Source: Planctomycetota bacterium
GTDB lineage: Bacteria > Planctomycetota > UBA8742 > UBA2392
Assembly: GCA_020848275.1 (NCBI GenBank)
Contig: JADLAK010000012.1
Coordinates: 37,301-101,300 of the forward strand
Reading direction: 5' to 3'
Length of the DNA: 64,000 bases
Shown: one piece after another, positions 1 to 64,000 of the stretch
How the letters are laid out: the number at the start of each line of letters is the position of its first letter
Position numbering within the stretch: the first letter of the stretch is position 1
Position numbers and translations under genes: made by a program
Notes under the pieces: model-generated
What the model was told of the DNA's origin: nothing
The model's database searches: none
What the model saw: the letters and a program-made list of their open reading frames with translations, nothing else

Positions 1-1050
1 CGCGAGATCCAGGGCAAGGAGCCGTTGATCCAGGTGGAAGTGACGCCGGAGGTGATCGCGCGCGTGATCTCGGACTGGACCGGCGTGCCGATCGGCAAGA
101 TGGTGCAGGACGAAGCCAGCGCGCTGCTCAGCTTCGAAAGCACCATCGGCAAGCGCATCAAGGGGCAAGACCACGCCCTGCAAATCGTGGGCAAGGGCGT
201 TCGTGCCGCAAAGTCAGGTTTAAAAAATCCGCGTACCCCGATGGATGTCTTTCTTTTCGTGGGTCCCTCCGGCGTCGGCAAGACCGAAACCGCGCTGGGT
301 GTCGCCGACCTGCTGTTTGGCGGCGAGCGCTACATGACGACCATCAACATGTCGGAATTCCAGGAGAAGCACACCGTTAGCCGCCTGATCGGCTCGCCCC
401 CGGGCTACGTCGGTTACGGCGAGGGCGGCATGCTGACAGAGGCCGTGCGCCAGCGGCCGTATTCGGTGGTTTTGCTGGACGAGGTTGAAAAGGCCGACCC
501 GGAAGTGCTCAACCTGTTCTATCAGGTCTTTGACAAGGGCACGCTCAACGACGGCGAAGGCCGCGAAGTGGATTTCAAAGACACCGTGATCTTCCTGACC
601 AGCAACCTTGCGACGGATCTAATCACGCAGGCGGGCAGCGGCGGGCAAAAGCCCGCGCTCGACGATTTAATCGGCCTGATTCGTCCCGCGCTCAGCAAGC
701 ACTTCAAGCCGGCGCTGCTGGCGCGCATGACGATTGTGCCGTTCTATCCCATCGACCAGGACGCAATGAAGGACATCACGCGCCTCAAGCTGGGCCTGCT
801 GCAGAACCGCCTGAAGGAAAGCCACAAGATGACGCTCTCCTTCGACGACAAGGTCGTCGAGGCGATTGCGGCTCGCTGCACGGAGGTCGAGACCGGCGCG
901 CGCAACGTCGACCACATCCTTGCGGGCACACTGCTGCCGAAGATTTCAACCGAGCTGCTTGAACAGATGAGCAAAGGCCCGCTGCCGGAGAAACTCACGG
1001 TTGGGCTCGATGGCTCGGGGGACTTCAGCTTCACGTTCGGCAAAAAGTAA
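1..1050 (+). CDS. clpV: ClpB-family AAA+ ATPase, C-terminal part (second AAA+ domain plus C-terminal domain), truncated at the window start. Most likely T6SS ClpV/TssH given the vgrG gene that follows.
   Basis: The reading frame is open from base 1. Walker A GPSGVGKTE is present, as is the ClpB D2 signature (sensor and arginine-finger region) VVLLDEVEKADPEVLNLFYQVFDKGTLNDGEGREVDFKDTVIFLTSNL. The stop is at 1048-1050. Confidence 0.8.
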   Translation, partial: REIQGKEPLIQVEVTPEVIARVISDWTGVPIGKMVQDEASALLSFESTIGKRIKGQDHALQIVGKGVRAAKSGLKNPRTPMDVFLFVGPSGVGKTETALGVADLLFGGERYMTTINMSEFQEKHTVSRLIGSPPGYVGYGEGGMLTEAVRQRPYSVVLLDEVEKADPEVLNLFYQVFDKGTLNDGEGREVDFKDTVIFLTSNLATDLITQAGSGGQKPALDDLIGLIRPALSKHFKPALLARMTIVPFYPIDQDAMKDITRLKLGLLQNRLKESHKMTLSFDDKVVEAIAARCTEVETGARNVDHILAGTLLPKISTELLEQMSKGPLPEKLTVGLDGSGDFSFTFGKK

Positions 1051-1251
1051 CTTCTGTAAAGCGTTGTCCACGGAAGACACGGAGAAAAGCAACTGCGCCT
1101 CACGCAAAGGCGCTAAGACGCAAAGCGACTTATTTTTCCTGGCGCCTTTGCGCCTTGGCGTGAGATAGCTTTTGCCGTTTTCCGTGCCTTCCGTGTTCTC
1201 CGTAGAAAAAGCTGTGGTTTTGCTTGGGCCGTTTGTCGAGGGAGCGCAACT

Positions 1252-3750
1252 ATGGCTGAAAGTGCGATCAACAAACGCGTGATGTCCTTCAGCTCCGGCG
1301 CAGTTGCCGATGACTCGCTGCTGCTTACCAAGCTGGCGGGCTCTGAGGAACTTTCGCGGCTCTACAGCTACGAGCTTGAGCTGATCTCCGACAAAGTCGA
1401 CCTCGACTTCGACAAACTGCTCAAGGAACCCGCAAAGGTCGGCATCAAGCAGGGCGTCAAGCTCGCGGGCGAAAACCGCCGCGGCGCGCAGACACTCAAG
1501 ATCCACGGCATGCTCTCGAAATTCGAACAGATCGAACGCCGGCTCGACCTCGTGCGCTACAAGGCCACCCTGGTGCCGCGGTTGTGGAAACTCGGCCTGA
1601 CTTACGAAAGCCGCGTCTTCCAGGACAAGACGGTCAAGGAAATCATCGCCGACGTGATGAAAGAGGCGGGTTTCACCACCGACGATTACGAAATCAAGGC
1701 CGGCAACGGCTACGCCAAGCGCGAGTTTGTCGTCCAGTACGAGGAAACCGACCTCGATTTCCTTTACCGCTGGCTCGAGCACGAGGGCATTTTCTTCTTC
1801 TTCGACAACAGCGGCGAGAAGGACAAGATCATCTTCGGCGACGCCGTCGGCCACTACCCGCGCATCCAGGGCAACTCGAATATTCCCTATCGCCCGACGG
1901 CCGACAACAACGCCCGGAGCGAGGGCGCGGAGTCCGAAAGCGCGTCGACGGACTGGTTCAAGGAAGAAGTCATCAACTTGTTTTCCTGCCGCCAGAGCGT
2001 GATTCCCAGGGAGGTCGTGCTGAAGGATTACAACTACCGCAAGCCGTCGGAAACGCTGCGCGTGGTCACGCAGGTAAGCCAGAACGGCGTCGGCCGCGTC
2101 TACGAATACAACAACCACTACAAGACCGAAGACGAGGGCAAGGCGCTTGGCAACATCCGCGCCCAGGAAATCGTGTGTCGCGAGAAAATCTTCAGCGGCG
2201 CTTCCGACTGCCGGGCGTTTCGCGGCGGCGCGACCTTTGAACTGCAGGAGCACTACCGCAACGATTACAACCGCGAGTACCTGATTACCCACGTCTCGCA
2301 TAACGCCGAACAGTCGATCCAGTTCAGCAGCGGCAACACCCTGGGCGCCTCCTACAACAATGCGTTTGTCTGCATCCCCTCGGACAGGCTCTTCCGGCCC
2401 GAGCGCACCACCAAATGGCCCGCCATCCACGGCATCATCAACGCGACCGTCGACGCCGCAGGCAGCGGCGACTACGCCGAAATCGACGACCAGGGCCGCT
2501 ACAAGGTCAAGTTGCCCTTTGACCTCTCGGACAAGAAGGATGGCAAGGCCTCGCGCTATCTTCGCATGGCCCAGCCGTATTCGGGTGAGGGTATGGGCAT
2601 GCACTTCCCGCTGCACAAGGGCACGGAAGTCCTCGTCACCTGCGTGGACGGCGACCCCGACCGCATGGTGATTTCGGCGTCGATCCCCAACCCGGAGACC
2701 GAAAGCCCTGTTACATCAGACAACCAGACGCAGAGCCAGATCCAGACCGGCGGCGGCAATGTGATCACGATGGAGGACCAGGACGGCAGCCAGCACGTGA
2801 CCATCGAGTCGCCTACACAGGGCACGGTGATTCGCATCGGCTCCAATTCCGGCGAAGAAGGGGAGGGCAGCGCCGGCGAGGGAGTGCATATCGCGACCGA
2901 CGGCGACCACACGCAGGAAACCGGCGGCGACGAGAACAAGACCATCGAAGGCGACGAAACCACGATCATTGAGGGCGACAAGGAAGAAACCATCAAGGGC
3001 AACAAGGAGGAGTCCGTCGACGGCCACGTCAAGGAGTTCATCGACAAGGGCACCGAAGCCTACAACATGGGTAATTTCTCCGAGTACATCCTTGGCATGA
3101 ACTCTTCAACGGTGCTTGGCATGGAGGCCTCGACGGTTGCGCCGCTCAAGCGCGACGGCGTCTACGGCATTTCCATGGAGTCCGTCCTGGGCATGACGGT
3201 TGAGACTTTCAAAGGCCTCAAGCTGTCCCACGAAAAAGGCATCTCGTTTGAAGTCTCGGACGTCAAGAAGTACGAGTTCGAGGCCCACCACGGCAAGAAA
3301 GTGCCCGGCATCTTCGCAACGATCGCCGGCATCGGCAAATACATCTACAACCGCCACAAGCTGATGTCGCAGGCCAGCACGCAGATTGCCGCCGCTGCGG
3401 CGCTGCAAGTTGAGGCCGGCAACATGGAAATGTCGGCGCTTCGGGCCGAGGCCATTTTTGGTTCGGACCACACGGACTGCACCGAGATGCGCCAGCGCGC
3501 CCAGCAACTCACGCAGGAAGCGACACTGTGGGAAGCCAAAGCGGCGGCGACCAAGATTTCGGCCCTCAACATCGACATTGGCGCAGGCGCCTTCACTATC
3601 GTCGGCGGCGGCGCTCCGCCGGTGGTGCCGCCCGCGGTGCCCAAGGTTGCCGCGGCTTCTGTCGCTGCCGAAAGCGCGGCTGCTGTCGCCGAAAACGCTG
3701 CGGCGGAGGCTGCTGCCAACGTCGCAAGCGCCGCAGCACCCAGCCAGTAA
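1252..3750 (+). CDS. vgrG: T6SS spike protein VgrG (TssI), 832 aa. It has a gp5-like C-terminal beta-helix repeat region and a further Ala-rich C-terminal extension of about 250 aa.
   Basis: N-terminal gp27-like VgrG signature (SFSSGAVADDSLLLTKLAGSEELSRLYSYELELIS). The central part is typical of VgrG. Octapeptide-like repeats GDETTIIEGDKEETIKGNKEES are present. The RBS is GAGGGA and the gene sits directly downstream of clpV. Confidence 0.85.
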   Translation: MAESAINKRVMSFSSGAVADDSLLLTKLAGSEELSRLYSYELELISDKVDLDFDKLLKEPAKVGIKQGVKLAGENRRGAQTLKIHGMLSKFEQIERRLDLVRYKATLVPRLWKLGLTYESRVFQDKTVKEIIADVMKEAGFTTDDYEIKAGNGYAKREFVVQYEETDLDFLYRWLEHEGIFFFFDNSGEKDKIIFGDAVGHYPRIQGNSNIPYRPTADNNARSEGAESESASTDWFKEEVINLFSCRQSVIPREVVLKDYNYRKPSETLRVVTQVSQNGVGRVYEYNNHYKTEDEGKALGNIRAQEIVCREKIFSGASDCRAFRGGATFELQEHYRNDYNREYLITHVSHNAEQSIQFSSGNTLGASYNNAFVCIPSDRLFRPERTTKWPAIHGIINATVDAAGSGDYAEIDDQGRYKVKLPFDLSDKKDGKASRYLRMAQPYSGEGMGMHFPLHKGTEVLVTCVDGDPDRMVISASIPNPETESPVTSDNQTQSQIQTGGGNVITMEDQDGSQHVTIESPTQGTVIRIGSNSGEEGEGSAGEGVHIATDGDHTQETGGDENKTIEGDETTIIEGDKEETIKGNKEESVDGHVKEFIDKGTEAYNMGNFSEYILGMNSSTVLGMEASTVAPLKRDGVYGISMESVLGMTVETFKGLKLSHEKGISFEVSDVKKYEFEAHHGKKVPGIFATIAGIGKYIYNRHKLMSQASTQIAAAAALQVEAGNMEMSALRAEAIFGSDHTDCTEMRQRAQQLTQEATLWEAKAAATKISALNIDIGAGAFTIVGGGAPPVVPPAVPKVAAASVAAESAAAVAENAAAEAAANVASAAAPSQ

Positions 3751-3767
3751 CCAGACACTGGAGCAGA

Positions 3768-6170
3768 ATGCAGATTGTGCTCGACAATTGCTTGCGTGTC
3801 GGCTGGACGGTGGGCAAATGGGCGCCGCCGCAACTGGCAGCGGCGTTTTTCGTCAAGGGCACTTTCAACCTGCTTCACGGCAAGACGGCTACGCCCTCCG
3901 ACAAGCCCGAGATCGTGTGCGGCGACGTGGCCGCGACGCAGGCCGAGCAAAGCAGCCTGCGCTATGCGTCGGATTTCGCGCCCATGAAAGTGAGAGCCGA
4001 TGTGCTGGTGGCTGGCACGGCGTACACGCCCGAGGGCAAACCCGCCACAGCGGTGCGCGCGGGGTTCGGCCTCGGCCCCGCCGACAAAAAGAGCATCCTT
4101 GAAAAGCGCCTGACGATCACTGGCCCGCGCGTCTGGAACAAAGGCCTCCTCACCAGCAAACCCGGCGAGCCGCAACCTTTTTTGAGCCTGCCGCTGATTT
4201 ACGAAAACGCATTTGGCGGGGCGGGCGTACCGACCAACCCCGTGGGCAAGGGCGTGGGCGACCTGATGCCGCAAATTGAGCTTGAGGGCGCGCCGGTGTT
4301 GTCGCCGCGCGACAAACACGCGCCCGCGGGTTTTGCGCCGCTGCACCCGACGTGGCATCCGCGCAACCACAAGCTTGGCCATTATGATGGCGCGTGGCTG
4401 AAGGAACGCTGGCCGTGGCTACCCAAGGATTTCAACTGGGAACATTTTAATGCCGCGCCGCGCGATCAGCAGGTTGACGGCTATCTGCGCGGCGATGAGA
4501 CGATTTATTTCCAGAACATGCACAAGCAGCACGCGCATTACTCCAGCGCGCTGCCGGGGCTGCGCGTGCGCCTGTTCGTGCAGGACAGGCACAAGGACGC
4601 ATCGCGCTTTCGCGAGGTGCCGGTCAAACTCGACACGTTGTGGGCCGACATGGACGCCGAAAAGCTCGTGCTGGTCTGGCGCGGGCAGGCGGAAGTCCAA
4701 ACGCTGAAGGCCCGGGAACTCGAGTACGTCTTTGCAGTCGTCGAGCCCTTGGCCGAAACGCCAAAGCCGATGTCGTACTGGCAAGCCGAACTCGCCCGCC
4801 GCATGGCACAGCCGGCGCCGCCCGCGCCCGAGGTCAAGGAACGCGAGAAGGACCCGACGCCGACGGTCGGCGCGCTGATGCAGGAGATGGACCCCTTGAT
4901 GACCGAGATGCACAAGCAGGAAGCGGTGATGGATGCGCACCTCGCCAACAACATCAAACAGCTTCAGGCCCGCAACCTGCCGACGACGGGGATGTCGACC
5001 AAGCCGCCGTACGGCCCGCAATCGCTGGCCGAAGTCCCGGCGTTCCTCAAGCAGATGGAAACGCTGGCCAACGCCAACCAGGCGGCGCATCTGGCGCAGC
5101 TTGCATCCAGCGGCAAAGCCGCCGCGTTCAAGTTGCCCGCCGAGATGACGCAGCCCATCCGCATCGAGCTTCCGCCCGAGCTCGCCAAGGCCGCGCAGAT
5201 TCAGCAGCAGGCAGGCAGGGTTCCGGCCGCTGCACCGCCGCAGCCCGACGACAACATCTGGACGCGCGAACGCGTGCTGGCCCACGCCAAGGCGGGCAAA
5301 CCCTTTGCGCGCGTGCGGCTGGGCGCCGTCGATCTTTCGGGCGTTGATCTTTCCGGCGCGAATCTGGCCTTTGTGCGCCTGAACAACGTCAAGCTCGCGG
5401 GCGCCAACCTTAGCGGCGCTGATATGACGGGCGCGGAGTGCGGCGCCGGCAACTTCGCGGGCGCGAAGCTGGTGCGCTGCAACCTGCACGGCGCGACGTT
5501 CACCGGCGCGGTACTTGCAGGCGCGGACCTCAGCGAGGCGCGGCTGGACGACACCAACTTCGTGAAGGCCGACCTTGCCAAGGCGAAACTCGCGGGCGCG
5601 CGCGGCTACGGCACGTATCTCGCCGAGGCCAACCTGGCGGAGATCAATGGCGCGGGTGTGAACATCGAGGGCGGCAACTTCACGGGCGCGATGGCCGAGA
5701 AAGCAAACTTCAAGGGCTCGAGGCTGATCGGTTGCGGCTTCATGCAGGCCAACGCCAAGGGCGCGGATTTTTCCGGCAGCGACCTGGCCAACTTCCGCGG
5801 CCAGAGGGGCAACTTCGAAGAAACGAAGTTCGCGCGCTGCAAGCTCGGCAATTCGGCCTGGACCGAGGCGAACCTCAAGCGCGCCGATTTCACGCACGCC
5901 GACCTGCCCAATTCGCTGTTTGATTTCGTTGTGCTGGAGGGCGCGTTGCTGGGCGCTGCCGACGCGACAGCCAGCAACTTCGCCGATTCGAACCTGAAGG
6001 CCGCGAAATTCGCCGTCGCCAACGGCATGCGCTGCAGCTTTGACCGCAGCGATCTTTCGCTGGTCGATTTCCAGGGCGCGAACCTTTATTGCGCCGAATT
6101 CTGGGACGCCGTGACCGTCGGCGCGGATTTCCGCAACGCCAATGTCGCCCGGACAACACTCTCGAAATGA
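3768..6170 (+). CDS. DUF2169-like N-terminal domain fused to a long pentapeptide-repeat (A(D/N)LxG) C-terminal domain. Candidate T6SS adaptor/cargo.
   Basis: The ATG at 3768 lies 17 nt after the vgrG stop. Roughly the first 480 aa are non-repetitive. About residues 520-800 are continuous pentapeptide repeats (ANLAFVRLNNVKLAGANLSGADMTGAEC...). The known vgrG-DUF2169-PRP-DUF3540-DUF4150 context supports the call. Confidence 0.6.
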   Translation: MQIVLDNCLRVGWTVGKWAPPQLAAAFFVKGTFNLLHGKTATPSDKPEIVCGDVAATQAEQSSLRYASDFAPMKVRADVLVAGTAYTPEGKPATAVRAGFGLGPADKKSILEKRLTITGPRVWNKGLLTSKPGEPQPFLSLPLIYENAFGGAGVPTNPVGKGVGDLMPQIELEGAPVLSPRDKHAPAGFAPLHPTWHPRNHKLGHYDGAWLKERWPWLPKDFNWEHFNAAPRDQQVDGYLRGDETIYFQNMHKQHAHYSSALPGLRVRLFVQDRHKDASRFREVPVKLDTLWADMDAEKLVLVWRGQAEVQTLKARELEYVFAVVEPLAETPKPMSYWQAELARRMAQPAPPAPEVKEREKDPTPTVGALMQEMDPLMTEMHKQEAVMDAHLANNIKQLQARNLPTTGMSTKPPYGPQSLAEVPAFLKQMETLANANQAAHLAQLASSGKAAAFKLPAEMTQPIRIELPPELAKAAQIQQQAGRVPAAAPPQPDDNIWTRERVLAHAKAGKPFARVRLGAVDLSGVDLSGANLAFVRLNNVKLAGANLSGADMTGAECGAGNFAGAKLVRCNLHGATFTGAVLAGADLSEARLDDTNFVKADLAKAKLAGARGYGTYLAEANLAEINGAGVNIEGGNFTGAMAEKANFKGSRLIGCGFMQANAKGADFSGSDLANFRGQRGNFEETKFARCKLGNSAWTEANLKRADFTHADLPNSLFDFVVLEGALLGAADATASNFADSNLKAAKFAVANGMRCSFDRSDLSLVDFQGANLYCAEFWDAVTVGADFRNANVARTTLSK

Positions 6171-8215
6171 CCGCCCTCGACCCCAGATTCGCAGCAGCCG
6201 CCAAGGGCAAGCCCGGTGCGCCCATTGGCGGCGACGAATTCCTCGCCGCGCTGGCAAAGGGCGAAAGCGTCGAGGCGCGGCAGTTGATCGGCGTTTCAAT
6301 GCAGGGCGCGGACCTGCGCGGCCGCAACCTTAGCGGTTGCATGATCGACAACGTTGATTTCAGCGGCGCGAATCTTGCTGGCGCAAACCTCAGCGACTGC
6401 ATGCTGACGCTGTGCAAGCTCGGCAACGCCAATCTTTCGGGCGCAAATCTCAAGGACGTGTTGTGGGCGCAATGTGAATTCAACGGCGCGAATATCGAGG
6501 GCGCGACGCTCGACAAGTCGCTCTGGGCGGAATGCAAGGGAGTGAACCTGCGCGCGCGCGGCGCCAAGGGCCCGGCGCGCATGGCCCAGTGTGAATTTCC
6601 CGACGCGGATTTTACGGGCGCGAGTTTTGACGGCATGGTCGTGGTCAAAAGCACGTTTACCGGCGCAAAGTGCGGCGGCGCGAGTTTCATCGACGCATGG
6701 CTGCCGGATTGCGCCTGGGCCGGGTCAGATTTCACCGGCGCCGATTTGTCGAAGGCCAGCTTCGAGGGCGGCGACATGGCGGGCGCAAAGTTTGAGAACG
6801 CCAACCTGAACTGGACCGTGCTTTCCTACTGCAACCTGGAGAAAGCGTCGTTCCAGGGCGCGAAGTTCGTGCGCTCCCAGTTGGACAACTGCAAGCTCGC
6901 GGGCGCAACCGGCTGGCCAAAATTGATCGAGAACATCGATTTCGAGGACGCCGACCTCGCGGGCCAGGCATTCAAGGAAATCGAGTTCAACCGCTGCAAT
7001 TTCAGCGGCGGCAAACTCGGCAAGATCGACTTCAGCGGCGCGCGCGTGTTGTCCTCGAATTTCAACAAGGCCGACCTGAAACAGGCTAACTTTGAAGGCG
7101 CATCGCTCGAGACCTGCCGCTTCGGCGAGGCCGACCTGACCGGCGCAAACCTTAGAAAAGCCAAGCTGCCCGGCTCGCGCCTGCGCAGCGCGCAACTTGC
7201 GGAAGCCGTGTACACCGGCGCGTCCTTTTGGGGCGCCGACGTCAGCCTTGCGCACTTCAACCCCCGTTCGTTGATTGCGGGCGCGATCGACGGCGCGCGC
7301 TTTGAAGGCGCAAATTTCGATGGCGTCGATTTCTCCGGCCGCAATCTGACCAACACCGCGTTCATCAAGTGCTCGCTGGTCGGCGCAAAGTTCGCCAACG
7401 CGCAGCTCACCAGCGCCAATTTCTCCGGCAGTGACCTCTCGGGCGCGGATCTTTCGGGCACGCGCAACGAGGCCGCGGGTTTTGAGAAGAGCAAACTCGT
7501 CAACGCGGATTTCAGCGGAGCGGTCATGTCCAGCGCGTTCTTTGCCGAGGCGCAACTTCAGGGTGCGAAATTCCACGGCACGCGCATGGAACGCACGACG
7601 CTGAAGGATTCGACCTTTGCGCAGGCGAGTGTCGAAAGGGCCTCGCTGCGCCAGTGCAACCTGCAGGGGCTGAATTTTGCCAGGCGCAGTTTTGCGGGCT
7701 GCGACTTTTCCGGCTCGGATTTCAGCGGCAGTGAGATGTCGGGCGTCGACCTTTCCGGCTGCGCGCTCGAAAACGCTTCGTTCAACGCAACCATCCTAAA
7801 AGACGCGAAGTTCCGCGATGTCATCGGCAAGACAATCAAGTTCGCCGATGCACAGCTTGGCGGCGCAAGCTTCGAGAACGCGCAGATCAGCGGCTCGTTC
7901 TTTGCCGGCGCATATGCGCAGAAATGCAACTTCACCGGCGCTGACCTGCGCATGTGCATCTTCGAAAAGGCCGACCTGCGCAACAGCCGCCTCGCCAACG
8001 CGCGCCTCAATTACGCCGACCTCAGCTACGCGCACCTCGACCTCAGCGATTTTTCCGGAGCCGACGTGCAGGGCGCGAATCTGCACGGCGTCGGCGAGCA
8101 GGGCACGATCTGGCGCAACGCCAACACCAGGGGTGCGCGCCGCAGCGACGACGAACGCCTGAAAGCGGACGCTTTCAAGCCGCCAAGGCCCAAGGTTACG
8201 GGAGACAAGGTATGA
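6167..8215 (+). CDS. Pentapeptide repeat protein of about 682 aa. Nearly the whole length consists of A(D/N)LxG repeats.
   Basis: The start codon overlaps the upstream stop (ATGA at 6167-6170). There are more than 100 consecutive pentapeptide units (GADLRGRNLSGCMIDNVDFSGANLAGANLSD...). Confidence 0.8.
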   Translation: MTALDPRFAAAAKGKPGAPIGGDEFLAALAKGESVEARQLIGVSMQGADLRGRNLSGCMIDNVDFSGANLAGANLSDCMLTLCKLGNANLSGANLKDVLWAQCEFNGANIEGATLDKSLWAECKGVNLRARGAKGPARMAQCEFPDADFTGASFDGMVVVKSTFTGAKCGGASFIDAWLPDCAWAGSDFTGADLSKASFEGGDMAGAKFENANLNWTVLSYCNLEKASFQGAKFVRSQLDNCKLAGATGWPKLIENIDFEDADLAGQAFKEIEFNRCNFSGGKLGKIDFSGARVLSSNFNKADLKQANFEGASLETCRFGEADLTGANLRKAKLPGSRLRSAQLAEAVYTGASFWGADVSLAHFNPRSLIAGAIDGARFEGANFDGVDFSGRNLTNTAFIKCSLVGAKFANAQLTSANFSGSDLSGADLSGTRNEAAGFEKSKLVNADFSGAVMSSAFFAEAQLQGAKFHGTRMERTTLKDSTFAQASVERASLRQCNLQGLNFARRSFAGCDFSGSDFSGSEMSGVDLSGCALENASFNATILKDAKFRDVIGKTIKFADAQLGGASFENAQISGSFFAGAYAQKCNFTGADLRMCIFEKADLRNSRLANARLNYADLSYAHLDLSDFSGADVQGANLHGVGEQGTIWRNANTRGARRSDDERLKADAFKPPRPKVTGDKV

Positions 8216-8739
8216 GCGACAACATTGGCATCGAACTCGGCACGTTGCTTACGCAGGCCCGCGTACTCGACGTTGAAGGCCGCGCGCTGAAGCTCCAGGC
8301 CGGCGAGCGCATCATCGCCGCAAATCTGGCGCTGCCTTACCCGTACAAGCCGCAAGTGGGCGACACGGTACTGGTGATTGCGCAGGGTGAAAGCGCCTGG
8401 GTGATCGGCGTGATCGAGGGAACGGGCCTGACCGCGTTTTCCGCGCCCGCGAACCTTGAGCTGCGCGCAACCCGCGGCCGCATCGTGCTCAATGCGCGTG
8501 ATGAAATCGAAATCAAGGCGCGCGACGTCAACATCAACGCCGACAACGCGAGCACGTTTGCGAAAAACCTGACCCAACAGGTCGAGAACCTTGACACCAG
8601 TGTCGCGGGGCTGGCGCTATTGCGTGCACGCGAAGAACGCACCGAGATCGAGCAAAGCAGCATCCTGCGCGCGGAAAACATCAACCAGCGCGCGCGCAAA
8701 GAAGTGAAAATCGACGGCGAGATCATCAACCTCGGTTAG
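8212..8739 (+). CDS. DUF3540-like protein, 175 aa (T6SS VgrG-module accessory).
   Basis: ATGA overlap with the upstream PRP stop (8212-8215). Size and position match the DUF3540 member of DUF2169-PRP-DUF3540-DUF4150 modules. No other recognisable motifs. Confidence 0.45.
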
Positions 8740-8748
8740 GAGAACCTA

Positions 8749-9171
8749 ATGGCTGGATTTCCTGTAGCGGTGGGAGGGCCGGGCCAGGCGATGTCCACGG
8801 GCCCGACCGACGTCTGCAAAGTGCCGGCGCCGCCCGCGCCGCCGATCCCGACGCCGTTTCCCAACATCGTGATGCTTGCGATGGTGAACCCGACATCGTG
8901 CAGTCCCAAGGTCAAGATCGAATACCTGCCGGTGCTGGTGGTCGGCAGCGAAATACCGATGTCCAACGGCGACGAAGCCGGCGTCGCCGGCGGCGTCGTC
9001 TCGAGCAAGTTCATTGGCGCCTGCAAGCCCACGTTGGGCTCGATGAAAGTAATGATCGGCGGCAAACCTGTCGTCTACATGACGTGCCTGACCATGCACA
9101 ACGGCATGCCCGCCAACACCGTCGGCCAAGTCCTCGTCGCGGGACAGGTCCGCGTCATGGTCATGGGGTAA
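8749..9171 (+). CDS. PAAR-like (DUF4150-like) small spike-tip protein, 140 aa, with no C-terminal toxin domain.
   Basis: Strong RBS AGGAGA 7 nt upstream. The sequence is Gly/Val-rich and PAAR-like ([21 protein letters not shown]...[23 protein letters not shown]). It is the last gene of the vgrG module. Confidence 0.5.
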
Positions 9172-9173
9172 AC

Positions 9174-11111
9174 ATGGTTCCGGTCAAAGCCCATATCGCC
9201 GCAAAGGCGCACATCCGCAGCCTCGCCGAGTACCAGCAGCTTTATCGCGAATCCGTCGACAACCCCGCCGCGTTCTGGCGCAAACAGGCCGAGCACATCA
9301 CGTGGTTTTCGCCGCCGCAGAGCATCGTCGATATCGACCGCGATGAAATCGACTTTGCCTGGTTCGCCGAGGGCAAACTCAACGCCTGCTTTAACTGCGT
9401 CGACCGCCACGCCCGCGCCACGCCCGACAAAACCGCGATCATCTGGGCCAAGGACGAACCCGGCCAGTACGAGCGCATCAGCTTTCTTCAGCTCAAACAC
9501 GACGTGGCGCGCATCGCCAACGTGCTGATCGCCCACGGCGTCAAGCGCGGCGACCGCGTCTGCATTTACTCGCCGATGATGCCGCTGACCGCCGCGGCGA
9601 TGCTGGCCTGCGCGCGCATCGGCGCCGTACACTCGGTCGTGTTTGCCGGATTTTCCGCGGAAAGCCTGCGCGACCGCATCCTCGACGCGGGCTGCAAGGT
9701 CGTGATCACCGCCAATGAAGGTCTGCGCGGCGGCAAGAAGATTCCTTTGAAAGCAACGGTCGATGAAGCCTGCAAAGGCCTTGAGATCGTGCAGACTGTG
9801 CTGGTCGGCCGCCGCACGGATGCCGGCGTCCCGATGCAGAAGGGCCGCGACCTTTGGCTCGACGAGGAAATGGCGCGCCAGCGTTCGACTTGCCCCGTCG
9901 AGTGGATGGACGCGGAATCGCCGCTGTTCGTGCTCTACACCTCGGGCAGCACCGGCAAGCCCAAGGGCGTGCTGCACACCACGGGCGGCTACCTGGTCTA
10001 CGCGGCTACCACGCACAAATACGTCTTCGACGCGCACCCGCACGACATTCACTTCTGCGCCGCCGACGTGGGCTGGGTGACGGGCCACAGTTACATCGTC
10101 TACGGACCGCTGGCCAACGGCATCACGACCGTGATGTTCGAGAGCACGCCGGTCTATCCCGACGCCGGGCGCTACTGGCAGACGGTCGACGACCTGCAGG
10201 CCACGATTTTCTACACCGCGCCGACGGCGCTGCGCGCCATTGCGCGCGCGGGCGACGAACACGTCAAGAAGGCCAGGCGCACGAGCCTGCGCGTGCTGGG
10301 CTCTGTCGGCGAACCGATTAATCCGGAAGTCTGGAAGTGGTACCACGACGTCGTCGGCGATGGCCGCTGCGCACTCGTGGACACATGGTGGCAGACGGAA
10401 ACCGGCGGCATTTTAATTTCGCCGCTGCCCGGTGCGACGCCATGCAAACCGGGTTCGGCGACGCTGCCGTTTTTTGGCGTGCAGCCCGTGATCGTCGACA
10501 ACGACGGCAAGGAACTCACGGGCAATCCCGTGTCGGGCAATCTTTGTTTGAATGGCTCTTGGCCGGGACAAGCCCGAACCATCTACGGGGATCATGCCCG
10601 GTTTAAACAAACCTATTTCAGCGCATTTAAAAGCCTCTACTTCACGGGCGACGGCTGCAAGCGCGACGAAGACGGCTACTACTGGATCACCGGCCGCGTC
10701 GACGACGTCATCAACGTCGCGGGCCACCGTCTGGGCACCGCCGAAATCGAATCGGCGCTGGTCGCCCACCCCGCCGTCGCCGAAGCTGCTGTTGTCGGCT
10801 TCCCGCACGATATTAAAGGCACGGGCATCTACGCCTACGTGCAGATTACGGCCGAGTACGCAAAAAAACCTGCGGCCGAAGTCCAGAAACTGCTCGCCGA
10901 TCAGGTGCGCAAGGCGATCGGCGCGATCGCCACACCCGACCGCATCCAGATCGTGCCGGGGCTGCCAAAGACGCGCTCGGGCAAGATCATGCGCCGCATC
11001 CTGCGCAAAGTTGCGGCGGGCGAATACACCGAACTCGGCGACCTGACGACGCTCGCCGACCCCGGCGTCGTCGAAAAAATCGTCGAAGAACACAAACGGC
11101 AAAAAACTTAA
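9174..11111 (+). CDS. acs: Acetyl-CoA synthetase (AMP-forming).
   Basis: [15 protein letters not shown]-binding motif. Acs-specific N-terminus ([16 protein letters not shown]). C-terminal conserved Lys in [11 protein letters not shown]. Confidence 0.9.
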
Positions 11112-11112
11112 C

Positions 11113-11175
11113 CACGAATGAACACGAATCTTCACGAATTGAATGCCGTATTCGCGTCTATTCGTGGAATTCGTG
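11113..11175. promoter_or_regulatory. Symmetric array of heptamer half-sites. Three CACGAAT at 10-bp spacing (11113, 11123, 11133) face three ATTCG(T/C)G (11150, 11160, 11169). Candidate operator and/or acs terminator hairpin.
   Basis: Read directly from the sequence: ccacgaatgaacacgaatcttcacgaattgaatgccgtattcgcgtctattcgtggaattcgtgg. Confidence 0.4.
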
Positions 11176-11192
11176 GCTAAAAAAGGACCGGC

Positions 11193-11621
11193 ATGAACAC
11201 CTACGACATTCACCTCGATCTGAAATACAAGCCGCTGGAGGTGTGCGACGCGGGCAAGATCGCCGACAACTGCGGCAAGGATTGGTGGAACCAGTCGCTG
11301 GTGAACGTGAACGAGAGCGTGATTCGCGTCGGCGTGTTCCTTGGCGAATTTCACTGGCACAAACACGACCGCGAAGACGAATTCTTCTGGGTGATCGACG
11401 GCTTGCTGCTGCTCGACCTCGAAACCGAAGAGGGTGACCCGTTTGGCAGCCACAAACTCAAGCCGGGTGAATCGCCCAAGCCCGGGAAGTTCCGCACCGT
11501 CGAGCTGTCGCCGCGCCAGGGCCTGATGGTGCCCAAGGGTGTGGTGCACCGCACCCGCGCCAAAGTTCGCACCACTGTGTTGATGGTCGAACCCGCCACC
11601 GTAAAACCGACAGGGGACTAG
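11193..11621 (+). CDS. Small cupin-domain protein, 142 aa.
   Basis: Cupin_2-like two-His motifs (FHWHKHDREDEFFWVIDG ... PKGVVHRT). Confidence 0.55.
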   Translation: MNTYDIHLDLKYKPLEVCDAGKIADNCGKDWWNQSLVNVNESVIRVGVFLGEFHWHKHDREDEFFWVIDGLLLLDLETEEGDPFGSHKLKPGESPKPGKFRTVELSPRQGLMVPKGVVHRTRAKVRTTVLMVEPATVKPTGD

Positions 11622-11706
11622 CGTAACTATTGATTTCAGAAGCTTTTGCGGCGTCGTGCCGTGTCATGGTGAAAGCATCGAGAAATTACGTCTATTCTTC
11701 CGATGG

Positions 11707-11734
11707 TTGACTGGAGGGTTGAAGGCCATATACT
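11707..11734 (+). promoter_or_regulatory. Sigma70-like promoter (TTGACT-N16-TATACT) upstream of the ImmA-like gene, inside the low-GC islet.
   Basis: TTGACT at 11707-11712 and TATACT at 11729-11734. An AGAAGGG RBS precedes the ATG at 11790. Confidence 0.35.
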
Positions 11735-11789
11735 TTCGCGCCACAATAGTTGGCAGTTGGGTAGGCGCCGGACAGAAGGGTGTAAAACC

Positions 11790-12212
11790 ATGTTGAATGC
11801 AGTCGATGTTCATGAAATTTGTGATCAGCACAATATCGACGTTCAAGAAATTGAATTAGGCGAATGTGCAGGATTCATTTCCTGCACGTCTGATAAGTGG
11901 GTCATTTCGGTAAACAAGGGTGATCCGCTAGTTCGACGTCGTTTCACAATAGCGCACGAATTGGGACATTTTTTTCTCCACTTAAGTCGGGGCTCGGTTC
12001 GAATTGATCGACCGCTCCATCGAAGCATTAATGCGTCGAACTCCGCGCAGGAGCGAGAGGCAAATGCATTTGCTGCAGCTTTGTTGATGCCCGCCAATGT
12101 CTTGCAAGCTGCTGTGAATGAAGGAAAGCCGACAAACGTCTTGGCGAGGGAGTTGTTGGTTTCCGCGTCTGCGCTGAGTTGGAGGCTTCAAGACCTTGGC
12201 CTGAAGAAGTGA
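11790..12212 (+). CDS. ImmA/IrrE-family (DUF955, COG2856) zinc metallopeptidase, about 140 aa.
   Basis: HEXXH motif HELGHFFLH followed by ...EREANAFAAALLMP, typical of ImmA/IrrE. It lies in a lower-GC segment. Confidence 0.7.
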   Translation: MLNAVDVHEICDQHNIDVQEIELGECAGFISCTSDKWVISVNKGDPLVRRRFTIAHELGHFFLHLSRGSVRIDRPLHRSINASNSAQEREANAFAAALLMPANVLQAAVNEGKPTNVLARELLVSASALSWRLQDLGLKK

Positions 12213-12254
12213 TATCTGACAAACGGCCAAATACGCAGTGCCGCCAGAAGTCGT

Positions 12255-14639
12255 TTGTGGCGGCACTTTTTATTGGGTTTGCCAATGCTTGATCAAGAAT
12301 TGATTCGCGGCGTCGAGGCAATCTCAGATTCGTCCAACGAAGCTGAGGTCGAAGACAAGGTCGTTCTCCCTCTTCTGAAACGATTTGGGATAACGGCGAA
12401 TGACTTCATTCCGCAAGGCGAAATTCCGCGACTAGATATCGCCAAGGGAGTGGAAGTCAAGAGAGCTTTTCTTCCGGACTACCTGCTGACTTTTTTCGGG
12501 CTCTATGTTGCAGTGATTGAGGCGAAGTCTCCCAGCGAGTCGGTGCAAAATGCATATAGAGAGGCGTGTTTCTATTCAACCGAACTTCACCGTCAACTTG
12601 GCACATTAACAGATGTCAAGGTTGCCGTGGGCTGCAACGGTCGCGAAATTTGGGTAGGAACTCCTGAAACTTCCGACAAGGACGCCAAGAAATACGATGT
12701 CCGCAAATTGGTATCTAGCCCCACACTTCTGGCCGAACTCGAGGCGTGGATTGGCCGAAAAACATTAAATGACCATGCCAACGAGCGAAGACTGGCACGT
12801 CGCCTTGGGGAGGCTTCAAACGTTAGGACCGACCTCTTTCTTGGTGCGGCCATTCCCAAGAATGAGCACAACTCGTTCTATCCGGCCATTCGACCGTTGC
12901 TGAATACATATTTTGGCAATCTAAGCCTCCTGCGCGATGAGCTGTTCCTAAAGGGGTATTGCGACCCGTCTGAACAGCAGCGAACGCGCGAAGAAGAAGA
13001 TGTTTTGCGTGATCGCCCCCCTGCCCGTTCAGACGCCAAGTTGCTCACGCGACATAACGCTGATGAGTTGGTGGGCGACATAGTTAGGCACTTTCATTCA
13101 TACCATACAGGTGAAGACACCTCCTTTGAGCCGGATCGATTCTTTCTCCTCCTCGGCGCGGCGGGTGCGGGCAAGTCCACATTTACTTGGTGGTACACGA
13201 AGTTCTCCGTCGATCACAAAAAATGTGTCCCGATATTGATTGATGGGACGAAGGCCCCTCAAGACTCGGAACCACTTTTCGCGCACACGTTGCAAAAGCT
13301 CACGAGTACGGTTCACGAATTCCTAGTTGCCAATGTTTACGGAGGTGATCGACAACGGGCTATTCGATCTATATTGCGCGAATCTTGGGAGAAGGACTAC
13401 TACGAGTTCTTTCATCCGAAGATTGAAAAGCCAGATTACTTGGATCAGCACTTTCCAAAGTTAGCAAAGCCGATAAAGGAAAGTGATGAGGTGTTTTTGC
13501 CATTTCTGCTTGAGGATCTACATCGCAACGGGCTTGTCGCCATGCTCATCGTTGACAATTTAGACCTAACCAACGTCGCAAGACAGCTAGATGGGTTTAA
13601 ACTGTTTCGGCCGTTTTCCCAACAATTCGAGGTTCTTATCGGCCTCGTCCTTCGGGACGAGACATGGCAATTTTACGCAAAACGCAAACCTTTCGAGGGA
13701 TTTCATAGCTCTCCAACTTTTTACATCGCCGGACCGTCCCTATCTGAATTGATCGACAAGCGTGTGGAAGTGATGACTGAAGGCCTAGGCCAAACTGGGA
13801 AAAGGAATGTGGTGATCCCATTCGGGGCCAACAAGAACATGAAGTTAGAGCTTTCGATGAAGGACACCGCAGAACTAATTGCAAAGGTCCATGAAGGACT
13901 CTCTAAGCCAGACGACCTGCATTTGATTGAAGGCGTCTGTGGGAAGAACAATCGCAATGGTCTAGACGCGTTTGCTGTTGTCTGTACATCTTCGTACGTC
14001 GAGGAGATCAATCTTCTTCAGCCGACTTTCAAGGTCGGAGCGTTTGACCCCTCGCGAGCGCAGCTGTTGAAAGCGCTGATTTGCGGGGATAGTAAGTACT
14101 ACGATTCACATTCGAGCTTTGTGGCGAATGCCTATACATTTGGCCAGGGAACAGACGGGTCAAGCATTTTTGTGGTACTCCACATACTTCGAGAACTGCT
14201 TTTTAAAGCCGGAGGCACTCCTGGATTCGGAAAGGGCTATGTGCCCCTTACGGACCTACAGGAGTTGTTGATGAAGTGGCTTCCGCTCGATGTTTCCGAG
14301 TTGCGTCGCATTACATTTGGAATCGTACGGACGGGGATTTGGCAAGTAGACACGTTTGAGCCAACATCCGAATCAGATTTCAATGCGGTTCGAATTCAAG
14401 AGCAGGGATTGTATCTGTTGAAGACCTTGTACAAGGATGACACGTACCTCGAATGCATGGCATTCGATACCGCAATAGCGGATCGATTCACGTTGGGAGA
14501 GTTGGTAGAGGCGTTCAAAAGCGATCGACGCTGCTCCGACCTCTTTTTGACCTACCTAAAGGGCAAAGAAGTGATTGAAGTTGAACACGCGTCAGCTAGA
14601 GGATTCAAGCTCGATCCAAGCCGAAAGAAATTCATGTAG
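12255..14639 (+). CDS. Fusion of an HsdR_N-like PD-(D/E)xK nuclease domain and a NACHT/STAND-like P-loop NTPase with a C-terminal uncharacterised domain (794 aa). Candidate defence protein. The true start may be the ATG at 12285 (MLDQ...).
   Basis: N-terminal HsdR_N-type motif (VVLPLLKRFGI...PDYLLTFFGLYVAVIEAKSP). Walker A LLLGAAGAGKST. Walker B-like hhhhD motif MLIVDNLDL (NACHT-like). Low GC. Immediately upstream of tRNA-Leu. Confidence 0.6.
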   Translation: MWRHFLLGLPMLDQELIRGVEAISDSSNEAEVEDKVVLPLLKRFGITANDFIPQGEIPRLDIAKGVEVKRAFLPDYLLTFFGLYVAVIEAKSPSESVQNAYREACFYSTELHRQLGTLTDVKVAVGCNGREIWVGTPETSDKDAKKYDVRKLVSSPTLLAELEAWIGRKTLNDHANERRLARRLGEASNVRTDLFLGAAIPKNEHNSFYPAIRPLLNTYFGNLSLLRDELFLKGYCDPSEQQRTREEEDVLRDRPPARSDAKLLTRHNADELVGDIVRHFHSYHTGEDTSFEPDRFFLLLGAAGAGKSTFTWWYTKFSVDHKKCVPILIDGTKAPQDSEPLFAHTLQKLTSTVHEFLVANVYGGDRQRAIRSILRESWEKDYYEFFHPKIEKPDYLDQHFPKLAKPIKESDEVFLPFLLEDLHRNGLVAMLIVDNLDLTNVARQLDGFKLFRPFSQQFEVLIGLVLRDETWQFYAKRKPFEGFHSSPTFYIAGPSLSELIDKRVEVMTEGLGQTGKRNVVIPFGANKNMKLELSMKDTAELIAKVHEGLSKPDDLHLIEGVCGKNNRNGLDAFAVVCTSSYVEEINLLQPTFKVGAFDPSRAQLLKALICGDSKYYDSHSSFVANAYTFGQGTDGSSIFVVLHILRELLFKAGGTPGFGKGYVPLTDLQELLMKWLPLDVSELRRITFGIVRTGIWQVDTFEPTSESDFNAVRIQEQGLYLLKTLYKDDTYLECMAFDTAIADRFTLGELVEAFKSDRRCSDLFLTYLKGKEVIEVEHASARGFKLDPSRKKFM

Positions 14640-14684
14640 GGCTCACACGCGGCTCGGAATGCGCTTTGTCGGGTCACAATCATA

Positions 14685-14768
14685 CGGACGTGGCGGAATG
14701 GCAGACGCGCCAGACTTAGGATCTGGTGAGGCAACTCGTGTGGGTTCAAGTCCCACCGTCCGTACCAT
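14685..14768 (+). tRNA. tRNA-Leu (anticodon TAG), type II with long variable arm, CCA encoded.
   Basis: Manual fold. Acceptor ACGGACG/CGTCCGT. D-arm GCG-GAATGGCAGA-CGC. Anticodon stem CCAGA/TCTGG with loop CTTAGGA. 13-nt variable arm. T-arm GTGGG-TTCAAGT-CCCAC. Discriminator A, then CCA. Closely resembles E. coli tRNA-Leu. Confidence 0.85.
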
Positions 14769-14813
14769 TCGACTCGGAAGGCGCTCGTCAGAGCGACTTC
14801 CGAGTCGAATGGT
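14766..14813 (+). terminator. 16-bp perfect inverted repeat (CCATTCGACTCGGAAG ... CTTCCGAGTCGAATGG) with a 16-nt loop, overlapping the tRNA-Leu CCA end. No U-tract follows.
   Basis: Seen directly in the sequence. Function is uncertain (terminator or processing structure). Confidence 0.3.
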
Positions 14814-15130
14814 ATCCTGAGCGAGCGCAGCGAGAAAAAAGCAAAGGCGCGGAGTGCCGGTATTTCTTTAGCATCCACCGCAAGGTGGGTGTTTTCGTCG
14901 GAGAAAACTGGCCGAGGCGCGAAAGCGCCGACACCCGGTGCCGCCGCTACGCGGCTTGGCATCAATTCTGCCCAACCGAAACCACCGCCTTTCGGCGGTG
15001 GCTAAACAGATGACGGCGCTACGCGCCTCACAACTTTTCCGCCGGACCGCTTCTGTCCTCGCGAAGCTTCGCTGAAGCTTCTGCTCGGCCCCGCTCCCTG
15101 TGGTCGCCACGCGCGGCTCGTAAAAGGCCG

Positions 15131-15667
15131 CTACTTCATTACGTGATCGCGGTAGTAGGCGAGTTCGGCGAGGCTGCCTTTGATGTCGTCCAACGCCGTG
15201 TGCGTCTTGCCGGGCTTGTCGAACTTCGGCACCGCCGGATACCAGGCCTGCGTCAGTACCTTGATCGAGCTGACGTCCACCTGCCGATAGTGCAAGTAGC
15301 GTTCGAATGCGGGCATGTACTTCGCCAAAAAGCGCCGGTCCGCGTGAATCGAATTGCCCGCCAGGACGCCCTCGCCCGGTTTAATCCCCTGTGCGGCGAG
15401 CAACGCGACGACTTCTTTTTCGACGTCGCGCAGCGCGTACTTCGACGCGCGCACGCGGTCGGTTAGACCGCTCTTGGCATGCATCTCGCGGACGAACGGG
15501 TCCATCAGCGCCAGCGCGCTGTCGGGCTGCCAGATCGCGCGTTCGAACTCGGCGAGGGGCTTTAAATCGGCGCCGGTGATGATGATGCCGATTTCGATGA
15601 TGACGCAGGTCTCGACATCCAGCCCGGTCATCTCGAGGTCCGTCCAGATCAATCTTAGGTCAGCCAT
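15131..15667 (-). CDS. orn: Oligoribonuclease (3'-5' exoribonuclease, DEDDh family).
   Basis: Exo I motif LIWTDLEMTGLD. GNSIHADRRFL. Exo III motif HTALDDIKGSLAELAYYR. 178 aa. Confidence 0.9.
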   Translation of the reverse strand: MADLRLIWTDLEMTGLDVETCVIIEIGIIITGADLKPLAEFERAIWQPDSALALMDPFVREMHAKSGLTDRVRASKYALRDVEKEVVALLAAQGIKPGEGVLAGNSIHADRRFLAKYMPAFERYLHYRQVDVSSIKVLTQAWYPAVPKFDKPGKTHTALDDIKGSLAELAYYRDHVMK

Positions 15668-15832
15668 GCGTCCGGTTTAGCACTTGGCGGCGTGGAAGCG
15701 AAGTTCGTTGTGCCGCCCCTACGGGGCTCGGAATCTCACTAACAGAAAACCCAGCGCTTACGCGCTGGGCTATTGTATTTCGCCCTACGGGCTAAAAATC
15801 AAAGCACATCGACCTGGAGGTCGATGCCACGC

Positions 15833-17413
<1,581 letters not shown>

Positions 17414-17623
17414 GGCTTGCCTTCAACTGTACGCGATCAGCAATGGTGCAAGGCAACCGAGCCGCCGCGTGACCGATGCTTGCGCATCGCACGCGAAACA
17501 GAATAGCGACGGCAAAAGCAAATCCAAGTGGCGCGGGCATTCCTGCCCGCGGTGCCGCGTCGTTTGCGGCACAATTCGGCCACCGTGGCTGGCCGCGCGG
17601 ACAGGAATGTCCGCGCCACGGGA

Positions 17624-18814
17624 TTACAACAGGCGCTCATAGGCCTCGACGGCGCGTTGCAGGCTGAAACGCCGCTCGGCGAGCTCCCGCGCGCGGCGGC
17701 CCATTTCAGCCAGCGCGTCGGGGTCGTGGCGCATGCGGCGGATGGCTGCCGCCACGGACTCCGCATCGTTGACCTCTGTCACGACGGCGCCGACGCCCTC
17801 TTTCTCGACAAGCGCGGCGATTTCGCTGCCCTTGGGCACGAGCGCAATCAGCGGCCGCCCGCTGGCTAGGATACCCGTGAGTTTGCTCGGCATCGCCAGC
17901 CCGTCCACTCCCGCTTCGAGTGTTACAACGGCCACGTCGCAGGCGATTAAACTGTCGCAGAGCGATTCCAGCGGCTGGTAATCGAAAAATCGCACGTTGC
18001 TGTATCCCTTGGCGATTTCCTTCGTTTGATTCAGCCTCGCGCCACGGCCGATGTAGGTCAGCACCACGTTTTCGGTGGCAAGGTCGCCCGTCGCGCGTGT
18101 GAGCGCGTCAAGCGGGTGCAGCAGGCCGAGGTTGCCGGAGTACTGAAGGACAAAGGGCGTCACCAGCCCGTTGGCTTGCGCGAACTGGCTGTCGGCCTTG
18201 GCGCGCGGCGCGATTTTGTCGAGATCGGCCCAATTCTCGATCACTTCGATGCGCGCGCGAGGCTGTTTGCGCCGTGCGTTTTCGGCCATACGTTCGCTCA
18301 GCGTCACGACGGCGTGCGCACGTTTGAAAACGCGTCGGTTGATGCGGTTGAGCACGGCGCTGAGAAAGCCGCCGTGGCGCCAGCGGCCCAGCGCCTCGCC
18401 GAGGTCCGGGTGAATGTCGTGCAGCACATAGATGTAGGGCTGCCGTCGCAGCCACCACAGGTACCACGCGGCCATGCCCAGAGTTGGCGGGCTCGAGGGA
18501 ATGATCAGGGTGTGTCCGCCCGAGGCAAACAGCGCGCGCCACATCGACCAGCCCGCGATCCAGCGCGCGCGCCATATGCGCGAAAGCAGCGATTTGCCGG
18601 CGCGCGGCGCCCACCAGCGGCTGATTTTCACGCCGTCGCGCGTCTCGCCGCCCGGCGCGCTCAGGGCCATTTCCTGGTATCCCGGCTTGAAAGTCGCGAC
18701 GCGGACCTCGTGGCCGCGCGCCGCGAGTTCGCGCGCGAGCTGGCTGAAAAGTTGTCCGTCCGCCGCAACATCGGGCGGATAATGAGGTAGCAGGAAGGTA
18801 ACGGCGGCGGGCAC
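17624..18814 (-). CDS. Glycosyltransferase, family 4 (GT-B fold).
   Basis: N-terminal GT4 motif (LLPHYPPDVAADGQLFSQLARELAARGHEV) and a C-terminal E-x7-E-like region. 396 aa. Confidence 0.7.
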   Translation of the reverse strand: MPAAVTFLLPHYPPDVAADGQLFSQLARELAARGHEVRVATFKPGYQEMALSAPGGETRDGVKISRWWAPRAGKSLLSRIWRARWIAGWSMWRALFASGGHTLIIPSSPPTLGMAAWYLWWLRRQPYIYVLHDIHPDLGEALGRWRHGGFLSAVLNRINRRVFKRAHAVVTLSERMAENARRKQPRARIEVIENWADLDKIAPRAKADSQFAQANGLVTPFVLQYSGNLGLLHPLDALTRATGDLATENVVLTYIGRGARLNQTKEIAKGYSNVRFFDYQPLESLCDSLIACDVAVVTLEAGVDGLAMPSKLTGILASGRPLIALVPKGSEIAALVEKEGVGAVVTEVNDAESVAAAIRRMRHDPDALAEMGRRARELAERRFSLQRAVEAYERLL

Positions 18815-18940
18815 GGCACTGTTAAATCAGAGCCGCGCGCGCAAGCAAGCGGCCCGATTCATCCTTGCTGGCACGCATGGCTCAGAGTTGGCTTGACGCT
18901 TGCACGGCATGGCGTAGGCTTTTCAGGACAGGAGTGTCCT

Positions 18941-20182
18941 ATGAACCGTTCAAGGCGCGAATTTCTCAAGAAAACAGGCCTGGCGGCTGCGGGTTTGGGT
19001 GCGATCGCGCTGACCGGCTGCGGCCAAAACGCGGCCGGGAACAATGCGCCGGCAAACCAGCCCGAAAAGGCCCCGGACAAAGCGCCCGAAAAAGCGCCGG
19101 AAAAACGCGCGGAGGTCAAATACGGCACGATCATCGGCCCGGGCAAGTACGAGGACGAAGAGAAGAAGACCCACAACGTCCTGTCGATCATCAACCTCGA
19201 CGCGATGACGGACAAGCGGCTCGACGTCGACGCGCGCCGCCCGCGGCTGATCGAACTCGCGTTTTACGCCCACGGCGTATCGCCGCACCCGTTGTTTCCC
19301 GACAAGGCGGTGCTGTTCGAAAAACACGGCGCGGGTTGCTGCGAAGTCGACCTGCGCAAAGGCGAGGTCACGAAAACGATCACCACCGGCGAGGACCGCC
19401 AGTTCTACGGCCACGGCGCCTTTTCTCGCGACGGCAGTGAAATGTACTGCACCGAAGTTGTCATCAGCGAGCGCAAGAAGGGCGTGATCATCGTGCGCGA
19501 CAGCAAGACTTACGAAATCCAGGGCGAATTCCCGAGTTACGGCACGTCGCCGCACGACTGCACGTTGATCGACGGCGGCGCAACCTTGATGATCACCAAC
19601 GGCGGCGACAAATTCGACACGAACAACAGCCCGCCCTGCGTGACGTTCGTTGACGTCAAGACGCAGAAGCAGATCGACAAGTTCGAGTTCGACACGGCGC
19701 GCATCAATGCCGGGCACGCGGCGATCACGAGCAAACGTGAGATCGCGGTGGTTTCGGCCATGCGCGACGGCCTGCCGGCGGATTCGACGGGCGCCGTTAG
19801 CTTCCGCATCGGCAAAGATGCGGCGCGCACGATGACGCAACCGAAAGAGATCACCTCGCGCATGAAGGGCGAATCGCTGAGCGTGGCAATCCACGAGGAA
19901 ACCGGCGTGGTCGGCGTGACCAACCCGGAGGCGGACCTGGTGACGTTCTGGAACCTGCGCGAGGGCAAGTTCATCAAGGCGCTGGAGCTGGATGAAGGCG
20001 GCGGCAAGCTGGTGCGGCCGACGGGGATTGCGTTGACGCTGGACAACAGCTTTTTCGCGATCAGTTTTGGCACGTCGCGCACGATGCAACTGGTGTCGCC
20101 GCAAACGCTGGAGCTTGTGGCCGGCGCGCGCATCGAGAAATCGTTCCTCTCGGGCTCGCATTTTATTGTGTACGCGCTGTAG
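18941..20182 (+). CDS. Tat-signal (SRREFLKKTGLAAAGLGA) periplasmic protein, probably a beta-propeller; possibly DUF1513-like.
   Basis: Twin-arginine motif followed by a hydrophobic region and TGCGQN. Repeated A/PEKAPEK linker. The rest is a non-repetitive globular sequence. Confidence 0.55.
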   Translation: MNRSRREFLKKTGLAAAGLGAIALTGCGQNAAGNNAPANQPEKAPDKAPEKAPEKRAEVKYGTIIGPGKYEDEEKKTHNVLSIINLDAMTDKRLDVDARRPRLIELAFYAHGVSPHPLFPDKAVLFEKHGAGCCEVDLRKGEVTKTITTGEDRQFYGHGAFSRDGSEMYCTEVVISERKKGVIIVRDSKTYEIQGEFPSYGTSPHDCTLIDGGATLMITNGGDKFDTNNSPPCVTFVDVKTQKQIDKFEFDTARINAGHAAITSKREIAVVSAMRDGLPADSTGAVSFRIGKDAARTMTQPKEITSRMKGESLSVAIHEETGVVGVTNPEADLVTFWNLREGKFIKALELDEGGGKLVRPTGIALTLDNSFFAISFGTSRTMQLVSPQTLELVAGARIEKSFLSGSHFIVYAL

Positions 20183-20241
20183 CTCGTGGCTGCGGTTGTT
20201 CCCTGACGAAGCCTTGGCGAAGTCAGGTCCCAACCGCAGCG

Positions 20242-21300
20242 TTAACGCAACATTTCGTCGATCAGCGCGATTGCTTTTTCATCATCGCAGAGCGAACGCA
20301 ACATCTCGAGCCAGTGCTTCGACCACGGGCATTGCGGCGCCCAGGCGCGCAACGCGTCGGCGTGCTCAAGCACAAATTCATCGTCTTCGGCGAATAGCAG
20401 GTTCTGTGCACGCTTGGCCGCGACCTCGTCAACGGCGACGAATTTCTGCTTCAGGTCGTCCCAGACAAATCGTGTTGACCCGGAATCGATAAATTCACTC
20501 TGGATGGGGTGTTCGAGGCATTCGGGCAAAGGGCTTTCGGCCAACCAATCCTCTGCCCCGCGAGGTTCGTAAATGTCCGAATCGATCGCGAACTCAAAGC
20601 CCGGGCTGTAGGTGGCCGACCACTTCAGGGTGATTTCGGGGAACCACGATTCTGTCAGCGTGGCTTCAGCCGAGAAGTCGACTCCATAAGGTAGGTGATC
20701 ACATTCTGCGCTGCCGCTTGGCCGCCACTCGAACACCGCCGCGTCGAAGCCCTGTTCAGGTGTCACGCAGTACCATTGTTCACAATCACAGTGCAGTCCC
20801 ATGCCACTGCCGTGGGTCATGATGCGCGCGAAACTGAAGCGGGGTGCATGGGACATCGCGACAGATACGCCCCAACGCGAGTAGATTTCATCAAGCAGCA
20901 AGATGGATCGGTCATCACAGTAAACTTCGACGGCGCGCTGGATGTCACCCTCCTCGCCGCGAATGACACCCTTCCAGCGACGACCATTGGAATCGAGGCC
21001 GAGGTCAATCCACTCCTCAGGATTTTCCTCGCGCGCTTCTTCCGTGACGTCGATGGTCTCAACAAGCTCCTCGACAGGCGGCGTTACTTCGACGGCGTCG
21101 CACAGCCGCGCAATCGGTGGTTCGGGAAAGCTCGCCGCCAGCGGTGCGCGCGCAACGTTGCGGCGGGCCGGAACGGCGGCGATCGCCTCGACTGGCTCGT
21201 CACTGTGCGGCAGAACCGGCTTCACCGGAGTTTTGGGCCAATGGGTAACGCTGAGGCCGATGCAAATCGTGACGAGAGGGACGAGCCAGAGCGCGCGCAT
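20242..21300 (-). CDS. Hypothetical protein with N-terminal signal/TM segment (352 aa), acidic and Cys/Trp-containing.
   Basis: The composition is diverse and not frame-artefact-like. The N-terminus has a hydrophobic helix (MRALWLVPLVTICIGLSV). Confidence 0.5.
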   Translation of the reverse strand: MRALWLVPLVTICIGLSVTHWPKTPVKPVLPHSDEPVEAIAAVPARRNVARAPLAASFPEPPIARLCDAVEVTPPVEELVETIDVTEEAREENPEEWIDLGLDSNGRRWKGVIRGEEGDIQRAVEVYCDDRSILLLDEIYSRWGVSVAMSHAPRFSFARIMTHGSGMGLHCDCEQWYCVTPEQGFDAAVFEWRPSGSAECDHLPYGVDFSAEATLTESWFPEITLKWSATYSPGFEFAIDSDIYEPRGAEDWLAESPLPECLEHPIQSEFIDSGSTRFVWDDLKQKFVAVDEVAAKRAQNLLFAEDDEFVLEHADALRAWAPQCPWSKHWLEMLRSLCDDEKAIALIDEMLR

Positions 21301-21509
21301 GCCTTAGTTTCGGCGCGCGGCGCGTGCGGCTGCATCAATTCCGGGTTTTACGATGAACTGGGCGTCAGAACGTGGAGGGTTGCGGAAGTTATCGGTCCTA
21401 ACCCGCAAAGCAACAACTGGGCCTCACGCCAAGGCGCCAAGAGACTTCGCCTTGCGATTGGACTAACAGCAACCGGGAGACCCTTGACGGCTTGGCGTGA
21501 GAAAAAGTT

Positions 21510-21893
21510 TTACACCACGGCCACACAGTCGATTTCGACCAGCACTTCCTTGGGCAGGCGCGCGACTTCAACCGTGGCGCGGGCGGGGCGATGTTCGCCC
21601 AGGGCCTTGGCGTAGGCGTCGTTGACCACCCCCCAATCCCCAAGGTTCTTGAGGAAGATCGTGCACTTGACGATCTTGCTCATGGCGCTGCCGCTGGCCT
21701 CGAGGATCGCGGCGATGTTTTTCATCACCTGCGTAGTCTGATCGGCGGCGGCGCGGCTCACGATATTGCCTGCCGGGTCGAGCGGAATCTGCCCCGAGCA
21801 AAAGACAAAACCGTTGGCGATCACCGCGTGGCTGTAGGGGCCGATTGCGGCGGGAGCGTTCTTCGCGGTGATAAATTTGAGGTCGGTAGGCAT
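21510..21893 (-). CDS. ridA: RidA/YjgF/TdcF family reactive-intermediate deaminase.
   Basis: AAIGPYSHAV...CSGQIPLDP...PARATVEVARLPKEVLVEID is typical of RidA. 127 aa. Confidence 0.85.
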   Translation of the reverse strand: MPTDLKFITAKNAPAAIGPYSHAVIANGFVFCSGQIPLDPAGNIVSRAAADQTTQVMKNIAAILEASGSAMSKIVKCTIFLKNLGDWGVVNDAYAKALGEHRPARATVEVARLPKEVLVEIDCVAVV

Positions 21894-21986
21894 TGTTCAG
21901 GTTTCGGGTTTTGGGTTTTGGGTATCAGGTAAAAGCGCGCAGATCGTCGGGTACCTGATACCTGAAACCCGATACCTGAAACCTGA
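21894..21986. repeat. Imperfect inverted repeat built from GGTTT/GGGTTTTGGG and GGTATCAGGTA units and their complements (TACCTGATACCTGAAACC...), flanking a central AAAGCGCGCAGATCGTCGGG.
   Basis: Direct reading of the dgt-ridA intergenic region. Arms of about 35 nt pair imperfectly. Confidence 0.4.
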
Positions 21987-23141
21987 CTACCACGTATCCG
22001 GATCAAACAACTTCTTGTACTGCTCAAGCGCGTAACGGTCGGTCATGCCCGCGATGTAGTCGCAGACCACGCGCTGGACGCTCTGACCTTCATCGATGCG
22101 GCGCTGGAAGCCGCCCGGCAGCAGGTACTGCTCGGTGATGTAGCGCTCGAACGTCTCTTTGAGAAAGCGCGTGCCTTTTTCCATGCTTCGGCGCACGCGC
22201 CGGTGGTTGTAGAACTTTTCGAACAGCATGCGTTTCAACTTGATGACTTTGGCTTTCATCGCGGGGCTGAAATCAATCACAGGTTTGCCGGTGAAGCGCA
22301 CTACATCGTCGACGGATTTAAATTTCTCTTCCTTGATGCGCGCGGCGGAATTCTCGAGCAGGTCGCTGACCTGCAAGTCCTTGAGCTTGCGCACGATCTG
22401 GTAGCGCAGTAGTTCTTCCTCAGCGCCGACGGCCTTGCGCGCCTCGGCTTCGGCTTGGGCGAATAGCTCGCTCTCGCGCGCCGCGGGCAGCGTCAGCAGG
22501 CCCGAATACAACCCATCGTCGGTGTCGTGCGCGTTGTAGCTGATTTCGTCGGCGCTGTTGGCTACTTGGGCTTCCAGGGTGGGGGATTCGCGCTCTATTA
22601 AACCCTTGAAGAGCGGCTTGTCGTAATCCGTGCGGTGTTTCATCAGGCCGTAGCGCACTTCGTGCGTCAGGTTCAGGCCTTTGAAAGCGGGCAGGTAGCT
22701 GAGTTCGAGTTCATCGACGATGCGAAGCGACTGGCCGTTGTGCTCGTAGCCGCCGTGGTCCTTCATCAGGTCACGCATGGCGTGCTCGCCCGCGTGGCCA
22801 AAGGGCGTGTGGCCCAGGTCGTGGGCGAGGCTCACGGCCTCGGTGACGTCTTCGTTGAGGCCGAGGCAGCGCGCGATCGTGCGCGCCGCCTGCGCAACCT
22901 CGATGGTGTGCGTCAGGCGCGTGCGGAAGTGGTCGCCTTCCCAATTGATGAAAACCTGCGTCTTGTATTCGAGACGCCGGAACGCCGCACAGTGGATCAC
23001 ACGGTCGCGGTCGCGCTGGAAACAGGTGCGGTAGGTGTGTTCGGGCTCGGGCGTGCGCCGGCCGCGCGATTTGCTCGCGCGCAGCGCATAAGGCGCAAGT
23101 GCGGCGTCTTCAGCGGCTTCAATGGCCTTGCGATCGAGCAT
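21987..23141 (-). CDS. dgt: dGTPase-like deoxynucleoside triphosphate triphosphohydrolase (HD domain).
   Basis: HD motif ...RLTHTIEVAQAARTIARCLGLNEDVTEAVSLAHDLGHTPFGHAGE. Confidence 0.85.
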   Translation of the reverse strand: MLDRKAIEAAEDAALAPYALRASKSRGRRTPEPEHTYRTCFQRDRDRVIHCAAFRRLEYKTQVFINWEGDHFRTRLTHTIEVAQAARTIARCLGLNEDVTEAVSLAHDLGHTPFGHAGEHAMRDLMKDHGGYEHNGQSLRIVDELELSYLPAFKGLNLTHEVRYGLMKHRTDYDKPLFKGLIERESPTLEAQVANSADEISYNAHDTDDGLYSGLLTLPAARESELFAQAEAEARKAVGAEEELLRYQIVRKLKDLQVSDLLENSAARIKEEKFKSVDDVVRFTGKPVIDFSPAMKAKVIKLKRMLFEKFYNHRRVRRSMEKGTRFLKETFERYITEQYLLPGGFQRRIDEGQSVQRVVCDYIAGMTDRYALEQYKKLFDPDTW

Positions 23142-23205
23142 GCAGATGGTTTAGCAAGGGTCGGTGGTCTGTGGCCAGTGCCCAGCAGCGCGGCGTAGGC
23201 GCCGA

Positions 23206-24003
23206 TCATCGTAGGCTGATTCTCATTTCCCCGAACATCTGTCCCAACCCCTGCAATATCCCAAGCACAATCTGTTCAGCAGAGGCCGCACTCCCGCCAC
23301 CGTCGGCGATGGTGAGATAGGGGCAGCGGTCGCGGTCGCTGGAGGTATTGATCACCCGCACCCAGTCGATGCGCGGGGCCTCCTCGCGCGGCGGCTGGCG
23401 CACGTAGCACCATTCGACCACGCCTACGGGCCGCCCGGCTTTGTAGGCGACGACGGATTCCAACTGGCCGTTGAGCTTCCAGCTTACGCCCACGTTGACA
23501 GGGTGGCCGTTGCAAAAGAACCCGATGGCGCGCGGCGTGCCGTCGGGCCACCATTCGCGCCATAATCCCGCGCGACGCCCGTGTAACACCAGGCCCTCGG
23601 CAGCGGGCTGGCCGTTGCCCCAGCGCAGTGTCGCCGGGCCGTCGTGGGCGGGCACCTGTTGCGGCGGCCTCAGGCGTATCGCGATTTCTTCTTTCAGGGC
23701 GTAGTCGTCGGGCCCGAGCACGAGCACAACGCGGCGTGGGCAGGCGCCTCGGTCCATGATGACCCGGGAGCTTTCGGTCGGCACGGCCATGACGCGGCAG
23801 AGTTCGCGGAACACCGACAGTTCCAGCGCGGTCATAGGATCGCAGGGTTTTTCCGGCGCGGGTCCGTAGGGAACGTCGGCGACAAGCAGGTCGTAACGTT
23901 CCTCGGCTTCGTCAAGTTCGGCAGTACGCGCGTAGATGCGATCCGGCGCGCAACCCGCGAGGGCGCCGGCAATCAGCAGCAGGATTGAGGCCAAGGCTCG
24001 CAT
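23206..24003 (-). CDS. Lipoprotein (LAGC lipobox) containing MORN/YwqK-like repeats.
   Basis: Signal peptide plus Cys (ILLLIAGALAGCAP). Repeats GLWREWWPDG...GFFCNGHPVNVGVSWKLNGQLESVVAYKAGRPVGV. Confidence 0.5.
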   Translation of the reverse strand: MRALASILLLIAGALAGCAPDRIYARTAELDEAEERYDLLVADVPYGPAPEKPCDPMTALELSVFRELCRVMAVPTESSRVIMDRGACPRRVVLVLGPDDYALKEEIAIRLRPPQQVPAHDGPATLRWGNGQPAAEGLVLHGRRAGLWREWWPDGTPRAIGFFCNGHPVNVGVSWKLNGQLESVVAYKAGRPVGVVEWCYVRQPPREEAPRIDWVRVINTSSDRDRCPYLTIADGGGSAASAEQIVLGILQGLGQMFGEMRISLR

Positions 24004-24176
24004 GTGAACCCCTTGCGATACTCAAAGAATATCCCACGGGGTGGGGGCATGCCGGGGCACTCCGGATTAACTTGGCGGCGCGTGCCTGAATTCCGGCAAT
24101 AGGCGCTCAGTGCAACGTGTTGAAATAGCAGTGTTTGTGGGCGGCATGTCGCCCCGGCGGCCTTGTGCTAAGATGA

Positions 24177-24797
24177 ATGACTATGGATGGCCTCGACGCA
24201 TTCATGAATTGCGATTGCTGCAAGAAGAACACGGCGCCGATTCGCATCAGCGACATCGAAGGCAACGCCGTGACGCAGCAATTTGCCATCTGTACTGACT
24301 GCATGACGCTGCTCAAGCGCATGATTTTCGACCCGGCCAAGGCGCTGCCGTCCACCGCCGAAGCGATCAAGCAGGTGCAGGAAATGTTGTCATCCACCGA
24401 GAACGCCATTGTGCTTGCCGAGGGCGCCAAGCCGCCCGCCGCCATCGAGCAGCCGGTGATGCCGACCTGCCCGAAGTGCGGCATGACGCTGGCCGAATTC
24501 AAGCAGCGCGGCCGTTTTGGCTGCGCCAACGACTACGAAATTTTCGGCGCGCACATCGAGCCTCTGCTCGAGCGCGTGCATGACGCGTCGCCCGCGCGCC
24601 ACAAGGGCCGCTCGCCGCAAGCGCCCACACCCCAGGCCGATGGCGTGGTTGAAATCAGCCGCCTGAAGAAGGAACTCGATAGTGCGGTGCAGGCCGAAAA
24701 GTACGAAGAAGCCGCGAAGCTGCGCGACCGCATCGCCGCACTCGGCGGCGAAAAGCCCGCCAAGGCCCGCCGCAAGCGCAAGGAAGGCAAGGCATGA
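24177..24797 (+). CDS. mcsA: McsA-like activator of protein arginine kinase (zinc-finger motifs plus UVR motif).
   Basis: CxxC pairs (CDCC...CTDC; CPKC...GC). UvrB/C-type motif LKKELDSAVQAEKYEEAAKLRDRIAAL. Directly upstream of, and overlapping, mcsB. Confidence 0.6.
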   Translation: MTMDGLDAFMNCDCCKKNTAPIRISDIEGNAVTQQFAICTDCMTLLKRMIFDPAKALPSTAEAIKQVQEMLSSTENAIVLAEGAKPPAAIEQPVMPTCPKCGMTLAEFKQRGRFGCANDYEIFGAHIEPLLERVHDASPARHKGRSPQAPTPQADGVVEISRLKKELDSAVQAEKYEEAAKLRDRIAALGGEKPAKARRKRKEGKA

Positions 24798-25864
24798 GCG
24801 CGCTGCCCCCTTTCAATTATTTTCCGCACCTCCTTGGCGAATGGCTGAAGGGCCAGGGGCCCGAGAGCGACATTGTGGTTTCGACGCGCGTGCGGCTGGC
24901 GCGCAACCTGCGCGATGTCCCGTTTTCGGTGAAGTCGACGCCACAACAGCGCGAGGAAGTGCTGGCGCTGGCGACCGCGGCGCTGGAGCGTGTGCACCTG
25001 GAGAAAAGCACGGTCACGCTGAAGTTGACGGGCATGAACGAGGTCTGCCGCGACGTACTGGTTGAGCGCCACCTCATCAGCCGCGAACTCGCCAACGGCG
25101 ACGGCCCGCGTGCGGTGGTGTTCGGCCGCGGTGAAATGCTGAGCGTGATGGTCAACGAGGAAGACCACCTGCGCCTGCAGTGGATCAAGAGCGGCTTCGA
25201 CGTTGACCGCGCCTGGGGCGCCCTGGTCAAGGTAGACAAGGCGCTGGAGCGCGAGCTGCCTTATGCGTTCTCTGAAAAATACGGTTACCTTACGGCGTGC
25301 CCGACCAACGTCGGCACGGGCATGCGCGTGTCGGTGATGGTCCACCTGCCGGCATTGACGCTGAAAGAGCATGTCCAGAAGGTTTTTAAAGCGGCCGAGA
25401 AAATGAACCACGCCGTGCGCGGGCTTTATGGCGAAGGCACGCGCGCCTTTGGCGATTTTTACCAGATCAGCAACCAGGCGACGCTTGGCCGCACGGAAGA
25501 AGAAATCATCCAGAGCGTCAAGGCGATCGTGCCCAAGATTCTCGAGTACGAGCGGCGCATGCGCGGCACGATATTCACCGAAGAACGCAGCCTGCTGGAA
25601 GACCGCGTGTTCCGCGCGCTCGCGACGCTGCGCAGCGCCCGCCGCCTGAACGTGCAGGAAATGATGAGCCATCTCTCTATGTTGCGGCTGGGCGTGGACC
25701 TCGGGCTGGTCACGGACATCACGGCGCGCACACTCAATGAACTTTTCCTGATCGGCCAACCTTCGCACCTTCAGCGCGAGGAAGGCCGTGAAATGACACC
25801 GGGCGAACGAGACGAACGCCGTGCGGCGCTGGTTCGCACACGGCTGGCGGTAACGAGGAACTAG
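24794..25864 (+). CDS. mcsB: Protein arginine kinase McsB (ATP:guanido phosphotransferase family).
   Basis: Phosphagen-kinase signature CPTNVGTGMR. RLARNL...F N-terminal block. 356 aa. Confidence 0.85.
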   Translation: MSALPPFNYFPHLLGEWLKGQGPESDIVVSTRVRLARNLRDVPFSVKSTPQQREEVLALATAALERVHLEKSTVTLKLTGMNEVCRDVLVERHLISRELANGDGPRAVVFGRGEMLSVMVNEEDHLRLQWIKSGFDVDRAWGALVKVDKALERELPYAFSEKYGYLTACPTNVGTGMRVSVMVHLPALTLKEHVQKVFKAAEKMNHAVRGLYGEGTRAFGDFYQISNQATLGRTEEEIIQSVKAIVPKILEYERRMRGTIFTEERSLLEDRVFRALATLRSARRLNVQEMMSHLSMLRLGVDLGLVTDITARTLNELFLIGQPSHLQREEGREMTPGERDERRAALVRTRLAVTRN

Positions 25865-25873
25865 CACGACACC

Positions 25874-27085
25874 ATGGCGATGTACGTTGATCCCAACCGG
25901 CTGTTCAAGCTCGACTTGCCGCAGCGCTTCAGGCGCGACGACAAGGCCGAGAGCCTCGTTTTTGTCCACGACGACTTCGACGGCCGCGTCAACATCGCCT
26001 GTTTTCGCGCCGAGGACGGCGCGCCATCGCCCGACTTGTTCGAGAGCCTGCCCTCGCGCGACATGATGGAAAATGTCCTCAAGAGCAAACGCGGCGACCT
26101 TGCCCTTGGCTACGGCGATTACATCGGGAACTTCCAGGACGAAGAAATTGCGTGGCGCTGGTGGACGATCCAGCGCGGGCCCGTCTGCGTCGTAGTCAGC
26201 TACAACGGCCGCCCCGACAACGACGACGAAGCGCGCGGCGCCGTCGACGAGCTGATCGCCGGCATTGAAGTAACGGAACGCCCGCCGCTTTCCGTCGACA
26301 AATTCACGGCCATGGCCGCACTGGCCTACGCGCAGGTCATGAGCGCCCCTGCGCCGGAGGTGCGCCGCCCGCTTGAGCTTGGCACCGGCCCCAATTCGAT
26401 CCTGAGGCTGGACAACGCTTATGTGACGTACCTGTCGGCGCACGACGACGGCGAAATCGACGCCGAAAAGTTGCTCAAGGACTGGTTCGAGCGGCTATGG
26501 GGCGAGAAGTACGACAAGCTTTCGAGCTTCGAGGAAATGCGCTCGCTGATTTACCCGGTGCTCAAGCCCTGCCAGTTCGCGCGCGATGTCGACGTCAACG
26601 TGTTACGCCGCCCGCTGCTGGAGGGCGACCTCGACATCCTGATGGCCATCGACACCGGCCGCACGTTGCGTTTCGTCAGCCAGCAGGACTTGGCGTCGTG
26701 GCCCGGCGTGACCGAGGACGAAGTGTTTTTCTACGCGCGAGAGAACCTGCTGGCGTTGTGCAAGGACATGCAGGTCAACGCGCTGGCCAACCAGGACGGC
26801 AAACCTGCGGCGATCATTTTTGCCTCGGGCGATGGCTACGACGCCAGCAAATTGATCCTCCCCGACCTGTACCAGAAGTTGTCGGCGCTGCTTGGCCCCG
26901 ATCTCCTCGTCGGCGTGCCCAACCGCGACTTCATGATCGTGCTTTCCGCGCATGACGATGAAATGGTCGCGCGCGTTTCCGAACAGGTGCGGCTGGACGC
27001 TCAACAGCGACCCTACGCCATTAGCGGCGAACTTTACCGGTTTGGCGCATCGGGGCTGGAACGCAACGCCCCGACGCCGGGTTAA
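25874..27085 (+). CDS. Hypothetical protein (403 aa), possibly DUF1444/UPF0354-like.
   Basis: Non-repetitive and compositionally normal. No diagnostic motif recognised. Confidence 0.45.
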   Translation: MAMYVDPNRLFKLDLPQRFRRDDKAESLVFVHDDFDGRVNIACFRAEDGAPSPDLFESLPSRDMMENVLKSKRGDLALGYGDYIGNFQDEEIAWRWWTIQRGPVCVVVSYNGRPDNDDEARGAVDELIAGIEVTERPPLSVDKFTAMAALAYAQVMSAPAPEVRRPLELGTGPNSILRLDNAYVTYLSAHDDGEIDAEKLLKDWFERLWGEKYDKLSSFEEMRSLIYPVLKPCQFARDVDVNVLRRPLLEGDLDILMAIDTGRTLRFVSQQDLASWPGVTEDEVFFYARENLLALCKDMQVNALANQDGKPAAIIFASGDGYDASKLILPDLYQKLSALLGPDLLVGVPNRDFMIVLSAHDDEMVARVSEQVRLDAQQRPYAISGELYRFGASGLERNAPTPG

Positions 27086-27246
27086 CCACGTCATCATAAC
27101 TTATTAATTTCTAATGGGTTGTGACGTATTTAAGCAAGTTTAAAGAAGTGGACTAATTAGGGCCAAAGTGTCCAAATTGCATAATTTCATTATCTTTGAA
27201 GCCCATTGGGCTAAACAACCAGTTAGATTACCATGCTCCCCGGTGA

Positions 27247-27702
27247 GTGGGCTTAATGGACAAGGCACTCAATTATCCGCGCGAGTTCCTTCGATTGTAC
27301 TGGGAGCTAGAAAAGTCCCAAGAAGCGTGGTCCCGCGAACTGGAGGGCGAGTTTGGTCTCACTGCCAAACAATACAGCCTGCTTCGCGCCATTGAACGCC
27401 AGGCCGACATCACCACCACCGACCTTACCGGGATGCTGGGCAAAGCCCAGCCCGCCATCACGCAGATGTTGAACCGCCTCGAGCAAAGCGGATTTATCGC
27501 GCGCGAAACCAGCGTGAACGACCGCCGCCGCCGCAAAGTCAGGCTGACGCCAAAGGCCGTCGATTTGTTCTCGAAGGTTGACCCGATAGGACCCACACGC
27601 GTGATCATGGCGATGGAAAAAGCCAGCGACCGCGAGGCGGGCGAAGTCGTGCGCGCCATCGAGACGATCCTGAACTGGATGACTCAGCGCAAGCTGAAGT
27701 AA
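27247..27702 (+). CDS. MarR-family transcriptional regulator.
   Basis: Winged-helix block LTAKQYSLLRAIERQADITTTDLTGMLGKAQPAITQMLNRLEQSGFIARETSVNDRRRRKVRLTPKA. Preceded by a 160-bp AT-rich promoter region. Confidence 0.8.
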   Translation: MGLMDKALNYPREFLRLYWELEKSQEAWSRELEGEFGLTAKQYSLLRAIERQADITTTDLTGMLGKAQPAITQMLNRLEQSGFIARETSVNDRRRRKVRLTPKAVDLFSKVDPIGPTRVIMAMEKASDREAGEVVRAIETILNWMTQRKLK

Positions 27703-28104
27703 TCAGGGCTCACTGACGACAAGACCGCCCTCGGTGTAGGCGATATCCGCGTTGGGGACTAATGCGCCGCCGATGGTTTCGTCCTTGCCCAGGCAAACCA
27801 GGCTGAAGCCCGACGACGTCAGGCGGTATTCGTAGGGCTGGCCGTTGAACGGGTTGCGCGGCACTTCGCGTCCAAGGCGCGCCATCAGGTCGTCGAGCTT
27901 TGCGGGATAACCGCCGGTCTCGCGCGCATAGACACTCAGCGTCTCGGCGAGGATTTTCAGGTCGTTCTGGGCCTGCTCCCATTGCGCCTTGTCCTGCCCG
28001 TCCGACTGCATGGCCACACCGCGAATCAACAGCACCACCAGCGCAATGGCGAGCAGGCCGCCCAACAGCAGCGAATACGGCCGGATGGTCTTTGGTCTTG
28101 GCAT
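27703..28104 (-). CDS. Small membrane-anchored protein (133 aa) with a GspG/pseudopilin-like C-terminal domain but no prepilin cleavage motif.
   Basis: N-terminal TM helix (YSLLLGGLLAIALVVLLI). C-terminal NPFNGQPYEYRLTSSGFSLVCLGKDETIGG resembles the GspG core. It is embedded in a longer ORF (27703..28806) whose upstream part is rejected. Confidence 0.45.
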   Translation of the reverse strand: MPRPKTIRPYSLLLGGLLAIALVVLLIRGVAMQSDGQDKAQWEQAQNDLKILAETLSVYARETGGYPAKLDDLMARLGREVPRNPFNGQPYEYRLTSSGFSLVCLGKDETIGGALVPNADIAYTEGGLVVSEP

Positions 28105-28212
28105 GGCGCCTGGTATCGAAGTTGGCGCAATAATAGCAATTGGAGGGCGAGCCGACGCATCTACCCGTTTTCGCGATATGCCAACGGGTGTTGCGCCGTG
28201 TAAAACGTTGGC

Positions 28213-30243
28213 GTGAGCCTGCGATACAAGGCGCTTGTTGCGGTGTTGGCCCTCGTCGCCATGGTGACGGGCGGCCTTGGTTTCTACGTCAGCAACCTCT
28301 ACCGCGACTCTGAACGCGCGCGCATCCGCCGCGACCTCAAACGCGACGCGGACCAGCTTAACGCCGAGCTCGATACCTTCGCGCGCGTTACCGCCGCGAC
28401 GTTGAAAAATTCGGCGCGCTCCAGCGAAGTTGTGCGCCTGCTTGCCGATACCAGCATCGACCTGAAGCAGAATTTCGACCCGCTGGTTGCGGCGTGGCGC
28501 GTCCCGGCCAAAGCCGACGTCGCACTGACGACCGTGAACAGCTTCATCGCCGAGGACCGCAAGGCCAAGGTGATCCACAAGTATGGCGACCTTTCGGTGA
28601 TCGCCTTTGACGCGCCTGGCAAAGCCTTTGACGGCCGCCGCGAGACGTTGATGGCCGACGCCGCACTCGGGGCGTTCTTGAAGCGCTGCTACGCCCATGC
28701 CGAGGAAAAACCCAACGAGGAAGAGTCCCGGTCTTCGGTGATCGCGATTGCCGACTCGTGTTTTCTCGCCGTCGCCAGCCCTTTGTTCGAAAGCCTGCAA
28801 AACCACGAAGTCGCGGGCGTGGGCTGCGTGCTGATCGAGCTGTCCTCAAGCTGGGCGGTGCAGAACCACATGGGCGAAGGCAAGTTGGAGGCTGAGGACA
28901 ACGCCGTCCGCCAGCTTATCTACATTGCCGACCGGCTGACCGCCGAAACTCTCGGCAGCAAAGACGCCGCCGCAAAGGCGCTGGATGCGGCGCTGAAGTC
29001 CAGCGGCGAATTCGAAGTCATGCTGGAAGTCCACGGCCATCCTTCGGCTTACGTCGGTCGGTTGAATCCTTTTGTGCTGGCCGAAGACGGCCCGGGCGGC
29101 AAGCCGGCGTTCATCGCGCTGAAAAACCTCGACCGCGAGCTTGAGCCGCTTGCGGCGTTGCAGCGCAACGTGGGCCTGGGCGGACTTGCGCTGGGAGTCC
29201 TGGGCGCGGCGGTCGCCTATGCCGGCGCGTACATGGTCATCCGCAAGCTGCGCCGCCTGCAGGACGCGACACTCAAGGTGCGACAGGGCAACTTTAATAC
29301 GCGCATCCGCTTCAAGGGCCGCGACGAGCTCGGCTCGCTGGCGACAGCGTTCAACGACATGACCACGGGATTGAAGGCGCTGGGCGTGTACACAGACGAT
29401 GCGCTGGCCAAGAAGCTGATCGACGGGCCGGACCAGCTCGCCAGCGCGGGCCGCCGCGAGGAAGGCAGCATCCTGTTTTGCGACATCAAGGGCTTTACGC
29501 CGATCGCGGAAAAACTCGGCGCCGAGGACCTCGTGAACCAGCTCAACGAGCACTTCACGGTGATGGGCAAACACATCAAGGACAGCAAGGGTTACCTCGA
29601 CAAATTCATCGGCGACGCCGTGATGGCTTATTGGGGCCCGCCGTTTTTCCCGGACAAGGATTTCGCCAAGCGCGCCTGCAAGGCCGCGCTGCTGAGCCTG
29701 CGCGCCGAGGCCGAGTTGCGGCGTAAATGGCGCGAACAGGGCAAGCCCGAGTTTTTCCTGCGTATCGGCATCGGCACCGGCGACATCGTGATCGGCAACC
29801 TGGGCAGTGACACCAAGAAAAACTTCACCGTGATCGGCGACAGCGTGAACCTCGCCAGCCGGCTGGAGGGCGCCAACAAGTTTTATGGCACAGAAACCCT
29901 CGTGGACGAGCGCACCGCGGAACTCGCGGGCTCCGAGTTCTTGCTGCGCGAAGTCGACCAGATCCGCGTGACCGGCAAACAGGTTGCCGTGCGCGTTTAC
30001 GAAATGATGGGAGTTGCCGCGGAGACGAGTTCGTCGGCGCTGCCGCGCTGCATCGGTTACGGCAAGGCGCTGAAGCTGTACCGCAACCGTGAGTTCGCCG
30101 CGGCTGCCGAACAATTGAAGGCATTGCTGGCGCGCGAGCCCGCGGACGGGCCCGCGAAGTGGCTGCTGGGCGTGTGCGAGAAATTCATGGTCCATCCACC
30201 CGATGCGGACTGGGACGGCGTGACGATCGCAACCGAGAAATAA
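28213..30243 (+). CDS. Membrane-bound class III adenylate/guanylate cyclase with periplasmic sensor region and HAMP domain.
   Basis: N-terminal TM. Second TM followed by HAMP (QGNFNTRIRFKGRDELGSLATAFNDMTTGLKA). Cyclase homology domain (ILFCDIKGFTPIAEKLG...FIGDAVMAYWGPP...GIGTGDIVIGNLGS...TVIGDSVNLASRLEG). Confidence 0.8.
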   Translation: MSLRYKALVAVLALVAMVTGGLGFYVSNLYRDSERARIRRDLKRDADQLNAELDTFARVTAATLKNSARSSEVVRLLADTSIDLKQNFDPLVAAWRVPAKADVALTTVNSFIAEDRKAKVIHKYGDLSVIAFDAPGKAFDGRRETLMADAALGAFLKRCYAHAEEKPNEEESRSSVIAIADSCFLAVASPLFESLQNHEVAGVGCVLIELSSSWAVQNHMGEGKLEAEDNAVRQLIYIADRLTAETLGSKDAAAKALDAALKSSGEFEVMLEVHGHPSAYVGRLNPFVLAEDGPGGKPAFIALKNLDRELEPLAALQRNVGLGGLALGVLGAAVAYAGAYMVIRKLRRLQDATLKVRQGNFNTRIRFKGRDELGSLATAFNDMTTGLKALGVYTDDALAKKLIDGPDQLASAGRREEGSILFCDIKGFTPIAEKLGAEDLVNQLNEHFTVMGKHIKDSKGYLDKFIGDAVMAYWGPPFFPDKDFAKRACKAALLSLRAEAELRRKWREQGKPEFFLRIGIGTGDIVIGNLGSDTKKNFTVIGDSVNLASRLEGANKFYGTETLVDERTAELAGSEFLLREVDQIRVTGKQVAVRVYEMMGVAAETSSSALPRCIGYGKALKLYRNREFAAAAEQLKALLAREPADGPAKWLLGVCEKFMVHPPDADWDGVTIATEK

Positions 30244-30315
30244 GCCAGATGCCGCTGCGGCAGCGGCGGGTGTTGTTAAAAACACCCATCGCTTCCGCAA
30301 GGGGCTCTGGTTTTC

Positions 30316-31029
30316 TTAATCGGCGTATTTCGGCCAACTGGTGATGTCGTCGCCGCGGCCGTAGTCATTTTTCTTGTTCGGGCCGAAGCTCCAGATCACG
30401 TAACCGACGGGATAGCTTCCCGTGGTCGGGTGGTGCAGCATCTCGGCACACTTGTTCGGGTCGAGTTCGACGGTGCTGCCGTCCTGCAACTGGATGACGT
30501 CCTCGACGATGCCGTTGCGCACGTCGTTGATGTCCAGATAGATGTACGGCGTGCCCCAGGGATCGACCAGTTCGAAGAACGCCTGCGCGCCGTCAAGGTC
30601 GAGTTTGTCGTCCGCAAAAGTGTCGCCGTCGTAGTTGGTGCGGACGGTGTCGTCCATGAACAACTGGTTGTCGAGGTAGGGCCCGCCCTTGACGCGCGCG
30701 CGCAGCGCAACCACCAGCGCTTCAATGCCGCGATTGACGCGGTTTTGCTCGGCTATCGTCGGCGAGTTCGCCAATACGCCAAGCCGCCCGGCGTCACCAG
30801 GCGGGTAAACCGCCCAGCGCGTTTGCCAACTGTCGACATTGGCCTGCAGGCCGCGGATGACGGCTTCGCACTTGGCTTTGTCACTCTTGCTGATCGCCGG
30901 GATAATCGCGACGACAAGGATGCCCGCCAGCAGCGCGATAATCGCGATCACCACCATGATCTCGATCAGGGTAAAACCGCCTGAGCGCGGAGAACGGAGT
31001 GAGGAGAGCGGAGTAGTTTTGTCAGCCAT
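30316..31029 (-). CDS. Prepilin-type N-terminal cleavage/methylation domain protein (type II secretion/type IV pilus pseudopilin-like).
   Basis: GFTLIEIMVVIAIIALLAGIL class III signal peptide motif. The ORF may start upstream at 31086. Confidence 0.8.
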   Translation of the reverse strand: MADKTTPLSSLRSPRSGGFTLIEIMVVIAIIALLAGILVVAIIPAISKSDKAKCEAVIRGLQANVDSWQTRWAVYPPGDAGRLGVLANSPTIAEQNRVNRGIEALVVALRARVKGGPYLDNQLFMDDTVRTNYDGDTFADDKLDLDGAQAFFELVDPWGTPYIYLDINDVRNGIVEDVIQLQDGSTVELDPNKCAEMLHHPTTGSYPVGYVIWSFGPNKKNDYGRGDDITSWPKYAD

Positions 31030-31072
31030 ACGATTCTCTGTTCCAGCCCTAGCCCTAAAACCAACCCTGCCG

Positions 31073-34024
31073 CTACCCGCCCTCAATGTTGTTCAGGTTG
31101 CTGTCGAACACGAACTCGGCCCGTTCCACCTGCACCGAGCCCTTGACGCCCGTCAGCGCGCGCGCGAAGAAGCCGCAATCGAGCGCGATGCCCTCGGAAT
31201 CAAGGTCGGCGTTGTTCAGCACGTCCTGGTCGGCAATGAGCAGCACTACCTGCGCGCCGTTGATGATCGCGACCATTTCAAAGGCGCTGCCCTCTTTGTT
31301 GGCCCGCCGGCGCAGGCCCAGCGTCAGCCGTTCGGTCGCGCCGATGGGCCCGTTGTACGCCGCAATGTCCACCAAACCGCCCTCAATGAATTTCTCGGGC
31401 TGCGCCTCGTTGTCGAGCTGGAACTTGCGGACCTCCCAATAAATGCGGCCCGCCGGGTCGACGCCCAGCATGATGGTGCTTTCCGGCGCCCAGCCAGCCA
31501 CGCCGGTGTTATTGGACAGCCGCGTCAGGTGGATGCCGCGGTGGAAGCCCGCGTCGCCGCGCGCAACGAACTCGGCCTTGAAAGTGCTCAGGGTCGAATG
31601 CTTCTTGCGCACGGCGAGGCGCGAGATGGCCTTGCCGTCGCGCTGGTCGACGCCCAGCACAAGTTTGCCGCCGACGATTTTGGTGGCGTCGCGGAAGCCG
31701 ACGTCGGGCTTGGGCGGTTTGCGGATTTCCCAGACGCCGTAGTAGTCGGGCGTGCTGTCCTGGGCGAATTCCTCGCGCTCGACGCGCTGGCGTTCGTTTT
31801 CGCGAATCGCGCGCAGCCAGTCGCGCGCATAGGCCAGCGCGAGCGACGTGCGGTAATCCGAGAGGCTCGCCGGGTCGGCGAAGTACGCCATTGCGTCGGA
31901 GCCCGCGATGATCGCCACATGCTCTTCAAGCGCGCGGCGCGCGGCGCCGTAATCGCCCAGGGAATAGTTCGCAAAGGCGTTGACGTTCAGGCATTCCGGC
32001 GAGGGCGCGAGCGCGATTTGTTCGGGCGTACGCGTGCGCCCCGCGCCCTGCGAGGCGAAATCTTTAAGCGCGCGTATCAGCGTGTTCGAGATATCACGGG
32101 CGCGGGACAGGTAGGTGCGCCGGACCTCCAGCGCGTCGGCGCGCACGGCAATGGTCGCCGGGGCAAGGTCCGCAAGCTGGATATAGAGATTGGCCACGGC
32201 AAGCTGCACGCGCGGCTGCTGGGGCTGGATTTCCAGCGCGGCGGTAAAGAACGCGGCGGCTTCCTTGAGGCGCGGCACCAGCTCGGCGGCGATATCGACG
32301 GATTCGCCCGACGCGCGGCGCGCCAGCAGGTCGCCACGAAGCTTGTCGGCTTCGAGCACCGAAATTTCAGCCAGCATTACCAGCGCGGGGTGGAAGCGCG
32401 GGGCGAATTTGATGCAGCGCGTGAGGTGGTCCTTGGCGACGGCAAGCACGCCCGCCTTGAATTGCAGGTCGGCGATGGCGTAGTTGAGGCGTTCGTCGCG
32501 GGGGTTGACCTCGAGCCCGCGGGCAAAGGTCGCCAATGCCGCCGGGAAGTTGCCCAGGTTGCGCCGCAGGCGGCCCTCGGCCAGGTAGGGCTCGGCCGAA
32601 AGCGGGTCAACGGCCTTGGCGGCCTCGAGCATCGCCAGCGATTGCTGGTTGGCCTCGGGCGGCGTCTGGCCCGCGGGCACGACCATGCGGAACTGCTGGT
32701 CGCATTGCACGTAGATCACCAGCGCGCGCGCCATCAGCGGGTTGAGTTCGTAAACCACCGAGCCCCCGGGCTGGCTGCTGGCCGCGGCGAGCTTCTTGGC
32801 GGTGTTCATCACGGTCAGAGGTTCAAGGCGTTCGCGGGCCTTCTGCGGGTCGTCGGCCTCGCCGCGATGCAGCAGCATGGCGGCAAACAGCACCTGGCCG
32901 TTTTCGTAGAACTTGCTGGTATTCGGGATCTTGTTGAGCGTCGTGAGCGCCGCGGGAAAATTGCGCTGCGTGAAGTGCGTCTCGGCCAGGAGCAAATAGG
33001 CGCGCGCGATGTCCTCGGCCTTGGCGCCGGCGAATTCAGGAAACGGCGGGTCGGTGTCGGCGGCGGTGGACTCAAGGGCCGAAATCAGCGCCGTGAGGTC
33101 GGTTTTAGCCTCGTCGTAACGTTTGAGCTCAACCAGGCAGTAGGCGTGGAGGTAGCGCGCCTCGCCGTAAACCTCGGCCAGCTTGAGGTATTTTAAGGCC
33201 TCGCGGTGGAGCGACAGGCGCTTGACGTAGGCGCGGCCGATGCGCAGCGAAAAATCCTCGCGCTTGGGGCTGGCGACGCCGTTGTCGAGCGCGTCAAGGT
33301 AGACCGACAACTCGGCATCGAGGTTGTTGCGCGCGCTGTGGTAATTGGCCAGCGTCTCGTAAATCTCGGGGTTGGTGGGGTCCTTGTCGCGCACATAGAC
33401 GAACTGCGACTGGTAGAACTCGGCGAAGTCGTTGCGTTCCTCGGCGGAAAAGCCGTCCTTGGTTTCGCTCAGGTTGGCGATCAGTTCGCGGTGGGTTTCT
33501 TCCCAGCGAATCACGCCCTGGCGGCGCAGGTCGCCTTCCAGTTGCGAGACGTATTTGTTGTAGATGTCGACCCAGGTCTGGGGGTAGCCCTTGATGGTCA
33601 CTTTGTTCGCGGCCACGCGCAGGATGCGCCCGCGCGCCCCGGGGGGCGTGATGTCTTCAATCAGTTGTGACAGCGGCTGGCGCGGCTTGTAGGGCGTGAA
33701 CTCGAAGAACGCTCCATCGGCCTCGGGCGCCTTGCCCAAAAACTTGTCAAAGTTCTCGCGCCACTTGTCGGTGCGGTAACGTTTGGCCAGGCCCGTGCGC
33801 TGCCAGCGTTCGGTCGACAACTTCAGGTCGTTGGTGCGGTCGGCCACCAGGCGGCCCGCCTTGCGGATGGCCACGGGCAGGACTTCCCAGTCGCTGGTGG
33901 CGTCCTCAACGCGGATGATCAAGTTGCCACGCGGGACCTCGGCCATCGGGTCGGGCAGCGTGGCCTGCGCGGCAAGCGGCGTCGCGAGAGCGAAAACCAG
34001 GAGGATGAAGACGGTGCGTGCCAT
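31073..34024 (-). CDS. Large secreted TPR-repeat protein (983 aa).
   Basis: Signal peptide (MARTVFILLVFALATPLAAQA). Multiple TPR-like helical repeats. The start overlaps the stop of the upstream small gene (TAATG). Confidence 0.65.
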   Translation of the reverse strand: MARTVFILLVFALATPLAAQATLPDPMAEVPRGNLIIRVEDATSDWEVLPVAIRKAGRLVADRTNDLKLSTERWQRTGLAKRYRTDKWRENFDKFLGKAPEADGAFFEFTPYKPRQPLSQLIEDITPPGARGRILRVAANKVTIKGYPQTWVDIYNKYVSQLEGDLRRQGVIRWEETHRELIANLSETKDGFSAEERNDFAEFYQSQFVYVRDKDPTNPEIYETLANYHSARNNLDAELSVYLDALDNGVASPKREDFSLRIGRAYVKRLSLHREALKYLKLAEVYGEARYLHAYCLVELKRYDEAKTDLTALISALESTAADTDPPFPEFAGAKAEDIARAYLLLAETHFTQRNFPAALTTLNKIPNTSKFYENGQVLFAAMLLHRGEADDPQKARERLEPLTVMNTAKKLAAASSQPGGSVVYELNPLMARALVIYVQCDQQFRMVVPAGQTPPEANQQSLAMLEAAKAVDPLSAEPYLAEGRLRRNLGNFPAALATFARGLEVNPRDERLNYAIADLQFKAGVLAVAKDHLTRCIKFAPRFHPALVMLAEISVLEADKLRGDLLARRASGESVDIAAELVPRLKEAAAFFTAALEIQPQQPRVQLAVANLYIQLADLAPATIAVRADALEVRRTYLSRARDISNTLIRALKDFASQGAGRTRTPEQIALAPSPECLNVNAFANYSLGDYGAARRALEEHVAIIAGSDAMAYFADPASLSDYRTSLALAYARDWLRAIRENERQRVEREEFAQDSTPDYYGVWEIRKPPKPDVGFRDATKIVGGKLVLGVDQRDGKAISRLAVRKKHSTLSTFKAEFVARGDAGFHRGIHLTRLSNNTGVAGWAPESTIMLGVDPAGRIYWEVRKFQLDNEAQPEKFIEGGLVDIAAYNGPIGATERLTLGLRRRANKEGSAFEMVAIINGAQVVLLIADQDVLNNADLDSEGIALDCGFFARALTGVKGSVQVERAEFVFDSNLNNIEGG

Positions 34025-34530
34025 TATTTGTCCCCGTCCTTGAATTCGTTGGTCTCGGTGTGCGTGAGGATCACCTTGCGCTTGTCGCGGGGCACATAAC
34101 CGATGACGCGTTCGGGCTCGGGCGATGCGCCCGCGGGAATGTCGAAGTCGTTGAGCTGCGGGAAGCCGGGGAAGCCAAGCAGCAAGGGCGGCAGCTTCTC
34201 GAACGTCTCGGCGCCCAGTTGCCAGGCCGAACCCTTGGCCGGCTCGTAGACGCTGCGGTCGTGGAAAAACAGCGCGCTGACCTTGGCGTCGGGCACTTCC
34301 TTGATGGGCTGATTTTCAACCTCGCCGATCTGCTTGATGAGGCGGCCGGCTTCTTCGCTGGTAAGGCCCGCGGCGCTGGTGGTCTTGGCCTTGATTTCTT
34401 CGTCAATACGCGCGAGGTTGGCGCCGCCAAGGGGCGCCTGCATGACGACCAGCAGGATGACCAGCACAACAAAGCCGAACAGCAGCTTTTCTTTGTGTTC
34501 AGCCAGCTTGGCGAGGATGATTTCACCCAT
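34024..34530 (-). CDS. Small single-pass membrane protein (168 aa), hypothetical.
   Basis: TM helix FGFVVLVILLVVM. Located between the PilO-like and TPR genes in the same orientation. Confidence 0.45.
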   Translation of the reverse strand: MGEIILAKLAEHKEKLLFGFVVLVILLVVMQAPLGGANLARIDEEIKAKTTSAAGLTSEEAGRLIKQIGEVENQPIKEVPDAKVSALFFHDRSVYEPAKGSAWQLGAETFEKLPPLLLGFPGFPQLNDFDIPAGASPEPERVIGYVPRDKRKVILTHTETNEFKDGDK

Positions 34531-34553
34531 AAATTGCCTTCAATCCGTGCTGC

Positions 34554-35495
34554 TTACCTGAACTTGCGCGGTTGGCCCGCCTGGTTGTCTTCCCTGCTGG
34601 TCTTCACGCTGCCCGGCAACGGCGCTTCCTCGTTGATGGAGTAAGCCACCACCGTGATCTCGGCGTTAAGCATGTCGTCGCTGGGCGAAAGCACGTCGGG
34701 CTTGCTGAGGCTCATGCCCTCGACGGCAAAGAAACGGTTGCGCGTGTCGCCCTTGAGCGGCCGTTGCAGGTCGATCAGGAAGTTGTAGATCGCCTCCTCG
34801 GCGCCGCGCACGGAGATTTTCAGCATCCGCGGCTTGAGGTAGGGCGGATAGTCGGCCTTGTTGGCGTCTTTGCCCGCGCTTTGGACGGGCAGCCCTCGCG
34901 CGGACAAGTCCTGCTTGGCCTTGGCGTCGATGAACTCGAGTTTGCGCAGCGACGGGATGCCGACACGCTGCGTCGACGCCGCAACCACGCGCACCATGTC
35001 AAGGCGCGCGAGATAATCTGCGATCTGGTCGCGGTCCATCTTGTCGACGGCGCGGGCGGTGAAGCCCAGGGCGTTGCTGTCGGTGGTCGCGATCGTCACG
35101 TTGGGCTGATAACTCAGGTCGCGCAGGAGTTCCTGGCGCTTTTTCTGGTAGTAGGCGACCATGTCCTCGACCGTCGCCTCGGGCGGCAGCGACGCCAGCG
35201 TGTACTGGCTTTCCGTCTCCCAGCGCAATTGCGCGTTGCGGCGTTTTTCGATTTCCTGTACTTGCACGGTCTGCGCCGCAATCGTCACGCCCTGGCTGGT
35301 TGCGGGACGGCCTTCGTACTTCTTGGAGTCGTCGAACAAGAGGCGATAGTGCGCCGCCATGCGGCCCTGCACCGACTTCTGCACCGTGCCCACAGCCTGG
35401 CCCTTGGCGCCGACTTCGTTGTAGCCGATGACCAGCAGCGTCCCGAGCACGACCAGCGTCGCAATGAACCGCCAATGTTTTTTCAGCACGTTCAT
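34554..35495 (-). CDS. PilO/GspM-like inner-membrane pilus or secretion-assembly component (313 aa).
   Basis: N-terminal TM (WRFIATLVVLGTLLVIG) and a periplasmic domain. 4-nt overlap with the upstream PilM/N gene. Assignment is by context. Confidence 0.4.
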   Translation of the reverse strand: MNVLKKHWRFIATLVVLGTLLVIGYNEVGAKGQAVGTVQKSVQGRMAAHYRLLFDDSKKYEGRPATSQGVTIAAQTVQVQEIEKRRNAQLRWETESQYTLASLPPEATVEDMVAYYQKKRQELLRDLSYQPNVTIATTDSNALGFTARAVDKMDRDQIADYLARLDMVRVVAASTQRVGIPSLRKLEFIDAKAKQDLSARGLPVQSAGKDANKADYPPYLKPRMLKISVRGAEEAIYNFLIDLQRPLKGDTRNRFFAVEGMSLSKPDVLSPSDDMLNAEITVVAYSINEEAPLPGSVKTSREDNQAGQPRKFR

Positions 35496-37162
35496 GGCCT
35501 GAACTCCCTCTCGAGCTTCAGCTTGATCGTGAATTCGATGTCGACGCCCGCGACCTGCGAGTTCTCCTTGGCTTCGCCGTGCACGACCTCCAGCACGCCC
35601 GGCATGTCCTTGATCAGCTTGCGCAGGTCAGGAATCACGTTCAGCGGGTCGGCGTTGCCGGTCTTCTGGATGAACAGCCTGAGCTTAAGCTCTGGCGGCG
35701 GCGGCAGTATCTTCGGGTCGTCGTTGTCCTTGCCTTCTTTCTTGGGATGTTTCAGGTCGGCGCTGTAGATGCGCACGGAATCCGGCCGCGTCGCCGAAAT
35801 TTCCATCAGCAGCCGCGTCGCAAGGTTGCCCGGCGCCGTCGCATACATCGAGGCGTCGGCCTTGCGCCGGGCCATGGTCAGCGCCTCCATGCGGCCGGGT
35901 ATCTGGTTGCTTGCGCCCTGGTAGCGGCCGACGATGCCCTGGTAGTTGCGCGAGTTGGCGTTGGCCTCGTCGGCGGCCTTGCGCGACAGCAGGAACACCG
36001 GCAGCAACACCGCCAGCACCAGCGCCGCCGCCATGTAAAGGAAGAGGCTCTTGTTCATGAACTCGCGGCGCCTGCGCACCGACGAGGGCAAAAACACGAT
36101 CTTGGGCGCATTGGCGTCAGCGCCGATTTTCGCCAACCCCATCGCCAGTGTCAGCGCGGGTCGGTAGTTCTCGACCGTCTGCTTGGCTTTTTCGTCGAGG
36201 TTGGCGAGGTCGACATCGTTGAGCGGGTTGAAAACTTCGACCGTCTTGCGCAGACGGTGCATCATCAGTTCGCGCAGGCCGGGAATGGCCGCGCCCGGGC
36301 CGCAGATCATAACGCGCGAAGCGTCAAGTTTCGGGTCGCTGTGCGCGCCCTTGGCCAGCATGATCACACTGTTAATCTGCTGGAAGAGTCGGCCCGCGGC
36401 CTCCTGCCCGCCCTCAACGCCGCGGTCGGACGCAATGTTGTCGGCGGCCACGCTGGGGCGCAGGTCGAGGTCGCGGAACAGCCGCGCGCGCACCTGGTCG
36501 CGTTCACCGCCGTATTCCGGCAGCAGGCGGTCGACGAAATCACGCACGCCGACCGAAAGCGTGCGCGCAAAAATCAACGAGCCTTCTTTCACGATGATGA
36601 CGTCGGTGACGTCATCGCCGATGTTGGCGACCAACAGCGTGCCCTCGTAGCTGACGTCGCCCGCGATCTGGTAGGCGTTGTAAAGCGCCGCGCAACCCGG
36701 CACGAGCGTAGTGAACGGGATGCCCGCCGCACGCAGGCTGTTGGCGTAGTGGTCGACAATGGCGTCGCGCGCCAGGCCAATGATGGCCGCGGGCTGGCCG
36801 TCAGGTGCGGCGCCGAGCATGTAATCGCCAAGGATGCCGCCCTGGCCGCCGCCGATTTCGTCGGCTTCGAGGCGCACCAGCGGTGCAATCGTCTTGGGGT
36901 TGGGGCTGCCGACGACCACGACGCGGTAGACGATGTCGCGGCCGGGAATGAGCGTGACGGGTTTGCCCGCGCGGAAGCCTTGCGAGCCAAGCGTTTGCCA
37001 GCTTGTGCCGATGGCGGCTTTCTGGTTGGTCTCGGGTTTTTCTTCGGTCCCGGGCGAAAAGCCCGGCAGCACCGCGACGTTGCGCAGTGCATAGCCCGCT
37101 CCCTTGCGGTCCAGTTGGACCAGCAATGAGAGCGCCGAAGAAATGTCGAGACCGTAGCTCAT
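35492..37162 (-). CDS. Fusion of a PilM-like actin-fold ATPase domain with a TM segment and a PilN-like C-terminal domain.
   Basis: N-terminal PilM/competence-A like blocks (LVANIGDDVTDVIIVKEGSLIFARTLSVG...). TM LFLYMAAALVLAVLLPVFLL at about residue 375, followed by a periplasmic tail. Confidence 0.6.
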   Translation of the reverse strand: MSYGLDISSALSLLVQLDRKGAGYALRNVAVLPGFSPGTEEKPETNQKAAIGTSWQTLGSQGFRAGKPVTLIPGRDIVYRVVVVGSPNPKTIAPLVRLEADEIGGGQGGILGDYMLGAAPDGQPAAIIGLARDAIVDHYANSLRAAGIPFTTLVPGCAALYNAYQIAGDVSYEGTLLVANIGDDVTDVIIVKEGSLIFARTLSVGVRDFVDRLLPEYGGERDQVRARLFRDLDLRPSVAADNIASDRGVEGGQEAAGRLFQQINSVIMLAKGAHSDPKLDASRVMICGPGAAIPGLRELMMHRLRKTVEVFNPLNDVDLANLDEKAKQTVENYRPALTLAMGLAKIGADANAPKIVFLPSSVRRRREFMNKSLFLYMAAALVLAVLLPVFLLSRKAADEANANSRNYQGIVGRYQGASNQIPGRMEALTMARRKADASMYATAPGNLATRLLMEISATRPDSVRIYSADLKHPKKEGKDNDDPKILPPPPELKLRLFIQKTGNADPLNVIPDLRKLIKDMPGVLEVVHGEAKENSQVAGVDIEFTIKLKLEREFRP

Positions 37163-37241
37163 AGGTTCGTGTCGCGTGTTACGCGCGTCGCGTGTCAGGC
37201 CTTTGACTCGGGACCCGTGACGCGAGACGCGCGACGATTGC

Positions 37242-40232
37242 CTAATCCGTCCTCAACTTCTTGATGCGCTGGAACAATGCTTCTTCGCGGCTCATCCACG
37301 AGCCCGCGTCGTCGGTGTCAATCTTCAACCCGCGCAGCCACATGATCTCGTCGTTGCTGAGCAGGTTGCGCAGCAGTTTCGACTCGACCAGGTCGAGATA
37401 ACCGAAAGCCTTTGCCCGCTGGGTCTTGGCGATGTGGGCAAGGCCCTGGTCGGCGTGCTTCTTTGCCTCGGCGATCAGGGCCGCGGCTTCCAGCACCATC
37501 AGTTCCTTGGCCTCGATGCCGCGCAGGCAGCGCGGGTAATTCTCGACCACAAACGCGAGTTTCAACCGGCCCTGCGTGGGCAGCCCGCTTGAGAGGTAGT
37601 CGCGCGCACTGACCAGGAACAACTCGCTGTCGCGCTGTTCGATTGAAATCGCAAGCAGGAAGCGTGCCTTGCGCGCCGCCGTCGCGAGGATTTCAAAATC
37701 GCGCGACGACTGGCGCAGGCTGGCGATCGCCGCCGTGGCCAGCGCCGACGCCTGCTGCGTGCGCGCGCTCATGTTGATGCCATTGAGGTACTGGATTGGC
37801 CCCGCGAGCGCTTCGTCCCACGCCGCGCCCTGCTTCTTCAGGCGGTCGCTGGTGCGGATGCATTCGTCCATCGCTGCAATGTACAGGCTTTCGTTGCGGG
37901 TAAGCTCCGGCACGTTGATGCCGTCGTTGAGTTCGATCTGGCGCAGTTTGTAGTGGATCGACGCGCTGTCGATGGCTTGCGCCGCAATCGCAATTTCATT
38001 TTGATTGAACGGAAATTCCTTCATGATGCTGACCGCGCGCATGACGCGGTCAACTTGATCCTCGCCGGGCAGCACGCCGGAGACCTGCGACGTCAACTCC
38101 GCCAGGCGGTCGCGCCCGCCGCCAAGGCTGAAGGTCACGTTGAGCGCGCCAAGGCCCTGCACAAAAATGTCGCGGCCCGCCGGCGCCGTGGCCACGCTGA
38201 TCGTCGGCGAACCCTCGCCGCCCTCAATGCGGTTGCCCAGGCCGGTGTCGGCCGACAGCAGCGTCGTCAGGCGCTGGCGCTGCGCACTGCCCACGCCGAT
38301 TTCGTTGCGGTATTCCTGCACCGAGATGCCGTCCAGCCGCACAATTTCAGTGGGGATGAACAGCGGCGTTGCGCTGCCGTTGGCGCCCACATAGATGCGG
38401 CCCTCACCCGGCCCCGGCGCCACCTGCAGCGCGCTGCCGATGGTGACAACGGATCCCGCCGCGCCAAGGCGCAGGCGCAGGTCCGTCGGGTGTTCCGTCA
38501 CCGGGTCGAAGAAGTTGATGCTGAAGTCGAGGCTGCCCGGCGCGGCCTTCACTTGCGGCGGCCCGGTCAGGAAATCCATCACGCTCAGCGGGTCCTCCGC
38601 GCCCTCGCGCCGGTGCAGGACAAGCTGGCAGCGGCGCACGAGCGGCGCGTCGCCAAAATTGGCAGTGAAGGTGCCGTCGCCGTGGAATTCCCAGTTCAGG
38701 TCCGAATCGGCGGATTTGGTCGTGGCCGGCGTAATCAACGGCTTGGCGTTGGCGTCTTCGTCAACAGCGAGGTCGTCGTACACCACGCTGCCGCCTTTGC
38801 CGGAAATGCCAAGCGCAATGCGGTAGCCCTTGGCCCCGGCCGGTGTGCCCGACGAGCCCTCAAGCAGCGTCCAGTCCTTCATGCCGGCCTTGAGCACGAC
38901 GGGGGTAATCACCAGTGCGTTGCTGTCGCGCGCGTCGGCATACCACAGCACCGAAACCACCGCTGCGCCTGTGCGGTTGGCGGACATTTCGCTGTTGACG
39001 GCATAAACGCTGACCTTGATGCCGCCCTTGGGAGCGTCCTTCATGGGCCCGACCATGAAGCTGATGCTGTTTTGCGCCGAGAAACGCGACAACTGCATGG
39101 CGTATTGGCCGCCGTGGCTGGCCTCGGTCACGCTGGCCTGGTCGCCCCCGCGCACGTCCCAGCCCCAGCCTTCGGGCAGGCCCGCGGCGTCGAGCGTATC
39201 AAAGGACGGGTTGTCCTTGTCGGCCAGCCCGCCCGGGCGCGCAGGGCGCGTGTTGTTCCCGGCGCCGGCGTCATCGCTGCGCTTGTCGGCCATCACGGTC
39301 ATGGCGGCATAAAGCACGCCGCCCGCCAGCGCGAGCACGAGCAGAATTTCGATGGCGGCAATCAGCGCGCCGCCGCCGCCGCTGTTCTTGACGTTCTGCG
39401 TCAGCGTGGCGTGGTCGGCGACCTTGCTTTCGGCGGCGGCGTCCCGCGCAATCGCCGCTTCTTCGTCCATCGCCTGGGCGAGCTTTTCGCCGCGCTCGAC
39501 GGGTTTGACCGAAGCGTTGGGATCAATGGGCCGGGCCGCGGCGATATCCTTGACCGACATCGGCACGGAGTTGCCGCTGCTTTCGGATTCCTTGCCGGCC
39601 ACCATGAACTGGAAAGTGTGGTTGCCGATGATGATCAACTGGCCGATTTTCAGCAGTGCGGGCTCAGTGATGCGGTGGCCATTCACGGCAACGCCGTTGG
39701 TGCTGCCAAGGTCCTCAAGGACGTAGCCGTCGGCCTTTTTGCTGATGCGCGCGTGGTGGCCCGAGACCTTGGTGTCGTCAGTCAGCACCAGCGCGTTGCC
39801 GTCCTTGCGGCCGATGTTGAAGACATCGCCGAGGATGGGGATGATGCGTTCCTTCAGGTTGCCCTTGATTTGCACCAGCGCCGCGGGCGCAACCACCGTG
39901 CGGGTGCTGGATGCGCTGTCAGCGCCCCCAAAGCCGCTGTCGTCGATGGTCATGTCGACGGCGCCGATGGTCACGAGGTCGCCGGGGGCCAGCACGGCGT
40001 CCTGCACACGCTTGCCGTTGACAAACGTCCCGTTCTGGCTGCCGAGGTCGACGACGGCCCACTTGCCGTCGCGGGGCTCAAAGCGGCAGTGGGCGCGTGA
40101 AAGGCGATTGTCCTTGATGGCGATGTTGGCCTGGTCCGCAGAGCGCCCAACGACGACCGGGCCCGCTAATTCAACGGGAGAGTTCTCGCCCTTTTTGAAG
40201 ACCAGCTTGGGCATCAGTGTGTGCACCCGCAC
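37242..40232 (-). CDS. Protein of 996 aa with two N-terminal FHA domains, one TM segment, and a large periplasmic/extracellular region.
   Basis: FHA1 (VVGRSADQANIAIKDNRLSRAHCRF...GSQNGTFVNGKRV). FHA2 (FNIGRKDGNALVLTDDTKVSGHHARI...GSTNGVAVNG). TM ALIAAIEILLVLALAGGVLYAA. Confidence 0.75.
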   Translation of the reverse strand: MRVHTLMPKLVFKKGENSPVELAGPVVVGRSADQANIAIKDNRLSRAHCRFEPRDGKWAVVDLGSQNGTFVNGKRVQDAVLAPGDLVTIGAVDMTIDDSGFGGADSASSTRTVVAPAALVQIKGNLKERIIPILGDVFNIGRKDGNALVLTDDTKVSGHHARISKKADGYVLEDLGSTNGVAVNGHRITEPALLKIGQLIIIGNHTFQFMVAGKESESSGNSVPMSVKDIAAARPIDPNASVKPVERGEKLAQAMDEEAAIARDAAAESKVADHATLTQNVKNSGGGGALIAAIEILLVLALAGGVLYAAMTVMADKRSDDAGAGNNTRPARPGGLADKDNPSFDTLDAAGLPEGWGWDVRGGDQASVTEASHGGQYAMQLSRFSAQNSISFMVGPMKDAPKGGIKVSVYAVNSEMSANRTGAAVVSVLWYADARDSNALVITPVVLKAGMKDWTLLEGSSGTPAGAKGYRIALGISGKGGSVVYDDLAVDEDANAKPLITPATTKSADSDLNWEFHGDGTFTANFGDAPLVRRCQLVLHRREGAEDPLSVMDFLTGPPQVKAAPGSLDFSINFFDPVTEHPTDLRLRLGAAGSVVTIGSALQVAPGPGEGRIYVGANGSATPLFIPTEIVRLDGISVQEYRNEIGVGSAQRQRLTTLLSADTGLGNRIEGGEGSPTISVATAPAGRDIFVQGLGALNVTFSLGGGRDRLAELTSQVSGVLPGEDQVDRVMRAVSIMKEFPFNQNEIAIAAQAIDSASIHYKLRQIELNDGINVPELTRNESLYIAAMDECIRTSDRLKKQGAAWDEALAGPIQYLNGINMSARTQQASALATAAIASLRQSSRDFEILATAARKARFLLAISIEQRDSELFLVSARDYLSSGLPTQGRLKLAFVVENYPRCLRGIEAKELMVLEAAALIAEAKKHADQGLAHIAKTQRAKAFGYLDLVESKLLRNLLSNDEIMWLRGLKIDTDDAGSWMSREEALFQRIKKLRTD

Positions 40233-40321
40233 GCCGAGACAGGTGCCGACGCTAATTTATTTGGGGCAAACAACTAGGGGCAGCCAGTGTAAGGACGAAT
40301 TCGCGCCGCCGCAAGGCGGGA

Positions 40322-40876
40322 TTAGGCAGGGCCCTTTTTTACCGCATGTTTGGGACGAAAGGCCTTGCATTGGTCTTCGTGCGTCTCAAGCCAGGGGCCT
40401 TCCAGCAGGTCTATACAATAAGGAACGGCGGCAAATACCGCGTCGAGGCAGTCTTTGATCGCGGGCGGGTTGCCCGGCAGGTTGATAATAAGGCTTTTGC
40501 CGCGGGTGCCCGCGATCTGGCGCGAAAGTATCGCCGTCGGCACGACCTTGAGAGAAACCGCGCGCATCTGCTCGGCAAAACCGTCGAGGACTTTGTCGCA
40601 GATTTCAGCCGTAGCGTCAGGGGTGACGTCGCGCAGCGCCGGGCCCGTGCCGCCCGTGGTCACGATCAGGCAACATTTTTCGCGGTCGGCCAGCGTGCGC
40701 AATGTTGCGGCGATCTGCGGGCGTTCGTCGGGGACGACTTTCGTGACGGGCTCAAAGGGCGTCTTGAGGATGCGCGTGAGTTCGGCCAGGATCGCGGGGC
40801 CGCCTTTGTCCTCGTAAACGCCTTTGCTGGCGCGGTCAGAGACGGTGACGATGCCGATTTTGACGGGGGCTTCCAT
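40322..40876 (-). CDS. mogA: Molybdopterin adenylyltransferase MogA/MoaB.
   Basis: GIVTVSDRAS...GGPAI...LIVTTGGTGPALRDVTPDA...INLPGNP are conserved MogA blocks. Confidence 0.85.
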   Translation of the reverse strand: MEAPVKIGIVTVSDRASKGVYEDKGGPAILAELTRILKTPFEPVTKVVPDERPQIAATLRTLADREKCCLIVTTGGTGPALRDVTPDATAEICDKVLDGFAEQMRAVSLKVVPTAILSRQIAGTRGKSLIINLPGNPPAIKDCLDAVFAAVPYCIDLLEGPWLETHEDQCKAFRPKHAVKKGPA

Positions 40877-41081
40877 GGCAGGGTTAGGTCCAGGGCTAGG
40901 GTTAGAGTCAGATTCGAGGCAAACGGCCGAGCTAACCCTAGCCCTATCCCTCTTCCGCCACCAACGAAAAAACTTGGATGCCCCGGGCGCAAGGGCCGAC
41001 CGGACGGCGCTCCACCTTGAAACTAACCCGGTCGTTGTTACCTTTGCCCGGCTTGCGGGACCCTACACAGTCCTTAGATAT

Positions 41082-41156
41082 TGGCCCGTAGTGTAATTGG
41101 TAACACAACAGATTCTGGATCTGTTTTTCTTGGTTCGAGTCCAAGAGGGCCAGCCA
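41082..41156 (+). tRNA. tRNA-Gln (anticodon CTG), 75 nt, CCA encoded.
   Basis: Manual fold. U1-A72 pair and G73 discriminator (Gln identity elements). D-arm GUGU/ACAC. Anticodon stem ACAGA/UCUGU with loop UUCUGGA. T-arm CUUGG-UUCGAGU-CCAAG. One G7.A66 mismatch. Confidence 0.75.
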
Positions 41157-41194
41157 ACTTCAGTGAAAGCCCGAATGTGCCGGGCCGTCATTGA

Positions 41195-41233
41195 GCCCGC
41201 CGTCACCAGAACGGCGGGTTTTGCATTTGTTTT
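41195..41233 (+). terminator. Rho-independent terminator after tRNA-Gln.
   Basis: GCCCGCCGT-cacca-ga-ACGGCGGG followed by TTTTGCATTTGTTTT. Confidence 0.6.
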
Positions 41234-41306
41234 CCCGACGCGTGACAGAAGCGCGCATATCTGGCAACATTCGCCGATTCAAACGGGCCCGGATCGAGTC
41301 GAGACC

Positions 41307-42362
41307 ATGATGAAAAAGCGAATCTTCGCGGAGTTTGCGTTGTTGGGCGTGATTGCGGCGGTATGCCTTGTCATAGCCTGGCCTGAAGCGGCGGGCGTCA
41401 ACAAGGTCGCCGGCGACAATGTCATTGCCGATCCCAAGGATCCCAAGGCTTCACAGGCGCCCGCCGTTGCGCGCACGGCCTATGTCGACTTCGTGAAGTT
41501 GCTCAAGAACGACCCGCTGTTCCTGACGGCGCAACTGAAGGAGATGCATAAGCTCGAGATCGATATGCGCGAGGAGGCCACGACCTTCGACGCCAAACAC
41601 GCCAATGACAAGAAACGCCTTGAGGCCATCAAGCCCGACGAGATGGAATATCGCGACCTGATGAAGGACATCATCGAAAGCAGCGCGAAATCCAACCGCA
41701 AACGCATGACGTTGGAGTCCGAGGCCCAGCGCACAATAGACGAGGAAGCCCAGAAGGCCTTCAAGCGCATCAAGGACCTCGTGGCCGAAATATCAAAGAC
41801 CAAGGGTTATAGCCAGGTCATGCTGATCTCGAGCACGCCCGCCAAGGGCCTCAAGTTCGACGAACTGCAAAAGCAACTGCTGCTAAGCCCGATGTTGATT
41901 TACCCGGAAGAGGACGACATCACCAAGTTCGTCGAGAAGGAAAACTTCCGCCGCAGTTACGGTTATCTTGAAATCGGCGACTCCACGGCCAAGGAAGGCA
42001 CGATCGAGAATGACGGCGTCTGGACGGAAGATGACAAGGGCAATAAGACGCAGCGCGCCGCCAAAGATAAGGTCAATAACGCCGCGGACGTCTGGTTTGA
42101 GTGCAAAGTCGGCGCCAGGTTGTCGCTCAAGTGCGCCGTGACGGACCTCGACGAAAACGACAAGCGCGTGCCCGCCAAACCCGCCAACGCCGAGGTCGAA
42201 TGGACGCTCATCAGGCTGCAGACCGGCACCCTCGACGAAAAAACCGGCGTCTACACGGCGCCCGACGCGATGCCCGCCGCCGGCGACATCGTCTCCATAA
42301 GAGTCAGTTGCAAGAAGGCCCCCTACAAGAACACGACCATCCGTGTGCGGCTGATCAAGTAG
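41307..42362 (+). CDS. OmpH/Skp-like periplasmic chaperone domain with a C-terminal extension of about 150 aa.
   Basis: Signal/TM (FALLGVIAAVCLVIAWP). Coiled-coil Skp-like region rich in K/E. Directly upstream of lpxD, the conserved skp-lpxD arrangement. Confidence 0.55.
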   Translation: MMKKRIFAEFALLGVIAAVCLVIAWPEAAGVNKVAGDNVIADPKDPKASQAPAVARTAYVDFVKLLKNDPLFLTAQLKEMHKLEIDMREEATTFDAKHANDKKRLEAIKPDEMEYRDLMKDIIESSAKSNRKRMTLESEAQRTIDEEAQKAFKRIKDLVAEISKTKGYSQVMLISSTPAKGLKFDELQKQLLLSPMLIYPEEDDITKFVEKENFRRSYGYLEIGDSTAKEGTIENDGVWTEDDKGNKTQRAAKDKVNNAADVWFECKVGARLSLKCAVTDLDENDKRVPAKPANAEVEWTLIRLQTGTLDEKTGVYTAPDAMPAAGDIVSIRVSCKKAPYKNTTIRVRLIK

Positions 42363-42458
42363 TCATCCAGGGCCCGCCGCCTCGGCGTCGGGATGGAACC
42401 AAAATACCGGCACTCCATCCCTCGCTCACGCGGGGGCTTTGTTTTTTACGGAGCAACC

Positions 42459-43532
42459 ATGAAAGCGGCACAACTGGCGCAAATTTGCGGCTGCAAGCTT
42501 GAAGGCAACGGCGACGTCGAGATTTCCAACGTCGCGCTGATTGACAAGGCGACCCCTGCCGACGTCGCGTTTGCAGGCGCGCCCGAATACGTCGCGATGC
42601 TCGATAAATCCAAGGCCGGCGCGGTGCTGGTCAAAGCCGGCGTCAAAACGCCCGAGGGCATGACCGTGCTGCGCGCCGACGACCCGGACGTCGCGTTCTC
42701 CAAGGCGATTGCGGCGCTGCGACCGGCGGCGGTCCATCCCGGCCCCGGCATTTCCGACAAAGCCGCAATTGGCAAGAATTTCAGCGCGGCCGAAGGCGTC
42801 AGCGTCGGCGCGTTCGCGAGCATCGGCAATAACGTCAAGCTCGGCAAAGGCGTGATCGTTTATCCCAACGTATTTATTGGCGACGATGTGGAAATCGGCG
42901 ACGGGACGATCATTTATCCCAACGTGACGGTGCTGTACCGCTGTCGTGTCGGCAAGAAGTGCATCCTGTGGCCGGGCGCGGTGATCGGCCGTGACGGTTT
43001 CGGTTTTCACTTCGTGGCGGGTCACTTCGAGGGTGCGCCGCAACGCGGCACCGTGGTACTGGAAGATTACGTCGAGATCGGCGCGAACACGACCGTCGAC
43101 CGCGCGCGCTTTGACGTCACGCTGGTGCGCAACGGCGCCAAGATCGACAACCTGGTGCAGGTCGCGCACAACTGCGTGGTCGGCCAGCACTGCGCGATTG
43201 CGGGCCACGTGGGCCTGTCGGGCAGCGTGACCTTGAAAGATTACGTGGTGCTTGGCGGCGGCGTCGGCATCGCCGACCACATTACCGTGGGCATGGGCGC
43301 CAAAGTTGCGGCGAAGTCGGGCATCATGCGCGACATTCCGCCTGGCACGAGGTGGGCGGGCTATCCCGCCGACGAAGGCCGCGCGTACATGAAACGCGAC
43401 GCGCTTTCGCGCCGCCTGCCTGAAACGATGGAGCGCATCCGCGCGCTCGAAAAGCAGGTCGCCGAACTTCGCGCGCTGGCCGGCAAGACGAGCCAGGCCG
43501 AAAGTGACGAAGCCGACCGCAACGCCGAGTAA
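42459..43532 (+). CDS. lpxD: UDP-3-O-(3-hydroxyacyl)glucosamine N-acyltransferase LpxD.
   Basis: Left-handed beta-helix hexapeptide repeats and LpxD N-terminal domain ([40 protein letters not shown]...). Confidence 0.85.
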
Positions 43533-43761
43533 CCTCTTGACGCGTCAATAACGCCGTGATGGGTCCGAAATAACTTTCATCGCAACCTGTCCAAGCTTTT
43601 GGACGCGGCGCCCGGCCGCGTTCAAAATTTCGAGCGCGTCGCATCACAAAACAGCCGCCGGCGTCCGCAACCGCCGGGCGCCGCGGCTGATTTCCATTTG
43701 GCATCCATTGCGCTCTCCCAGCCTCAACAACTTCACAGGCTCTTTTGGGGAGGGTTCGGCA

Positions 43762-44892
43762 ATGAACCGCCCAGGCTGGTTGATGGCCGTTTGCGCTTTG
43801 ACATGCAGCGCCTGCATCGTGCTCAGTTGCGACAAAGTCAGACCTGAAATATCCACTTCTCCCGCTCCCGTGGCACAACCGGCCGATGGTCCCGCCATCG
43901 CCGTTTTCGAGGGCGCCCTCGGCCTGGGTGCGATCGCCAACGGCGCGCCAGCCGCCAACGCGCGCGATTTTGGCGCGCGCGACATTGCGGCGGGGCCCGG
44001 CAACCCCGTCACTATCGTTATCGAGAATTCCGGCGCCGCGGATTTGTCGCTGGGCGCGCCGGCGCTGGCCGGCCAGGGCGGCGAGTTCCTGCTCGATGCC
44101 GCGTCGATGCTCACCTTGCTGACGCCTGGCGCCAACACCGCTTTCACCGTCGCCTTCGACCCGGCGACGGCGGGCCAGAAAACCGCGACGGTGTCGTTCA
44201 CGCACAACGGCGCCAACTCGTCGACGCCGTTTTCCTTCAGCGTCACGGGCACCGGCGCCGACGGCGCGCTTCCCGCGTTGACGCCGAACATCTCGGTCGC
44301 CGGGCCGGCGTCTGCGCCCGAAGGCAACAGCGGCGCGTCTACGTTTTCTTTCACCGTAAGCCTTAGCGCCGCAACCTCGTTGACGGTTTCCGTGAATTAC
44401 GCGACGACGGACCTGACGGCGTTGGGAGGCCAGGACTACACCGACGCCGCCGGCGTGCTCACGTTCAGCGCCGGGCAGACCTCCAAGGCCGTCGCAGTCT
44501 CAGTGATCGGTGACGCCACCGTCGAGAGCGACGAGCAATTCAGCCTCGACTTGTCCGGCGCCTCCAACGGCGTCATCGTTGGCGCGTCGGCCACCGCGAC
44601 CATCCTCAATGACGATTCCGTCGCCGGGGTGGTTTCCTACGCCGCCGACATCCAGCCGATTTTCAATGCCCGCTGCGTCTCCTGCCACCCCAGCGATGCG
44701 GGACTGAACCTGACGAGTTATTCGCGCGTGATGTCCTCGGGCAAGGTTGTCGCGGGCGACAGCGCGGCCAGCAAGATTTACCGCGTCGTTTCCGGCAGCA
44801 ACCCAAGCATGCCGCCCAGCGGCGGGCCGCTGACCGCCGCGCAAGTGAAAGCCATCAAGGATTGGATCGACGCCGGGGCGCTCAATAACTGA
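43762..44892 (+). CDS. Secreted protein with a Calx-beta domain and a C-terminal Planctomycete-type cytochrome c domain (PSCyt1-like, CxxCH).
   Basis: Calx-beta-like NYATTDLTALGGQDYTDAAGVLTFSAGQTSKAVAVSVIGDATVESDEQFSLDL. ADIQPIFNARCVSCHPSDAGLNLTSY resembles PSCyt1. Confidence 0.55.
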   Translation: MNRPGWLMAVCALTCSACIVLSCDKVRPEISTSPAPVAQPADGPAIAVFEGALGLGAIANGAPAANARDFGARDIAAGPGNPVTIVIENSGAADLSLGAPALAGQGGEFLLDAASMLTLLTPGANTAFTVAFDPATAGQKTATVSFTHNGANSSTPFSFSVTGTGADGALPALTPNISVAGPASAPEGNSGASTFSFTVSLSAATSLTVSVNYATTDLTALGGQDYTDAAGVLTFSAGQTSKAVAVSVIGDATVESDEQFSLDLSGASNGVIVGASATATILNDDSVAGVVSYAADIQPIFNARCVSCHPSDAGLNLTSYSRVMSSGKVVAGDSAASKIYRVVSGSNPSMPPSGGPLTAAQVKAIKDWIDAGALNN

Positions 44893-44918
44893 GCGCCGGT
44901 GTGTGTTTGGAGAGGACC

Positions 44919-46064
44919 ATGAGATTTCTGCTGTTGATTGCCGTGTTGTGTGCGCCGGTTTTGTGCGCGCAAGACGCCGCCCCGGCCAAGCCGCCCGCGG
45001 AAAAGGAGACGCTGTTGCAGCGGACCGTGTTCCGCTTCGGCGGCAGCTTCGCGACGTCCTACGGCGCGCTGATCCCCACACCCGGCCAGACGCAAACGGT
45101 CATTCCCGAGGAAGGTTTCGTCGGCGAATTTTCGCTGATGTTGAAGATCGAGCCGCCGGTGAAAGGGCTGAGCGGCTCATTTCGCGCGTGTTTCAGTTGT
45201 CACGCCTTTGAGGTCGAGACCGCCACGGTGCAGTATCGGCCCTCCAGCGAAATCTGTGTGCGCGCCGGGCGCTTCAACCTTCCGCTGGGCGGAATCAACG
45301 ACCGTCACGACCCCGGCGTGCGCAAGACCGTCAGCATGCCGCTGACGCGCACGATGGGAAACATGGTGCGCCAGCGCGAATTCAACCTCGGTGTGCTGCC
45401 CGCGCCGGCCGTTGACACGGGCATCGATGTTTCGGGCAGCATCGACTTGTTCGGCGCCGGCTTCAGCTTCAGCTACGACGTCTTTTGCGTCACCGGCCTG
45501 CGCGGCGAGGGCGCCGACATCAGCTTCGTTTCCAGCCGCAGCCCGCTGGACAATAACGGCGAACCCGCGGCGGGCGCGCGCGTCGGCCTGGACAGCGCAT
45601 ATTTCTCGGTCAGCGGCTCGTTCATGTTCGGCCACCAGGACGAGGCGCGGCGATTGTCGTATTCGGTCGCCTCGCTGGATTTCCAGCTCCGAATAGGACG
45701 CTTGTCCGTCGAGGGCGAAGTTGCGGCGCGTCACACGCAATTCCTCAACGCGGGCGGCCATGCGCAGACCTGGCGAAAGTATGGCTATTACCTCCAGGCG
45801 GACCTGGACATCTGGGAGGAGTTCTACCTGGTGTTTGCGGTGGACGGGCTTTATGTCGCGGACGTTTTCCTGGGGCCAAGCGGCCCGGTGAAGACCCGCG
45901 CGCCTGACACCACCGACGACCGCAATGCGCTGTTTCGCGCCGTGGCCGGCGTGATGTGGTCGCCCTGGAGCTCGCTGCGGCTGAAACTTGATTTCGAGTA
46001 CTGGAACTTCAGTGACTTCAACGACGCGTATGTCGTCCAGGCGGGTGTGGGATGGGCATTCTAA
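44919..46064 (+). CDS. Signal-peptide protein, possibly an outer-membrane beta-barrel (hypothetical).
   Basis: Signal peptide MRFLLLIAVLCAPVLCAQD. Alternating amphipathic beta-strand-like segments. C-terminal aromatic residue (WAF). Confidence 0.45.
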   Translation: MRFLLLIAVLCAPVLCAQDAAPAKPPAEKETLLQRTVFRFGGSFATSYGALIPTPGQTQTVIPEEGFVGEFSLMLKIEPPVKGLSGSFRACFSCHAFEVETATVQYRPSSEICVRAGRFNLPLGGINDRHDPGVRKTVSMPLTRTMGNMVRQREFNLGVLPAPAVDTGIDVSGSIDLFGAGFSFSYDVFCVTGLRGEGADISFVSSRSPLDNNGEPAAGARVGLDSAYFSVSGSFMFGHQDEARRLSYSVASLDFQLRIGRLSVEGEVAARHTQFLNAGGHAQTWRKYGYYLQADLDIWEEFYLVFAVDGLYVADVFLGPSGPVKTRAPDTTDDRNALFRAVAGVMWSPWSSLRLKLDFEYWNFSDFNDAYVVQAGVGWAF

Positions 46065-46402
46065 AGACAACCGTGGTGGGACTATTGGGGGCGTGCTGTC
46101 TCGCGCTTTGCGGCTGCGCATGGTTGATGCGTGAAAAGCCGGCGGAGCAGACAGACCCGCGCTTCAAGGATTACCCGCCGGAGCAGAAGAAAAATTGGCT
46201 GCTGACGGAAAACCGCTGCAGCAAGTGCCACGACATCGACCGCACGTTCGAGTCCATGTGGATGATGGACAACCGGCGCGACATCGAGGCGATGGTCGAG
46301 GACATGGCCGATCGCAAGGGCGCAGGTATCACCAAGCCCGAACAGGTGCAGATCGCCGACTTCCTCGACTATTACCGCACCAACCCCAAAACCGCCGAAT
46401 AG
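46052..46402 (+). CDS. Small lipoprotein-like protein (116 aa) with a single CxxCH haem-binding motif.
   Basis: Lipobox-like LALCGCAW. CSKCHD motif. Overlaps the upstream gene by 13 nt. Confidence 0.45.
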   Translation: MGILKTTVVGLLGACCLALCGCAWLMREKPAEQTDPRFKDYPPEQKKNWLLTENRCSKCHDIDRTFESMWMMDNRRDIEAMVEDMADRKGAGITKPEQVQIADFLDYYRTNPKTAE

Positions 46403-46466
46403 CTCATGCTGGTTGCCGTGGCGGCGCGTGTTCTATATCGTCGCGCGCGGTCCGGTACGGCCAACC

Positions 46467-47882
46467 ATGAAACCATTTTCGCCTCTGCCTGCCGCCGCAC
46501 GCGCCTCGGGCGCTGTGCTCTGGCTTTGCGTGGCGCTGTTGATGGCCGGCGCGATGTGGGTCGGCTGCTACGGCCATCCCCTGGCCGATGACTTCACCTA
46601 CGCCAGCGCCGCGCGCCTGGGCGATTTCCTGGCCGTGCAGGCGAACATCTACAACAGCTGGAGCGCACGCGTTTCCTCCAACGTGCTTTGCTGCCTGTTC
46701 CTGGCCGAGACGCCGCTGTGGGGTTATCGCGTGATCGCGCCGGTGATGCTCATGGGGCTGGTACTGGGCTTTTACGCTTTCGTCAGCGCAGCCGGGCCGC
46801 GTGCATTGACGCCCGCGCGCCGTTGGACCGCTGCACTGGTGTTGGCGGCGCTGTTTTACCTCGGCGCGCCGTCGACGCGCGAAGGCTTCTACTGGGCTTC
46901 GGGTGCGCTGAACTACCTTCCGGCGATGATCGGCGCGCTGCTTGGCGCAGCAATGCTGTTGGGCCGCGCCCCGCCACGAGCGTGGCATTGGCCCGCGGTT
47001 TTCCTCTGCGCGACGTTCACGGGGCTGTGCAATGAAAGCGCCTTGTTCGTCGAATCGCTGGTGCTGATGGTCGGCGCCACTTGGGCGTTTTTGCGACGCT
47101 CGCCCGCGCGTTGGCTCTGGCTTGCTGCGCTGGCGGGTTGCGGCGCGGCGGTCATCGTCGAATTGCTTTGCCCGGGCATTCGCCACCGATCGGAGATTTA
47201 TGCCAACTCAAGGCAATTTCTCTGGTCCTTCCGCGAGTCTTGGGCATGGATGTTCCGCTTGTTCTTGCGGGCGTTGGGCAGCGTGGGACTTTGGGGCGCG
47301 ACCCTGCTCTTTCTGCCCTGGCTGGTGCGCGCCGGCGGCCGCCTGCGGCGCTGGCGTCTGAGCCCGCTGTGGGCGGCACTGTTTGTGGCAGCGTGGATAG
47401 CGCTGATGGCAGCGGTGCTCTTTCCGATTCACTACGTCTCGGGCGTCAATCCTCCGGGCCGTATCCAGAATCTCTTCTACTTCATTTTCCTGCTGGGCTG
47501 GTTTCCTACGGCGGCGGTGGCGGTTTCATGGCTCTTGCGCCTAAAGCCCATGCGCGTCGCCGCAGGGGCATTCGCCCGCCGCAGTTTCATCGCGATAAGT
47601 GTGTTTGCCCTCGTGGTTGCGGCGGGAATGTTCGCCAACGGCACGTTCAAACGGCTGGCCGAGGACATTATGAGACGAGGGCCATCCTTTGACGCGCAGA
47701 TGCGCCTGCGCCTGGAGATGATTACATCGGTTCGCGGCAGCCATGCGGACCTGATCGTCCCGGCGCTCAAGGATCCCCCGGACATCATCGGGTTTCACGA
47801 CCTGACAGCGAACGCCCAGGACTGGCACAATCGCAGCATGGCCGATTACTACGGGCTGCGCAGCATCCGCACCGGTCCCTAG
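46467..47882 (+). CDS. Polytopic integral membrane protein (about 470 aa), hypothetical (glycosyltransferase-39/arabinosyltransferase-like topology).
   Basis: More than 10 predicted hydrophobic helices, rich in W/F/L. The ORF could alternatively start at 46413. Confidence 0.5.
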   Translation: MKPFSPLPAAARASGAVLWLCVALLMAGAMWVGCYGHPLADDFTYASAARLGDFLAVQANIYNSWSARVSSNVLCCLFLAETPLWGYRVIAPVMLMGLVLGFYAFVSAAGPRALTPARRWTAALVLAALFYLGAPSTREGFYWASGALNYLPAMIGALLGAAMLLGRAPPRAWHWPAVFLCATFTGLCNESALFVESLVLMVGATWAFLRRSPARWLWLAALAGCGAAVIVELLCPGIRHRSEIYANSRQFLWSFRESWAWMFRLFLRALGSVGLWGATLLFLPWLVRAGGRLRRWRLSPLWAALFVAAWIALMAAVLFPIHYVSGVNPPGRIQNLFYFIFLLGWFPTAAVAVSWLLRLKPMRVAAGAFARRSFIAISVFALVVAAGMFANGTFKRLAEDIMRRGPSFDAQMRLRLEMITSVRGSHADLIVPALKDPPDIIGFHDLTANAQDWHNRSMADYYGLRSIRTGP

Positions 47883-47986
47883 GCGTTGCCGTGGCGGCGC
47901 TTGTTCTGTACCGTCGCAGGCGCAGGGGACTGTCCCAGCGAGCATAGCGAGCGTGCGGACTGTCCCCGTCTCATGACGGGCATAGC

Positions 47987-49288
47987 ATGAAACAAACCAC
48001 GCTGAAATCAGCCGTGTCTCTTAAAGGCACGTCGCTCCACGAAGGCCACGAAGTCACGCTCACGCTCAAGCCCGGTGCCGCCAACGAGGGATACAAACTC
48101 GTGCGCACGGACAAAGCCGGCGCGACCATCCGCGTGCATCCGGACAACATCGCCGAGGCCCAGCGCCGCACGTTGCTGCGCGAGAACAACGTCGAAGTCC
48201 ACACCGTCGAGCACGTCTTGAGCGCCCTATACGGTTGCGGCGTCGACAATGCGATCATCGAGCTTTCGGCCGCCGAGCCGCCCGCGGGCGACGGCAGCGC
48301 CAAAGCTTTCACGGACATGATTGACCAGTCCGGCGTCGCCGAACTCGCGGCGGAGGCGGTTGTGTTCACGCCTACGGCGCCGTTGGCGTTCAGCGAAGGC
48401 AAAGCGACGCTGAGTTGTATCCCCGGCGGCGATGCCAAGACGCTTGCCGTCGAATACGTCCTCGACTACGGTGTGCCGCACCTGCCGCTGATGCGTTGCG
48501 GTTATGCGATCACGCCCGACGTTTATCGCAAGGAAGTCGGCCCCGCGCGCACGTTCTGCCTTGAAGAAGAAGCGAAAGCCCTGCAGGCGATGGGTTTTGG
48601 CAAGGGCGCGAACACCAAAAACACGCTGGTGGTTGGCAAAACCGGCGTGCTCGAAAACACGTTGCAGTTCAAAGATGAATTCTGCCGCCACAAGCTGCTG
48701 GACGTGGTGGGGGATCTCGCTGTCACTGGCCTGCGTTTGAACGCGCAGCTGACGGCGCTGCGCAGCGGCCATTCGCTGAACCAAAAGATGGCCAAGGCCA
48801 TTCGCGCGCAATATGACGCGGCGAAAACAAAGCCGTCGGGGGTCGGCGCGCTGGACATCCAGGGTGTGTTGAAGGTGGCGCCGCACCGCTATCCCTTCCT
48901 CATGGTTGACAGGGTGCTGGAGTGCGAGGGCACGCACGTCGTGGGTATCAAGAATGTGACGTACAACGAGCCGTGCTTTGCGGGCCATTTCCCGGGCCGG
49001 CCGATTTTCCCGGGCGTGCTGCAGATTGAGGCGCTGGCGCAGGTCGGCGGCCTGCTGGTGCTGCGCAAGCCTGAACACGCGGGCAAACTCGCGTTCTTTA
49101 CCAGCGTCGATGAGGTGAAGTTCCGCCGCCTTGTGGTGCCGGGCGATCAGCTGATGCTCGAGGCCGAGTTGCTGCGCGACCGCCGTGGCTTCGCCGAAAT
49201 CAAGGCGCGCGCGACCGTCGACGGCGAACTTTGCTGCGAGGGATTGCTCAAGTTCATGGTCGTGGACGAAAAGAGCCAGACCAAGTAG
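47987..49288 (+). CDS. lpxC: Bifunctional LpxC (UDP-3-O-acyl-GlcNAc deacetylase) / FabZ (3-hydroxyacyl-ACP dehydratase) fusion.
   Basis: LpxC blocks (HTVEHVLSALYGCGVDNAIIEL...EFCRHKLLDVVGDL). FabZ hot-dog blocks (LPHRYPFLMVDRVLE...FFAGHFPGRPIFPGVLQIEALAQ). Confidence 0.9.
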   Translation: MKQTTLKSAVSLKGTSLHEGHEVTLTLKPGAANEGYKLVRTDKAGATIRVHPDNIAEAQRRTLLRENNVEVHTVEHVLSALYGCGVDNAIIELSAAEPPAGDGSAKAFTDMIDQSGVAELAAEAVVFTPTAPLAFSEGKATLSCIPGGDAKTLAVEYVLDYGVPHLPLMRCGYAITPDVYRKEVGPARTFCLEEEAKALQAMGFGKGANTKNTLVVGKTGVLENTLQFKDEFCRHKLLDVVGDLAVTGLRLNAQLTALRSGHSLNQKMAKAIRAQYDAAKTKPSGVGALDIQGVLKVAPHRYPFLMVDRVLECEGTHVVGIKNVTYNEPCFAGHFPGRPIFPGVLQIEALAQVGGLLVLRKPEHAGKLAFFTSVDEVKFRRLVVPGDQLMLEAELLRDRRGFAEIKARATVDGELCCEGLLKFMVVDEKSQTK

Positions 49289-49383
49289 GCCCTATTGGAC
49301 GGCAGGCCGCCAAAAAGCTAAGGTGTTGCCCCGTCAAGGGTGTGTCAGAAACTCAGGGCGGCGCCGCACGGCGCTGGGCAGAC

Positions 49384-50427
49384 GTGGCGGACAAACCTCC
49401 GGTCAAAATCGCAGTCATCGGCGTCGGGCACCTCGGCAAGAACCACGCGCGCGTGTTGCGCGAGCTTCCGACGGCGGAACTCGTCGCCGTTGTCGATTCG
49501 CGCGAAAAAGTCGCCAAGGAAATCGCCGAACGCTTCCACTGTGAAGCACTCACCGATTACAAGGCCCTCAAGGGCCGCGTTGACGCCGCAACCGTGGTTG
49601 TCCCGACCAAGCACCATTTCGGCGTCGCAAGCTGGCTATTCGAAAACGGCATCCACGCGCTGGTCGAAAAACCGATGGCGTATACGGTTGATGAGTGCCG
49701 CAAGCTCATCGACATGGCCAAGAAGCACAAGCGCCTGCTGCAGGTCGGGCATATTGAACGGTTCAATCCCGCCCTGACGAGCATTCGCAACGCTATGAAG
49801 ACCGTTGCGTTCATCGAGGCTGACCGCCTCAGCCCTTATCCTTTCCGCAGTACCGACGTCGGCGTGGTCATGGATGTCATGATCCACGACCTCGACATCG
49901 TGCTCAGCATCGCGAACTCGGAGGTCGAGGAAATCCGCGCCGTATGTACCCCGGTGCTGTCCAAGCGCTTTGAGGACATCGCTAGTGCGCGCCTGACTTT
50001 CAAGAGCGGTGCCGTGGCGAATATCACGGCCAGCCGCATCAGCGACAAGAGCGTGCGCAAAATGCGCATCTTCTGTGCCGACAGCTACCTGAACCTCGAC
50101 TTTGCGGCCAAGCAGGCGTGGATCTACAAAAAGACACCCAAGCTCGACCAGGCGGACTTCCACGTGGAAAACCTGGACGTCAGCAACATCGATAACTTGA
50201 TGCAGTTTGTGTTCAACGACCTGATCCGGGTTGAGCAGGTCGTGATCGGCGAGGAAGAGCCGTTAAAGGAAGAGCTGCGTGCGTTTGTGAAGTCGATCCA
50301 GAACGGCGAGCGCCCGGTGGTCGGCGGCGAAGAGGGCCTCGCGGCGATCCAGCTTGCCCATGACATCCTGAAGTCGGCCCGCGACCATTACGAGAAACAC
50401 GTGCCCGACGAACATCGAAAGTGGTAG
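49384..50427 (+). CDS. Gfo/Idh/MocA-family NAD(P)-dependent oxidoreductase; possibly a GnnA-like UDP-GlcNAc 3-dehydrogenase given the lipid A gene context. Start uncertain (GTG at 49384, or upstream ATG at 49231).
   Basis: Rossmann motif IAVIGVGHLGKNHARVL. Conserved EKP motif (ALVEKPMA). Adjacent to lpxC/fabZ. Confidence 0.7.
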   Translation: MADKPPVKIAVIGVGHLGKNHARVLRELPTAELVAVVDSREKVAKEIAERFHCEALTDYKALKGRVDAATVVVPTKHHFGVASWLFENGIHALVEKPMAYTVDECRKLIDMAKKHKRLLQVGHIERFNPALTSIRNAMKTVAFIEADRLSPYPFRSTDVGVVMDVMIHDLDIVLSIANSEVEEIRAVCTPVLSKRFEDIASARLTFKSGAVANITASRISDKSVRKMRIFCADSYLNLDFAAKQAWIYKKTPKLDQADFHVENLDVSNIDNLMQFVFNDLIRVEQVVIGEEEPLKEELRAFVKSIQNGERPVVGGEEGLAAIQLAHDILKSARDHYEKHVPDEHRKW

Positions 50428-50447
50428 TAGCCTCAGCGAACTCAAAC

Positions 50448-50478
50448 GAGAGCCGCCAACTGGCGGCTCTCGTTGTTT
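50448..50478 (+). terminator. Rho-independent terminator.
   Basis: GAGAGCCGCC-aact-GGCGGCTCTC followed by GTTGTTT. Confidence 0.6.
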
Positions 50479-50902
50479 CAGTTACCCGGGGGCGTCTATT
50501 GGTCCCGAAAAGGGTTCCCGTACGGTAGCGCGGGAACGATTGGTTGCGGCCGCATTTGGTTACGGGACGGTTCCAAAACGTGTCCGGGCCCGGGAACATC
50601 GGTGTAAACGTATATACATCAATTGGTTATGGCCGTAACGCCGTCGGAGATGGCGCGAGCCCAATTAAGGCGCGGTGTCAGGAAACCTTGGACTCCATGC
50701 GGCGCGTAACCACAATATTTGATTGCGGTTATGCATGCAAGCTGGAGTGGCCGCGGTCGCAATTGTGGAAAACTATCTCTCAGGCGAGCAAGTCGGCAAA
50801 CTGACGCTTGAGATTGCGACCAATTGGAACGTCGCTTGCACTATGTGGCATGCTTTCAGCAATCTTTCTTGGTCCAATTTCTAGTTCCACGAGGAGAAAA
50901 CG

Positions 50903-52180
50903 ATGCGCAAGCTTCTGCTCAGCATCGCGGCACTCGGCCTTATGGCGGCTTTCGCAACGCCGCTGCTTGCACAGGGAGATGACGACGGCGGCGGCGGCTA
51001 CACGCCTCCCCCGGGTGGTCCTCCGCCGGGTGGTCCGCCCAGTCCCCCCAGTCCGCCTTCGCCTCCAGCGCCTCCGGGCGGTGGATATAACCCCACGCCT
51101 CCTTCAGGTGGCCCGGGTGGTTACGGCGGCCCTGGTGGTCCGTCGTATGGTGGCGGTTCGCAGTATCCGCCTCCGTCGACTCCCAATCCGCCGAGCAGCC
51201 CGCCGGCTTCACCGCCGCCCCCGGGCCCGCCGGTTCCTCCGCCTCAGGTTCCGCCTCCGGGTGGTGGTGGCGTTCCGGGTACCGTTCCTTCGGCACCGTC
51301 GAATCCGCAGCCCACGACTCCTACCACTCCGCCCCAGACGGGCCCCGGTGGTTTCGGAACTGCTCCGACGACTCCCAGCACTGTTCCGCCTGTGACCTCG
51401 CCGACCACGCCCAGCGTTCCGGGCTCCAGCGGCTCGACCCCGGGTGGCAATGGCATCCTCTCCAGCAAAGACGCAATGAGGAAGGAAGCCGTTGACCGTC
51501 CTGTTGGCACAGTTCACATCAAGATGCCCACCAGTGGCAGCACGGGCCAGGGCTCCGGCCCCGGCACGGGTACGCCCCCGGGCACCGGTGGTCTGCCTCC
51601 GGGCGAGACTCCTCCGGGCTCGCCTCCGGGCGAAGATCCGCCCACCTTCTATGGTGAGCCGGTCGAAGGTAAGTTCTGCTTTGTCCTTGATGCTTCTGGT
51701 TCGATGGCCGGTTCCCGCATCGCTTCGCTGCGGTCGGAAGCCACCAACACCATCGGCGCCTTGAGCGACAGCGACGAGTTCGACTGCATGTCCTACGGCA
51801 CGCAGTTCGCCGACTCGACGATGGAACTCTGGGGCGGCTTGCAGCCCGCAACTGACGGCAACAAGTCCGCTGCGACGAACTTCGTCAACGGTCCCGCCTG
51901 CAACCCGGGCGCCGGCACCCCGACGCACCGCGCCTTGGAGAAGGCTTGCAACATCTATCCCGAGGACCTGACCAAGATGTTTGTGCTGACCGACGGCGCG
52001 CCCAACGCGACCGGCTCGGCCAGCCAGATCCTGGCTCACTTCCCCGCCTGGTGGAGCAAGTTCCCCCAGGAAACCGTCCTGGTTTGCATCTGCATCGGCG
52101 GTGTAGGTGAAGCAGTCAACTTCATGCGCGATCTCGCTGCTTGCGACGATAGCACTGGAGTGTTCATCAACAGGCCGTAA
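50903..52180 (+). CDS. Secreted von Willebrand factor A (VWA) domain protein with a Pro/Gly-rich low-complexity linker of about 250 aa.
   Basis: Signal peptide MRKLLLSIAALGLMAAFATPLLAQG. PPxGGP repeats. VWA motif FVLDASGSMAG (MIDAS DxSxS) and MFVLTDGAPN. Confidence 0.7.
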   Translation: MRKLLLSIAALGLMAAFATPLLAQGDDDGGGGYTPPPGGPPPGGPPSPPSPPSPPAPPGGGYNPTPPSGGPGGYGGPGGPSYGGGSQYPPPSTPNPPSSPPASPPPPGPPVPPPQVPPPGGGGVPGTVPSAPSNPQPTTPTTPPQTGPGGFGTAPTTPSTVPPVTSPTTPSVPGSSGSTPGGNGILSSKDAMRKEAVDRPVGTVHIKMPTSGSTGQGSGPGTGTPPGTGGLPPGETPPGSPPGEDPPTFYGEPVEGKFCFVLDASGSMAGSRIASLRSEATNTIGALSDSDEFDCMSYGTQFADSTMELWGGLQPATDGNKSAATNFVNGPACNPGAGTPTHRALEKACNIYPEDLTKMFVLTDGAPNATGSASQILAHFPAWWSKFPQETVLVCICIGGVGEAVNFMRDLAACDDSTGVFINRP

Positions 52181-52331
52181 GAGCTGTACATGCTGAAAGC
52201 ACAGGGGAGAGCCTCACGGCTCTCCCCTTCTTTTGTGCTTCGCTTCGCCGCCGCGTAGTGGTTGTGTCACGAATGCGGATTAACAATTCTAATCGCGGTT
52301 TGCGCTTCAACTTGCGACGGCGACTTACAAA

Positions 52332-54404
52332 ATGCCCGGCGTGACGGCGGCTCTTCCAATCAAGTTCAACTTCCAGCGCGTCCTGGATGCAGGCGTGTCC
52401 GTTGTCGTCCTGCGCACTGCGGCACCCGCGGCCCTGCCGGGACCGGTTTCCGGCCTTGCGCAGGCCCTGGCGCGCTCGCGCGCCGAGGTTGTCGCGCTTG
52501 CAGCCGGGCCCTATCGTTATCCTTACGCCGCAGCGCTGGAACTTTCGCGCATGCTCAACGGCGGCAACCTGCCGGGCCCGGTGATGGGCGCGGAGAGCCT
52601 GTCGCGTTCGCGCCTCGCGCAGGCATTGCTGCCGCACCTCAAACGCCTGGTTGTTTTGCGCATCGCACGCCTGGAGTGGGTTGATACCGAAAGCCTCACG
52701 CTGCTTGCGGCGTTGATCGAGACCTCGCGCGCGATTGCGTCGGCGGGCCACAAGGGCCGCTGGTGGGCGGTTTGCGGCCTCGGTGCGGGCACCCCGACAG
52801 ACCGCATGGGGTCGCTGCTGGACCCCGCGCTGGCGCTTTGCAGCGACGTTGAGCCGCCCGCCCAGCTACCGGCTTCCGTCAGCCCGCAGGAGCGCAGGCT
52901 GATGGCGGTGCTTCATGCGGCGCCGCATCCGCTGCCGCTGCCGACGGCGTTTGCCTGCGCGGGCTTGTCAGAGGAAACTGCGGGCGTGGCGTTGCGTCGC
53001 CTTGCCGGCGCGCAACTCATCGATTCGGGGCCGCGCCTTGGGCTGGGTTGCGCAGCGGACACGGTGGCGCTGCAGGCGGACGAACTGAACCGTGCGCGTG
53101 CGGCGCTTACGGAATTCAGCGAAGCCGACGTCCCGGAGTCGCGCCTTGCGCTTGCGGGCGAGCAGGCGGGCAGCGTGTTGCGCGCGCTGTCGTGGCAGCT
53201 TGGCCAGCGCGCCCTTGAGGAAGGCGAGCCGAACCTTGCGCTGGCGCGTATGCGCCAAAGCGGAAAGCTCAGCGGGCGCGGATGCGACGAAATTATTTAT
53301 GCGCGGGCGTTGGCGCGCGTCGGCGCGCTCGATTCCGCGCTGGGCATCCTCGATCAATCGCGCCACGAACCCGCGGACGCGCGCATGCAGCTTGAGCAGG
53401 CGCGGCTGGCCTTTGACCTTGCGATGGCGGGGCGGGTTGGCGCGCGCGACGCCGAAAAAATCCTGCGCCGCGTCGAGCGCCTCGGGCGTTCAGGCCGCGG
53501 CATCGATTGTTGCATCGAAGTTCGCGCCATGCGCGCCGAGATCATGCTGCGCCGCAAGGATGTTCCCCGCGCCCTGGCGCTGTTGCGCCGCCGTCCGCCG
53601 GGAAGCCTGCAGACCGCTTCGCCCGCGGCGCGCCACCGCTTCCTCGTCGCCAAGGCGCGCACGTTGCTGGCATCGGGGCGCGCTACCGCCGCCCACCAGT
53701 GCCTTGACGAGTTGCGCGCCATCCCGCGCAGCGACGCCGAGATGCTGGCGGTCGAACACCTGGCGCTGGCGTCATTGCCCGGCCGCGACGAGGCCCTGGC
53801 GGCGCACAAGCGCGCCCTTGTGCTTGCGGCGCGTGTGCTCGATGCCCGCGCGGTGAGCGCCCACGCCCGGGCGCTCGGCGCCGAGGCGGTCGCGGTGCTT
53901 GCGTCGGTGCTCGGGCGCGCCGATGGCGCGGCGATGGCCGACGGCGGAGACCCGCGCCTGAACGCGGCCACGGCGTGGCATTGGTTTTCCGCGCGCGGCG
54001 CAACGCTGCTGGCGACGCTCGAGGGCGAGCACGCATCGATTTTTCCGCCGGAGGCACGCGCCAACCCCGGCCTGTGCGCTTGGCTTAAAGTCGTGTTGTC
54101 GCGCGTCGGCCGCCACGCGGGCGCGCAACTTATCCAGCTTTCGCCCATCCCTAATGCCGGGAATTTCGGCGGCGACCTGCTGCTGGTGTCGCCGGGTTTC
54201 GGCCGCGTCGGGCCCACGGTGGTCGCGCTCAAGCGTGAGCAGTTCAGCGACTCGACCGAACTCCTGCGTGTTGCCAGCGACCCGCGCGCGTTGCTGCAGC
54301 GTGCGCTGGACGGCGGCGAACTTGAACCCGCCGCACTGCGCGCCTGGCTCGACGATTGGGAACGCGCCCGCTTCCCCGACATCTCGGCCCAGCATGCCCG
54401 CTGA
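52332..54404 (+). CDS. Hypothetical Ala/Leu/Arg-rich protein (690 aa).
   Basis: Longest ORF in the region and co-directional with the next gene, which it overlaps by 11 nt. No recognisable motif. The high-GC composition makes frame assignment less certain. Confidence 0.4.
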   Translation: MPGVTAALPIKFNFQRVLDAGVSVVVLRTAAPAALPGPVSGLAQALARSRAEVVALAAGPYRYPYAAALELSRMLNGGNLPGPVMGAESLSRSRLAQALLPHLKRLVVLRIARLEWVDTESLTLLAALIETSRAIASAGHKGRWWAVCGLGAGTPTDRMGSLLDPALALCSDVEPPAQLPASVSPQERRLMAVLHAAPHPLPLPTAFACAGLSEETAGVALRRLAGAQLIDSGPRLGLGCAADTVALQADELNRARAALTEFSEADVPESRLALAGEQAGSVLRALSWQLGQRALEEGEPNLALARMRQSGKLSGRGCDEIIYARALARVGALDSALGILDQSRHEPADARMQLEQARLAFDLAMAGRVGARDAEKILRRVERLGRSGRGIDCCIEVRAMRAEIMLRRKDVPRALALLRRRPPGSLQTASPAARHRFLVAKARTLLASGRATAAHQCLDELRAIPRSDAEMLAVEHLALASLPGRDEALAAHKRALVLAARVLDARAVSAHARALGAEAVAVLASVLGRADGAAMADGGDPRLNAATAWHWFSARGATLLATLEGEHASIFPPEARANPGLCAWLKVVLSRVGRHAGAQLIQLSPIPNAGNFGGDLLLVSPGFGRVGPTVVALKREQFSDSTELLRVASDPRALLQRALDGGELEPAALRAWLDDWERARFPDISAQHAR

Positions 54405-55137
54405 TTCTCCCGAAGCCCTCCTGCGCCGCGCGCTCGACCAGGCGCTGGCGCTCACGCCGCCGCACTACGGCATGGACCGCAGGGCTTACGTCTCGCGGTT
54501 GCATGAACTTGCGGCGGGCATCGAATCGCTGCGCAAGGCGGTGAAGGCCAAGGACCGCAAGGACTTGCCTGAAATCAGCGGCGTGAACCAGTTGGTCGAT
54601 CTTTCGGGCAAAGATTTCACGCGCCAGCGCGAGGAAATCGTCGCCGAACTGCAGGCGCTGGCCGAAAAACTGATGGCGCGCATGCGCAGCGCCCCGCCGG
54701 AGCTGATCGAGGCCCTGCGCGCCGTCGGCGGCGAGGCTTCCGCGGCGCTTGAACGCGACGCGCACGAGGCGTGGCGCAGTTTTCATTCGGGCGCGTACAA
54801 GGCCGCCGTCGTGATGGCCGGCGCGACGCTCGAGGGGTTAATCCAGGAAGCCTGCGCGAGGCTGCCGCAAGCGGCGGCGATCCATGCGCGGCTGTTTGCG
54901 GGCCGCGCGGGCGACAAGCAGCCGCGCAGCTTTACCGTCGATGAAGGTTTGAGCGTGCTGCGCGAGGCGGGGAAGTTGACTTCAGCGATCACGCACGTGG
55001 GCCGCGGGCTCAAGGAGATGCGCAACCTCGTGCACCCGGATGTGCAGCGCCGCCAGCGTGCGCCAATTTCCGCCAGCCACGCAACGCTGGCGTTACAGGC
55101 CCTTTGCACCCTGGCCGAAGAGCTTGCCCGGGCCTAG
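54394..55137 (+). CDS. Hypothetical protein (247 aa). Its last 7 codons are duplicated at 58021-58044.
   Basis: Start MPADSPEALL overlaps the upstream gene. The C-terminus ...LAEELARA* is repeated downstream of the mcrBC cassette. Confidence 0.4.
   Translation: MPADSPEALLRRALDQALALTPPHYGMDRRAYVSRLHELAAGIESLRKAVKAKDRKDLPEISGVNQLVDLSGKDFTRQREEIVAELQALAEKLMARMRSAPPELIEALRAVGGEASAALERDAHEAWRSFHSGAYKAAVVMAGATLEGLIQEACARLPQAAAIHARLFAGRAGDKQPRSFTVDEGLSVLREAGKLTSAITHVGRGLKEMRNLVHPDVQRRQRAPISASHATLALQALCTLAEELARA
55111..55131 (+). repeat. Left copy of a 21-bp direct repeat (CTGGCCGAAGAGCTTGCCCGG) flanking the McrBC cassette.
   Basis: Matches 58021-58041 (CTGGCAGAAGAGCTTGCCCGG) at 20 of 21 positions. 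Both copies are followed in frame by TAG. Confidence 0.8.
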
Positions 55138-55149
55138 GAAACGTCGCAG

Positions 55150-56181
55150 CTACGCGGGAAGCAGGCCCATTAACCGTCGCCGCACTTCCGGCCACGGACA
55201 GTTAAGATCGACGGTACAGACCCGAATGCGCTGGCCATGCACGCGATATTCAAGGTCAAGCGTTCGATCCACAGTCGGATACAGCAAAATGCCTTCGACG
55301 TCCCGCAAGGGGTCGCCGCGTCGCAGCATGTTCACAACGTAGATATAGAGTTGATTTAGGTTGTCGCTGCGAACCCTGTTACCGCCGAAGCGATTCTCGG
55401 CGAGCGATTGGCCATAGAACTTCGCATCAATCACCACGACGCGTGAATCCCTGCACAGGGTTACATCCGTCTCCAAGCGCGGCAAGAAGGCTAGGTCCTC
55501 GTCGCTCGCCTCGACATCGTGCCAATTGAAGTGCCGGTCGCCTTCGTACCAATCACGGCATTCACGCCTATAGAAATTCCGCACGAAGGCTTCGAAAAGT
55601 CTTTCGAGTTCTGTGTCCGAGAAGTCTGAGAATTTCAAGCTGCCATCGCGCTGATCCGGGAACATGTGGTCGAAGATGAATCGACATATGCGCAGCAGCA
55701 ACGCGTAGCGCGGGCCACTGCGCTGCAACATGGCTGAGTGAAAGTGATCGGAGTTCAGCGGAATCTCGCCGATAGAACGAAGGCGGCGATCAAGGCCGCT
55801 GAGTTGCGCCGCTAAGCCTTCGTCGAGGTCTGCGCGACGAAGCAGGCGAAGGATGGTAGTTCGCACGATCTGGTTGCTCAGAGTGTCATGGTTGAGGTCG
55901 TCAAAGCGGCAGAAGGTGCGGCCTTGCGGTAATACCAGTGCTTTGACCGATTCGCCAAAATCGATGCGCCCGCGCAGCCCCGCAACTTGCTCAGATTGCG
56001 TTGCATATTCCCGCCTCAGGCCGCGTCGCAACTGGTCATCCATGCCATGGATAAGCACGCGTGCGAACAAGTCCATCAACGTTGTTGGGCCTGCAACGTC
56101 GGCGGCCACAGCGTCCCCTACGTCAAGGAAGTCCCAGGCGTACAGCAGCAGGTAATAGATGTTGGCTATCGGAATATTCAT
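55150..56181 (-). CDS. mcrC: McrC-like PD-(D/E)xK nuclease subunit of an McrBC-type modification-dependent (type IV) restriction system.
   Basis: N-terminal IPIANIYYLLLYAWD block typical of McrC. PD-(D/E)xK core ...VVIDAKFY. 4-nt overlap with mcrB. Confidence 0.7.
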   Translation of the reverse strand: MNIPIANIYYLLLYAWDFLDVGDAVAADVAGPTTLMDLFARVLIHGMDDQLRRGLRREYATQSEQVAGLRGRIDFGESVKALVLPQGRTFCRFDDLNHDTLSNQIVRTTILRLLRRADLDEGLAAQLSGLDRRLRSIGEIPLNSDHFHSAMLQRSGPRYALLLRICRFIFDHMFPDQRDGSLKFSDFSDTELERLFEAFVRNFYRRECRDWYEGDRHFNWHDVEASDEDLAFLPRLETDVTLCRDSRVVVIDAKFYGQSLAENRFGGNRVRSDNLNQLYIYVVNMLRRGDPLRDVEGILLYPTVDRTLDLEYRVHGQRIRVCTVDLNCPWPEVRRRLMGLLPA

Positions 56182-57935
56182 GCCATAAGCCGCGCAACTT
56201 GGTCGCGAACCTCTTCCGGACGATCGAACCAGTACTCTTCGAGTAGGGGTTTGATTTCGTGCTGCACGACATCTTTGAACCAGAACTGATCGAGCGGATT
56301 GTCTTCCAGATTTTCACCGGGCATCGCGCAAAAGTAACTATGACCGATTTGGTATCCATGTCCGAGGCTTCGGGTATCGGCAGCGATTGTCCGATTCAAG
56401 GTGGTCATGCGTTCTACGATTCGTTTCACCAAGTCGGGCTCTGCGCCTCGCGACTCAAGGTGCTGGCGAAAACGTGCTGAAGTGAATGAGGGTTCCAGTG
56501 TGAAAAAAAGAAAACGCCGACGCAAAGCGTAATCGATCATCGCAAGCGATCTATCGGCGGTGTTCATCAGCCCGATCAGGCATAGGTTTTCAGGGACGAA
56601 AAACGCTTCGCCATCGACCGAGTAGGTTAGCGGTATTGCGTGGTCGGCGCCGCGCTTGTCCGGCTCTATCAACAGCATGAGCTCGCCGAAGATCTTAGAC
56701 ACATTGCCACGGTTGATTTCATCGATGATGAAGACGTATTGCCGAGTTGGTTCGGCGGTCGCCTTGCGGCAGAAGCGGTGAAAGACGCCGTCCTGCAGTG
56801 CAAACCGGCCATCATTCGTGGGGCGATAGCCTTGGACGAAATCCTCGTAGGCATAGGACGGATGGAACTGCACGGCTTGCACGCGGCTTGGATCCTGGAC
56901 GCCAAGATGGGCGTATGCAAGACGCCGTGCGGCAAATGACTTTCCCACACCCGGCGGCCCTTGGAGAATCACGTTCTTTTTCCGCTTGAGCCCTCCAGCA
57001 ATCGCGTAGAGAACGCTGTCGTCGACGAACAACTCCTCGATGACGTGATTGAGATCGTAGCGTCGGGTTGCAGGAGTCTCCGGTGTTGCAGCAGCTGCGG
57101 GTTGAGTGGAGGGCGACGCGGATTTCCCTGCTGGCTCGGATTCCTCCTTGTCAACAATCCATCGTTGGCGCAGCGGCGGCCCGTAGAAGTCGAGTACCTG
57201 CGAAGGGTATTCGGACTGAAGTTTCTGCCGCAGGTTGAAAAGGGCGTCATCGAGAGACTTGTCATCATTACTTCCAGGTGCGGCGCCGAATCCTTCCAGG
57301 GCTCGCCACTTTTCACCCGTCGAACACATTCGCTCCACCCGATCGGGAAGCGCGAAGTAACGCAACATGTGTCGGAATTGGCGATTCTCCTCCCTGCGCA
57401 CTCGGTCGATCAGGTTCGTGAGCCGGTCGTAGTCGCCAATCACGCTTTGTCGGTTGGAGGGGAACTTGTTTTTGAATTCGGCCATCAGGTTGATCAGAAA
57501 TCTCATTTCGAGCCAGAAGTTGTTGTTGTAACCCTGGCCGCCCGAGCCGATGCCCCGCAGCACCTCTTCTGTCACTAGCGGATGATTGGCGGGAAAAGGC
57601 AACCCGGACAACTCCCATGTTTCCCGTATGGGCCGGAGCTTGGTGGATGCCTTGAGATTTGAAGGGAACAGCTTGGCTGCCCAAAGCATCTCCGCGGCAA
57701 GCTGCTGGGCTGCGGGTGAAACGTGTTTCAACTGGCGCTGGAATTTTTCGTCGAAGGACCCTTCGCCTTCATCCGGCATTTCGACGAACGCTTTCCTCAG
57801 CTCTTCGATGTTTGCTGGAGTCCACAACGATTGTTCTGAGAAGATCGAACCGTCTCCGATTAGGCATCGGTCAATCCAGGATTTTGCGGCGTTGAGGATT
57901 GGGCTGAAATCACGATCGACTGATAGGCGGGCCAT
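56178..57935 (-). CDS. mcrB: McrB-like AAA+ GTPase subunit (585 aa) with a non-canonical N-terminal domain of about 300 aa.
   Basis: Walker A ILQGPPGVGKSF. McrB signature FIIDEINRGNVSKIFGEL. MNTADRS arginine finger region. The N-terminal domain is unrelated to the E. coli McrB DNA-binding domain. Confidence 0.8.
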   Translation of the reverse strand: MARLSVDRDFSPILNAAKSWIDRCLIGDGSIFSEQSLWTPANIEELRKAFVEMPDEGEGSFDEKFQRQLKHVSPAAQQLAAEMLWAAKLFPSNLKASTKLRPIRETWELSGLPFPANHPLVTEEVLRGIGSGGQGYNNNFWLEMRFLINLMAEFKNKFPSNRQSVIGDYDRLTNLIDRVRREENRQFRHMLRYFALPDRVERMCSTGEKWRALEGFGAAPGSNDDKSLDDALFNLRQKLQSEYPSQVLDFYGPPLRQRWIVDKEESEPAGKSASPSTQPAAAATPETPATRRYDLNHVIEELFVDDSVLYAIAGGLKRKKNVILQGPPGVGKSFAARRLAYAHLGVQDPSRVQAVQFHPSYAYEDFVQGYRPTNDGRFALQDGVFHRFCRKATAEPTRQYVFIIDEINRGNVSKIFGELMLLIEPDKRGADHAIPLTYSVDGEAFFVPENLCLIGLMNTADRSLAMIDYALRRRFLFFTLEPSFTSARFRQHLESRGAEPDLVKRIVERMTTLNRTIAADTRSLGHGYQIGHSYFCAMPGENLEDNPLDQFWFKDVVQHEIKPLLEEYWFDRPEEVRDQVARLMA

Positions 57936-58020
57936 GGCAATCTCCGGGAAACGTCTGGCAGGATCATATCCTGTGCTGCGACACCTCCGGTCGCAGAATC
58001 AACCGAATCGATTTACCTCA

Positions 58021-58041
58021 CTGGCAGAAGAGCTTGCCCGG
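58021..58041 (+). repeat. Right copy of the 21-bp direct repeat flanking the McrBC cassette.
   Basis: CTGGCAGAAGAGCTTGCCCGG followed by TAG. It duplicates the 3' end of the gene at 54394..55137. Confidence 0.8.
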
Positions 58042-58105
58042 TAGGTTTCATTGACTTGCGGTATATTTGGACTAACCTTGTCGGACTTATTTTCGCGAGG
58101 CGTTC

Positions 58106-59518
58106 ATGGCCGTACCGCTGTCACAGATGTGGACCGTCGCCAGCTACGTCATCGGCCAGAAGCTGCGGGGCAACAAGCATTACCCGCTGGTGCTGATGCT
58201 CGAGCCCCTGTACCGCTGCAACCTGGCCTGCGCCGGCTGCGGCAAGATCCAGTATCCCGCGCACATCCTGAAACAGGAAATGGACGTCGATGTCGCCATG
58301 CGCGCCGTCGACGAGTGCGGCGCGCCGATGGTCAGCATCCCCGGCGGCGAGCCCCTGATGCACACCAAGATTGGCCAGATCGTCGAAGGTCTCGTCAAGC
58401 GCAAGAAGTACATCTACCTGTGCACCAACGCTCTCCTTCTAAAGCAGCGTCTCCAGGAAGGCGTTTTAAAACCCAGCAAGTACCTGACGATCAACGTCCA
58501 CATGGACGGCGACGAAGAAGCCCACGATTTCGCGGTCTGCCGCGAAGGCACGTACAAGGTCGCCGAAGAAGCGATCCAGTTGGCGATCAAGATGGGTTTC
58601 AGGGTCACGACGAATTCCACCATCTTCAAACAGGCTGACACCGAGCACATGCGCAAGTTCTTCGACCGCATGATGGAAATCGGCTGCGAGGGCATCACCG
58701 TCAGCCCCGGCTACAACTACCAGAAGGCGCCCGACCAGGAGAGCTTCCTGCGCGAACGCCAGAGCACCACCGAACTTTTCAGGGCGTTCTTCAAGAAGGC
58801 GCCCAGGCGCTGGAAGTTCAACCTCAGCCCGCTGTTCATGGAATTCCTCATGGGCAAGCGCCATCTCGAGTGCACGCCCTGGGGCTGCCCCGCGTATTCC
58901 ATCTTCGGCTGGCAGCGCCCCTGCTACCTGTTGCAGGAAGGCTACGCCAAGACCTTCAAGGAACTTATTGCCGAGACGAAGTGGGAAAATTACGGCCGCG
59001 CGTCCGGCAACGCCAAATGCCAGAGCTGCATGGTGCATTGCGGCCACGAGCCCAGCGCCGTCAACGCGACGTTTTCCAGCATCGGCGGCTTCTTTGCGAC
59101 GGCCAAGGCGACGCTGTTCGGCGTCGACAGCGACAAGGGCCGCAACGTCACGCCGCCCGCGGTTACGCGCAACGTGGTCACCGGCGTTGATGCAAGCTGC
59201 ACCGACGAAATCACGCGCCAGTTGATGGAAGCCGTCGACTTCCGCGGCGACGTCACGATCACGACCATCGATGGCGCCAAGCAGGCCGGCTACATCTTCA
59301 ACTACGACGAGCAGTCGGTCGAATTCTTCCCCAGCGGACGGCCCGACGTCGTGACGCTCAGCCGCAAGCTCGTGGCCAAGATCGAAAAGACCGGCCGCGA
59401 CACCGCCGACGGCAAGAGCTACGAGGCGTGGCTGAAAAAGTACAACGAGCGCAAAGAAAAACTCGCGCGCGGCGAACAAGCCGAAAGCGTCGACCTGTTC
59501 CCGGAAGTCCTGTCGTAG
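58106..59518 (+). CDS. hpnH: Adenosylhopane synthase HpnH (radical SAM), with a C-terminal extension of about 90 aa.
   Basis: N-terminus VASYVIGQKLRGNKHYPLVLMLEPLYRCNLACAGCGKIQYP is typical of HpnH and includes the CxxxCxxC cluster. 470 aa, versus about 380 aa typical. Confidence 0.85.
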   Translation: MAVPLSQMWTVASYVIGQKLRGNKHYPLVLMLEPLYRCNLACAGCGKIQYPAHILKQEMDVDVAMRAVDECGAPMVSIPGGEPLMHTKIGQIVEGLVKRKKYIYLCTNALLLKQRLQEGVLKPSKYLTINVHMDGDEEAHDFAVCREGTYKVAEEAIQLAIKMGFRVTTNSTIFKQADTEHMRKFFDRMMEIGCEGITVSPGYNYQKAPDQESFLRERQSTTELFRAFFKKAPRRWKFNLSPLFMEFLMGKRHLECTPWGCPAYSIFGWQRPCYLLQEGYAKTFKELIAETKWENYGRASGNAKCQSCMVHCGHEPSAVNATFSSIGGFFATAKATLFGVDSDKGRNVTPPAVTRNVVTGVDASCTDEITRQLMEAVDFRGDVTITTIDGAKQAGYIFNYDEQSVEFFPSGRPDVVTLSRKLVAKIEKTGRDTADGKSYEAWLKKYNERKEKLARGEQAESVDLFPEVLS

Positions 59519-59529
59519 CAGGAAACCAG

Positions 59530-59611
59530 CCCCGGCCGGCAGGCCGGGGGATTAATCACGGACGTTCTTCTGATCAGCTTCCCCCGCCCTGCCGGGCGGG
59601 GCTGTTTTTAT
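59530..59611. terminator. Two adjacent GC-rich hairpins between convergent genes, likely a bidirectional terminator. Hairpin 2 is followed by TGTTTTTATT on the plus strand.
   Basis: CCCCGGCC-ggca-GGCCGGGG at 59530-59549. CCCCGCCC-tgcc-GGGCGGGG at 59582-59604, followed by a T-run. Confidence 0.55.
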
Positions 59612-62442
59612 TCATCCCAGCTTGTTTTCAGCGTGTTGTCCGAGGCGATCTCCACCCACAAGCCATCTTTGGTGAAGCGGATGCGGAAGCCGTCGTCCGA
59701 GGGAATGATCTCGATGGCTTCGGCGTCGACGCTGCCAAAGCCGCCCTCGCGCGCGGTGGTTTTCAGCCGAGCCTGGAGTTCGGCGTCGGCCTTTTCGCCG
59801 TAATCAGCGCCGCGGAAGGCCGCTTCGCTGTAGCTCTTGATGTCGCCGTTCTTTTTCAGCTCAAGGATGCGGTCGGCGACTTCGCACACGCCATAAAGCT
59901 GCTGGCAAACCTCGATGCGCTGGCGCCATTCCGGCGACGGCGGATCAGCGGGCGTCGGCACTTCCACCAGGCGCTCGCCGCGGCCGTTGGCCAGCCGCAG
60001 GGCGTTGAACTGGTCGTCGGTCAGGTACGCAGTCTGGTACCCGCCGTCGGCATGCAGCAGCGCGAGGCGGCCCTTGCGCGCCCACGAGCCGTGCTGGGCG
60101 CAGACCATCCAGACATCGTACTGGATTCCGCGCCCGCCACGACCGCCGCCTCCAATTCCAATAGAACGTCCCGCCGGCGGCTCCTCCGGCGGTGGCTCGA
60201 TGTCTTTGGTCGAGATATCCGGCGGCACGCCAAACCACGCGTAGCCGCACTCCGCAAGCGAAGCGTCTTCGGGCCTGGCGTCGGCCCTGGGCCCAAGTTC
60301 GCCGCCGCGTTTGGCAAGCATGGCCTGGAACCGATCGGCGAGCAGCGGGTCAAAGGCGCTGCGCAAGCCGTCATAAGGCTTGAGGTGGCCGTCTTTCTCG
60401 AGGCTTTCGAGCGTGACTTCGGCCAGCGCCTTCTTGAGTTCATCCGGTTTCAACTGCGAAAGTTTCGGGCGCACGGCCTGCAGCCACGCGTCGCAGGCGC
60501 GGCGCATTTCGGACAACACGGCGTCGTCGTGGCGCCTGGCGCGGTCGAATTCGGCTTCACTCGCGATTTCGTCCAGCAGTGTGCGCAGGTTCAGGTCGCC
60601 GCTGAGCGTGCCGTGCAGGCCCAGGCTCTGCGTCTGTTCGTCGGTCGAAACGGTCAGCCGCAGGCCCGAACGCAGCAGCTTGCGCACATTGAGCTGGAAT
60701 CCGGGCACGCGCAGCGGCTGATTGTCCCAGGACCTGCGCCCCTCCTGCGACAGCGCCAGCACTTCCATCAGGTCCATGTAAAACACCTTGCTGCCGGGAT
60801 GTTCGGCGTTGGGAATGCGCGCGTGCGGCAGCGCGCCGTTGCCCGCCGAGGCCGCCAGCACGCGCACCGCGACGTCTTCGCAGCCCGCAAAGCCAAGAAT
60901 ACCGTCGCCGATGAACACGCACTGCGATTGCCAGCCGCCGCGCATGCACAGGATGTCGCCGCCCTGCACGTGGCGCGTGACCCACCATTGGCGCTGGATG
61001 TGGTCCGGTGAACGGCCCTGCTGCTCCATTTTCTGGATAAACGCGAGGATCTTGTCTTTCAGGTCCGTCACGTCAGTGCGCGTCTGCACCGCCGCAAACA
61101 TGCAGTAGTTGGAGTCCATGCCGCCAAGTGATGCGCCGGGCAGCATGATGTTGCCGACGGCGAGTTCGCCGCCCAGCGGCGCCAGCACCTGGTCGAGGTC
61201 CAGCTCCATGCCCTTAAGGCTTTCAAGCAGGCCGTCCATCGTGCGCTCCGAGCCCGAGATGTCGGTGATGCCCGCGGCAAGCCGGCTTTCCTTGCTTGGC
61301 TCAAAGGGGCGTGACTTGCTGTCCTCCAGCCGCTTCTGCGCGGCGTCGAGTTGCGCCTGCATCGCCTTCTTTTCGGTCTCGAGTTTTTCGCGTTCGTCCT
61401 TGGCGTCGTCCTTGAGCCCCGCGATGGATTTGTCGATCTCGTCGATGCGGCGCTTGCAACGTTCGATTTCTCCCTCGCATTCGCGAGCGACGCGGCCGAG
61501 TTCCTGGTCGTGGAAGAACGAAAGCGTGTCGATCAGCGTCTTCTTGTGGTCGTTGCCGAGCTGCGCCATCGCCATCATCACGATTTCGCGCGGCAGGCGC
61601 CGGTGCAGCGAAAAGCTGCCCGCGGGCTTCATCATGAACCCGAGCGAGCCCCAGGGCTCGGTCAGGATCATCTGCGCGCTGAGGTGGACCTGGCTATCAG
61701 TGCGGCCGGGAAATTCGCCGTAAATCGAGAGGTAATCCCAGCGGTGCCATTCGAGGGCTTCGAGCACCTCAAGCGGCTTGCTTGCGGCGTCGCGGCCCAG
61801 GCGGTCAAGCGCCGAGCGAAACGCGCGCATGTCCGCGAACATCACGAGTTCGCCCTTGGCGCTCTTGGACCAACCCTGGAAGCGTTTGGTCTCGCTCAGG
61901 CTTTCGTCGACGCGGCCCTCACGCACGTCGTTGACGTGCTGCATCAGCGCGGGCGTGGTCGTCACCGCCATCATGCCGGGAAACAGCGAGAGGCAGAACA
62001 TGTCGGATGTGACGTTCGTGGGCGTTGCCTTGCTCTTGTCGCCCATCTTGGCCGCGAACTCGACGAAGTCTTTGCTGAATTCCTTGGGCGCGTTGTCGGC
62101 CAGGTCGATGATGATGACCAATTGCGCGTGGGGCGCGCGCACCATCACGTCGGCGACGCCGATTTCGGTCTTGCGCGCGTGGCGCGCAAAGCGCATGAAC
62201 TCGGCAAACACCAGGCCGCCACGCTTTTTGTAGTCCTCTTCGGGCGCCGTCGCAAGCCAACGCGCCAGCGGAACCTCGAAGTCATCGCCCGCCATCTTGG
62301 TCAGCGCCGCGCCGAGGTTTTCGATGCGAACGTACGCCAGCGAATTGCGCGGGGCGTAGTCGCCAGGCTGGCGTTCGCGGGCCAATAGCGGCGTCGCCGC
62401 AATCACGGCGAGGGCGAGGGTGAACGCGAGGCGGGTCTTCAT
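59608..62442 (-). CDS. Large secreted hypothetical protein (944 aa) with a central coiled-coil region.
   Basis: Signal peptide MKTRLAFTLALAVIAATPLLA. K/E-rich coiled coil (ERCKRRIDEIDKSIAGLKDDAKDEREKLETEKKAMQAQLDAAQKRLED). Non-artefactual composition. Confidence 0.55.
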   Translation of the reverse strand: MKTRLAFTLALAVIAATPLLARERQPGDYAPRNSLAYVRIENLGAALTKMAGDDFEVPLARWLATAPEEDYKKRGGLVFAEFMRFARHARKTEIGVADVMVRAPHAQLVIIIDLADNAPKEFSKDFVEFAAKMGDKSKATPTNVTSDMFCLSLFPGMMAVTTTPALMQHVNDVREGRVDESLSETKRFQGWSKSAKGELVMFADMRAFRSALDRLGRDAASKPLEVLEALEWHRWDYLSIYGEFPGRTDSQVHLSAQMILTEPWGSLGFMMKPAGSFSLHRRLPREIVMMAMAQLGNDHKKTLIDTLSFFHDQELGRVARECEGEIERCKRRIDEIDKSIAGLKDDAKDEREKLETEKKAMQAQLDAAQKRLEDSKSRPFEPSKESRLAAGITDISGSERTMDGLLESLKGMELDLDQVLAPLGGELAVGNIMLPGASLGGMDSNYCMFAAVQTRTDVTDLKDKILAFIQKMEQQGRSPDHIQRQWWVTRHVQGGDILCMRGGWQSQCVFIGDGILGFAGCEDVAVRVLAASAGNGALPHARIPNAEHPGSKVFYMDLMEVLALSQEGRRSWDNQPLRVPGFQLNVRKLLRSGLRLTVSTDEQTQSLGLHGTLSGDLNLRTLLDEIASEAEFDRARRHDDAVLSEMRRACDAWLQAVRPKLSQLKPDELKKALAEVTLESLEKDGHLKPYDGLRSAFDPLLADRFQAMLAKRGGELGPRADARPEDASLAECGYAWFGVPPDISTKDIEPPPEEPPAGRSIGIGGGGRGGRGIQYDVWMVCAQHGSWARKGRLALLHADGGYQTAYLTDDQFNALRLANGRGERLVEVPTPADPPSPEWRQRIEVCQQLYGVCEVADRILELKKNGDIKSYSEAAFRGADYGEKADAELQARLKTTAREGGFGSVDAEAIEIIPSDDGFRIRFTKDGLWVEIASDNTLKTSWDE

Positions 62443-62565
62443 AGTGGGCTCCGGTCGTCTGGACTAGAACGTGCGGCGGTTGCGAGAAGATGCATGAAAT
62501 CACATCGGTTCGCGTTTCCAAAATGATTATCGTTTTGTAGGGCCTGCGAAAAACGGGCGTGACAA

Positions 62566-64000
62566 TTACTTGGGCGCGGGCGCCGCGGCGCGGAAGCCGC
62601 GGTCAAACGCGCCGCTTTGCGGCAGGCGGCGCTGGCGCACAAAGGTGCGCAGGTCGCCGGTGTCGGCATCGGTCATGCCGGGCATCTTGAGTTCGGTGGG
62701 TTTGGCCGAACGGAAGGAGCCGCCGCGCGTCACGCGACGGTCGCCGTCAGCAGGCTTGTCGGTAACCTTCGGGTCCTGCTGTTCGCCCTTGCCGTAGGTC
62801 GTCACGGCATACCAGTCGGCGCACCACTCCTCGACGTTGCCGGCCATGTTGAAGACGCCAAAAGGCGAGAAGCCTTCCTTCTTGCAGGTGTCGACCACCA
62901 GCGCCTCGGTCTCCAGCCCGCTGCTGCGGTAATGGGCGCGGTCGGCGCCGATGGATTCGTCGTTGCCCCAAGGATATGCGCGACCGTCGGCGCCGCGCGC
63001 GGCGTACTCCCATTGCGCTTCGCTGGGCAGGCTGCCGTCGGCGTCGGCCCACTGGCAGTACTCCTGCGCGCCCTGCCAGGTCACGCCGACAACGGCGCGG
63101 CGTTCGGCCCCGGCCATTGGCATCCACTGGCCGCCCGCGAACTCGATGCAGAAACGACCGCCCTTGGCATCGCCTTTTTCGGCGCCCTCGGAATAGACCT
63201 TGGCGGCTTCCGGGTCCGACGTCACGAACAACTTGCGCGCGGCGTCCTCGGTGATTTTCCTGTCGTTGAGGAACTTGCAGTATTGTTCGTTGGTGGTCTC
63301 ATACTTCGCGATCAGGTAGGTCGACAGCTTGCACTTGCGCTGCTGCGCATCGACAAGCTTCGCGTCGGTCGTTCCCTGCATGAACACCCCCGCGGGGATT
63401 TCAACCATCACCATGCCGTCCTTCAGGCGCTGGAACTCGCGGTAGCCCTGCCCGTTTTTGGCCAGTTCGCGATAACGCAGCTCCTTCACGGCGTACTTCA
63501 GCTCGGCGGTCGAAACCCGGTTGGCAAAATCTTGCGCGACCAGCGATACCGTAAGGTCGCCAAACGCGGTGGCTTCCGCATCAACAGAAAAGCTGCCGTC
63601 CACGCCGACAATGACCTTCGCGCCGCCGCAAGTCAGCTTGGCGTCGGGATCATCGAGTTTGCCCGAGACGCGCACGCGCGCGGGCAGCTTCTCAAACCTG
63701 AAAGTTTCACCGACGGTGGGCTTCAATTCCGAGAAGTCTGGAGCATGGAGATCCACGATGACTTCGCGCTTGACTGTCACGGGACGGCCGATGCGCCCTT
63801 TGGCCTGAATCTCAATGACATGGCTGCCTTCCTCAAGTTCGGCCTCAAGGACGAAGACGCCGTTCTGGTCAATCTTGAGGGGAGTTCCGTTGTAGGTCAG
63901 CGTCAGCCCGCGGCGCTGCTTTCCCACTTTTCCTTCCAGCCTCAGCTTCTTGCTCGACACACGCAGGGTCTTGTCCGGGTTGAGCCCGCCCCAATCGACC
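62566..64000 (-). CDS. Protein with a formylglycine-generating-enzyme (FGE/SUMF1)-family domain and an N-terminal Ig-like domain. Probably 5'-truncated by the window end.
   Basis: C-terminal FGE-sulfatase blocks (GVFNMAGNVEEWCADWY ... RVTRGGSF). The reading frame remains open beyond the GTG at 63960 to the window edge. Confidence 0.7.
   Translation of the reverse strand, partial: VDWGGLNPDKTLRVSSKKLRLEGKVGKQRRGLTLTYNGTPLKIDQNGVFVLEAELEEGSHVIEIQAKGRIGRPVTVKREVIVDLHAPDFSELKPTVGETFRFEKLPARVRVSGKLDDPDAKLTCGGAKVIVGVDGSFSVDAEATAFGDLTVSLVAQDFANRVSTAELKYAVKELRYRELAKNGQGYREFQRLKDGMVMVEIPAGVFMQGTTDAKLVDAQQRKCKLSTYLIAKYETTNEQYCKFLNDRKITEDAARKLFVTSDPEAAKVYSEGAEKGDAKGGRFCIEFAGGQWMPMAGAERRAVVGVTWQGAQEYCQWADADGSLPSEAQWEYAARGADGRAYPWGNDESIGADRAHYRSSGLETEALVVDTCKKEGFSPFGVFNMAGNVEEWCADWYAVTTYGKGEQQDPKVTDKPADGDRRVTRGGSFRSAKPTELKMPGMTDADTGDLRTFVRQRRLPQSGAFDRGFRAAAPAPK

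Follow-up and report, generated by a model that had tools for sequence, protein, structure and literature searches.

What does a T6SS spike module carry when neither a toxin nor an immunity gene accompanies it? This question is raised by the five co-directional genes vgrG-tvpAB-tvpB-tvpC-paar, which lie directly 3' of clpV on the forward strand (positions 1252–9171) of the window, the whole 64,000-nucleotide stretch of planctomycete DNA analyzed here. The initial annotation had proposed that the cargo is either the pentapeptide-repeat proteins of the module or encoded elsewhere. Our analysis points to a more ordinary answer: the region very probably encodes the main-cluster T6SS spike of an uncultured planctomycete and the Class III Tvp chaperones dedicated to it. 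As a module it is an already-described Class III Tvp accessory system (Monlezun et al., EMBO J 2026), and it is equally the DUF2169 "synteny type C" (Sachar et al., JBC 2025) and the tagAB-tagB-tagC-tagD set of Burkholderia T6SS-5. The missing toxin gene is a published hallmark of Class III Tvp systems, for which small toxin-less PAAR proteins are characteristic (PMC13373197). Thus, its absence between 1252 and 9171 is no anomaly, and the missing toxin/immunity pair should not be taken as a sign of an undiscovered cargo mechanism.

Gene models taken straight from the nucleotide sequence bear out the five co-directional genes and recover, to the nucleotide, the ATGA start/stop overlaps previously noted at 6167–6170 (tvpAB/tvpB) and 8212–8215 (tvpB/tvpC). 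All five ORFs are intact, with a GC3 of 0.79–0.82. VgrG and all four accessory families score above the curated Pfam/NCBIfam cut-offs and follow the canonical order, so that the earlier assignment to the vgrG-DUF2169-pentapeptide-DUF3540-DUF4150 family was correct, each of DUF2169, DUF3540, DUF4150 and Pentapeptide being above its Pfam cut-off. The preceding gene, clpV/tssH (25–1050, + strand; AAA_2 1e-53, ClpB_D2-small 7e-16), of which the window start leaves only the 3' part, is the last core T6SS gene ahead of the spike module and is 76–77% identical to the ClpV of two relative loci (L008, L010). The vgrG/tssI gene (1252–3750, + strand) codes for an 832 aa protein with the Phage_GPD (8e-80) and Phage_base_V domains of Pfam and a TIGR03361 score of 361 bits. 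It is followed by tvpAB (tagA/B; 3768–6170, + strand), whose true ATG at 3768 stands 17 nt past the vgrG stop with a GGAG 4 nt upstream. Its 800 aa product combines a DUF2169 domain (PF09937, aa 27–305, 1.3e-82, 278 bits against a cut-off of 25), an approximately 200-aa linker with no Pfam match, and a C-terminal pentapeptide-repeat domain at aa ~520–770 (PF00805 1.9e-38, PF13599 8e-26); residues 44–294 match the solved DUF2169 structure 8vth with E = 2.2e-16. The next gene, tvpB (tagB; 6167–8215, + strand), encodes a stand-alone pentapeptide-repeat protein of 682 aa with 16 stretches matching PF00805 (7.7e-98). The fusion of DUF2169 to pentapeptide repeats and the succeeding 682-aa protein are therefore as the initial annotation had described them; such a fusion is nothing special, being the norm for Class III.

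The two small genes at the end of the module complete the spike. The tvpC gene (tagC; 8212–8739, + strand) codes for a 175 aa DUF3540 protein (PF12059, 9.3e-19, 68.6 bits against a cut-off of 27.9), with a weak DUF2345 match (5.7e-4), and an identical protein is named DUF3540 domain-containing at NCBI. Its family comprises 427 clusters at 50% identity, and identity between the window proteins and members beyond their small clade does not exceed 40%. TvpC is a proposed mimic of the VgrG tip, a role for which profile comparisons give weak support: in the PDB the family profile matches spike proteins best (VgrG 8gra, All3320, gp86, Afp8 and gp5; E 0.002–0.13), and hhalign aligns it with the C-terminal tip of the VgrG family at 58% probability and E = 1e-4. 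Pairwise sequence similarity between TvpC and the VgrG C-terminus was not found. An AF2 monomer model built from a 5-sequence alignment has low confidence (pLDDT 56), reaching ~64–76 in an N-terminal β-barrel (aa 12–69), with an unreliable C-terminal half that is drawn as a helix rather than as a β-prism. The terminal gene, paar (tagD/Paar1-like; 8749–9171, + strand), encodes a 140 aa DUF4150 "PAAR-like/PIPY" cap (Tox-PAAR-like/DUF4150, PF13665, 6e-27, 94.3 bits against 31). As the domain occupies aa 15–121, a toxin extension could not be accommodated, in accord with the earlier description of this protein. It matches the PAAR-like N-terminus of the Rhs effector 8qjc (E = 3e-8), and the segment P[IV]P[TM]P[FY]PN is conserved in the PAAR-like proteins of the window and three relatives (L003, L008, L012). 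A specialized PAAR or PAAR-like toxin of the Tde2, Tse7 or PefE type was considered and rejected, with no toxin domain C-terminal to DUF4150.

The comparison of orthologous loci, which the initial annotation had suggested as a check, returned the module gene order, as far as the contigs reach, in nine independent relatives (L001, L003, L007, L008, L010, L012, L016, L017 and L018). All five genes are present in six of these (L007, L008, L012, L016, L017, L018), while contig ends cut the other three (L001, L003, L010). The PAAR gene codes for just 125–140 aa in each of the six loci where it is complete (L003, L008, L012, L016, L017, L018). Five relatives (L001, L003, L004, L008, L012) share the 4-nt overlap of tvpB/tvpC, and four (L001, L003, L004, L010) that of tvpAB/tvpB. 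Upstream, L012 and L017 carry a tssA-B-C-hcp-E-F-G-clpV block, of which L010 and L016 have parts. Directly 3' of the Class III module, two loci (L016, L018) encode another VgrG along with a Class II-like gene set (DUF6484, DUF2169), and the full Class II set (DUF6484, single-domain DUF2169, PAAR-like) is annotated in Caballeronia (L014) and Ralstonia (L015). The locus can thus be annotated as vgrG-tvpAB-tvpB-tvpC-paar of Class III Tvp and has little significance beyond that annotation. It does add evidence that the Class III module, placed after clpV and ending in a short PAAR protein, serves as the default spike of the main cluster in planctomycete-type T6SS loci, to which a Class II-like DUF6484/DUF2169 module is sometimes appended.

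Among characterized systems, one of the closest is VgrG1-TvpAB-TvpB-TvpC-Paar1 of Serratia marcescens Db10 (PMC13373197), with the same domain set and order: a fusion of DUF2169 and pentapeptide repeats, a free pentapeptide protein, DUF3540, and a small DUF4150 PAAR protein without an effector domain. The VgrGs are also alike in length, with 786 aa before the Ala/Pro-rich tail in the window and 786 aa in Serratia VgrG1, and a recognizable toxin domain is found in neither. The window differs from Serratia in lacking a vai1-like (DUF3192) immunity gene or any extra ORF between vgrG and tvpAB; in the position of the module, which follows clpV and closes the core cluster on its 3' side instead of opening it; in its host, a member of the Planctomycetota; and in the clade-specific C-terminal region and 46-aa Ala/Pro-rich tail of its VgrG. 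Identity between branches of the TvpC family, at most 40%, is too low for direct BLAST. The local order clpV-vgrG-tagAB-tagB-tagC-tagD of T6SS-5 from Burkholderia pseudomallei/thailandensis (Shalom 2007 nomenclature; PMC6335564) is identical to that of the window, with TagC-5 likewise a DUF3540 protein and TagD-5 a PAAR-like protein of 130 aa that has no effector domain. There, however, tssJ-K-L-M follow tagD-5, a place taken in the window by acs, and VgrG-5 has a characterized fusogenic C-terminal domain. Synteny type C, in turn, shows no difference in architecture from the window, featuring a multidomain DUF2169 protein with a C-terminal pentapeptide extension, a downstream pentapeptide gene, and DUF3540, DUF4150 and vgrG in the cluster; it accounts for ~37% of DUF2169 genes in a survey of complete genomes, mostly of Pseudomonadota (PMC11883445), whereas the window derives from a planctomycete MAG. 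The Class I and II Tvp systems (Tap2-Tde2 of A. tumefaciens; PA0096-PA0099/Tse7 of P. aeruginosa) share a DUF2169 chaperone paired with a DUF4150-type PAAR domain downstream of vgrG, but differ in their single-domain DUF2169, the lack of pentapeptide proteins and a PAAR–toxin fusion with its immunity gene; moreover, Class II has DUF6484 and not DUF3540.

By homology with Serratia marcescens, TvpC would form a trimeric OB-fold with a short β-prism that mimics the VgrG tip and takes up the small, hydrophobic DUF4150 cap. The DUF2169 domain of TvpAB would then shield the cap, with its helices and pentapeptide β-helix wrapping the prism, and TvpB would shut the assembly like a seat belt. This TvpC–TvpAB–TvpB–PAAR pre-complex is predicted to seed the baseplate, upon which the long VgrG (~786 structured residues, comparable to Serratia VgrG1) would displace TvpC, allowing assembly of the Hcp tube and sheath, and firing; TvpAB and TvpB would be left behind in the cell. 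Formation of the pre-complex, replacement of TvpC by VgrG and the requirement for Hcp secretion are known only from the Serratia experiments (PMC13373197), and in the planctomycete they are proposed by analogy. The outcome would be a spike without a bolt-on toxin, in which the bulky pentapeptide proteins probably fill the baseplate cavity taken by effector domains in other systems, in agreement with the published idea that such chaperones stand in for those domains. Effectors would then travel by other routes, for example bound to Hcp or on auxiliary VgrG islands elsewhere in the genome.

Against this background, three other readings of the locus deserve consideration, two of which place the cargo within the module. 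As its only large non-structural proteins, translationally coupled to the spike genes and generically similar to the PipB2, Qnr and MfpA models, TvpAB and/or TvpB might be secreted cargo riding the spike, acting as DNA mimics or on the host in the manner of Qnr/MfpA or of the T3SS effectors PipB/PipB2. We consider this highly improbable. The named pentapeptide families (PipB/PipB2, Qnr, MfpA, HetL) all fall below their NCBIfam equivalog cut-offs, with 101–213 bits or lower against 240–500 (e.g., PipB2 170 against 354; Qnr 168 against 240), which amounts to generic repeat similarity only; the sole named model not far below its cut-off is the generic 113-residue Alr5209 repeat family. In Serratia, TvpAB and TvpB are chaperones that were never detected as secreted and are needed for Hcp secretion, an assembly phenotype (PMC13373197), and Hcp-5 secretion in Burkholderia likewise requires TagA/B-5, a protein characterized there as "not an effector" (PMC6335564). 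Further, an immunity gene is absent, and three close relatives (L001, L003, L004) have a TvpB of precisely 682 aa, a strict conservation of length suggestive of a geometric or structural role. Hence, of the two options left by the initial annotation, pentapeptide cargo is unsupported by the chaperone data, while cargo encoded elsewhere is plausible, and the second VgrG with its Class II-like set in two relatives fits the loading of effectors elsewhere. The same module could also be viewed as a decaying, non-functional orphan remnant of a T6SS cluster, given that the cluster stops abruptly at paar with a housekeeping gene immediately 3' and that the other 55 kb of the window yielded no tssJ/K/L/M. 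However, the five intact ORFs with high GC3 and conserved start/stop overlaps, the family scores well above cut-off and the retention of the block in relatives at 33–80% identity without frameshifts make decay most improbable; the clusters of L012 and L017, with the full tssA–clpV block upstream, also end at paar.

The initial annotation left out the option that VgrG itself carries the activity in its C-terminus, as is known for Burkholderia VgrG-5 and has been proposed for Serratia VgrG1. The window VgrG has a gp27/gp5 core, octad β-prism repeats to ~aa 675, a clade-specific region at ~676–786 and an Ala/Pro-rich tail of 46 aa (787–832). Its 832 aa compare with 749–841 aa in Tvp-linked relatives and lie in the range of the long VgrGs of Class III (about 700–800+ aa). 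A lag-8 periodicity spans ~aa 550–675, with at least 15 octad prism repeats, while the last ~200 residues are not confidently modeled, with AF2 confidence holding only to ~aa 620 and a pLDDT <50 over aa 676–786, and include a heptad-like or helical stretch and the Ala/Pro tail, so that the "long prism" is only partly shown. Under this reading, VgrG would be an "evolved" effector whose clade-specific C-terminal ~150–230 residues, comprising a helical/heptad segment (~aa 720–770), a hydrophobic tip and the tail, are membrane-active or otherwise toxic, paralleling the cryptic VgrG1-associated depolarizing activity of Serratia (PMC13373197) and the fusogenic VgrG-5 domain of Burkholderia (PMC6335564); it is compatible with the chaperone model. 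In its favor, aa 600–832 match no Pfam family even at E ≤ 1, and PDB VgrG matches end at ~aa 630. A lag-7 periodicity runs along ~aa 720–790, with an AF2 helix at 744–769. The sole detectable homologs of the C-terminal domain are clade-restricted, namely P0156 (28% identity) and L013 (73%), and the latter value, comparable to the 69–79% of TvpC within the clade, suggests purifying selection. On the other hand, no recognizable toxin or enzymatic domain was found C-terminal to the β-prism by Pfam (E ≤ 1) or PDB comparisons, and a word-index homolog search returned nothing; the 17-nt gap 3' of vgrG leaves no room for an immunity ORF, unlike the situation of Serratia vai1; DUF3192 is absent among the 41 downstream ORFs scanned; and P0156 (781 aa), the nearest full-length homolog, lacks the Ala/Pro tail. 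In addition, a glycine-periodic, prism-like consensus reaches nearly to the C-terminus in the family alignment, which may mean that the region is no more than a divergent prism. We thus regard an effector role of VgrG as unlikely, and still less so do we expect its C-terminal ~150–230 residues to constitute a new kind of domain-less, membrane-active effector on a Class III Tvp spike. This fast-evolving C-terminus is nonetheless the sole spot in the module where novelty might hide; were it an effector, having no immunity gene alongside would suggest that its target is not bacterial or that self-resistance is encoded at another site.

Returning to the chaperone-assisted spike, its immediate neighbors on both sides lie outside the protein module. 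The downstream gene is acs, as the initial annotation stated, coding for acetate–CoA ligase (9174–11111, + strand; TIGR02188 964 bits against a cut-off of 725). Scans of the five module proteins and of 41 other ORFs between 11.2 and 64 kb (39 ORFs of ≥90 aa selected by composition, plus 11703–12212 and 12255–14639) detected no toxin or immunity family. The acs ATG at 9174 lies 2 nt past the paar stop, and the same adjacency, with an 8-nt gap, is seen in L003, L005 and L006. It is probably co-transcribed with paar, and the conserved abutment may reflect a transcriptional link between acetate activation and the T6SS in this lineage of planctomycetes. On the upstream side, the 201-nt clpV–vgrG gap (1051–1251) holds a long, imperfect nested palindrome (1069–1195) with inverted repeats at 1060–1092/1172–1213 and 1099–1121/1142–1164, and folds as RNA at −83.5 kcal/mol (z = −4.3). 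This hairpin is single-copy within the window and has only sub-threshold, hairpin-shaped matches in Rfam; it may represent a terminator, a processing site or a MITE-like insert.

The initial annotation's reading of this region as a run of five co-directional genes 3' of clpV (3' end at 25-1050, + strand) was borne out by inspection of the sequence itself as well as by a listing of its ORFs. These genes, all on the + strand, are vgrG (1252-3750; 832 aa), tvpAB, a DUF2169::pentapeptide fusion (3768-6170; 800 aa), tvpB, which codes for a pentapeptide protein (6167-8215; 682 aa), tvpC, which codes for a DUF3540 protein (8212-8739; 175 aa), and paar, which codes for a PAAR-like protein (8749-9171; 140 aa). 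The start of tvpAB is the ATG at 3768, with a GGAG 4 nt upstream, rather than the GTG at 3528 of the mechanically called ORF. A Pfam search recovered all five proteins above the curated cut-offs, in agreement with the families proposed at the outset: VgrG with Phage_GPD (8e-80; also NCBIfam TIGR03361, 361 bits), TvpAB with DUF2169 (1.3e-82) and Pentapeptide (1.9e-38), TvpB with Pentapeptide (7.7e-98), TvpC with DUF3540 (9.3e-19), and the PAAR-like protein with Tox-PAAR-like (DUF4150; 6e-27 over aa 15-121). In searches of the PDB, the N-terminal domain of TvpAB matched 8vth, a solved DUF2169 structure, over aa 44-294 (E = 2.2e-16), and the C-terminus of the same protein matched many pentapeptide β-helix structures; the PAAR-like protein matched 8qjc, an Rhs effector structure, at the PAAR-like N-terminus of that effector (3e-8). 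The PAAR-like protein further displays a P[IV]P[TM]P[FY]PN segment common to its relatives. Since the HMMs placed these proteins in their families and no toxin domain was detected in them, the outcome favors the observation of a spike module without a toxin gene. The ATGA start/stop overlaps lie exactly where they had been claimed, at 6167-6170 and 8212-8215, and translational coupling would be a reasonable reading of them. They are conserved; the 4-nt tvpB/tvpC overlap recurs in five related loci (L001, L003, L004, L008, and L012). Such coupling is usual among genes whose products form a stoichiometric complex.

This arrangement has already been named three times in the literature. [quoted passage not shown] The synteny type C of DUF2169 genes, which accounts for about 37% of all of them, has as its defining features a DUF2169 protein extended at its C-terminus by pentapeptide repeats, a pentapeptide gene downstream, DUF3540, DUF4150, and vgrG (PMC11883445). 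The third name is the Class III Tvp accessory system of Serratia marcescens, in which Hcp secretion via the VgrG1 pathway needs each of TvpAB, TvpB, TvpC, and Paar1 (PMC13373197). There, a TvpC-TvpAB-TvpB-Paar1 pre-complex is formed, in which TvpC, predicted to be an OB-fold plus β-prism mimic of VgrG without gp27, is then swapped for VgrG1; secretion of TvpAB and TvpB was never detected, and the authors raise the possibility that the baseplate cavity used elsewhere by effector domains is filled by the bulky Tvp proteins (PMC13373197). Thus, the absent toxin that prompted the initial observation is a published hallmark of Class III. The phylum of the host was also already listed as a DUF2169 carrier (PMC13373197). 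The locus is a divergent new example of a recently well-characterized module type and would not surprise a specialist; the residual novelty lies in a fast-evolving VgrG C-terminus with an Ala/Pro tail and in a conserved abutment of acs.

We retrieved related loci via TvpC and VgrG homologues, with identities determined by tblastn. The module genes and their order are kept, up to the contig limits, in nine of these (L001, L003, L007, L008, L010, L012, L016, L017, and L018), with all five genes present in L007, L008, L012, L016, L017, and L018 and the module cut by contig ends in L001, L003, and L010; the TvpC of L003 is also found in L004-L006. The full tssA-tssB-tssC-hcp-tssE-tssF-tssG-clpV-vgrG-tvpAB-tvpB-tvpC-paar series is present in L012 and L017, and partial upstream blocks are present in L010 (tssE-F-G-clpV) and in L016 (tssC-hcp-tssE-F-G-clpV), the latter with two additional genes ahead of vgrG. 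The PAAR protein is 125-140 aa long in 6/6 loci with a complete gene, none with a toxin extension, and the 682-aa length of TvpB is shared to the residue by the three closest relatives. Identities to L008 are 77% for ClpV, 51% for the DUF2169 domain, 48% for PAAR, 38% for TvpC, 33% for TvpB, and 32% for the PRP domain; by this comparison, the accessory proteins evolve faster than the core.

The window's clade is poorly sampled: a library of 1.84 billion proteins holds only four other TvpC sequences of at least 68% identity, with the remaining homologues at most 40% identical, and the DUF3540 family as a whole comprises 427 clusters at 50% identity. A scan of genome contigs with the five-sequence TvpC alignment returned a single locus, the Myxococcales MAG L007; the GTDB species representatives therefore seem to lack the window's clade. 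TvpC gave no tblastn match to plasmids; the best-ranked annotated DUF2169 plasmid loci that we inspected were Class II-like and so serve as a contrast only.

What, then, does this spike carry? The initial annotation held that the cargo is either the pentapeptide proteins themselves or encoded elsewhere. The former option is contradicted by the experimentally studied homologues and by scores against the named pentapeptide effector and resistance families of NCBIfam, all below threshold; cargo encoded elsewhere is the part that stands as plausible. An option missing from that annotation is the C-terminus of VgrG. Its octad periodicity ([IV]xG[DNM]xxxx, at least 15 prism repeats by hydrophobicity autocorrelation) spans about aa 550-675, with a lag-7 signal across about aa 720-790, and the protein ends in a strand-like tip, KISALNIDIGAGAFTIVGG, followed past the apparent prism tip by a 46-aa low-complexity Ala/Pro-rich tail (21 Ala, 7 Val, 6 Pro), GAPPVVPPAVPKVAAASVAAESAAAVAENAAAEAAANVASAAAPSQ (aa 787-832, window 3610-3747). 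In an AF2 model from a 78-sequence alignment, the pLDDT is 80-97 up to about aa 620 and below 50 over aa 632-743 and 764-832; residues 744-769 are modeled as a helix. Residues 600-832 have no Pfam match even at E ≤ 1, and no PDB homologue was found beyond about aa 630. The homologues recovered for the C-terminal region are restricted to the clade: P0156, the nearest full-length VgrG homologue (781 aa, 28% identity, without the Ala/Pro tail), and L013 (73% identity), a single 1.4-kb (1421-bp) fragment from a metagenome contig scan with the VgrG C-terminal domain. In L013, the stretch at about 463-1000 is 73% identical to the VgrG C-terminal region and gives way abruptly to unrelated sequence after the equivalent of about aa 768 (…QAKAAATK). 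This break may stem from rearrangement, from an insertion, or from chimeric assembly.

That this C-terminus is a new domain-less effector is improbable in our estimate. Without its tail, the window VgrG equals the Serratia VgrG1 in length (786 aa); neither the Pfam nor the PDB searches detected a toxin domain in it, and there is no immunity-like ORF 3' of vgrG. It may have a cryptic activity like that proposed for the Serratia VgrG1. Across the related loci, the pattern fits a structural "default" spike of the main cluster, with payloads from auxiliary modules or Hcp. In L016 (17668-22439) and L018 (9450-14180), paar is directly followed by a second VgrG of 750 aa with DUF6484 and a single-domain DUF2169, which is the defining gene set of Class II Tvp; therefore, two Tvp classes appear to lie in tandem within one T6SS cluster. 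Both loci stop ahead of any PAAR gene, so no payload is visible in either.

Mimicry of the VgrG fold by TvpC, as predicted in Serratia, is weakly indicated here. The best PDB matches of a 66-sequence TvpC profile are spike proteins, all weak (VgrG 8gra, 0.0024; All3320, 0.0057; then gp86, Afp8, and gp5), with the OB-fold "PxxGDxV" motif within these matches, and Pfam gave a weak DUF2345 match. A weak link to the VgrG C-terminus emerged by profile-profile comparison only: hhalign of the TvpC family against the 78-sequence VgrG family aligned TvpC residues ~69-111, at 58% probability (E = 1e-4), with the tip at the C-terminus of VgrG, and neither BLASTP nor comparison of a profile with a single sequence found similarity between TvpC and the VgrG C-terminus. 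The AF2 monomer from the five-sequence alignment is poor (pLDDT 56), with moderate confidence only in an N-terminal β-barrel. It is these weak matches, the null pairwise result, and the poor model that keep the support for mimicry low.

At the 3' end of the module, the ATG of acs (9174) lies 2 nt past the paar stop (window 9169-9176), and its product is a true acetate--CoA ligase (NCBIfam TIGR02188, 964 bits vs a cut-off of 725). The paar-acs gap is 8 nt in L003 (3880-3889), L005 (2545-2554), and L006 (2294-2303), where TvpC is 69% identical and Acs keeps its N-terminal MVPVK. Between paar and acs, neither a promoter nor a terminator consensus was found, with the sigma-70 and terminator scan at or below shuffled expectation. 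Together with the abutting gene, this suggests that acs in this clade is transcribed together with the T6SS spike operon. In more distant relatives, genes other than acs follow paar: in L008 one for a giant PKD protein, in L012 those for a 140-aa protein and a CN-hydrolase, and in L017 one for a serine dehydratase.

At the other end, the 201-nt clpV-vgrG gap (1051-1251) contains a long nested imperfect palindrome, single-copy in the window, with a hairpin at 1069-1195; the gap folds at -83.5 kcal/mol (z = -4.3). The same junction in L010 (8041-8408) has a larger hairpin (368 nt, -232 kcal/mol, z = -14.7); aligned with that of the window, it shows no real homology. In L008, L012, and L017, the gap is short and lacks a hairpin. 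These structures could act in termination or processing, or could have arisen as independent MITE-like insertions; as a known RNA, the hairpin drew only sub-threshold miRNA-precursor shapes from Rfam.

Over the remainder of the window (11-64 kb), ORF scans found housekeeping genes, an insert of low GC content, and an McrBC system, with no other T6SS gene, effector, or immunity family. At about 11500-15000, the GC content falls from about 0.62 to about 0.50; this insert codes for a Peptidase_M78/IrrE-like protein (11703-12212), contains a 794-aa ORF (12255-14639) that weakly matches HSDR_N, has the region's only sigma-70-like promoter match (11707-11734), and is probably a horizontally acquired defense or mobile island. 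The McrBC-type restriction pair (55150-57935, - strand) comprises a 343-aa McrC-like protein and a 585-aa AAA_5 McrB-like protein, with GC3 of 0.63-0.67, below that of the neighbors. A 433-aa LpxC-FabA/FabZ-like fusion ORF (47987-49288) adjoining lpxD and a protein combining Calx-beta with a planctomycete cytochrome c (PSCyt1; 43708-44892) are consistent with a planctomycete origin.

Follow-up and report, generated by a model that had tools for sequence, protein, structure and literature searches.

A very probable Class III Tvp accessory module of the T6SS, with a double-sized TvpB, in a Planctomycete

The window analysed here, a 64,000-nucleotide stretch of DNA from a Planctomycete MAG, carries near its start a compact group of T6SS genes on the + strand in the order clpV, vgrG, DUF2169+PRP, PRP, DUF3540 and DUF4150 PAAR-like, where PRP denotes a pentapeptide-repeat protein (Table 1). 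The two adjacent PRP genes, ORF-A and ORF-B, occupy exactly the interval 3768-8215 that a sequence-only reading of this DNA had given them, and the linkage to VgrG and a PAAR-like tip proposed in that reading is borne out in detail. The vgrG stop at 3750 lies 17 nt upstream of ORF-A, start/stop overlaps of 4 nt (ATGA) couple ORF-A to ORF-B (6167-6170) and ORF-B to the DUF3540 gene (8212-8215), and the PAAR-like gene completes the row; acs begins 2 nt past its stop. The position of clpV matches that of clpV-5 in Burkholderia T6SS-5 and of tssH in Enterobacter pIMI-6. A promoter and terminator scan of 900-11400 returned nothing beyond shuffled expectation, and the long antisense ORFs within 3345-7576, which are without Pfam support, are presumably artefacts of GC-rich repeat DNA.

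Table 1. Genes, domains and sub-regions of the module, in window coordinates
Feature	Coordinates	Strand	Evidence
clpV/tssH, 3' part (gene start lies before the window)	1..1050	+	AAA_2 E 1e-53, ClpB_D2-small E 7e-16 (Pfam)
vgrG/tssI, 832 aa	1252..3750	+	Phage_GPD E 8e-80, Phage_base_V (Pfam)
ORF-A, tvpAB/tagAB homologue, 800 aa: DUF2169, helical linker, pentapeptide-repeat beta-helix	3768..6170	+	Pfam, BLASTP, AlphaFold
DUF2169 domain of TvpAB (Pfam aa 27-305; structural domain aa 1-330)	3846..4682	+	PF09937 E 1.3e-82
Helical linker of TvpAB, aa 335-508	4770..5291	+	AlphaFold helices
Pentapeptide-repeat domain of TvpAB, aa 511-800	5298..6167	+	PF00805 E 1.9e-38
ORF-B, tvpB/tagB homologue, PRP-only, 682 aa	6167..8215	+	PF00805 E 7.7e-98
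Pentapeptide-repeat solenoid of TvpB, aa ~45-645	6299..8101	+	Period-5 register scan
Last repeats and C-terminal tail of TvpB, aa ~618-682	8018..8212	+	Clade-wide motif, 48 orthologues
tvpC/tagC homologue, DUF3540, 175 aa	8212..8739	+	PF12059 E 9.3e-19
PAAR-like (DUF4150/PIPY) tip protein, 140 aa	8749..9171	+	PF13665 E 6e-27

The pentapeptide signal in both proteins, hereafter TvpAB (ORF-A) and TvpB (ORF-B), is far beyond chance, but it is less extensive than the ~1,480 aa of near-continuous repeats initially described: adding up the full lengths of both proteins gives 1,482 aa, and a period-5 register scan together with the AlphaFold model places only ~870-890 of these residues in repeats. 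The first ~500 residues of TvpAB are made up of a DUF2169 beta domain and the helical linker. The AlphaFold model of TvpAB is of high quality (pLDDT 91 overall), with a repeat beta-helix (pLDDT ~98) of ~58 pentapeptides in ~14.5 coils that keeps a single constant centre-residue register, and a linker, poorly conserved in sequence, with predicted helices at 335-347, 367-401, 420-447 and 470-482 (pLDDT 50-78). Foldseek returned 8VTH_A, the crystal structure of a Vibrio xiamenensis DUF2169 protein, as the top match of the modelled N-terminal domain (E 1.2e-20, TM 0.83 on target), and on the evidence of this model the domain has the DUF2169 fold.

TvpB has the longer repeat region and is structurally the more elusive protein. 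It contains ~120 pentapeptides with one register slip near aa 123-136, which at 4.8 A per coil would span roughly 145 A. The structure prediction suggested for both proteins succeeded for TvpAB and largely failed for TvpB, whose single-sequence AlphaFold model is poor (pLDDT 59) and confident, hence usable, at aa 40-250 only. At a net charge of +5, the tail proper (aa 646-682) forms a basic segment. Pfam identifies in the two proteins only DUF2169, pentapeptide-type families and solenoid look-alikes below cut-off, and no toxin domain.

The neighbouring genes were scrutinised in the same manner. In VgrG the Gp5_trimer_C family falls just under the Pfam cut-off (28.6 vs 30.9 bits); its C-terminal 200 aa, considered as a hidden effector domain, have no Pfam match and are not conserved among relatives, and the Ala/Pro-rich tail in which the protein ends is not common to them either. 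The DUF3540 protein TvpC carries a weak, sub-threshold DUF2345 match and, in an alignment with the Enterobacter protein and 22 orthologues of the related loci, lacks two inserts (175 aa vs 201 aa in Enterobacter). Comparison of the TvpC alignment with VgrG by hhalign, VgrG being entered as either a single sequence or a 27-sequence alignment, gave probabilities of 0.2-2.6%, which is not significant, and the fold proposed for TvpC in Class III, an OB fold followed by a short beta-prism in partial mimicry of VgrG, thus did not emerge from these sequence comparisons. The PAAR-like protein has nothing beyond its PF13665 domain, and thus no effector domain, and its motif P32-I-P-T-P-F37 is a variant of P(I/V)P(Y/F). 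All genes from vgrG to the PAAR-like gene are accounted for, and no effector or immunity gene was seen among them.

The gene set, the gene order and the translational coupling all correspond to vgrG - DUF2169+PRP - PRP - DUF3540 - DUF4150, an arrangement annotated in Enterobacter cloacae pIMI-6 as tssH - tssI - DUF2169 (846 aa) - PRP (353 aa) - DUF3540 (201 aa) - DUF4150 (130 aa). All five window proteins match this enterobacterial set by BLASTP: VgrG matches tssI with E 3e-48, TvpAB aligns end to end with the DUF2169-PRP protein (E 3e-68), TvpB matches its counterpart with E 4e-32, TvpC with E 3e-8 and the PAAR-like protein with E 3e-12. The TvpB value is driven by the repeats, and the N-terminal region and C-terminal tail of the protein also resemble those of Enterobacter TvpB. 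Identity to characterised proteins is 21-28%. The components of Class III, or DUF2169 synteny type C, are all present, namely DUF2169, a PRP extension, a PRP-only protein, DUF3540 and a PIPY protein without effector, and they directly follow a vgrG of 832 aa, where Class III modules directly follow a long vgrG of usually 700-800 aa or more. The two genes are very probably the tvpAB/tagAB and tvpB/tagB genes of a Class III Tvp T6SS accessory module; the module itself is ordinary and known, and what is unusual is its Planctomycete host.

The DUF2169-PRP fusion had been regarded as unusual, a view that does not survive comparison with other genomes. Both domains occur in 120 of the 120 homologues listed, and the GTDB species genomes, when scanned, yielded 521 loci for the TvpAB-type fusion, the best 80 of which nearly all match TvpAB from residue ~1-27 through 800 and span more than ten major lineages. 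Roughly 40% of DUF2169 genes are multidomain, the PRP-fused kind constituting 'synteny type C' (PMC11883445). Dozens of genomes, drawn from many phyla, conserve the five-gene module, and the great majority of 82 related loci (the 80 best from the GTDB scan and two from the contigs of one homologue) show the order VgrG, DUF2169+PRP, PRP of ~600-760 aa, DUF3540 and PAAR-like. The window locus belongs to a large, mostly non-proteobacterial clade with members in the Planctomycetota, Acidobacteriota, Myxococcota, Desulfobacterota and others.

It is in TvpB that this clade departs from the characterised systems. At 682 aa the window protein is about twice as long as its counterparts there (353-356 aa), and the double size (~600-760 aa) is typical of the whole non-proteobacterial clade; a PRP-only gene holds the TvpB position in 67 related loci, with a median length of 645 aa. 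A protein search with TvpB was flooded by generic long PRPs, with TvpB's own sequence not among the matches, and for this reason the orthologues were taken from synteny. Across 48 of these orthologues the residues H640, T660, D661, A667 and E668 of a motif at the tail are invariant or nearly so, a motif found in none of the 120 generic PRPs listed among the matches of the protein search.

The closest described relative is the VgrG1-TvpAB-TvpB-TvpC-Paar1 system of Serratia marcescens Db10 (Monlezun, Earl, Coulthurst, EMBO J 2026), which has the same five protein types in the same order; exactly these components define Class III (PMC13373197). The window differs from it in the length of TvpB (682 vs ~353 aa) and TvpC (175 vs 201 aa), in having no Vai1-like gene in the 17-nt gap between vgrG and tvpAB, in the Ala/Pro-rich tail of its VgrG, in its Planctomycete host and in its sequence, the identity being in the range given above. 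On purification, Serratia TvpAB and TvpB are recovered together with VgrG1 and Paar1, and pull-downs yielded both a TvpC pre-complex and a VgrG1 complex; Hcp secretion via the VgrG1 spike requires TvpAB and TvpB, neither of which was ever detected in the secretomes, and the rival VgrG2 pathway becomes more active once tvpAB is deleted (PMC13373197). The T6SS-5 of Burkholderia pseudomallei, B. thailandensis and B. glumae (Shalom 2007 nomenclature) has an identical order, clpV-vgrG-tagA/B-tagB-tagC-tagD, with clpV directly upstream of vgrG, and TagA/B-5 is needed for Hcp-5 secretion (PMC6335564). The protein types also agree (TagA/B DUF2169+PRP, TagB PRP-only, TagC DUF3540), and TagD, like the window tip, is a PAAR-like protein without effector domain (130 aa). 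Mutants that lack the PRP region or the PRP gene show attenuated T6SS-dependent virulence (PMC8747328). Unlike the window VgrG, VgrG-5 has a characterised C-terminal membrane-fusion domain in a system that targets eukaryotic cells; TagB and TagAB of B. glumae measure 356 and 878 aa against 682 and 800 aa here, and tagD is followed by tssJKLM whereas the PAAR-like gene of the window is followed by acs.

More distant are the single-domain DUF2169 chaperones Tap2/Atu3641 of A. tumefaciens, PA0097 of P. aeruginosa and VP1398 of V. parahaemolyticus. They share the N-terminal fold of TvpAB and, like it, have a DUF4150/PIPY tip partner downstream of vgrG; unlike TvpAB they have neither a PRP extension nor a PRP-only partner, and their PIPY domain shares its polypeptide with a toxin, which places them in Classes I and II (synteny types B and A). 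A further likeness is one of analogy, confined to the repeat: DotG/IcmE of the Legionella Dot/Icm T4SS, one of the stronger PDB hits in the sequence search with TvpB (E 3e-13), has a long pentapeptide-repeat region that is structural in a secretion machine and not a DNA mimic, albeit in another secretion system and another domain context.

By analogy with experiments on the Serratia, Burkholderia and Vibrio homologues, we infer that the module serves to cap the spike tip. The DUF2169 domain of TvpAB would grip the hydrophobic face of the PAAR-like (PIPY) cone, and the PRP beta-helices of TvpAB and TvpB would close around the tip as a protective cap or 'seat belt'. Such a cap would first be assembled on trimeric TvpC, the small DUF3540 protein, and then be passed to the long VgrG inside the baseplate, and the PRP proteins would remain in the producer cell on firing of the spike. 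Since the homologues cap the tip and stay in the producer, the PRPs are likely to be protein-binding scaffolds or chaperones and not cargo. The earlier suggestion that they are structural adaptors of the spike is on this account essentially right as to the adaptor role, though not as to threading, because published models have the proteins wrap and clamp the tip.

The details of the cap may differ between clades. With a TvpB about double the length known from proteobacteria, this clade should have a cap that is longer or arranged in another way, and for the same reason the published cap geometry is not simply transferable. It is possible, if somewhat doubtful, that the cap is architecturally distinct ('Class IIIb') in the clade in which TvpB reaches ~600-760 aa (~30 coils) and TvpC is shorter than the enterobacterial protein. 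In such a cap the TvpB solenoid, instead of forming a short 'seat belt' at the tip, might for example serve as a ruler or sheath that follows the VgrG beta-prism over most of its length, or might occupy the cavity of the baseplate, and the conserved motif of the C-terminal tail could serve as a docking peptide.

The size of TvpB also lends some appeal to the idea that the PRPs are built into the projectile as structural parts and leave the cell with the VgrG/PAAR-like tip, for instance as a sheath making the spike longer or stiffer, instead of being shed as chaperones. Serratia TvpAB and TvpB are in the final VgrG1-Paar1 complex (PMC13373197), the solenoid of ~120 repeats is comparable in length to the VgrG beta-prism, the module has no recognisable effector besides them, and the length of VgrG after the OB fold correlates weakly and positively with that of TvpB (Spearman 0.40, p 0.005, n=46, phylogeny uncorrected). 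However, proteobacterial modules pair VgrGs of similar length with a half-size TvpB, so that TvpB length follows clade and not spike length; an enclosed tip would make for a blunt spike, and the absence of both proteins from the Serratia secretomes (PMC13373197) speaks directly against their departure. We consider this reading unlikely.

A somewhat different proposal, and a very improbable one, is that the main task of the module is not chaperoning but filling the baseplate cavity or regulating which VgrG is loaded, the PRP bulk standing in for a missing effector domain or acting as a gate between competing spikes. In its favour are the heightened activity of the VgrG2 pathway on tvpAB deletion (PMC13373197) and a PAAR-like protein that has no effector domain and no linked cargo gene. 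The proposal overlaps with the chaperone cap and does not exclude it, and the direct binding of DUF2169 to the PIPY domain demonstrated in other systems (PMC11883445) speaks against it. The window itself is silent on the baseplate, as the remaining T6SS cluster lies outside it.

The sequence-only reading had put forward delivery by the T6SS of a DNA mimic that binds gyrase or topoisomerase IV in the manner of Qnr, MfpA and AlbG. The shared fold is genuine: QnrB1, MfpA, AlbG, McbG and EfsQnr form right-handed quadrilateral beta-helices from A(D/N)LXX-type repeats as do the window PRPs, and three of them appeared among the PDB matches of the sequence and fold searches (in the sequence search MfpA E 6.6e-13, QnrB1 E 3e-11, AlbG E 1e-8). 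By sequence they ranked below designed solenoids and HetL, and Np275/276 and DotG also scored better; the likeness is generic, and no relation specific beyond the shared repeat was found in the sequence search. The sizes disagree as well, given that Qnr, MfpA and AlbG are chains of 180-217 aa that act on gyrase, whereas the window repeats sit in a T6SS operon, 290 aa of them as one domain of the 800-aa TvpAB and some 600 aa as the TvpB solenoid; neither TvpAB nor TvpB is a small stand-alone PRP of ~180-220 aa. In net charge per 100 aa the TvpAB repeats stand at 0 and the TvpB repeats at -1.3, mildly acidic beside QnrB1 (-2.8), and charge alone does not exclude a DNA mimic in TvpB; bulk charge is in any case non-discriminating because the Enterobacter TvpB, an accessory protein, equals QnrB1 in acidity (-3.4). 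The coupling of the genes to VgrG and a PAAR-like tip would suit cargo, but the module has no toxin domain and no immunity gene, and ORF-A bears a chaperone domain, DUF2169, whose fold the model confirms. The homologues are needed for T6SS firing and undetected as secreted proteins (PMC13373197, PMC6335564), and the non-secretion in Serratia is the very outcome that the sequence-only reading had named as refuting its proposal. With nothing that favours it specifically, the gyrase-directed cargo is hardly credible.

The significance of the chaperone-cap assignment lies mainly in annotation. The two genes of this MAG labelled 'pentapeptide repeat' and 'DUF2169' can be named tvpB/tagB and tvpAB/tagAB, their neighbours can be named tvpC/tagC and PIPY-type PAAR-like tip, and the idea of a gyrase poison delivered by the T6SS can be set aside. 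Outside the Pseudomonadota the Class III module is very widely distributed, as the loci in GTDB species genomes attest, and general models of the spike cap should account for a double-sized TvpB and its conserved C-terminal tail motif.

Gene sets of this kind are already known under several names. In the Burkholderia T6SS-5 the genes that follow clpV-vgrG stand in the same order and are termed tagA/B-tagB-tagC-tagD (PMC6335564), the set of Serratia marcescens has been described as the 'Class III Tvp system' TvpAB-TvpB-TvpC-Paar1 (PMC13373197), and the DUF2169 genes of such sets are classed as 'synteny type C' (PMC11883445). An annotated enterobacterial module, that of Enterobacter cloacae pIMI-6, was recovered from a plasmid collection and has the order tssH - tssI (761 aa) - hypothetical - DUF2169 protein (846 aa) - pentapeptide-repeat protein (PRP; 353 aa) - DUF3540 (201 aa) - DUF4150 (130 aa). 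In pairwise BLASTP comparisons each of the five window proteins matches the corresponding protein of this module; the alignment of TvpAB extends over aa 20-800, while that of TvpB is driven by the repeats, with similarity in the N-terminal region and the C-terminal tail.

Features of the T6SS operon and of a low-GC islet in the window, with BLASTP E values against the E. cloacae pIMI-6 counterparts
Feature	Position	Strand	Product	Domains or remarks	E value
clpV/tssH, 3' end	to 1050	+	partial	AAA_2, ClpB_D2-small	
vgrG	1252-3750	+	832 aa	Phage_GPD (8e-80), Phage_base_V; Gp5_trimer_C below cut-off	3e-48
VgrG C-terminal 200 aa	3148-3747		aa ~633-832	no Pfam family	
ORF-A (TvpAB)	3768-6170	+	800 aa	DUF2169 (aa 27-305, 1.3e-82), Pentapeptide (PF00805, 1.9e-38)	3e-68
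ORF-B (TvpB)	6167-8215	+	682 aa	Pentapeptide (PF00805, 7.7e-98)	4e-32
TvpB tail	8018-8212		aa ~618-682	conserved motif	
ORF-C (TvpC)	8212-8739	+	175 aa	DUF3540 (9e-19)	3e-8
PAAR-like gene	8749-9171	+	140 aa	Tox-PAAR-like/DUF4150 (6e-27)	3e-12
acetyl-CoA synthetase	from 9174 (ATG)				
Low-GC islet	11100-14770			GC 0.49-0.53 vs ~0.62	
cupin-like ORF	11193-11621			in islet	
M78 peptidase	11703-12212			in islet; PADLOC capP model (3e-26)	
ORF	12255-14639		794 aa	in islet; weak HSDR_N match only, no PADLOC match	
tRNA-Leu	14684-14767			end of islet	

The region is carried by a plus-strand operon, with the remainder of the T6SS cluster outside the window, and long antisense ORFs within it lack family support. 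The two PRP genes that the sequence-only reading had placed at 3768-8215 correspond exactly to ORF-A plus ORF-B, and their genetic linkage to VgrG and the PAAR-like protein, also part of that reading, is borne out: 17 nt separate the end of vgrG from ORF-A, a GGAG stands ahead of the ORF-A start codon (ATG), and ATGA overlaps couple ORF-A to ORF-B and ORF-B to ORF-C. Co-transcription of the operon with the adjoining housekeeping gene for acetyl-CoA synthetase is possible, because only 2 nt separate this gene from the PAAR-like stop codon and the junction contains no terminator-like site; across the whole scanned region no such site rose above shuffled expectation. Further downstream lies a low-GC islet that ends at a tRNA-Leu gene and may hold a CapH/CapP-type regulated defence gene of unassigned kind.

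The extent of the repeats is smaller than had been supposed. A period-5 register scan places ~58 pentapeptides in a single constant register at aa ~511-800 of ORF-A, and ~120 pentapeptides at aa ~45-645 of ORF-B, where one register slip near aa 123-136 is followed by a constant register. The total is ~870-890 aa, and the '~1,480 aa' of near-continuous repeats claimed earlier is the summed length of the two proteins. Structure prediction of both proteins, as had been proposed, succeeded for ORF-A, for which AlphaFold2 with an alignment of 89 sequences returned a model of mean pLDDT 91, but not for TvpB, whose single-sequence model is weak (pLDDT 59). In the ORF-A model, aa 1-330 form a beta-rich domain and aa 510-800 a beta-helix (pLDDT ~98); between them, aa 335-508 are a helical linker modelled with less confidence. 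The best PDB match of the modelled N-terminal domain is 8VTH, the crystal structure of a Vibrio xiamenensis DUF2169 protein (E 1.2e-20, TM 0.83 on target).

The fusion of DUF2169 to pentapeptide repeats, which had been thought unusual, is the rule within its class, since both domains occur in 120 of 120 homologues among the matches listed, two conserved peptide patterns, run in one scan against GTDB species genomes, picked up 521 loci, and synteny tells the same story. The order VgrG, DUF2169-PRP, PRP-only, DUF3540, PAAR-like is kept in the great majority of related loci according to a synteny script; DUF3540 itself was detected by phmmer in about one third of them, and in many of the rest its place is taken by a gap of ~0.7-1 kb. 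A published count describes ~40% of DUF2169 genes as multidomain (PMC11883445). One NCBI protein, from a 'Planctomycetes bacterium' MAG, is 100% identical to ORF-A. The best 80 of the 521 loci, nearly all with alignments that begin near query residue 1-27 and reach residue 800, span Planctomycetota, Acidobacteriota, Myxococcota, Desulfobacterota, Verrucomicrobiota, Nitrospirota and Gemmatimonadota as well as Ignavibacteria/Melioribacteraceae and several proteobacterial groups. In one independently gene-called locus (L001) the five proteins measure 762/781/643/172/137 aa, against 832/800/682/175/140 aa in the window. A word-indexed protein search with the 682-aa TvpB returned neither TvpB itself nor true orthologues, because repeat proteins appear to fill the candidate list, and a lack of matches there does not amount to rarity. 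Some arrangements depart from the common one: in several Myxococcota loci (L067, L074, L079, L081, L082) the PAAR-like gene lies upstream of the DUF2169-PRP gene and the long PRP gene is found several kb downstream of it; L051 contains two modules ~9 kb apart, and the Sorangium loci L021, L025 and L045 have an additional DUF2169 gene upstream.

What the module does can be approached through its homologues. The DUF2169 proteins of Vibrio and Pseudomonas bind the hydrophobic face of the cone of the PIPY (DUF4150) tip protein and are needed for VgrG export (PMC11883445). Co-purification in Serratia reveals two mutually exclusive complexes, in which TvpAB, TvpB and Paar1 are joined by TvpC in one case and by VgrG1 in the other; Hcp secretion via that spike requires every component, and models show the tip wrapped by TvpAB and closed by TvpB like a seat belt (PMC13373197). 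In B. glumae, T6SS-5-dependent virulence is attenuated when either the PRP gene or the repeat part of the fusion gene is deleted (PMC8747328). By homology, the window PRPs are most likely protein-binding scaffolds that would chaperone the VgrG/PAAR-like tip ahead of firing, and on this view the alternative of structural adaptors, likewise raised by the sequence-only reading, was essentially right. Its other proposal, that the T6SS delivers the PRPs as DNA mimics or gyrase-targeting effectors, is unsupported. The likeness of TvpB to MfpA, QnrB1 and AlbG reflects the shared repeat only, and in a PDB sequence search these are outranked by designed solenoids, HetL, Np275/276 and Legionella DotG; size and context are both wrong for a Qnr-type protein, neither a toxin domain nor an immunity gene was found, and the direct evidence from homologues speaks against the idea while nothing specific favours it. 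Bulk charge does not discriminate between DNA mimics and accessory PRPs: net charge per 100 aa is 0 for the TvpAB repeats, -1.3 for the TvpB repeats, -2.8 for QnrB1 (the sequence used being 100% identical to annotated qnrB1) and -3.4 for the accessory Enterobacter TvpB.

With the scaffold role as the preferred reading, several differences from the characterised systems deserve mention. vgrG and tvpAB are immediate neighbours, so that no Vai1-like immunity gene stands between them; an effector linked to the module was not found either. TvpC is shorter than its enterobacterial counterpart, which has two inserts, and the VgrG-like fold proposed for TvpC found no confirmation at the sequence level. 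The low-complexity, Ala/Pro-rich tail of VgrG (aa ~786-832) has no equivalent in the VgrGs of relatives, and across the clade the protein is highly variable past ~aa 520. The length of VgrG after the OB fold correlates weakly and positively with that of TvpB (Spearman 0.40, p 0.005, n 46 among the 82 related loci, which are non-independent and were treated without regard to kinship), but this is only a lead, and proteobacterial modules combine a short TvpB with VgrGs of similar kind. The TvpB tail has the consensus TDxDLxxAExWxPP, in its longer form ...LHxxxDxxAxWxGANxxxVxxTDxDLxxAExWxPP (48 orthologues from many phyla), with H640, T660, D661, A667 and E668 invariant or nearly so. A related tail is present in Enterobacter TvpB, the motif is missing from generic pentapeptide-repeat proteins, and it is plausible as a putative docking peptide. 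TvpB, at 682 aa here and 645 aa at the median of 67 related loci, is far longer than in Enterobacter or B. glumae (356 aa in the latter); since its N-terminal region and C-terminal tail correspond to those of Enterobacter TvpB, it is the middle that is expanded, by ~16 coils relative to the short form. Overall, the window holds a new, uncharacterised example of a known T6SS accessory module, and the long TvpB shared across its clade is the sole notable variation.

Follow-up and report, generated by a model that had tools for sequence, protein, structure and literature searches.

The window analysed here, a 64,000-nt stretch of a contig from a Planctomycetota bacterium, contains a low-GC islet at positions 11622-14640 whose gene content is limited to two co-directional genes on the forward strand, ORF A and ORF B. 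GC content in the islet is 0.494, against 0.627 in the remaining window (z = -6.1; other 3-kb windows: mean 0.628, sd 0.022, minimum 0.558), and the fall begins directly past the cupin stop codon at 11621. GC3 was 0.48 in ORF A and 0.54 in ORF B, compared with 0.81-0.87 in acs, cupin, orn, and pckA, the housekeeping genes that surround the islet in the window with no defence island among them. The islet is compositionally foreign, and the low-GC segment placed at about 11.63-14.65 kb by a preliminary description of this DNA is borne out by both measures. The upstream non-coding region, including the left edge of the islet (11622-11789, forward strand), was delimited by reading of the sequence, a promoter scan, and the GC fall, and carries a GAAGGG Shine-Dalgarno-like motif ahead of the ATG at 11790. 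It also holds TTGACT-N16-TATACT at 11707-11734, the sole promoter-like match in 4.2 kb; shuffled sequences give 2.9 such matches, so the islet's proposed own sigma70-like promoter is not above chance, and what speaks for these hexamers is their position. The islet ends 44 nt upstream of a tRNA-Leu(TAG) gene (14684-14767, forward strand; ARAGORN), which marks its right edge and, as a neighbour, lies outside the cassette; past it, a 24-nt inverted repeat occupies 14763-14814. A repeat search revealed no duplicated tRNA fragment and no direct or att-like repeats flanking the islet; the islet also lacks an integrase, ImmR, and phage genes, and no HTH ORF was found in 11622-11789 or elsewhere in it. 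The suggestion of a tRNA-associated hotspot is weak, as the islet is situated upstream of the tRNA 5' end, neither an integrase nor att-like repeats are present, and other cassettes lie beside secA or bshC; neither this argument nor the promoter match is given weight.

ORF A (11790-12212, forward strand) encodes a stand-alone M78 (ImmA/IrrE-fold) zinc peptidase of 140 aa, with its start set at the ATG at 11790 in agreement with the NCBI ImmA/IrrE model (P0166, 140 aa) and differing from that of the longest ORF. The Pfam profile PF06114 matched over positions 1-122 of 123 (E = 1.1e-21, 77.4 bits, cut-off 22), and the HEXXH motif, H56-E57-L-G-H60 (nt 11955-11969), together with the conserved glutamate E88, was invariant in an alignment of 48 sequences; residues 66-85 form a flexible loop. 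No HTH or GAF domain was detected in ORF A. The best match in PADLOC was capP (3e-26, profile positions 20-131 of 242); PD-Lambda-2_B and many RmrA profiles matched as well, the latter being covered in their peptidase part only (e.g., 164-292 of 380). In addition, an AF2 model (pLDDT 89) found CapP (7t5t; E = 3e-5) and PprI/IrrE (8sln/3dti) as its top Foldseek neighbours. When normalised to ORF A, the TM-scores of these matches were 0.62-0.70 (CapP 0.70); normalised to the target, they were 0.37-0.42 (CapP 0.37). The earlier identification of an ImmA/IrrE HEXXH peptidase without an adjacent HTH partner gene is upheld.

Between the two genes lies a 72-nt spacer (12213-12284, forward strand) in which folding and an inverted-repeat search located a strong hairpin, GTGCCGCCA-N11-TGGCGGCAC at about 12238-12266, followed by TTTTTATT (dG -26.9 kcal/mol, z = -3.3 vs shuffles). 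The element looks like a terminator or attenuator placed between ORF A and ORF B; similar T-tailed hairpins were present in two related cassettes (L028 and L047) and absent from three others (L024, L029, and L046).

ORF B (12285-14639, forward strand) encodes a protein of 784 aa from the ATG at 12285, in agreement with NCBI model P0001; the 794 aa reported previously correspond to the longest ORF, from a TTG at 12255. Its N-terminal 175 residues (12285-12809) constitute an HsdR_N-type PD-(D/E)xK nuclease domain, in which the fold (by model match to HsdR) and the catalytic D...(D/E)xK residues are present, namely the family-invariant D65 (nt 12477-12479) and E79 and K81 (nt 12519-12527). PF04313 (HsdR_N) scored 24.3-24.4 bits on ORF B, just under its cut-off of 25.1, and matched 48 of 57 relatives at E <= 1e-3, while an EcoAI-type HsdR model reached E = 0.047 over the N-terminus only. 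A helical linker (residues 176-280, 12810-13124), defined by the secondary structure of the model and by conserved columns that include N196, F210, and Y225, connects the nuclease to an ORC/Cdc6-type AAA+ ATPase (residues 281-600, 13125-14084). The latter contains a Walker A motif, G291-x2-G294-x-G296-K297-S298 (nt 13155-13178), a Walker B motif, D424-N425-L-D427 (nt 13554-13565), and R457, located where strand 4 ends; in its model, strand 2 is followed by a large helical insert (residues 328-414, between strands 314-320 and 418-424), and lid helices at 486-600 carry R493 and R557. By motif resemblance to Cdc6, R557 is a candidate sensor 2. D65/E79/K81, both Walker motifs, R457, R493, and R557 were invariant in 83 sequences of the family. 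Given the D-N-x-D form of Walker B with its invariant Asn, ATP hydrolysis by ORF B is putative. The C-terminal region (residues 601-784 plus the stop codon, 14085-14639), as judged from the secondary structure of the model, is winged-helix-like and helical, with helices at 630-679, strands at 686-704, and helices at 706-783; residues 630-704 form a helix-helix-helix-strand-strand unit, and Y721 is invariant. By alignment, no S1 or RRM domain was found at the C-terminus of ORF B, unlike in many relatives (S1 in 10/57 and RRM_1 in 1/57 family members).

The best structural neighbours of the centre of ORF B were Cdc6/Orc proteins, with TnsC and DnaA also matched, and the domain shows, by motifs and model, the features listed for the ORC/Cdc6 clade, i.e., Walker A and B, helices inserted behind strand 2, and a C-terminal helical lid followed by a wHTH (PMC12839542). 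Thus, of the architecture proposed previously, the HsdR_N-type PD-(D/E)xK domain, the P-loop ATPase, and a further C-terminal domain were retained, whereas the NACHT-like assignment of the ATPase gave way to Cdc6/ORC; likewise, of the matches expected from remote-homology comparison, that to HsdR_N was obtained by fold, and those to NACHT and KAP were not obtained. For NACHT/STAND, no NACHT, NB-ARC, or Avs match at E <= 1 was found in Pfam and PADLOC, STAND structures scored below Cdc6/ORC, and among the 57 relatives one weak NACHT match and five weak nSTAND_NTPase5 matches were noted. A KAP NTPase was rejected as well, with no KAP_NTPase match to ORF B, no membrane segments evident in the model, and weak KAP_NTPase matches in 8/57 relatives. 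TPR, WD40, and LRR searches yielded no repeat-domain match, and the C-terminus of the model is wHTH plus helical. PADLOC-DB v2.0.0 contained no significant model for ORF B (best mad3, E = 0.0079, and IetA, E = 0.034, both through the P-loop only), so the PADLOC run proposed for the large protein returned no known defence system. With its nuclease and ATPase residues invariant across the family and a confident structure model that matches both Cdc6/ORC and HsdR, ORF B is predicted to be a competent effector.

The pairing of the two genes was recovered in 6/6 independent lineages of the ORF B subclade (the window, L024, L028, L029/30, L046, and L047-49, all those sampled and mostly on short contigs), in each of which ORF B is immediately preceded, at a gap of 53-90 nt, by a co-directional M78-fold gene. 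Flanking genes vary by lineage (acs/cupin and tRNA-Leu, secA, bshC, or an integrase), identities across the six lineages are 24-51% for ORF A and 30-47% for ORF B, and ORF A and ORF B diverge in the same order. In L029/L030 the cassette has a GC content of about 0.50 within a genome at 0.67-0.70, and no HTH gene was called in the L024, L028, L046, and L047 cassettes. In L047 an integrase is located 1.4 kb upstream, and in another locus (L025) a related M78 gene lies inside a P2-like prophage. The view that the two genes form a cassette is confirmed by this pairing in differing contexts: ORF A and ORF B are a real cassette that travels together in several unrelated bacteria. The M78 partner is specific to the subclade represented in the window, as an M78 profile search of 37 loci of the wider family gave no matches. 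Moreover, HEXXH is replaced by RQLGQ, ELLGQ, or RAIGI in the ORF A partners of L029, L046, and L047, all three of which also delete the 66-85 loop, although their ORFs are intact and conserved (L029 vs L046: 38% identity, E = 7e-30). With the active site gone in half of the lineages, proteolysis is probably not the primary role of the peptidase in this system, and the sequences suggest that ORF A-type partners probably act mainly in a non-catalytic manner.

The wider ORF B family is large and uncharacterised, comprising at least 863 clusters (50% identity, E <= 1e-30) scattered over distant phyla and corresponding to phrog_14719; no description of it was found in the literature. In five viral contigs its members lie directly downstream of a CI-type HTH+S24 repressor, and other copies come after an integrase or a lysis cassette; 50,697 cultured phage genomes yielded no match. 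Eight plasmids carry a copy beside a TA pair, a recombinase, or rep/par genes, including a Desulfocapsa plasmid (between a replication initiation gene and parA) and a Phaeobacter plasmid (near repA and parA); plasmid copies sit among maintenance genes, a RelE/ParE pair being one example. Elsewhere, a homologue adjoins SIR2-HerA (L010) or lies between type IV restriction-like genes (L005). No conserved neighbour was detected in the wider family and most members are solo genes, suggesting that the large protein can work alone.

Several known systems resemble parts of the cassette. RosmerTA (RmrT/RmrA), in which the ImmA domain is a hub antitoxin (PMC10440598), and PD-lambda-2, which contains an Xre-peptidase component (PMC9519451), are likewise two-gene modules of an ImmA/M78 protein and a highly variable toxic effector, the toxicity of ORF B being putative. 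However, RmrA and PD-lambda-2B carry an Xre HTH at the N-terminus and reach about 360-400 aa, whereas ORF A has 140 aa and no HTH. In the present cassette the effector combines nuclease and AAA+ domains in 784 aa and is also widespread without a partner, and half of the partners are pseudo-peptidases. ORF A also shares the M78 fold of CapP/CapH, IrrE(PprI)/DdrO, and ImmA/ImmR, of which CapP/CapH is encoded beside immune operons (PMC13228613), but these pairs need a co-encoded HTH repressor as substrate, and ORF A has no adjacent HTH gene. CapP and IrrE further need a C-terminal GAF domain that forms an ssDNA-sensing groove with the peptidase domain (PMC13228613), and this domain is missing in ORF A, as reflected in its partial coverage of the capP profile. 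For ORF B, ATPases of the ORC/Cdc6 clade are known from other conflict systems (BrxC, SspC, TnsC, RdrA, and the Orc/Cdc6-REase neighbourhoods of the Aravind laboratory), where the described versions have an inactive REase between ATPase and wHTH, HerA/FtsK coupling, or a C-terminal REase. In ORF B, by contrast, nuclease and ATPase share one polypeptide chain, which begins with an HsdR_N-type nuclease that appears to be active; ORF B has no HerA/FtsK, PglZ, or methyltransferase partner and no PADLOC model. It differs from Avs/AVAST and bNACHT (STAND NTPases) in having neither a STAND profile match nor a C-terminal repeat sensor. With the type I restriction subunit HsdR it shares the N-terminal PD-(D/E)xK domain of HsdR_N type, but HsdR has an SF2 helicase motor (ResIII/Helicase_C) and HsdM/HsdS, none of which accompanies ORF B according to Pfam and NCBIfam, and the remainder of the protein is unrelated.

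Taken together, the islet is most likely a horizontally acquired, self-contained two-gene module directed against invading phage or plasmid nucleic acids, a reading to which we assign a probability of roughly 0.55. We infer from the comparisons above the defence function, the nuclease activity, the ATP switching, the physical interaction of ORF A with ORF B, and the direction of regulation. ORF B would act as the effector and, probably, as the sensor too. Nucleic acid would be bound by the winged-helix region at its C-terminus (S1 or RRM in relatives) and cut by its HsdR_N-type PD-(D/E)xK domain, and its ORC/Cdc6-type AAA+ module would serve as a nucleotide-dependent switch or oligomerisation platform. 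By analogy with the ImmA-domain antitoxins of RosmerTA type, ORF A most likely restrains or tunes ORF B through binding, in an antitoxin-like manner, although its role could be sensing instead of restraint, and an obligatory antitoxin is not a family trait because most family members have no partner. The intact zinc site in the ORF A of the window may allow proteolysis to add a step of release or activation, with ORF B, ORF A itself, or an invader protein as possible substrates, and the terminator-like hairpin would keep the effector below the level of its partner. A defence role is plausible from genomic context, and the candidacy of the islet as an anti-phage module draws support from the prophage, plasmid, and defence-gene contexts of the family and from the defence regulators and antitoxins among the M78 relatives of ORF A, but not from the housekeeping neighbours in the window or from a PADLOC model for ORF B. 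Tentatively, and at somewhat less than even odds, the cassette may represent a previously undescribed two-component immune system, in which a Cdc6/ORC-type AAA+ switch fused to an HsdR_N nuclease is controlled by an M78-fold protein of its own. Starting from an active ImmA-like peptidase, that protein would have become a conserved pseudo-peptidase in half of the lineages, and the peptidase fold would serve primarily for binding or regulation and not for proteolysis.

Gene order and the terminator-like hairpin, which fit an antitoxin encoded first at a high level and a toxin second at a low level, would also suit a pure addiction (toxin-antitoxin) module, with ORF B as nuclease toxin and the M78-fold protein as antitoxin, that stabilises itself or its mobile element and provides no phage defence. 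The known role of the ImmA domain as a hub antitoxin, the plasmid copies among maintenance genes, and the pseudo-peptidase partners, consistent with neutralisation by binding, point the same way. However, most family members are partnerless, those on plasmids and in prophages included, so that ORF B-type proteins are not constitutively toxic, and a 784-aa protein of sensor-like architecture would be an atypical type II toxin; such a module is considered unlikely, and as a separate reading it is weakened by the overlap of TA and defence roles in practice (PMC10440598). ORF B might instead be a restriction-type enzyme working by itself, either type IV-like or otherwise driven by NTP as a fused McrBC would be, that cuts modified or otherwise foreign DNA directly, with the peptidase as a transcriptional or post-translational regulator unrelated to toxin control. 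This is improbable, as database annotations merely name these proteins automatically after the N-terminal domain, ORF B has no SF2 helicase, GTPase-type McrB domain, methyltransferase, or specificity subunit, and its ATPase belongs to the Cdc6/ORC initiator clade, whose members act as switches or loaders and not as translocases; many relatives, moreover, carry S1 or RRM domains at the C-terminus, whose ligands are RNA or ssDNA and not modified dsDNA.

ImmA-type peptidases belong to the ImmR/ImmA switches of prophages and ICEs (PMC13228613), the wider ORF B family adjoins CI repressors and integrases, and both the L047 integrase and the M78 gene in the P2-like prophage would agree with a degenerating remnant of the lysogeny region of a prophage or ICE, i.e., a leftover ImmA anti-repressor beside an unrelated moron with no functional link. 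That explanation is very unlikely and already disfavoured: pairing in six lineages at low identity, with congruent divergence and different flanks, is unexpected of debris, neither ImmR nor an integrase or phage genes occur in the islet, none of the 37 other family loci matched the M78 profile, and both ORFs of the window are intact with all motifs present. Equally hard to sustain is a factor for replication, partition, or integration of a mobile element, namely a Cdc6/ORC-like initiator with a nicking nuclease and no immune role, despite the structural matches to replication initiators, TnsC, and DnaA and the proximity of the Desulfocapsa and Phaeobacter plasmid copies to rep and parA genes. 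No other replicon or transposon genes occur in the islet or in the other cassettes, plasmids bearing the gene already have a Rep protein of their own, the family consists of scattered single chromosomal genes with no conserved neighbour, and C-terminal S1/RRM domains are unusual for initiators.

For the source genome, the islet represents one small acquired accessory module that is not central to the biology of the organism. For the family, the defence reading, if right, would give a function to a large group of unknown function that occupies classic lysogenic-conversion positions in prophages as well as plasmids and is missed by current defence-finding tools. If true, it would also add a case of a nuclease effector gated, within a single polypeptide, by an ATPase of the initiator type (Cdc6/ORC) and not by one of STAND or ABC type. 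Furthermore, the active and inactive M78 partners amount to a natural experiment that bears on how ImmA-type 'antitoxins' act, via proteolysis or binding, a question shared with RosmerTA-like systems.

The low-GC islet at window positions 11622-14640 comprises only two co-directional genes on the forward strand, ORF A (11790-12212) and ORF B (12285-14639). The compositional anomaly reported in the preliminary description was confirmed, with a GC content of 0.494 in the islet compared with 0.627 in the remaining window (z = -6.1; other 3-kb windows: mean 0.628, sd 0.022, minimum 0.558), and with GC3 values of 0.48 (ORF A) and 0.54 (ORF B), whereas acs, cupin, orn and pckA on either side have 0.81-0.87. 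ORF A (140 aa) probably starts at ATG 11790 and ORF B (784 aa) at ATG 12285, in agreement with two NCBI gene models from a Planctomycetes MAG, which are 100% identical to the window. The 794-aa protein described previously corresponds to a real reading frame, the longest one for ORF B, from TTG 12255, but its likely product is the 784-aa protein. The sigma70-like promoter assigned to the islet (TTGACT-N16-TATACT) had to be abandoned, since 1 match in 4.2 kb compared with 2.9 in shuffled sequence makes it statistically weightless. Moreover, the islet lies upstream of the 5' end of the tRNA-Leu(TAG) gene (14684-14767, beginning 44 nt past the islet end), not at the 3' end, where tRNA-targeting integrases usually leave islands. 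A repeat scan revealed no direct repeats, att sites or duplicated tRNA fragment in the islet, and its gene content includes no integrase, so that the suggested tRNA hotspot was not upheld. A 24-nt inverted repeat (14763-14814, 96% complementary, 4-nt loop) starts within the 3' end of the tRNA-Leu gene and is probably its terminator.

Other loci were also detected in the window. A type VI secretion spike cluster (1252-9171, forward strand) directly upstream of acs encodes VgrG (Phage_GPD, Phage_base_V, gp5_C), DUF2169-pentapeptide, long pentapeptide-repeat, DUF3540 and Tox-PAAR-like proteins. McrC-like (PF10117) and McrB-like AAA_5 genes at 55150-57935 (reverse strand), where GC is mildly low (0.55-0.58), form an McrBC-type type IV restriction pair and therefore a second, conventional defence locus. 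In addition, a 421-aa ORF without a Pfam match (41097-42362, forward strand) starts within tRNA-Gln (41082-41156), in a kilobase of lower GC (0.56).

ORF A encodes a Peptidase_M78 domain (PF06114, E 1e-21 over the full profile length), with an intact H56-E-x-x-H60 motif and E88, neither of which varies among 48 relatives. The best structural matches of its AlphaFold model (pLDDT 89) were CapP (7t5t) and PprI/IrrE (8sln, 3dti), with about half of each target covered (TM-score 0.62-0.70 on ORF A normalisation, 0.37-0.42 on target normalisation). PADLOC, recommended earlier as a check, matched ORF A to positions 20-131 of the 242-position capP profile, and to the peptidase part only of the RmrA and PD-Lambda-2_B profiles; ORF B had no significant match in PADLOC or NCBIfam. 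In CapP and IrrE, the peptidase and a C-terminal GAF domain form a groove that senses ssDNA, and the protein cleaved is an HTH repressor from a neighbouring gene (PMC13228613). In contrast, ORF A has neither a GAF nor an HTH domain, nor an HTH neighbour gene at the window locus, and is therefore a lone M78 domain and not a CapP/ImmA-type switch, which agrees with the initial reading of an ImmA/IrrE peptidase lacking a cognate repressor. A CapP-like ssDNA sensor was ruled out for ORF A, since both the GAF domain and a CapH partner are missing.

For ORF B, the match to HSDR_N in the family libraries (24.3 bits) fell below the cut-off of 25.1, and the P-loop matches were weak. The structure model built on an 83-sequence alignment (pLDDT 91.6, pTM 0.80) nevertheless revealed an N-terminal HsdR_N nuclease fold, with the PD-(D/E)xK triad (D65, E79 and K81) invariant in the 83 relatives, as are G291, G294, G296 and K297 of Walker A, D424-N425-x-D427 of Walker B, and R457, R493, R557 and Y721. 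The nuclease assignment made earlier thus stands at the level of fold, with a sub-threshold profile score. In Walker B (residues 424-427, window 13554-13565), the invariant Asn occupies the position of the catalytic Glu usual in AAA+ proteins, which hints that the ATPase may switch on nucleotide binding and hydrolyse little. Around R557, a GxNxRxALxxF motif presumably resembles the Cdc6 sensor-2 motif, and we take two features, Walker B with its D-x-x-D spacing and the Arg ending strand 4, to be STAND-like as well. Of the four hallmarks listed for the ORC/Cdc6 clade (PMC12839542), the model further shows three, namely a large insert of helices that follows strand 2 (328-414), a lid made of helices, and a unit resembling a winged helix (630-704); the fourth is an arginine finger. 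As modelled, the ATPase is thus an initiator-clade AAA+ and not the NACHT/STAND-type ATPase proposed before; profile (Pfam, PADLOC) and structural comparisons likewise ruled out a NACHT/Avs assignment. Of the anticipated remote homologies, the HsdR_N fold was recovered, but NACHT and KAP were not. Accepted memberships were M78 for ORF A and HsdR_N nuclease fold plus ORC/Cdc6-clade AAA+ for ORF B, and those rejected were NACHT/Avs, CapP/CapH, ImmA/ImmR, full RmrA, HsdR and KAP.

The pairing of the two genes is conserved among the ORF B relatives nearest the window copy (30-47% identity to it, 783-792 aa, no S1 or RRM domain), a small sample of six independent lineages including that of the window, mostly on short contigs, all six of which carry the pair with a gap of 53-90 nt. 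The closest ORF A relative, protein P0167 (51% identity), is followed on contig L024, downstream of secA, by an ORF B relative with 47% identity over the 228 residues present on the contig. Among the other ORF B relatives, P0122 (38%) is directly preceded by a called Peptidase_M78 gene, P0133 (35%) by an uncalled 125-aa ORF, and P0138 (32%) and P0165 (30%) by called genes of 125 aa and 127 aa without Pfam annotation. The uncalled M78-like ORF, intact over 125 codons in contigs L029 (1370-1747, GCA_013328895.1) and L030 (5533-5910, GCA_013328875.1) and absent from the deposited annotations, has RQLGQ in place of HEXXH. BLAST shows these three small partners to be homologues both of ORF A (E 1e-6 to 2e-13) and of the partners in L024 and contig L028 (1e-8 to 2e-14); an M78 profile of 54 sequences that include them scored them at about 1e-25, and PF06114 at E 2e-4, 0.018 and 0.21. 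The settings of the cassette vary (acs/cupin with tRNA-Leu, secA, bshC, near an integrase), and its GC content is 0.45-0.55 in all of them, even inside a genome at 0.67-0.70. Furthermore, both genes rank the lineages in the same order by divergence from the window copy (L024 > L028 > L029 > L046 > L047), which is the expectation for co-inheritance. Searches for further members of this subclade yielded only a known contig in a metagenome scan, and none in a viral scan or a profile search of a word-indexed database.

HEXXH is kept in three lineages (window, L024 and L028) and replaced in the other three by RQLGQ, ELLGQ or RAIGI, with the downstream Glu also lost. The HEXXH-less partners have a deletion where the ORF A model has its low-confidence loop (66-85), and possess the C-terminal LLMPA...WR..LG motif; they are intact ORFs kept across lineages (L029 versus L046: 38% identity, E 7e-30). 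Because a pseudo-enzyme is conserved, the comparison argues that the main job of the partner would not need proteolysis.

Between the two genes of the window, a strong hairpin with a T-run behind it (12238-12272; dG -26.9, z -3.3) has equivalents in L028 and L047 and not in the other three cassettes, and would fit partial termination holding ORF B expression below that of ORF A. Across window 12210-12287, both ORFs share one frame, separated only by the TGA of ORF A and 24 sense codons, as also seen in L028. A readthrough fusion was dropped owing to extra stops in L029 and L046 and different frames in L024 and L047, and the shared frame is probably a coincidence.

Beyond the subclade, an exhaustive profile search recovered 3,007 cluster representatives with E <= 1e-3, of which 863 also pass E <= 1e-30, for the ORF B family, which corresponds to phrog_14719, of unknown function there. 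HSDR_N was matched in 48/57 family members, with a C-terminal S1 domain in 10/57 and an RRM in 1/57, the window ORF B having neither tail; weak matches to AAA_22, AAA_16, KAP and nSTAND in these members mirror the ORC/Cdc6-STAND continuum. Carriers include 20 genome loci (Thermodesulfobacteriota, Alpha-, Beta- and Gammaproteobacteria, Acidobacteriota, Bacillus), 12 IMG/VR contigs and 8 plasmids, and no match was found in cultured phage genomes. An all-against-all neighbour comparison found no conserved partner gene for the wider family, and no M78 gene was found in its loci with a single-sequence search, or in 37 of them with a profile.

The most frequent neighbour domains of the family were Peptidase_S24, HTH_3 and Phage_integrase. 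In five IMG/VR contigs (L034, L035, L036, L041 and L043), a CI-type HTH_3 plus Peptidase_S24 repressor lies directly upstream on the same strand, a slot that we take to be the rexAB position of phage lambda. An integrase is the upstream gene in locus L039, a lysis cassette lies upstream in the Bacillus loci, a SIR2-HerA system follows the member in L010, and type IV restriction-like genes flank that in L005. Neighbours on plasmids are a RelE/ParE pair plus a recombinase, or rep on one side and parA on the other. On Phaeobacter inhibens plasmid pP51_d (L044, 6220-9993), a RelE/ParE toxin and an HTH antitoxin flank the member on one side, and a small gene of the recombinase family on the other; small serine recombinases were used as defence-gene markers in a recent paper, in which the ORF B family is not mentioned. 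Split or truncated copies (L014, L021, L022 and L023) suggest frequent decay, typical of accessory genes. These neighbourhoods represent an accessory, conflict-related gene ecology and not a housekeeping one. Members of the Bacillus-type branch share an upstream gene of their own, conserved at 47-98% identity and about 165 aa long (L003 7439-7951, L037 4805-5305, L038 4813-5331, L040 4816-5304), unrelated to M78 and without a match among PDB sequences; the best Pfam match of the L040 copy is SocA_Panacea, at a sub-threshold E of 0.0068.

The analysis establishes which domains are present, which residues are invariant, that the cassette is conserved and in which genomic settings the family lives; a defence role, nuclease and ATPase activity, binding between the two proteins and the direction of control are inferred. 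Judged from sequence, the pair may consist of a nuclease effector gated by its ATPase and a partner of ImmA type. ORF B would be a self-contained sensor-effector, in which the winged helix at the C-terminus (in relatives, S1 or RRM) would bind invader-derived nucleic acid, the Cdc6/ORC-type module would switch or oligomerise upon nucleotide binding, and the HsdR_N nuclease would cut. In the subclade, the M78-fold partner may bind ORF B and restrain or tune it, with proteolysis as an optional added layer in lineages like that of the window.

The probability that the cassette is a defence module is put at about 0.55. The remainder is shared by a pure addiction module, a restriction-type enzyme accompanied by an unrelated regulator, a mobile-element replication factor, and prophage debris, the last being disfavoured by the conservation of the pair in six lineages. 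The nearest analogue for the role of the M78 partner under the defence reading is the ImmA domain, the hub antitoxin of RosmerTA-type defence systems (PMC10440598), and PD-lambda-2 also has an Xre-peptidase component (PMC9519451). The combination of Orc/Cdc6 ATPases with restriction-endonuclease-fold domains is a recognised conflict-system theme (PMC10853773), but the described forms have an inactive REase inserted before the wHTH, HerA/FtsK coupling or a C-terminal REase, from all of which ORF B differs. No PADLOC model or published description of the ORF B family or the cassette was found.

Candidate defence systems are numerous; the split between active and pseudo-peptidase partners, together with the size of the orphan family, makes this one a reasonable study target. 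If the Panacea identity in the Bacillus-type branch is real, a second hub-antitoxin domain would partner the same effector family.
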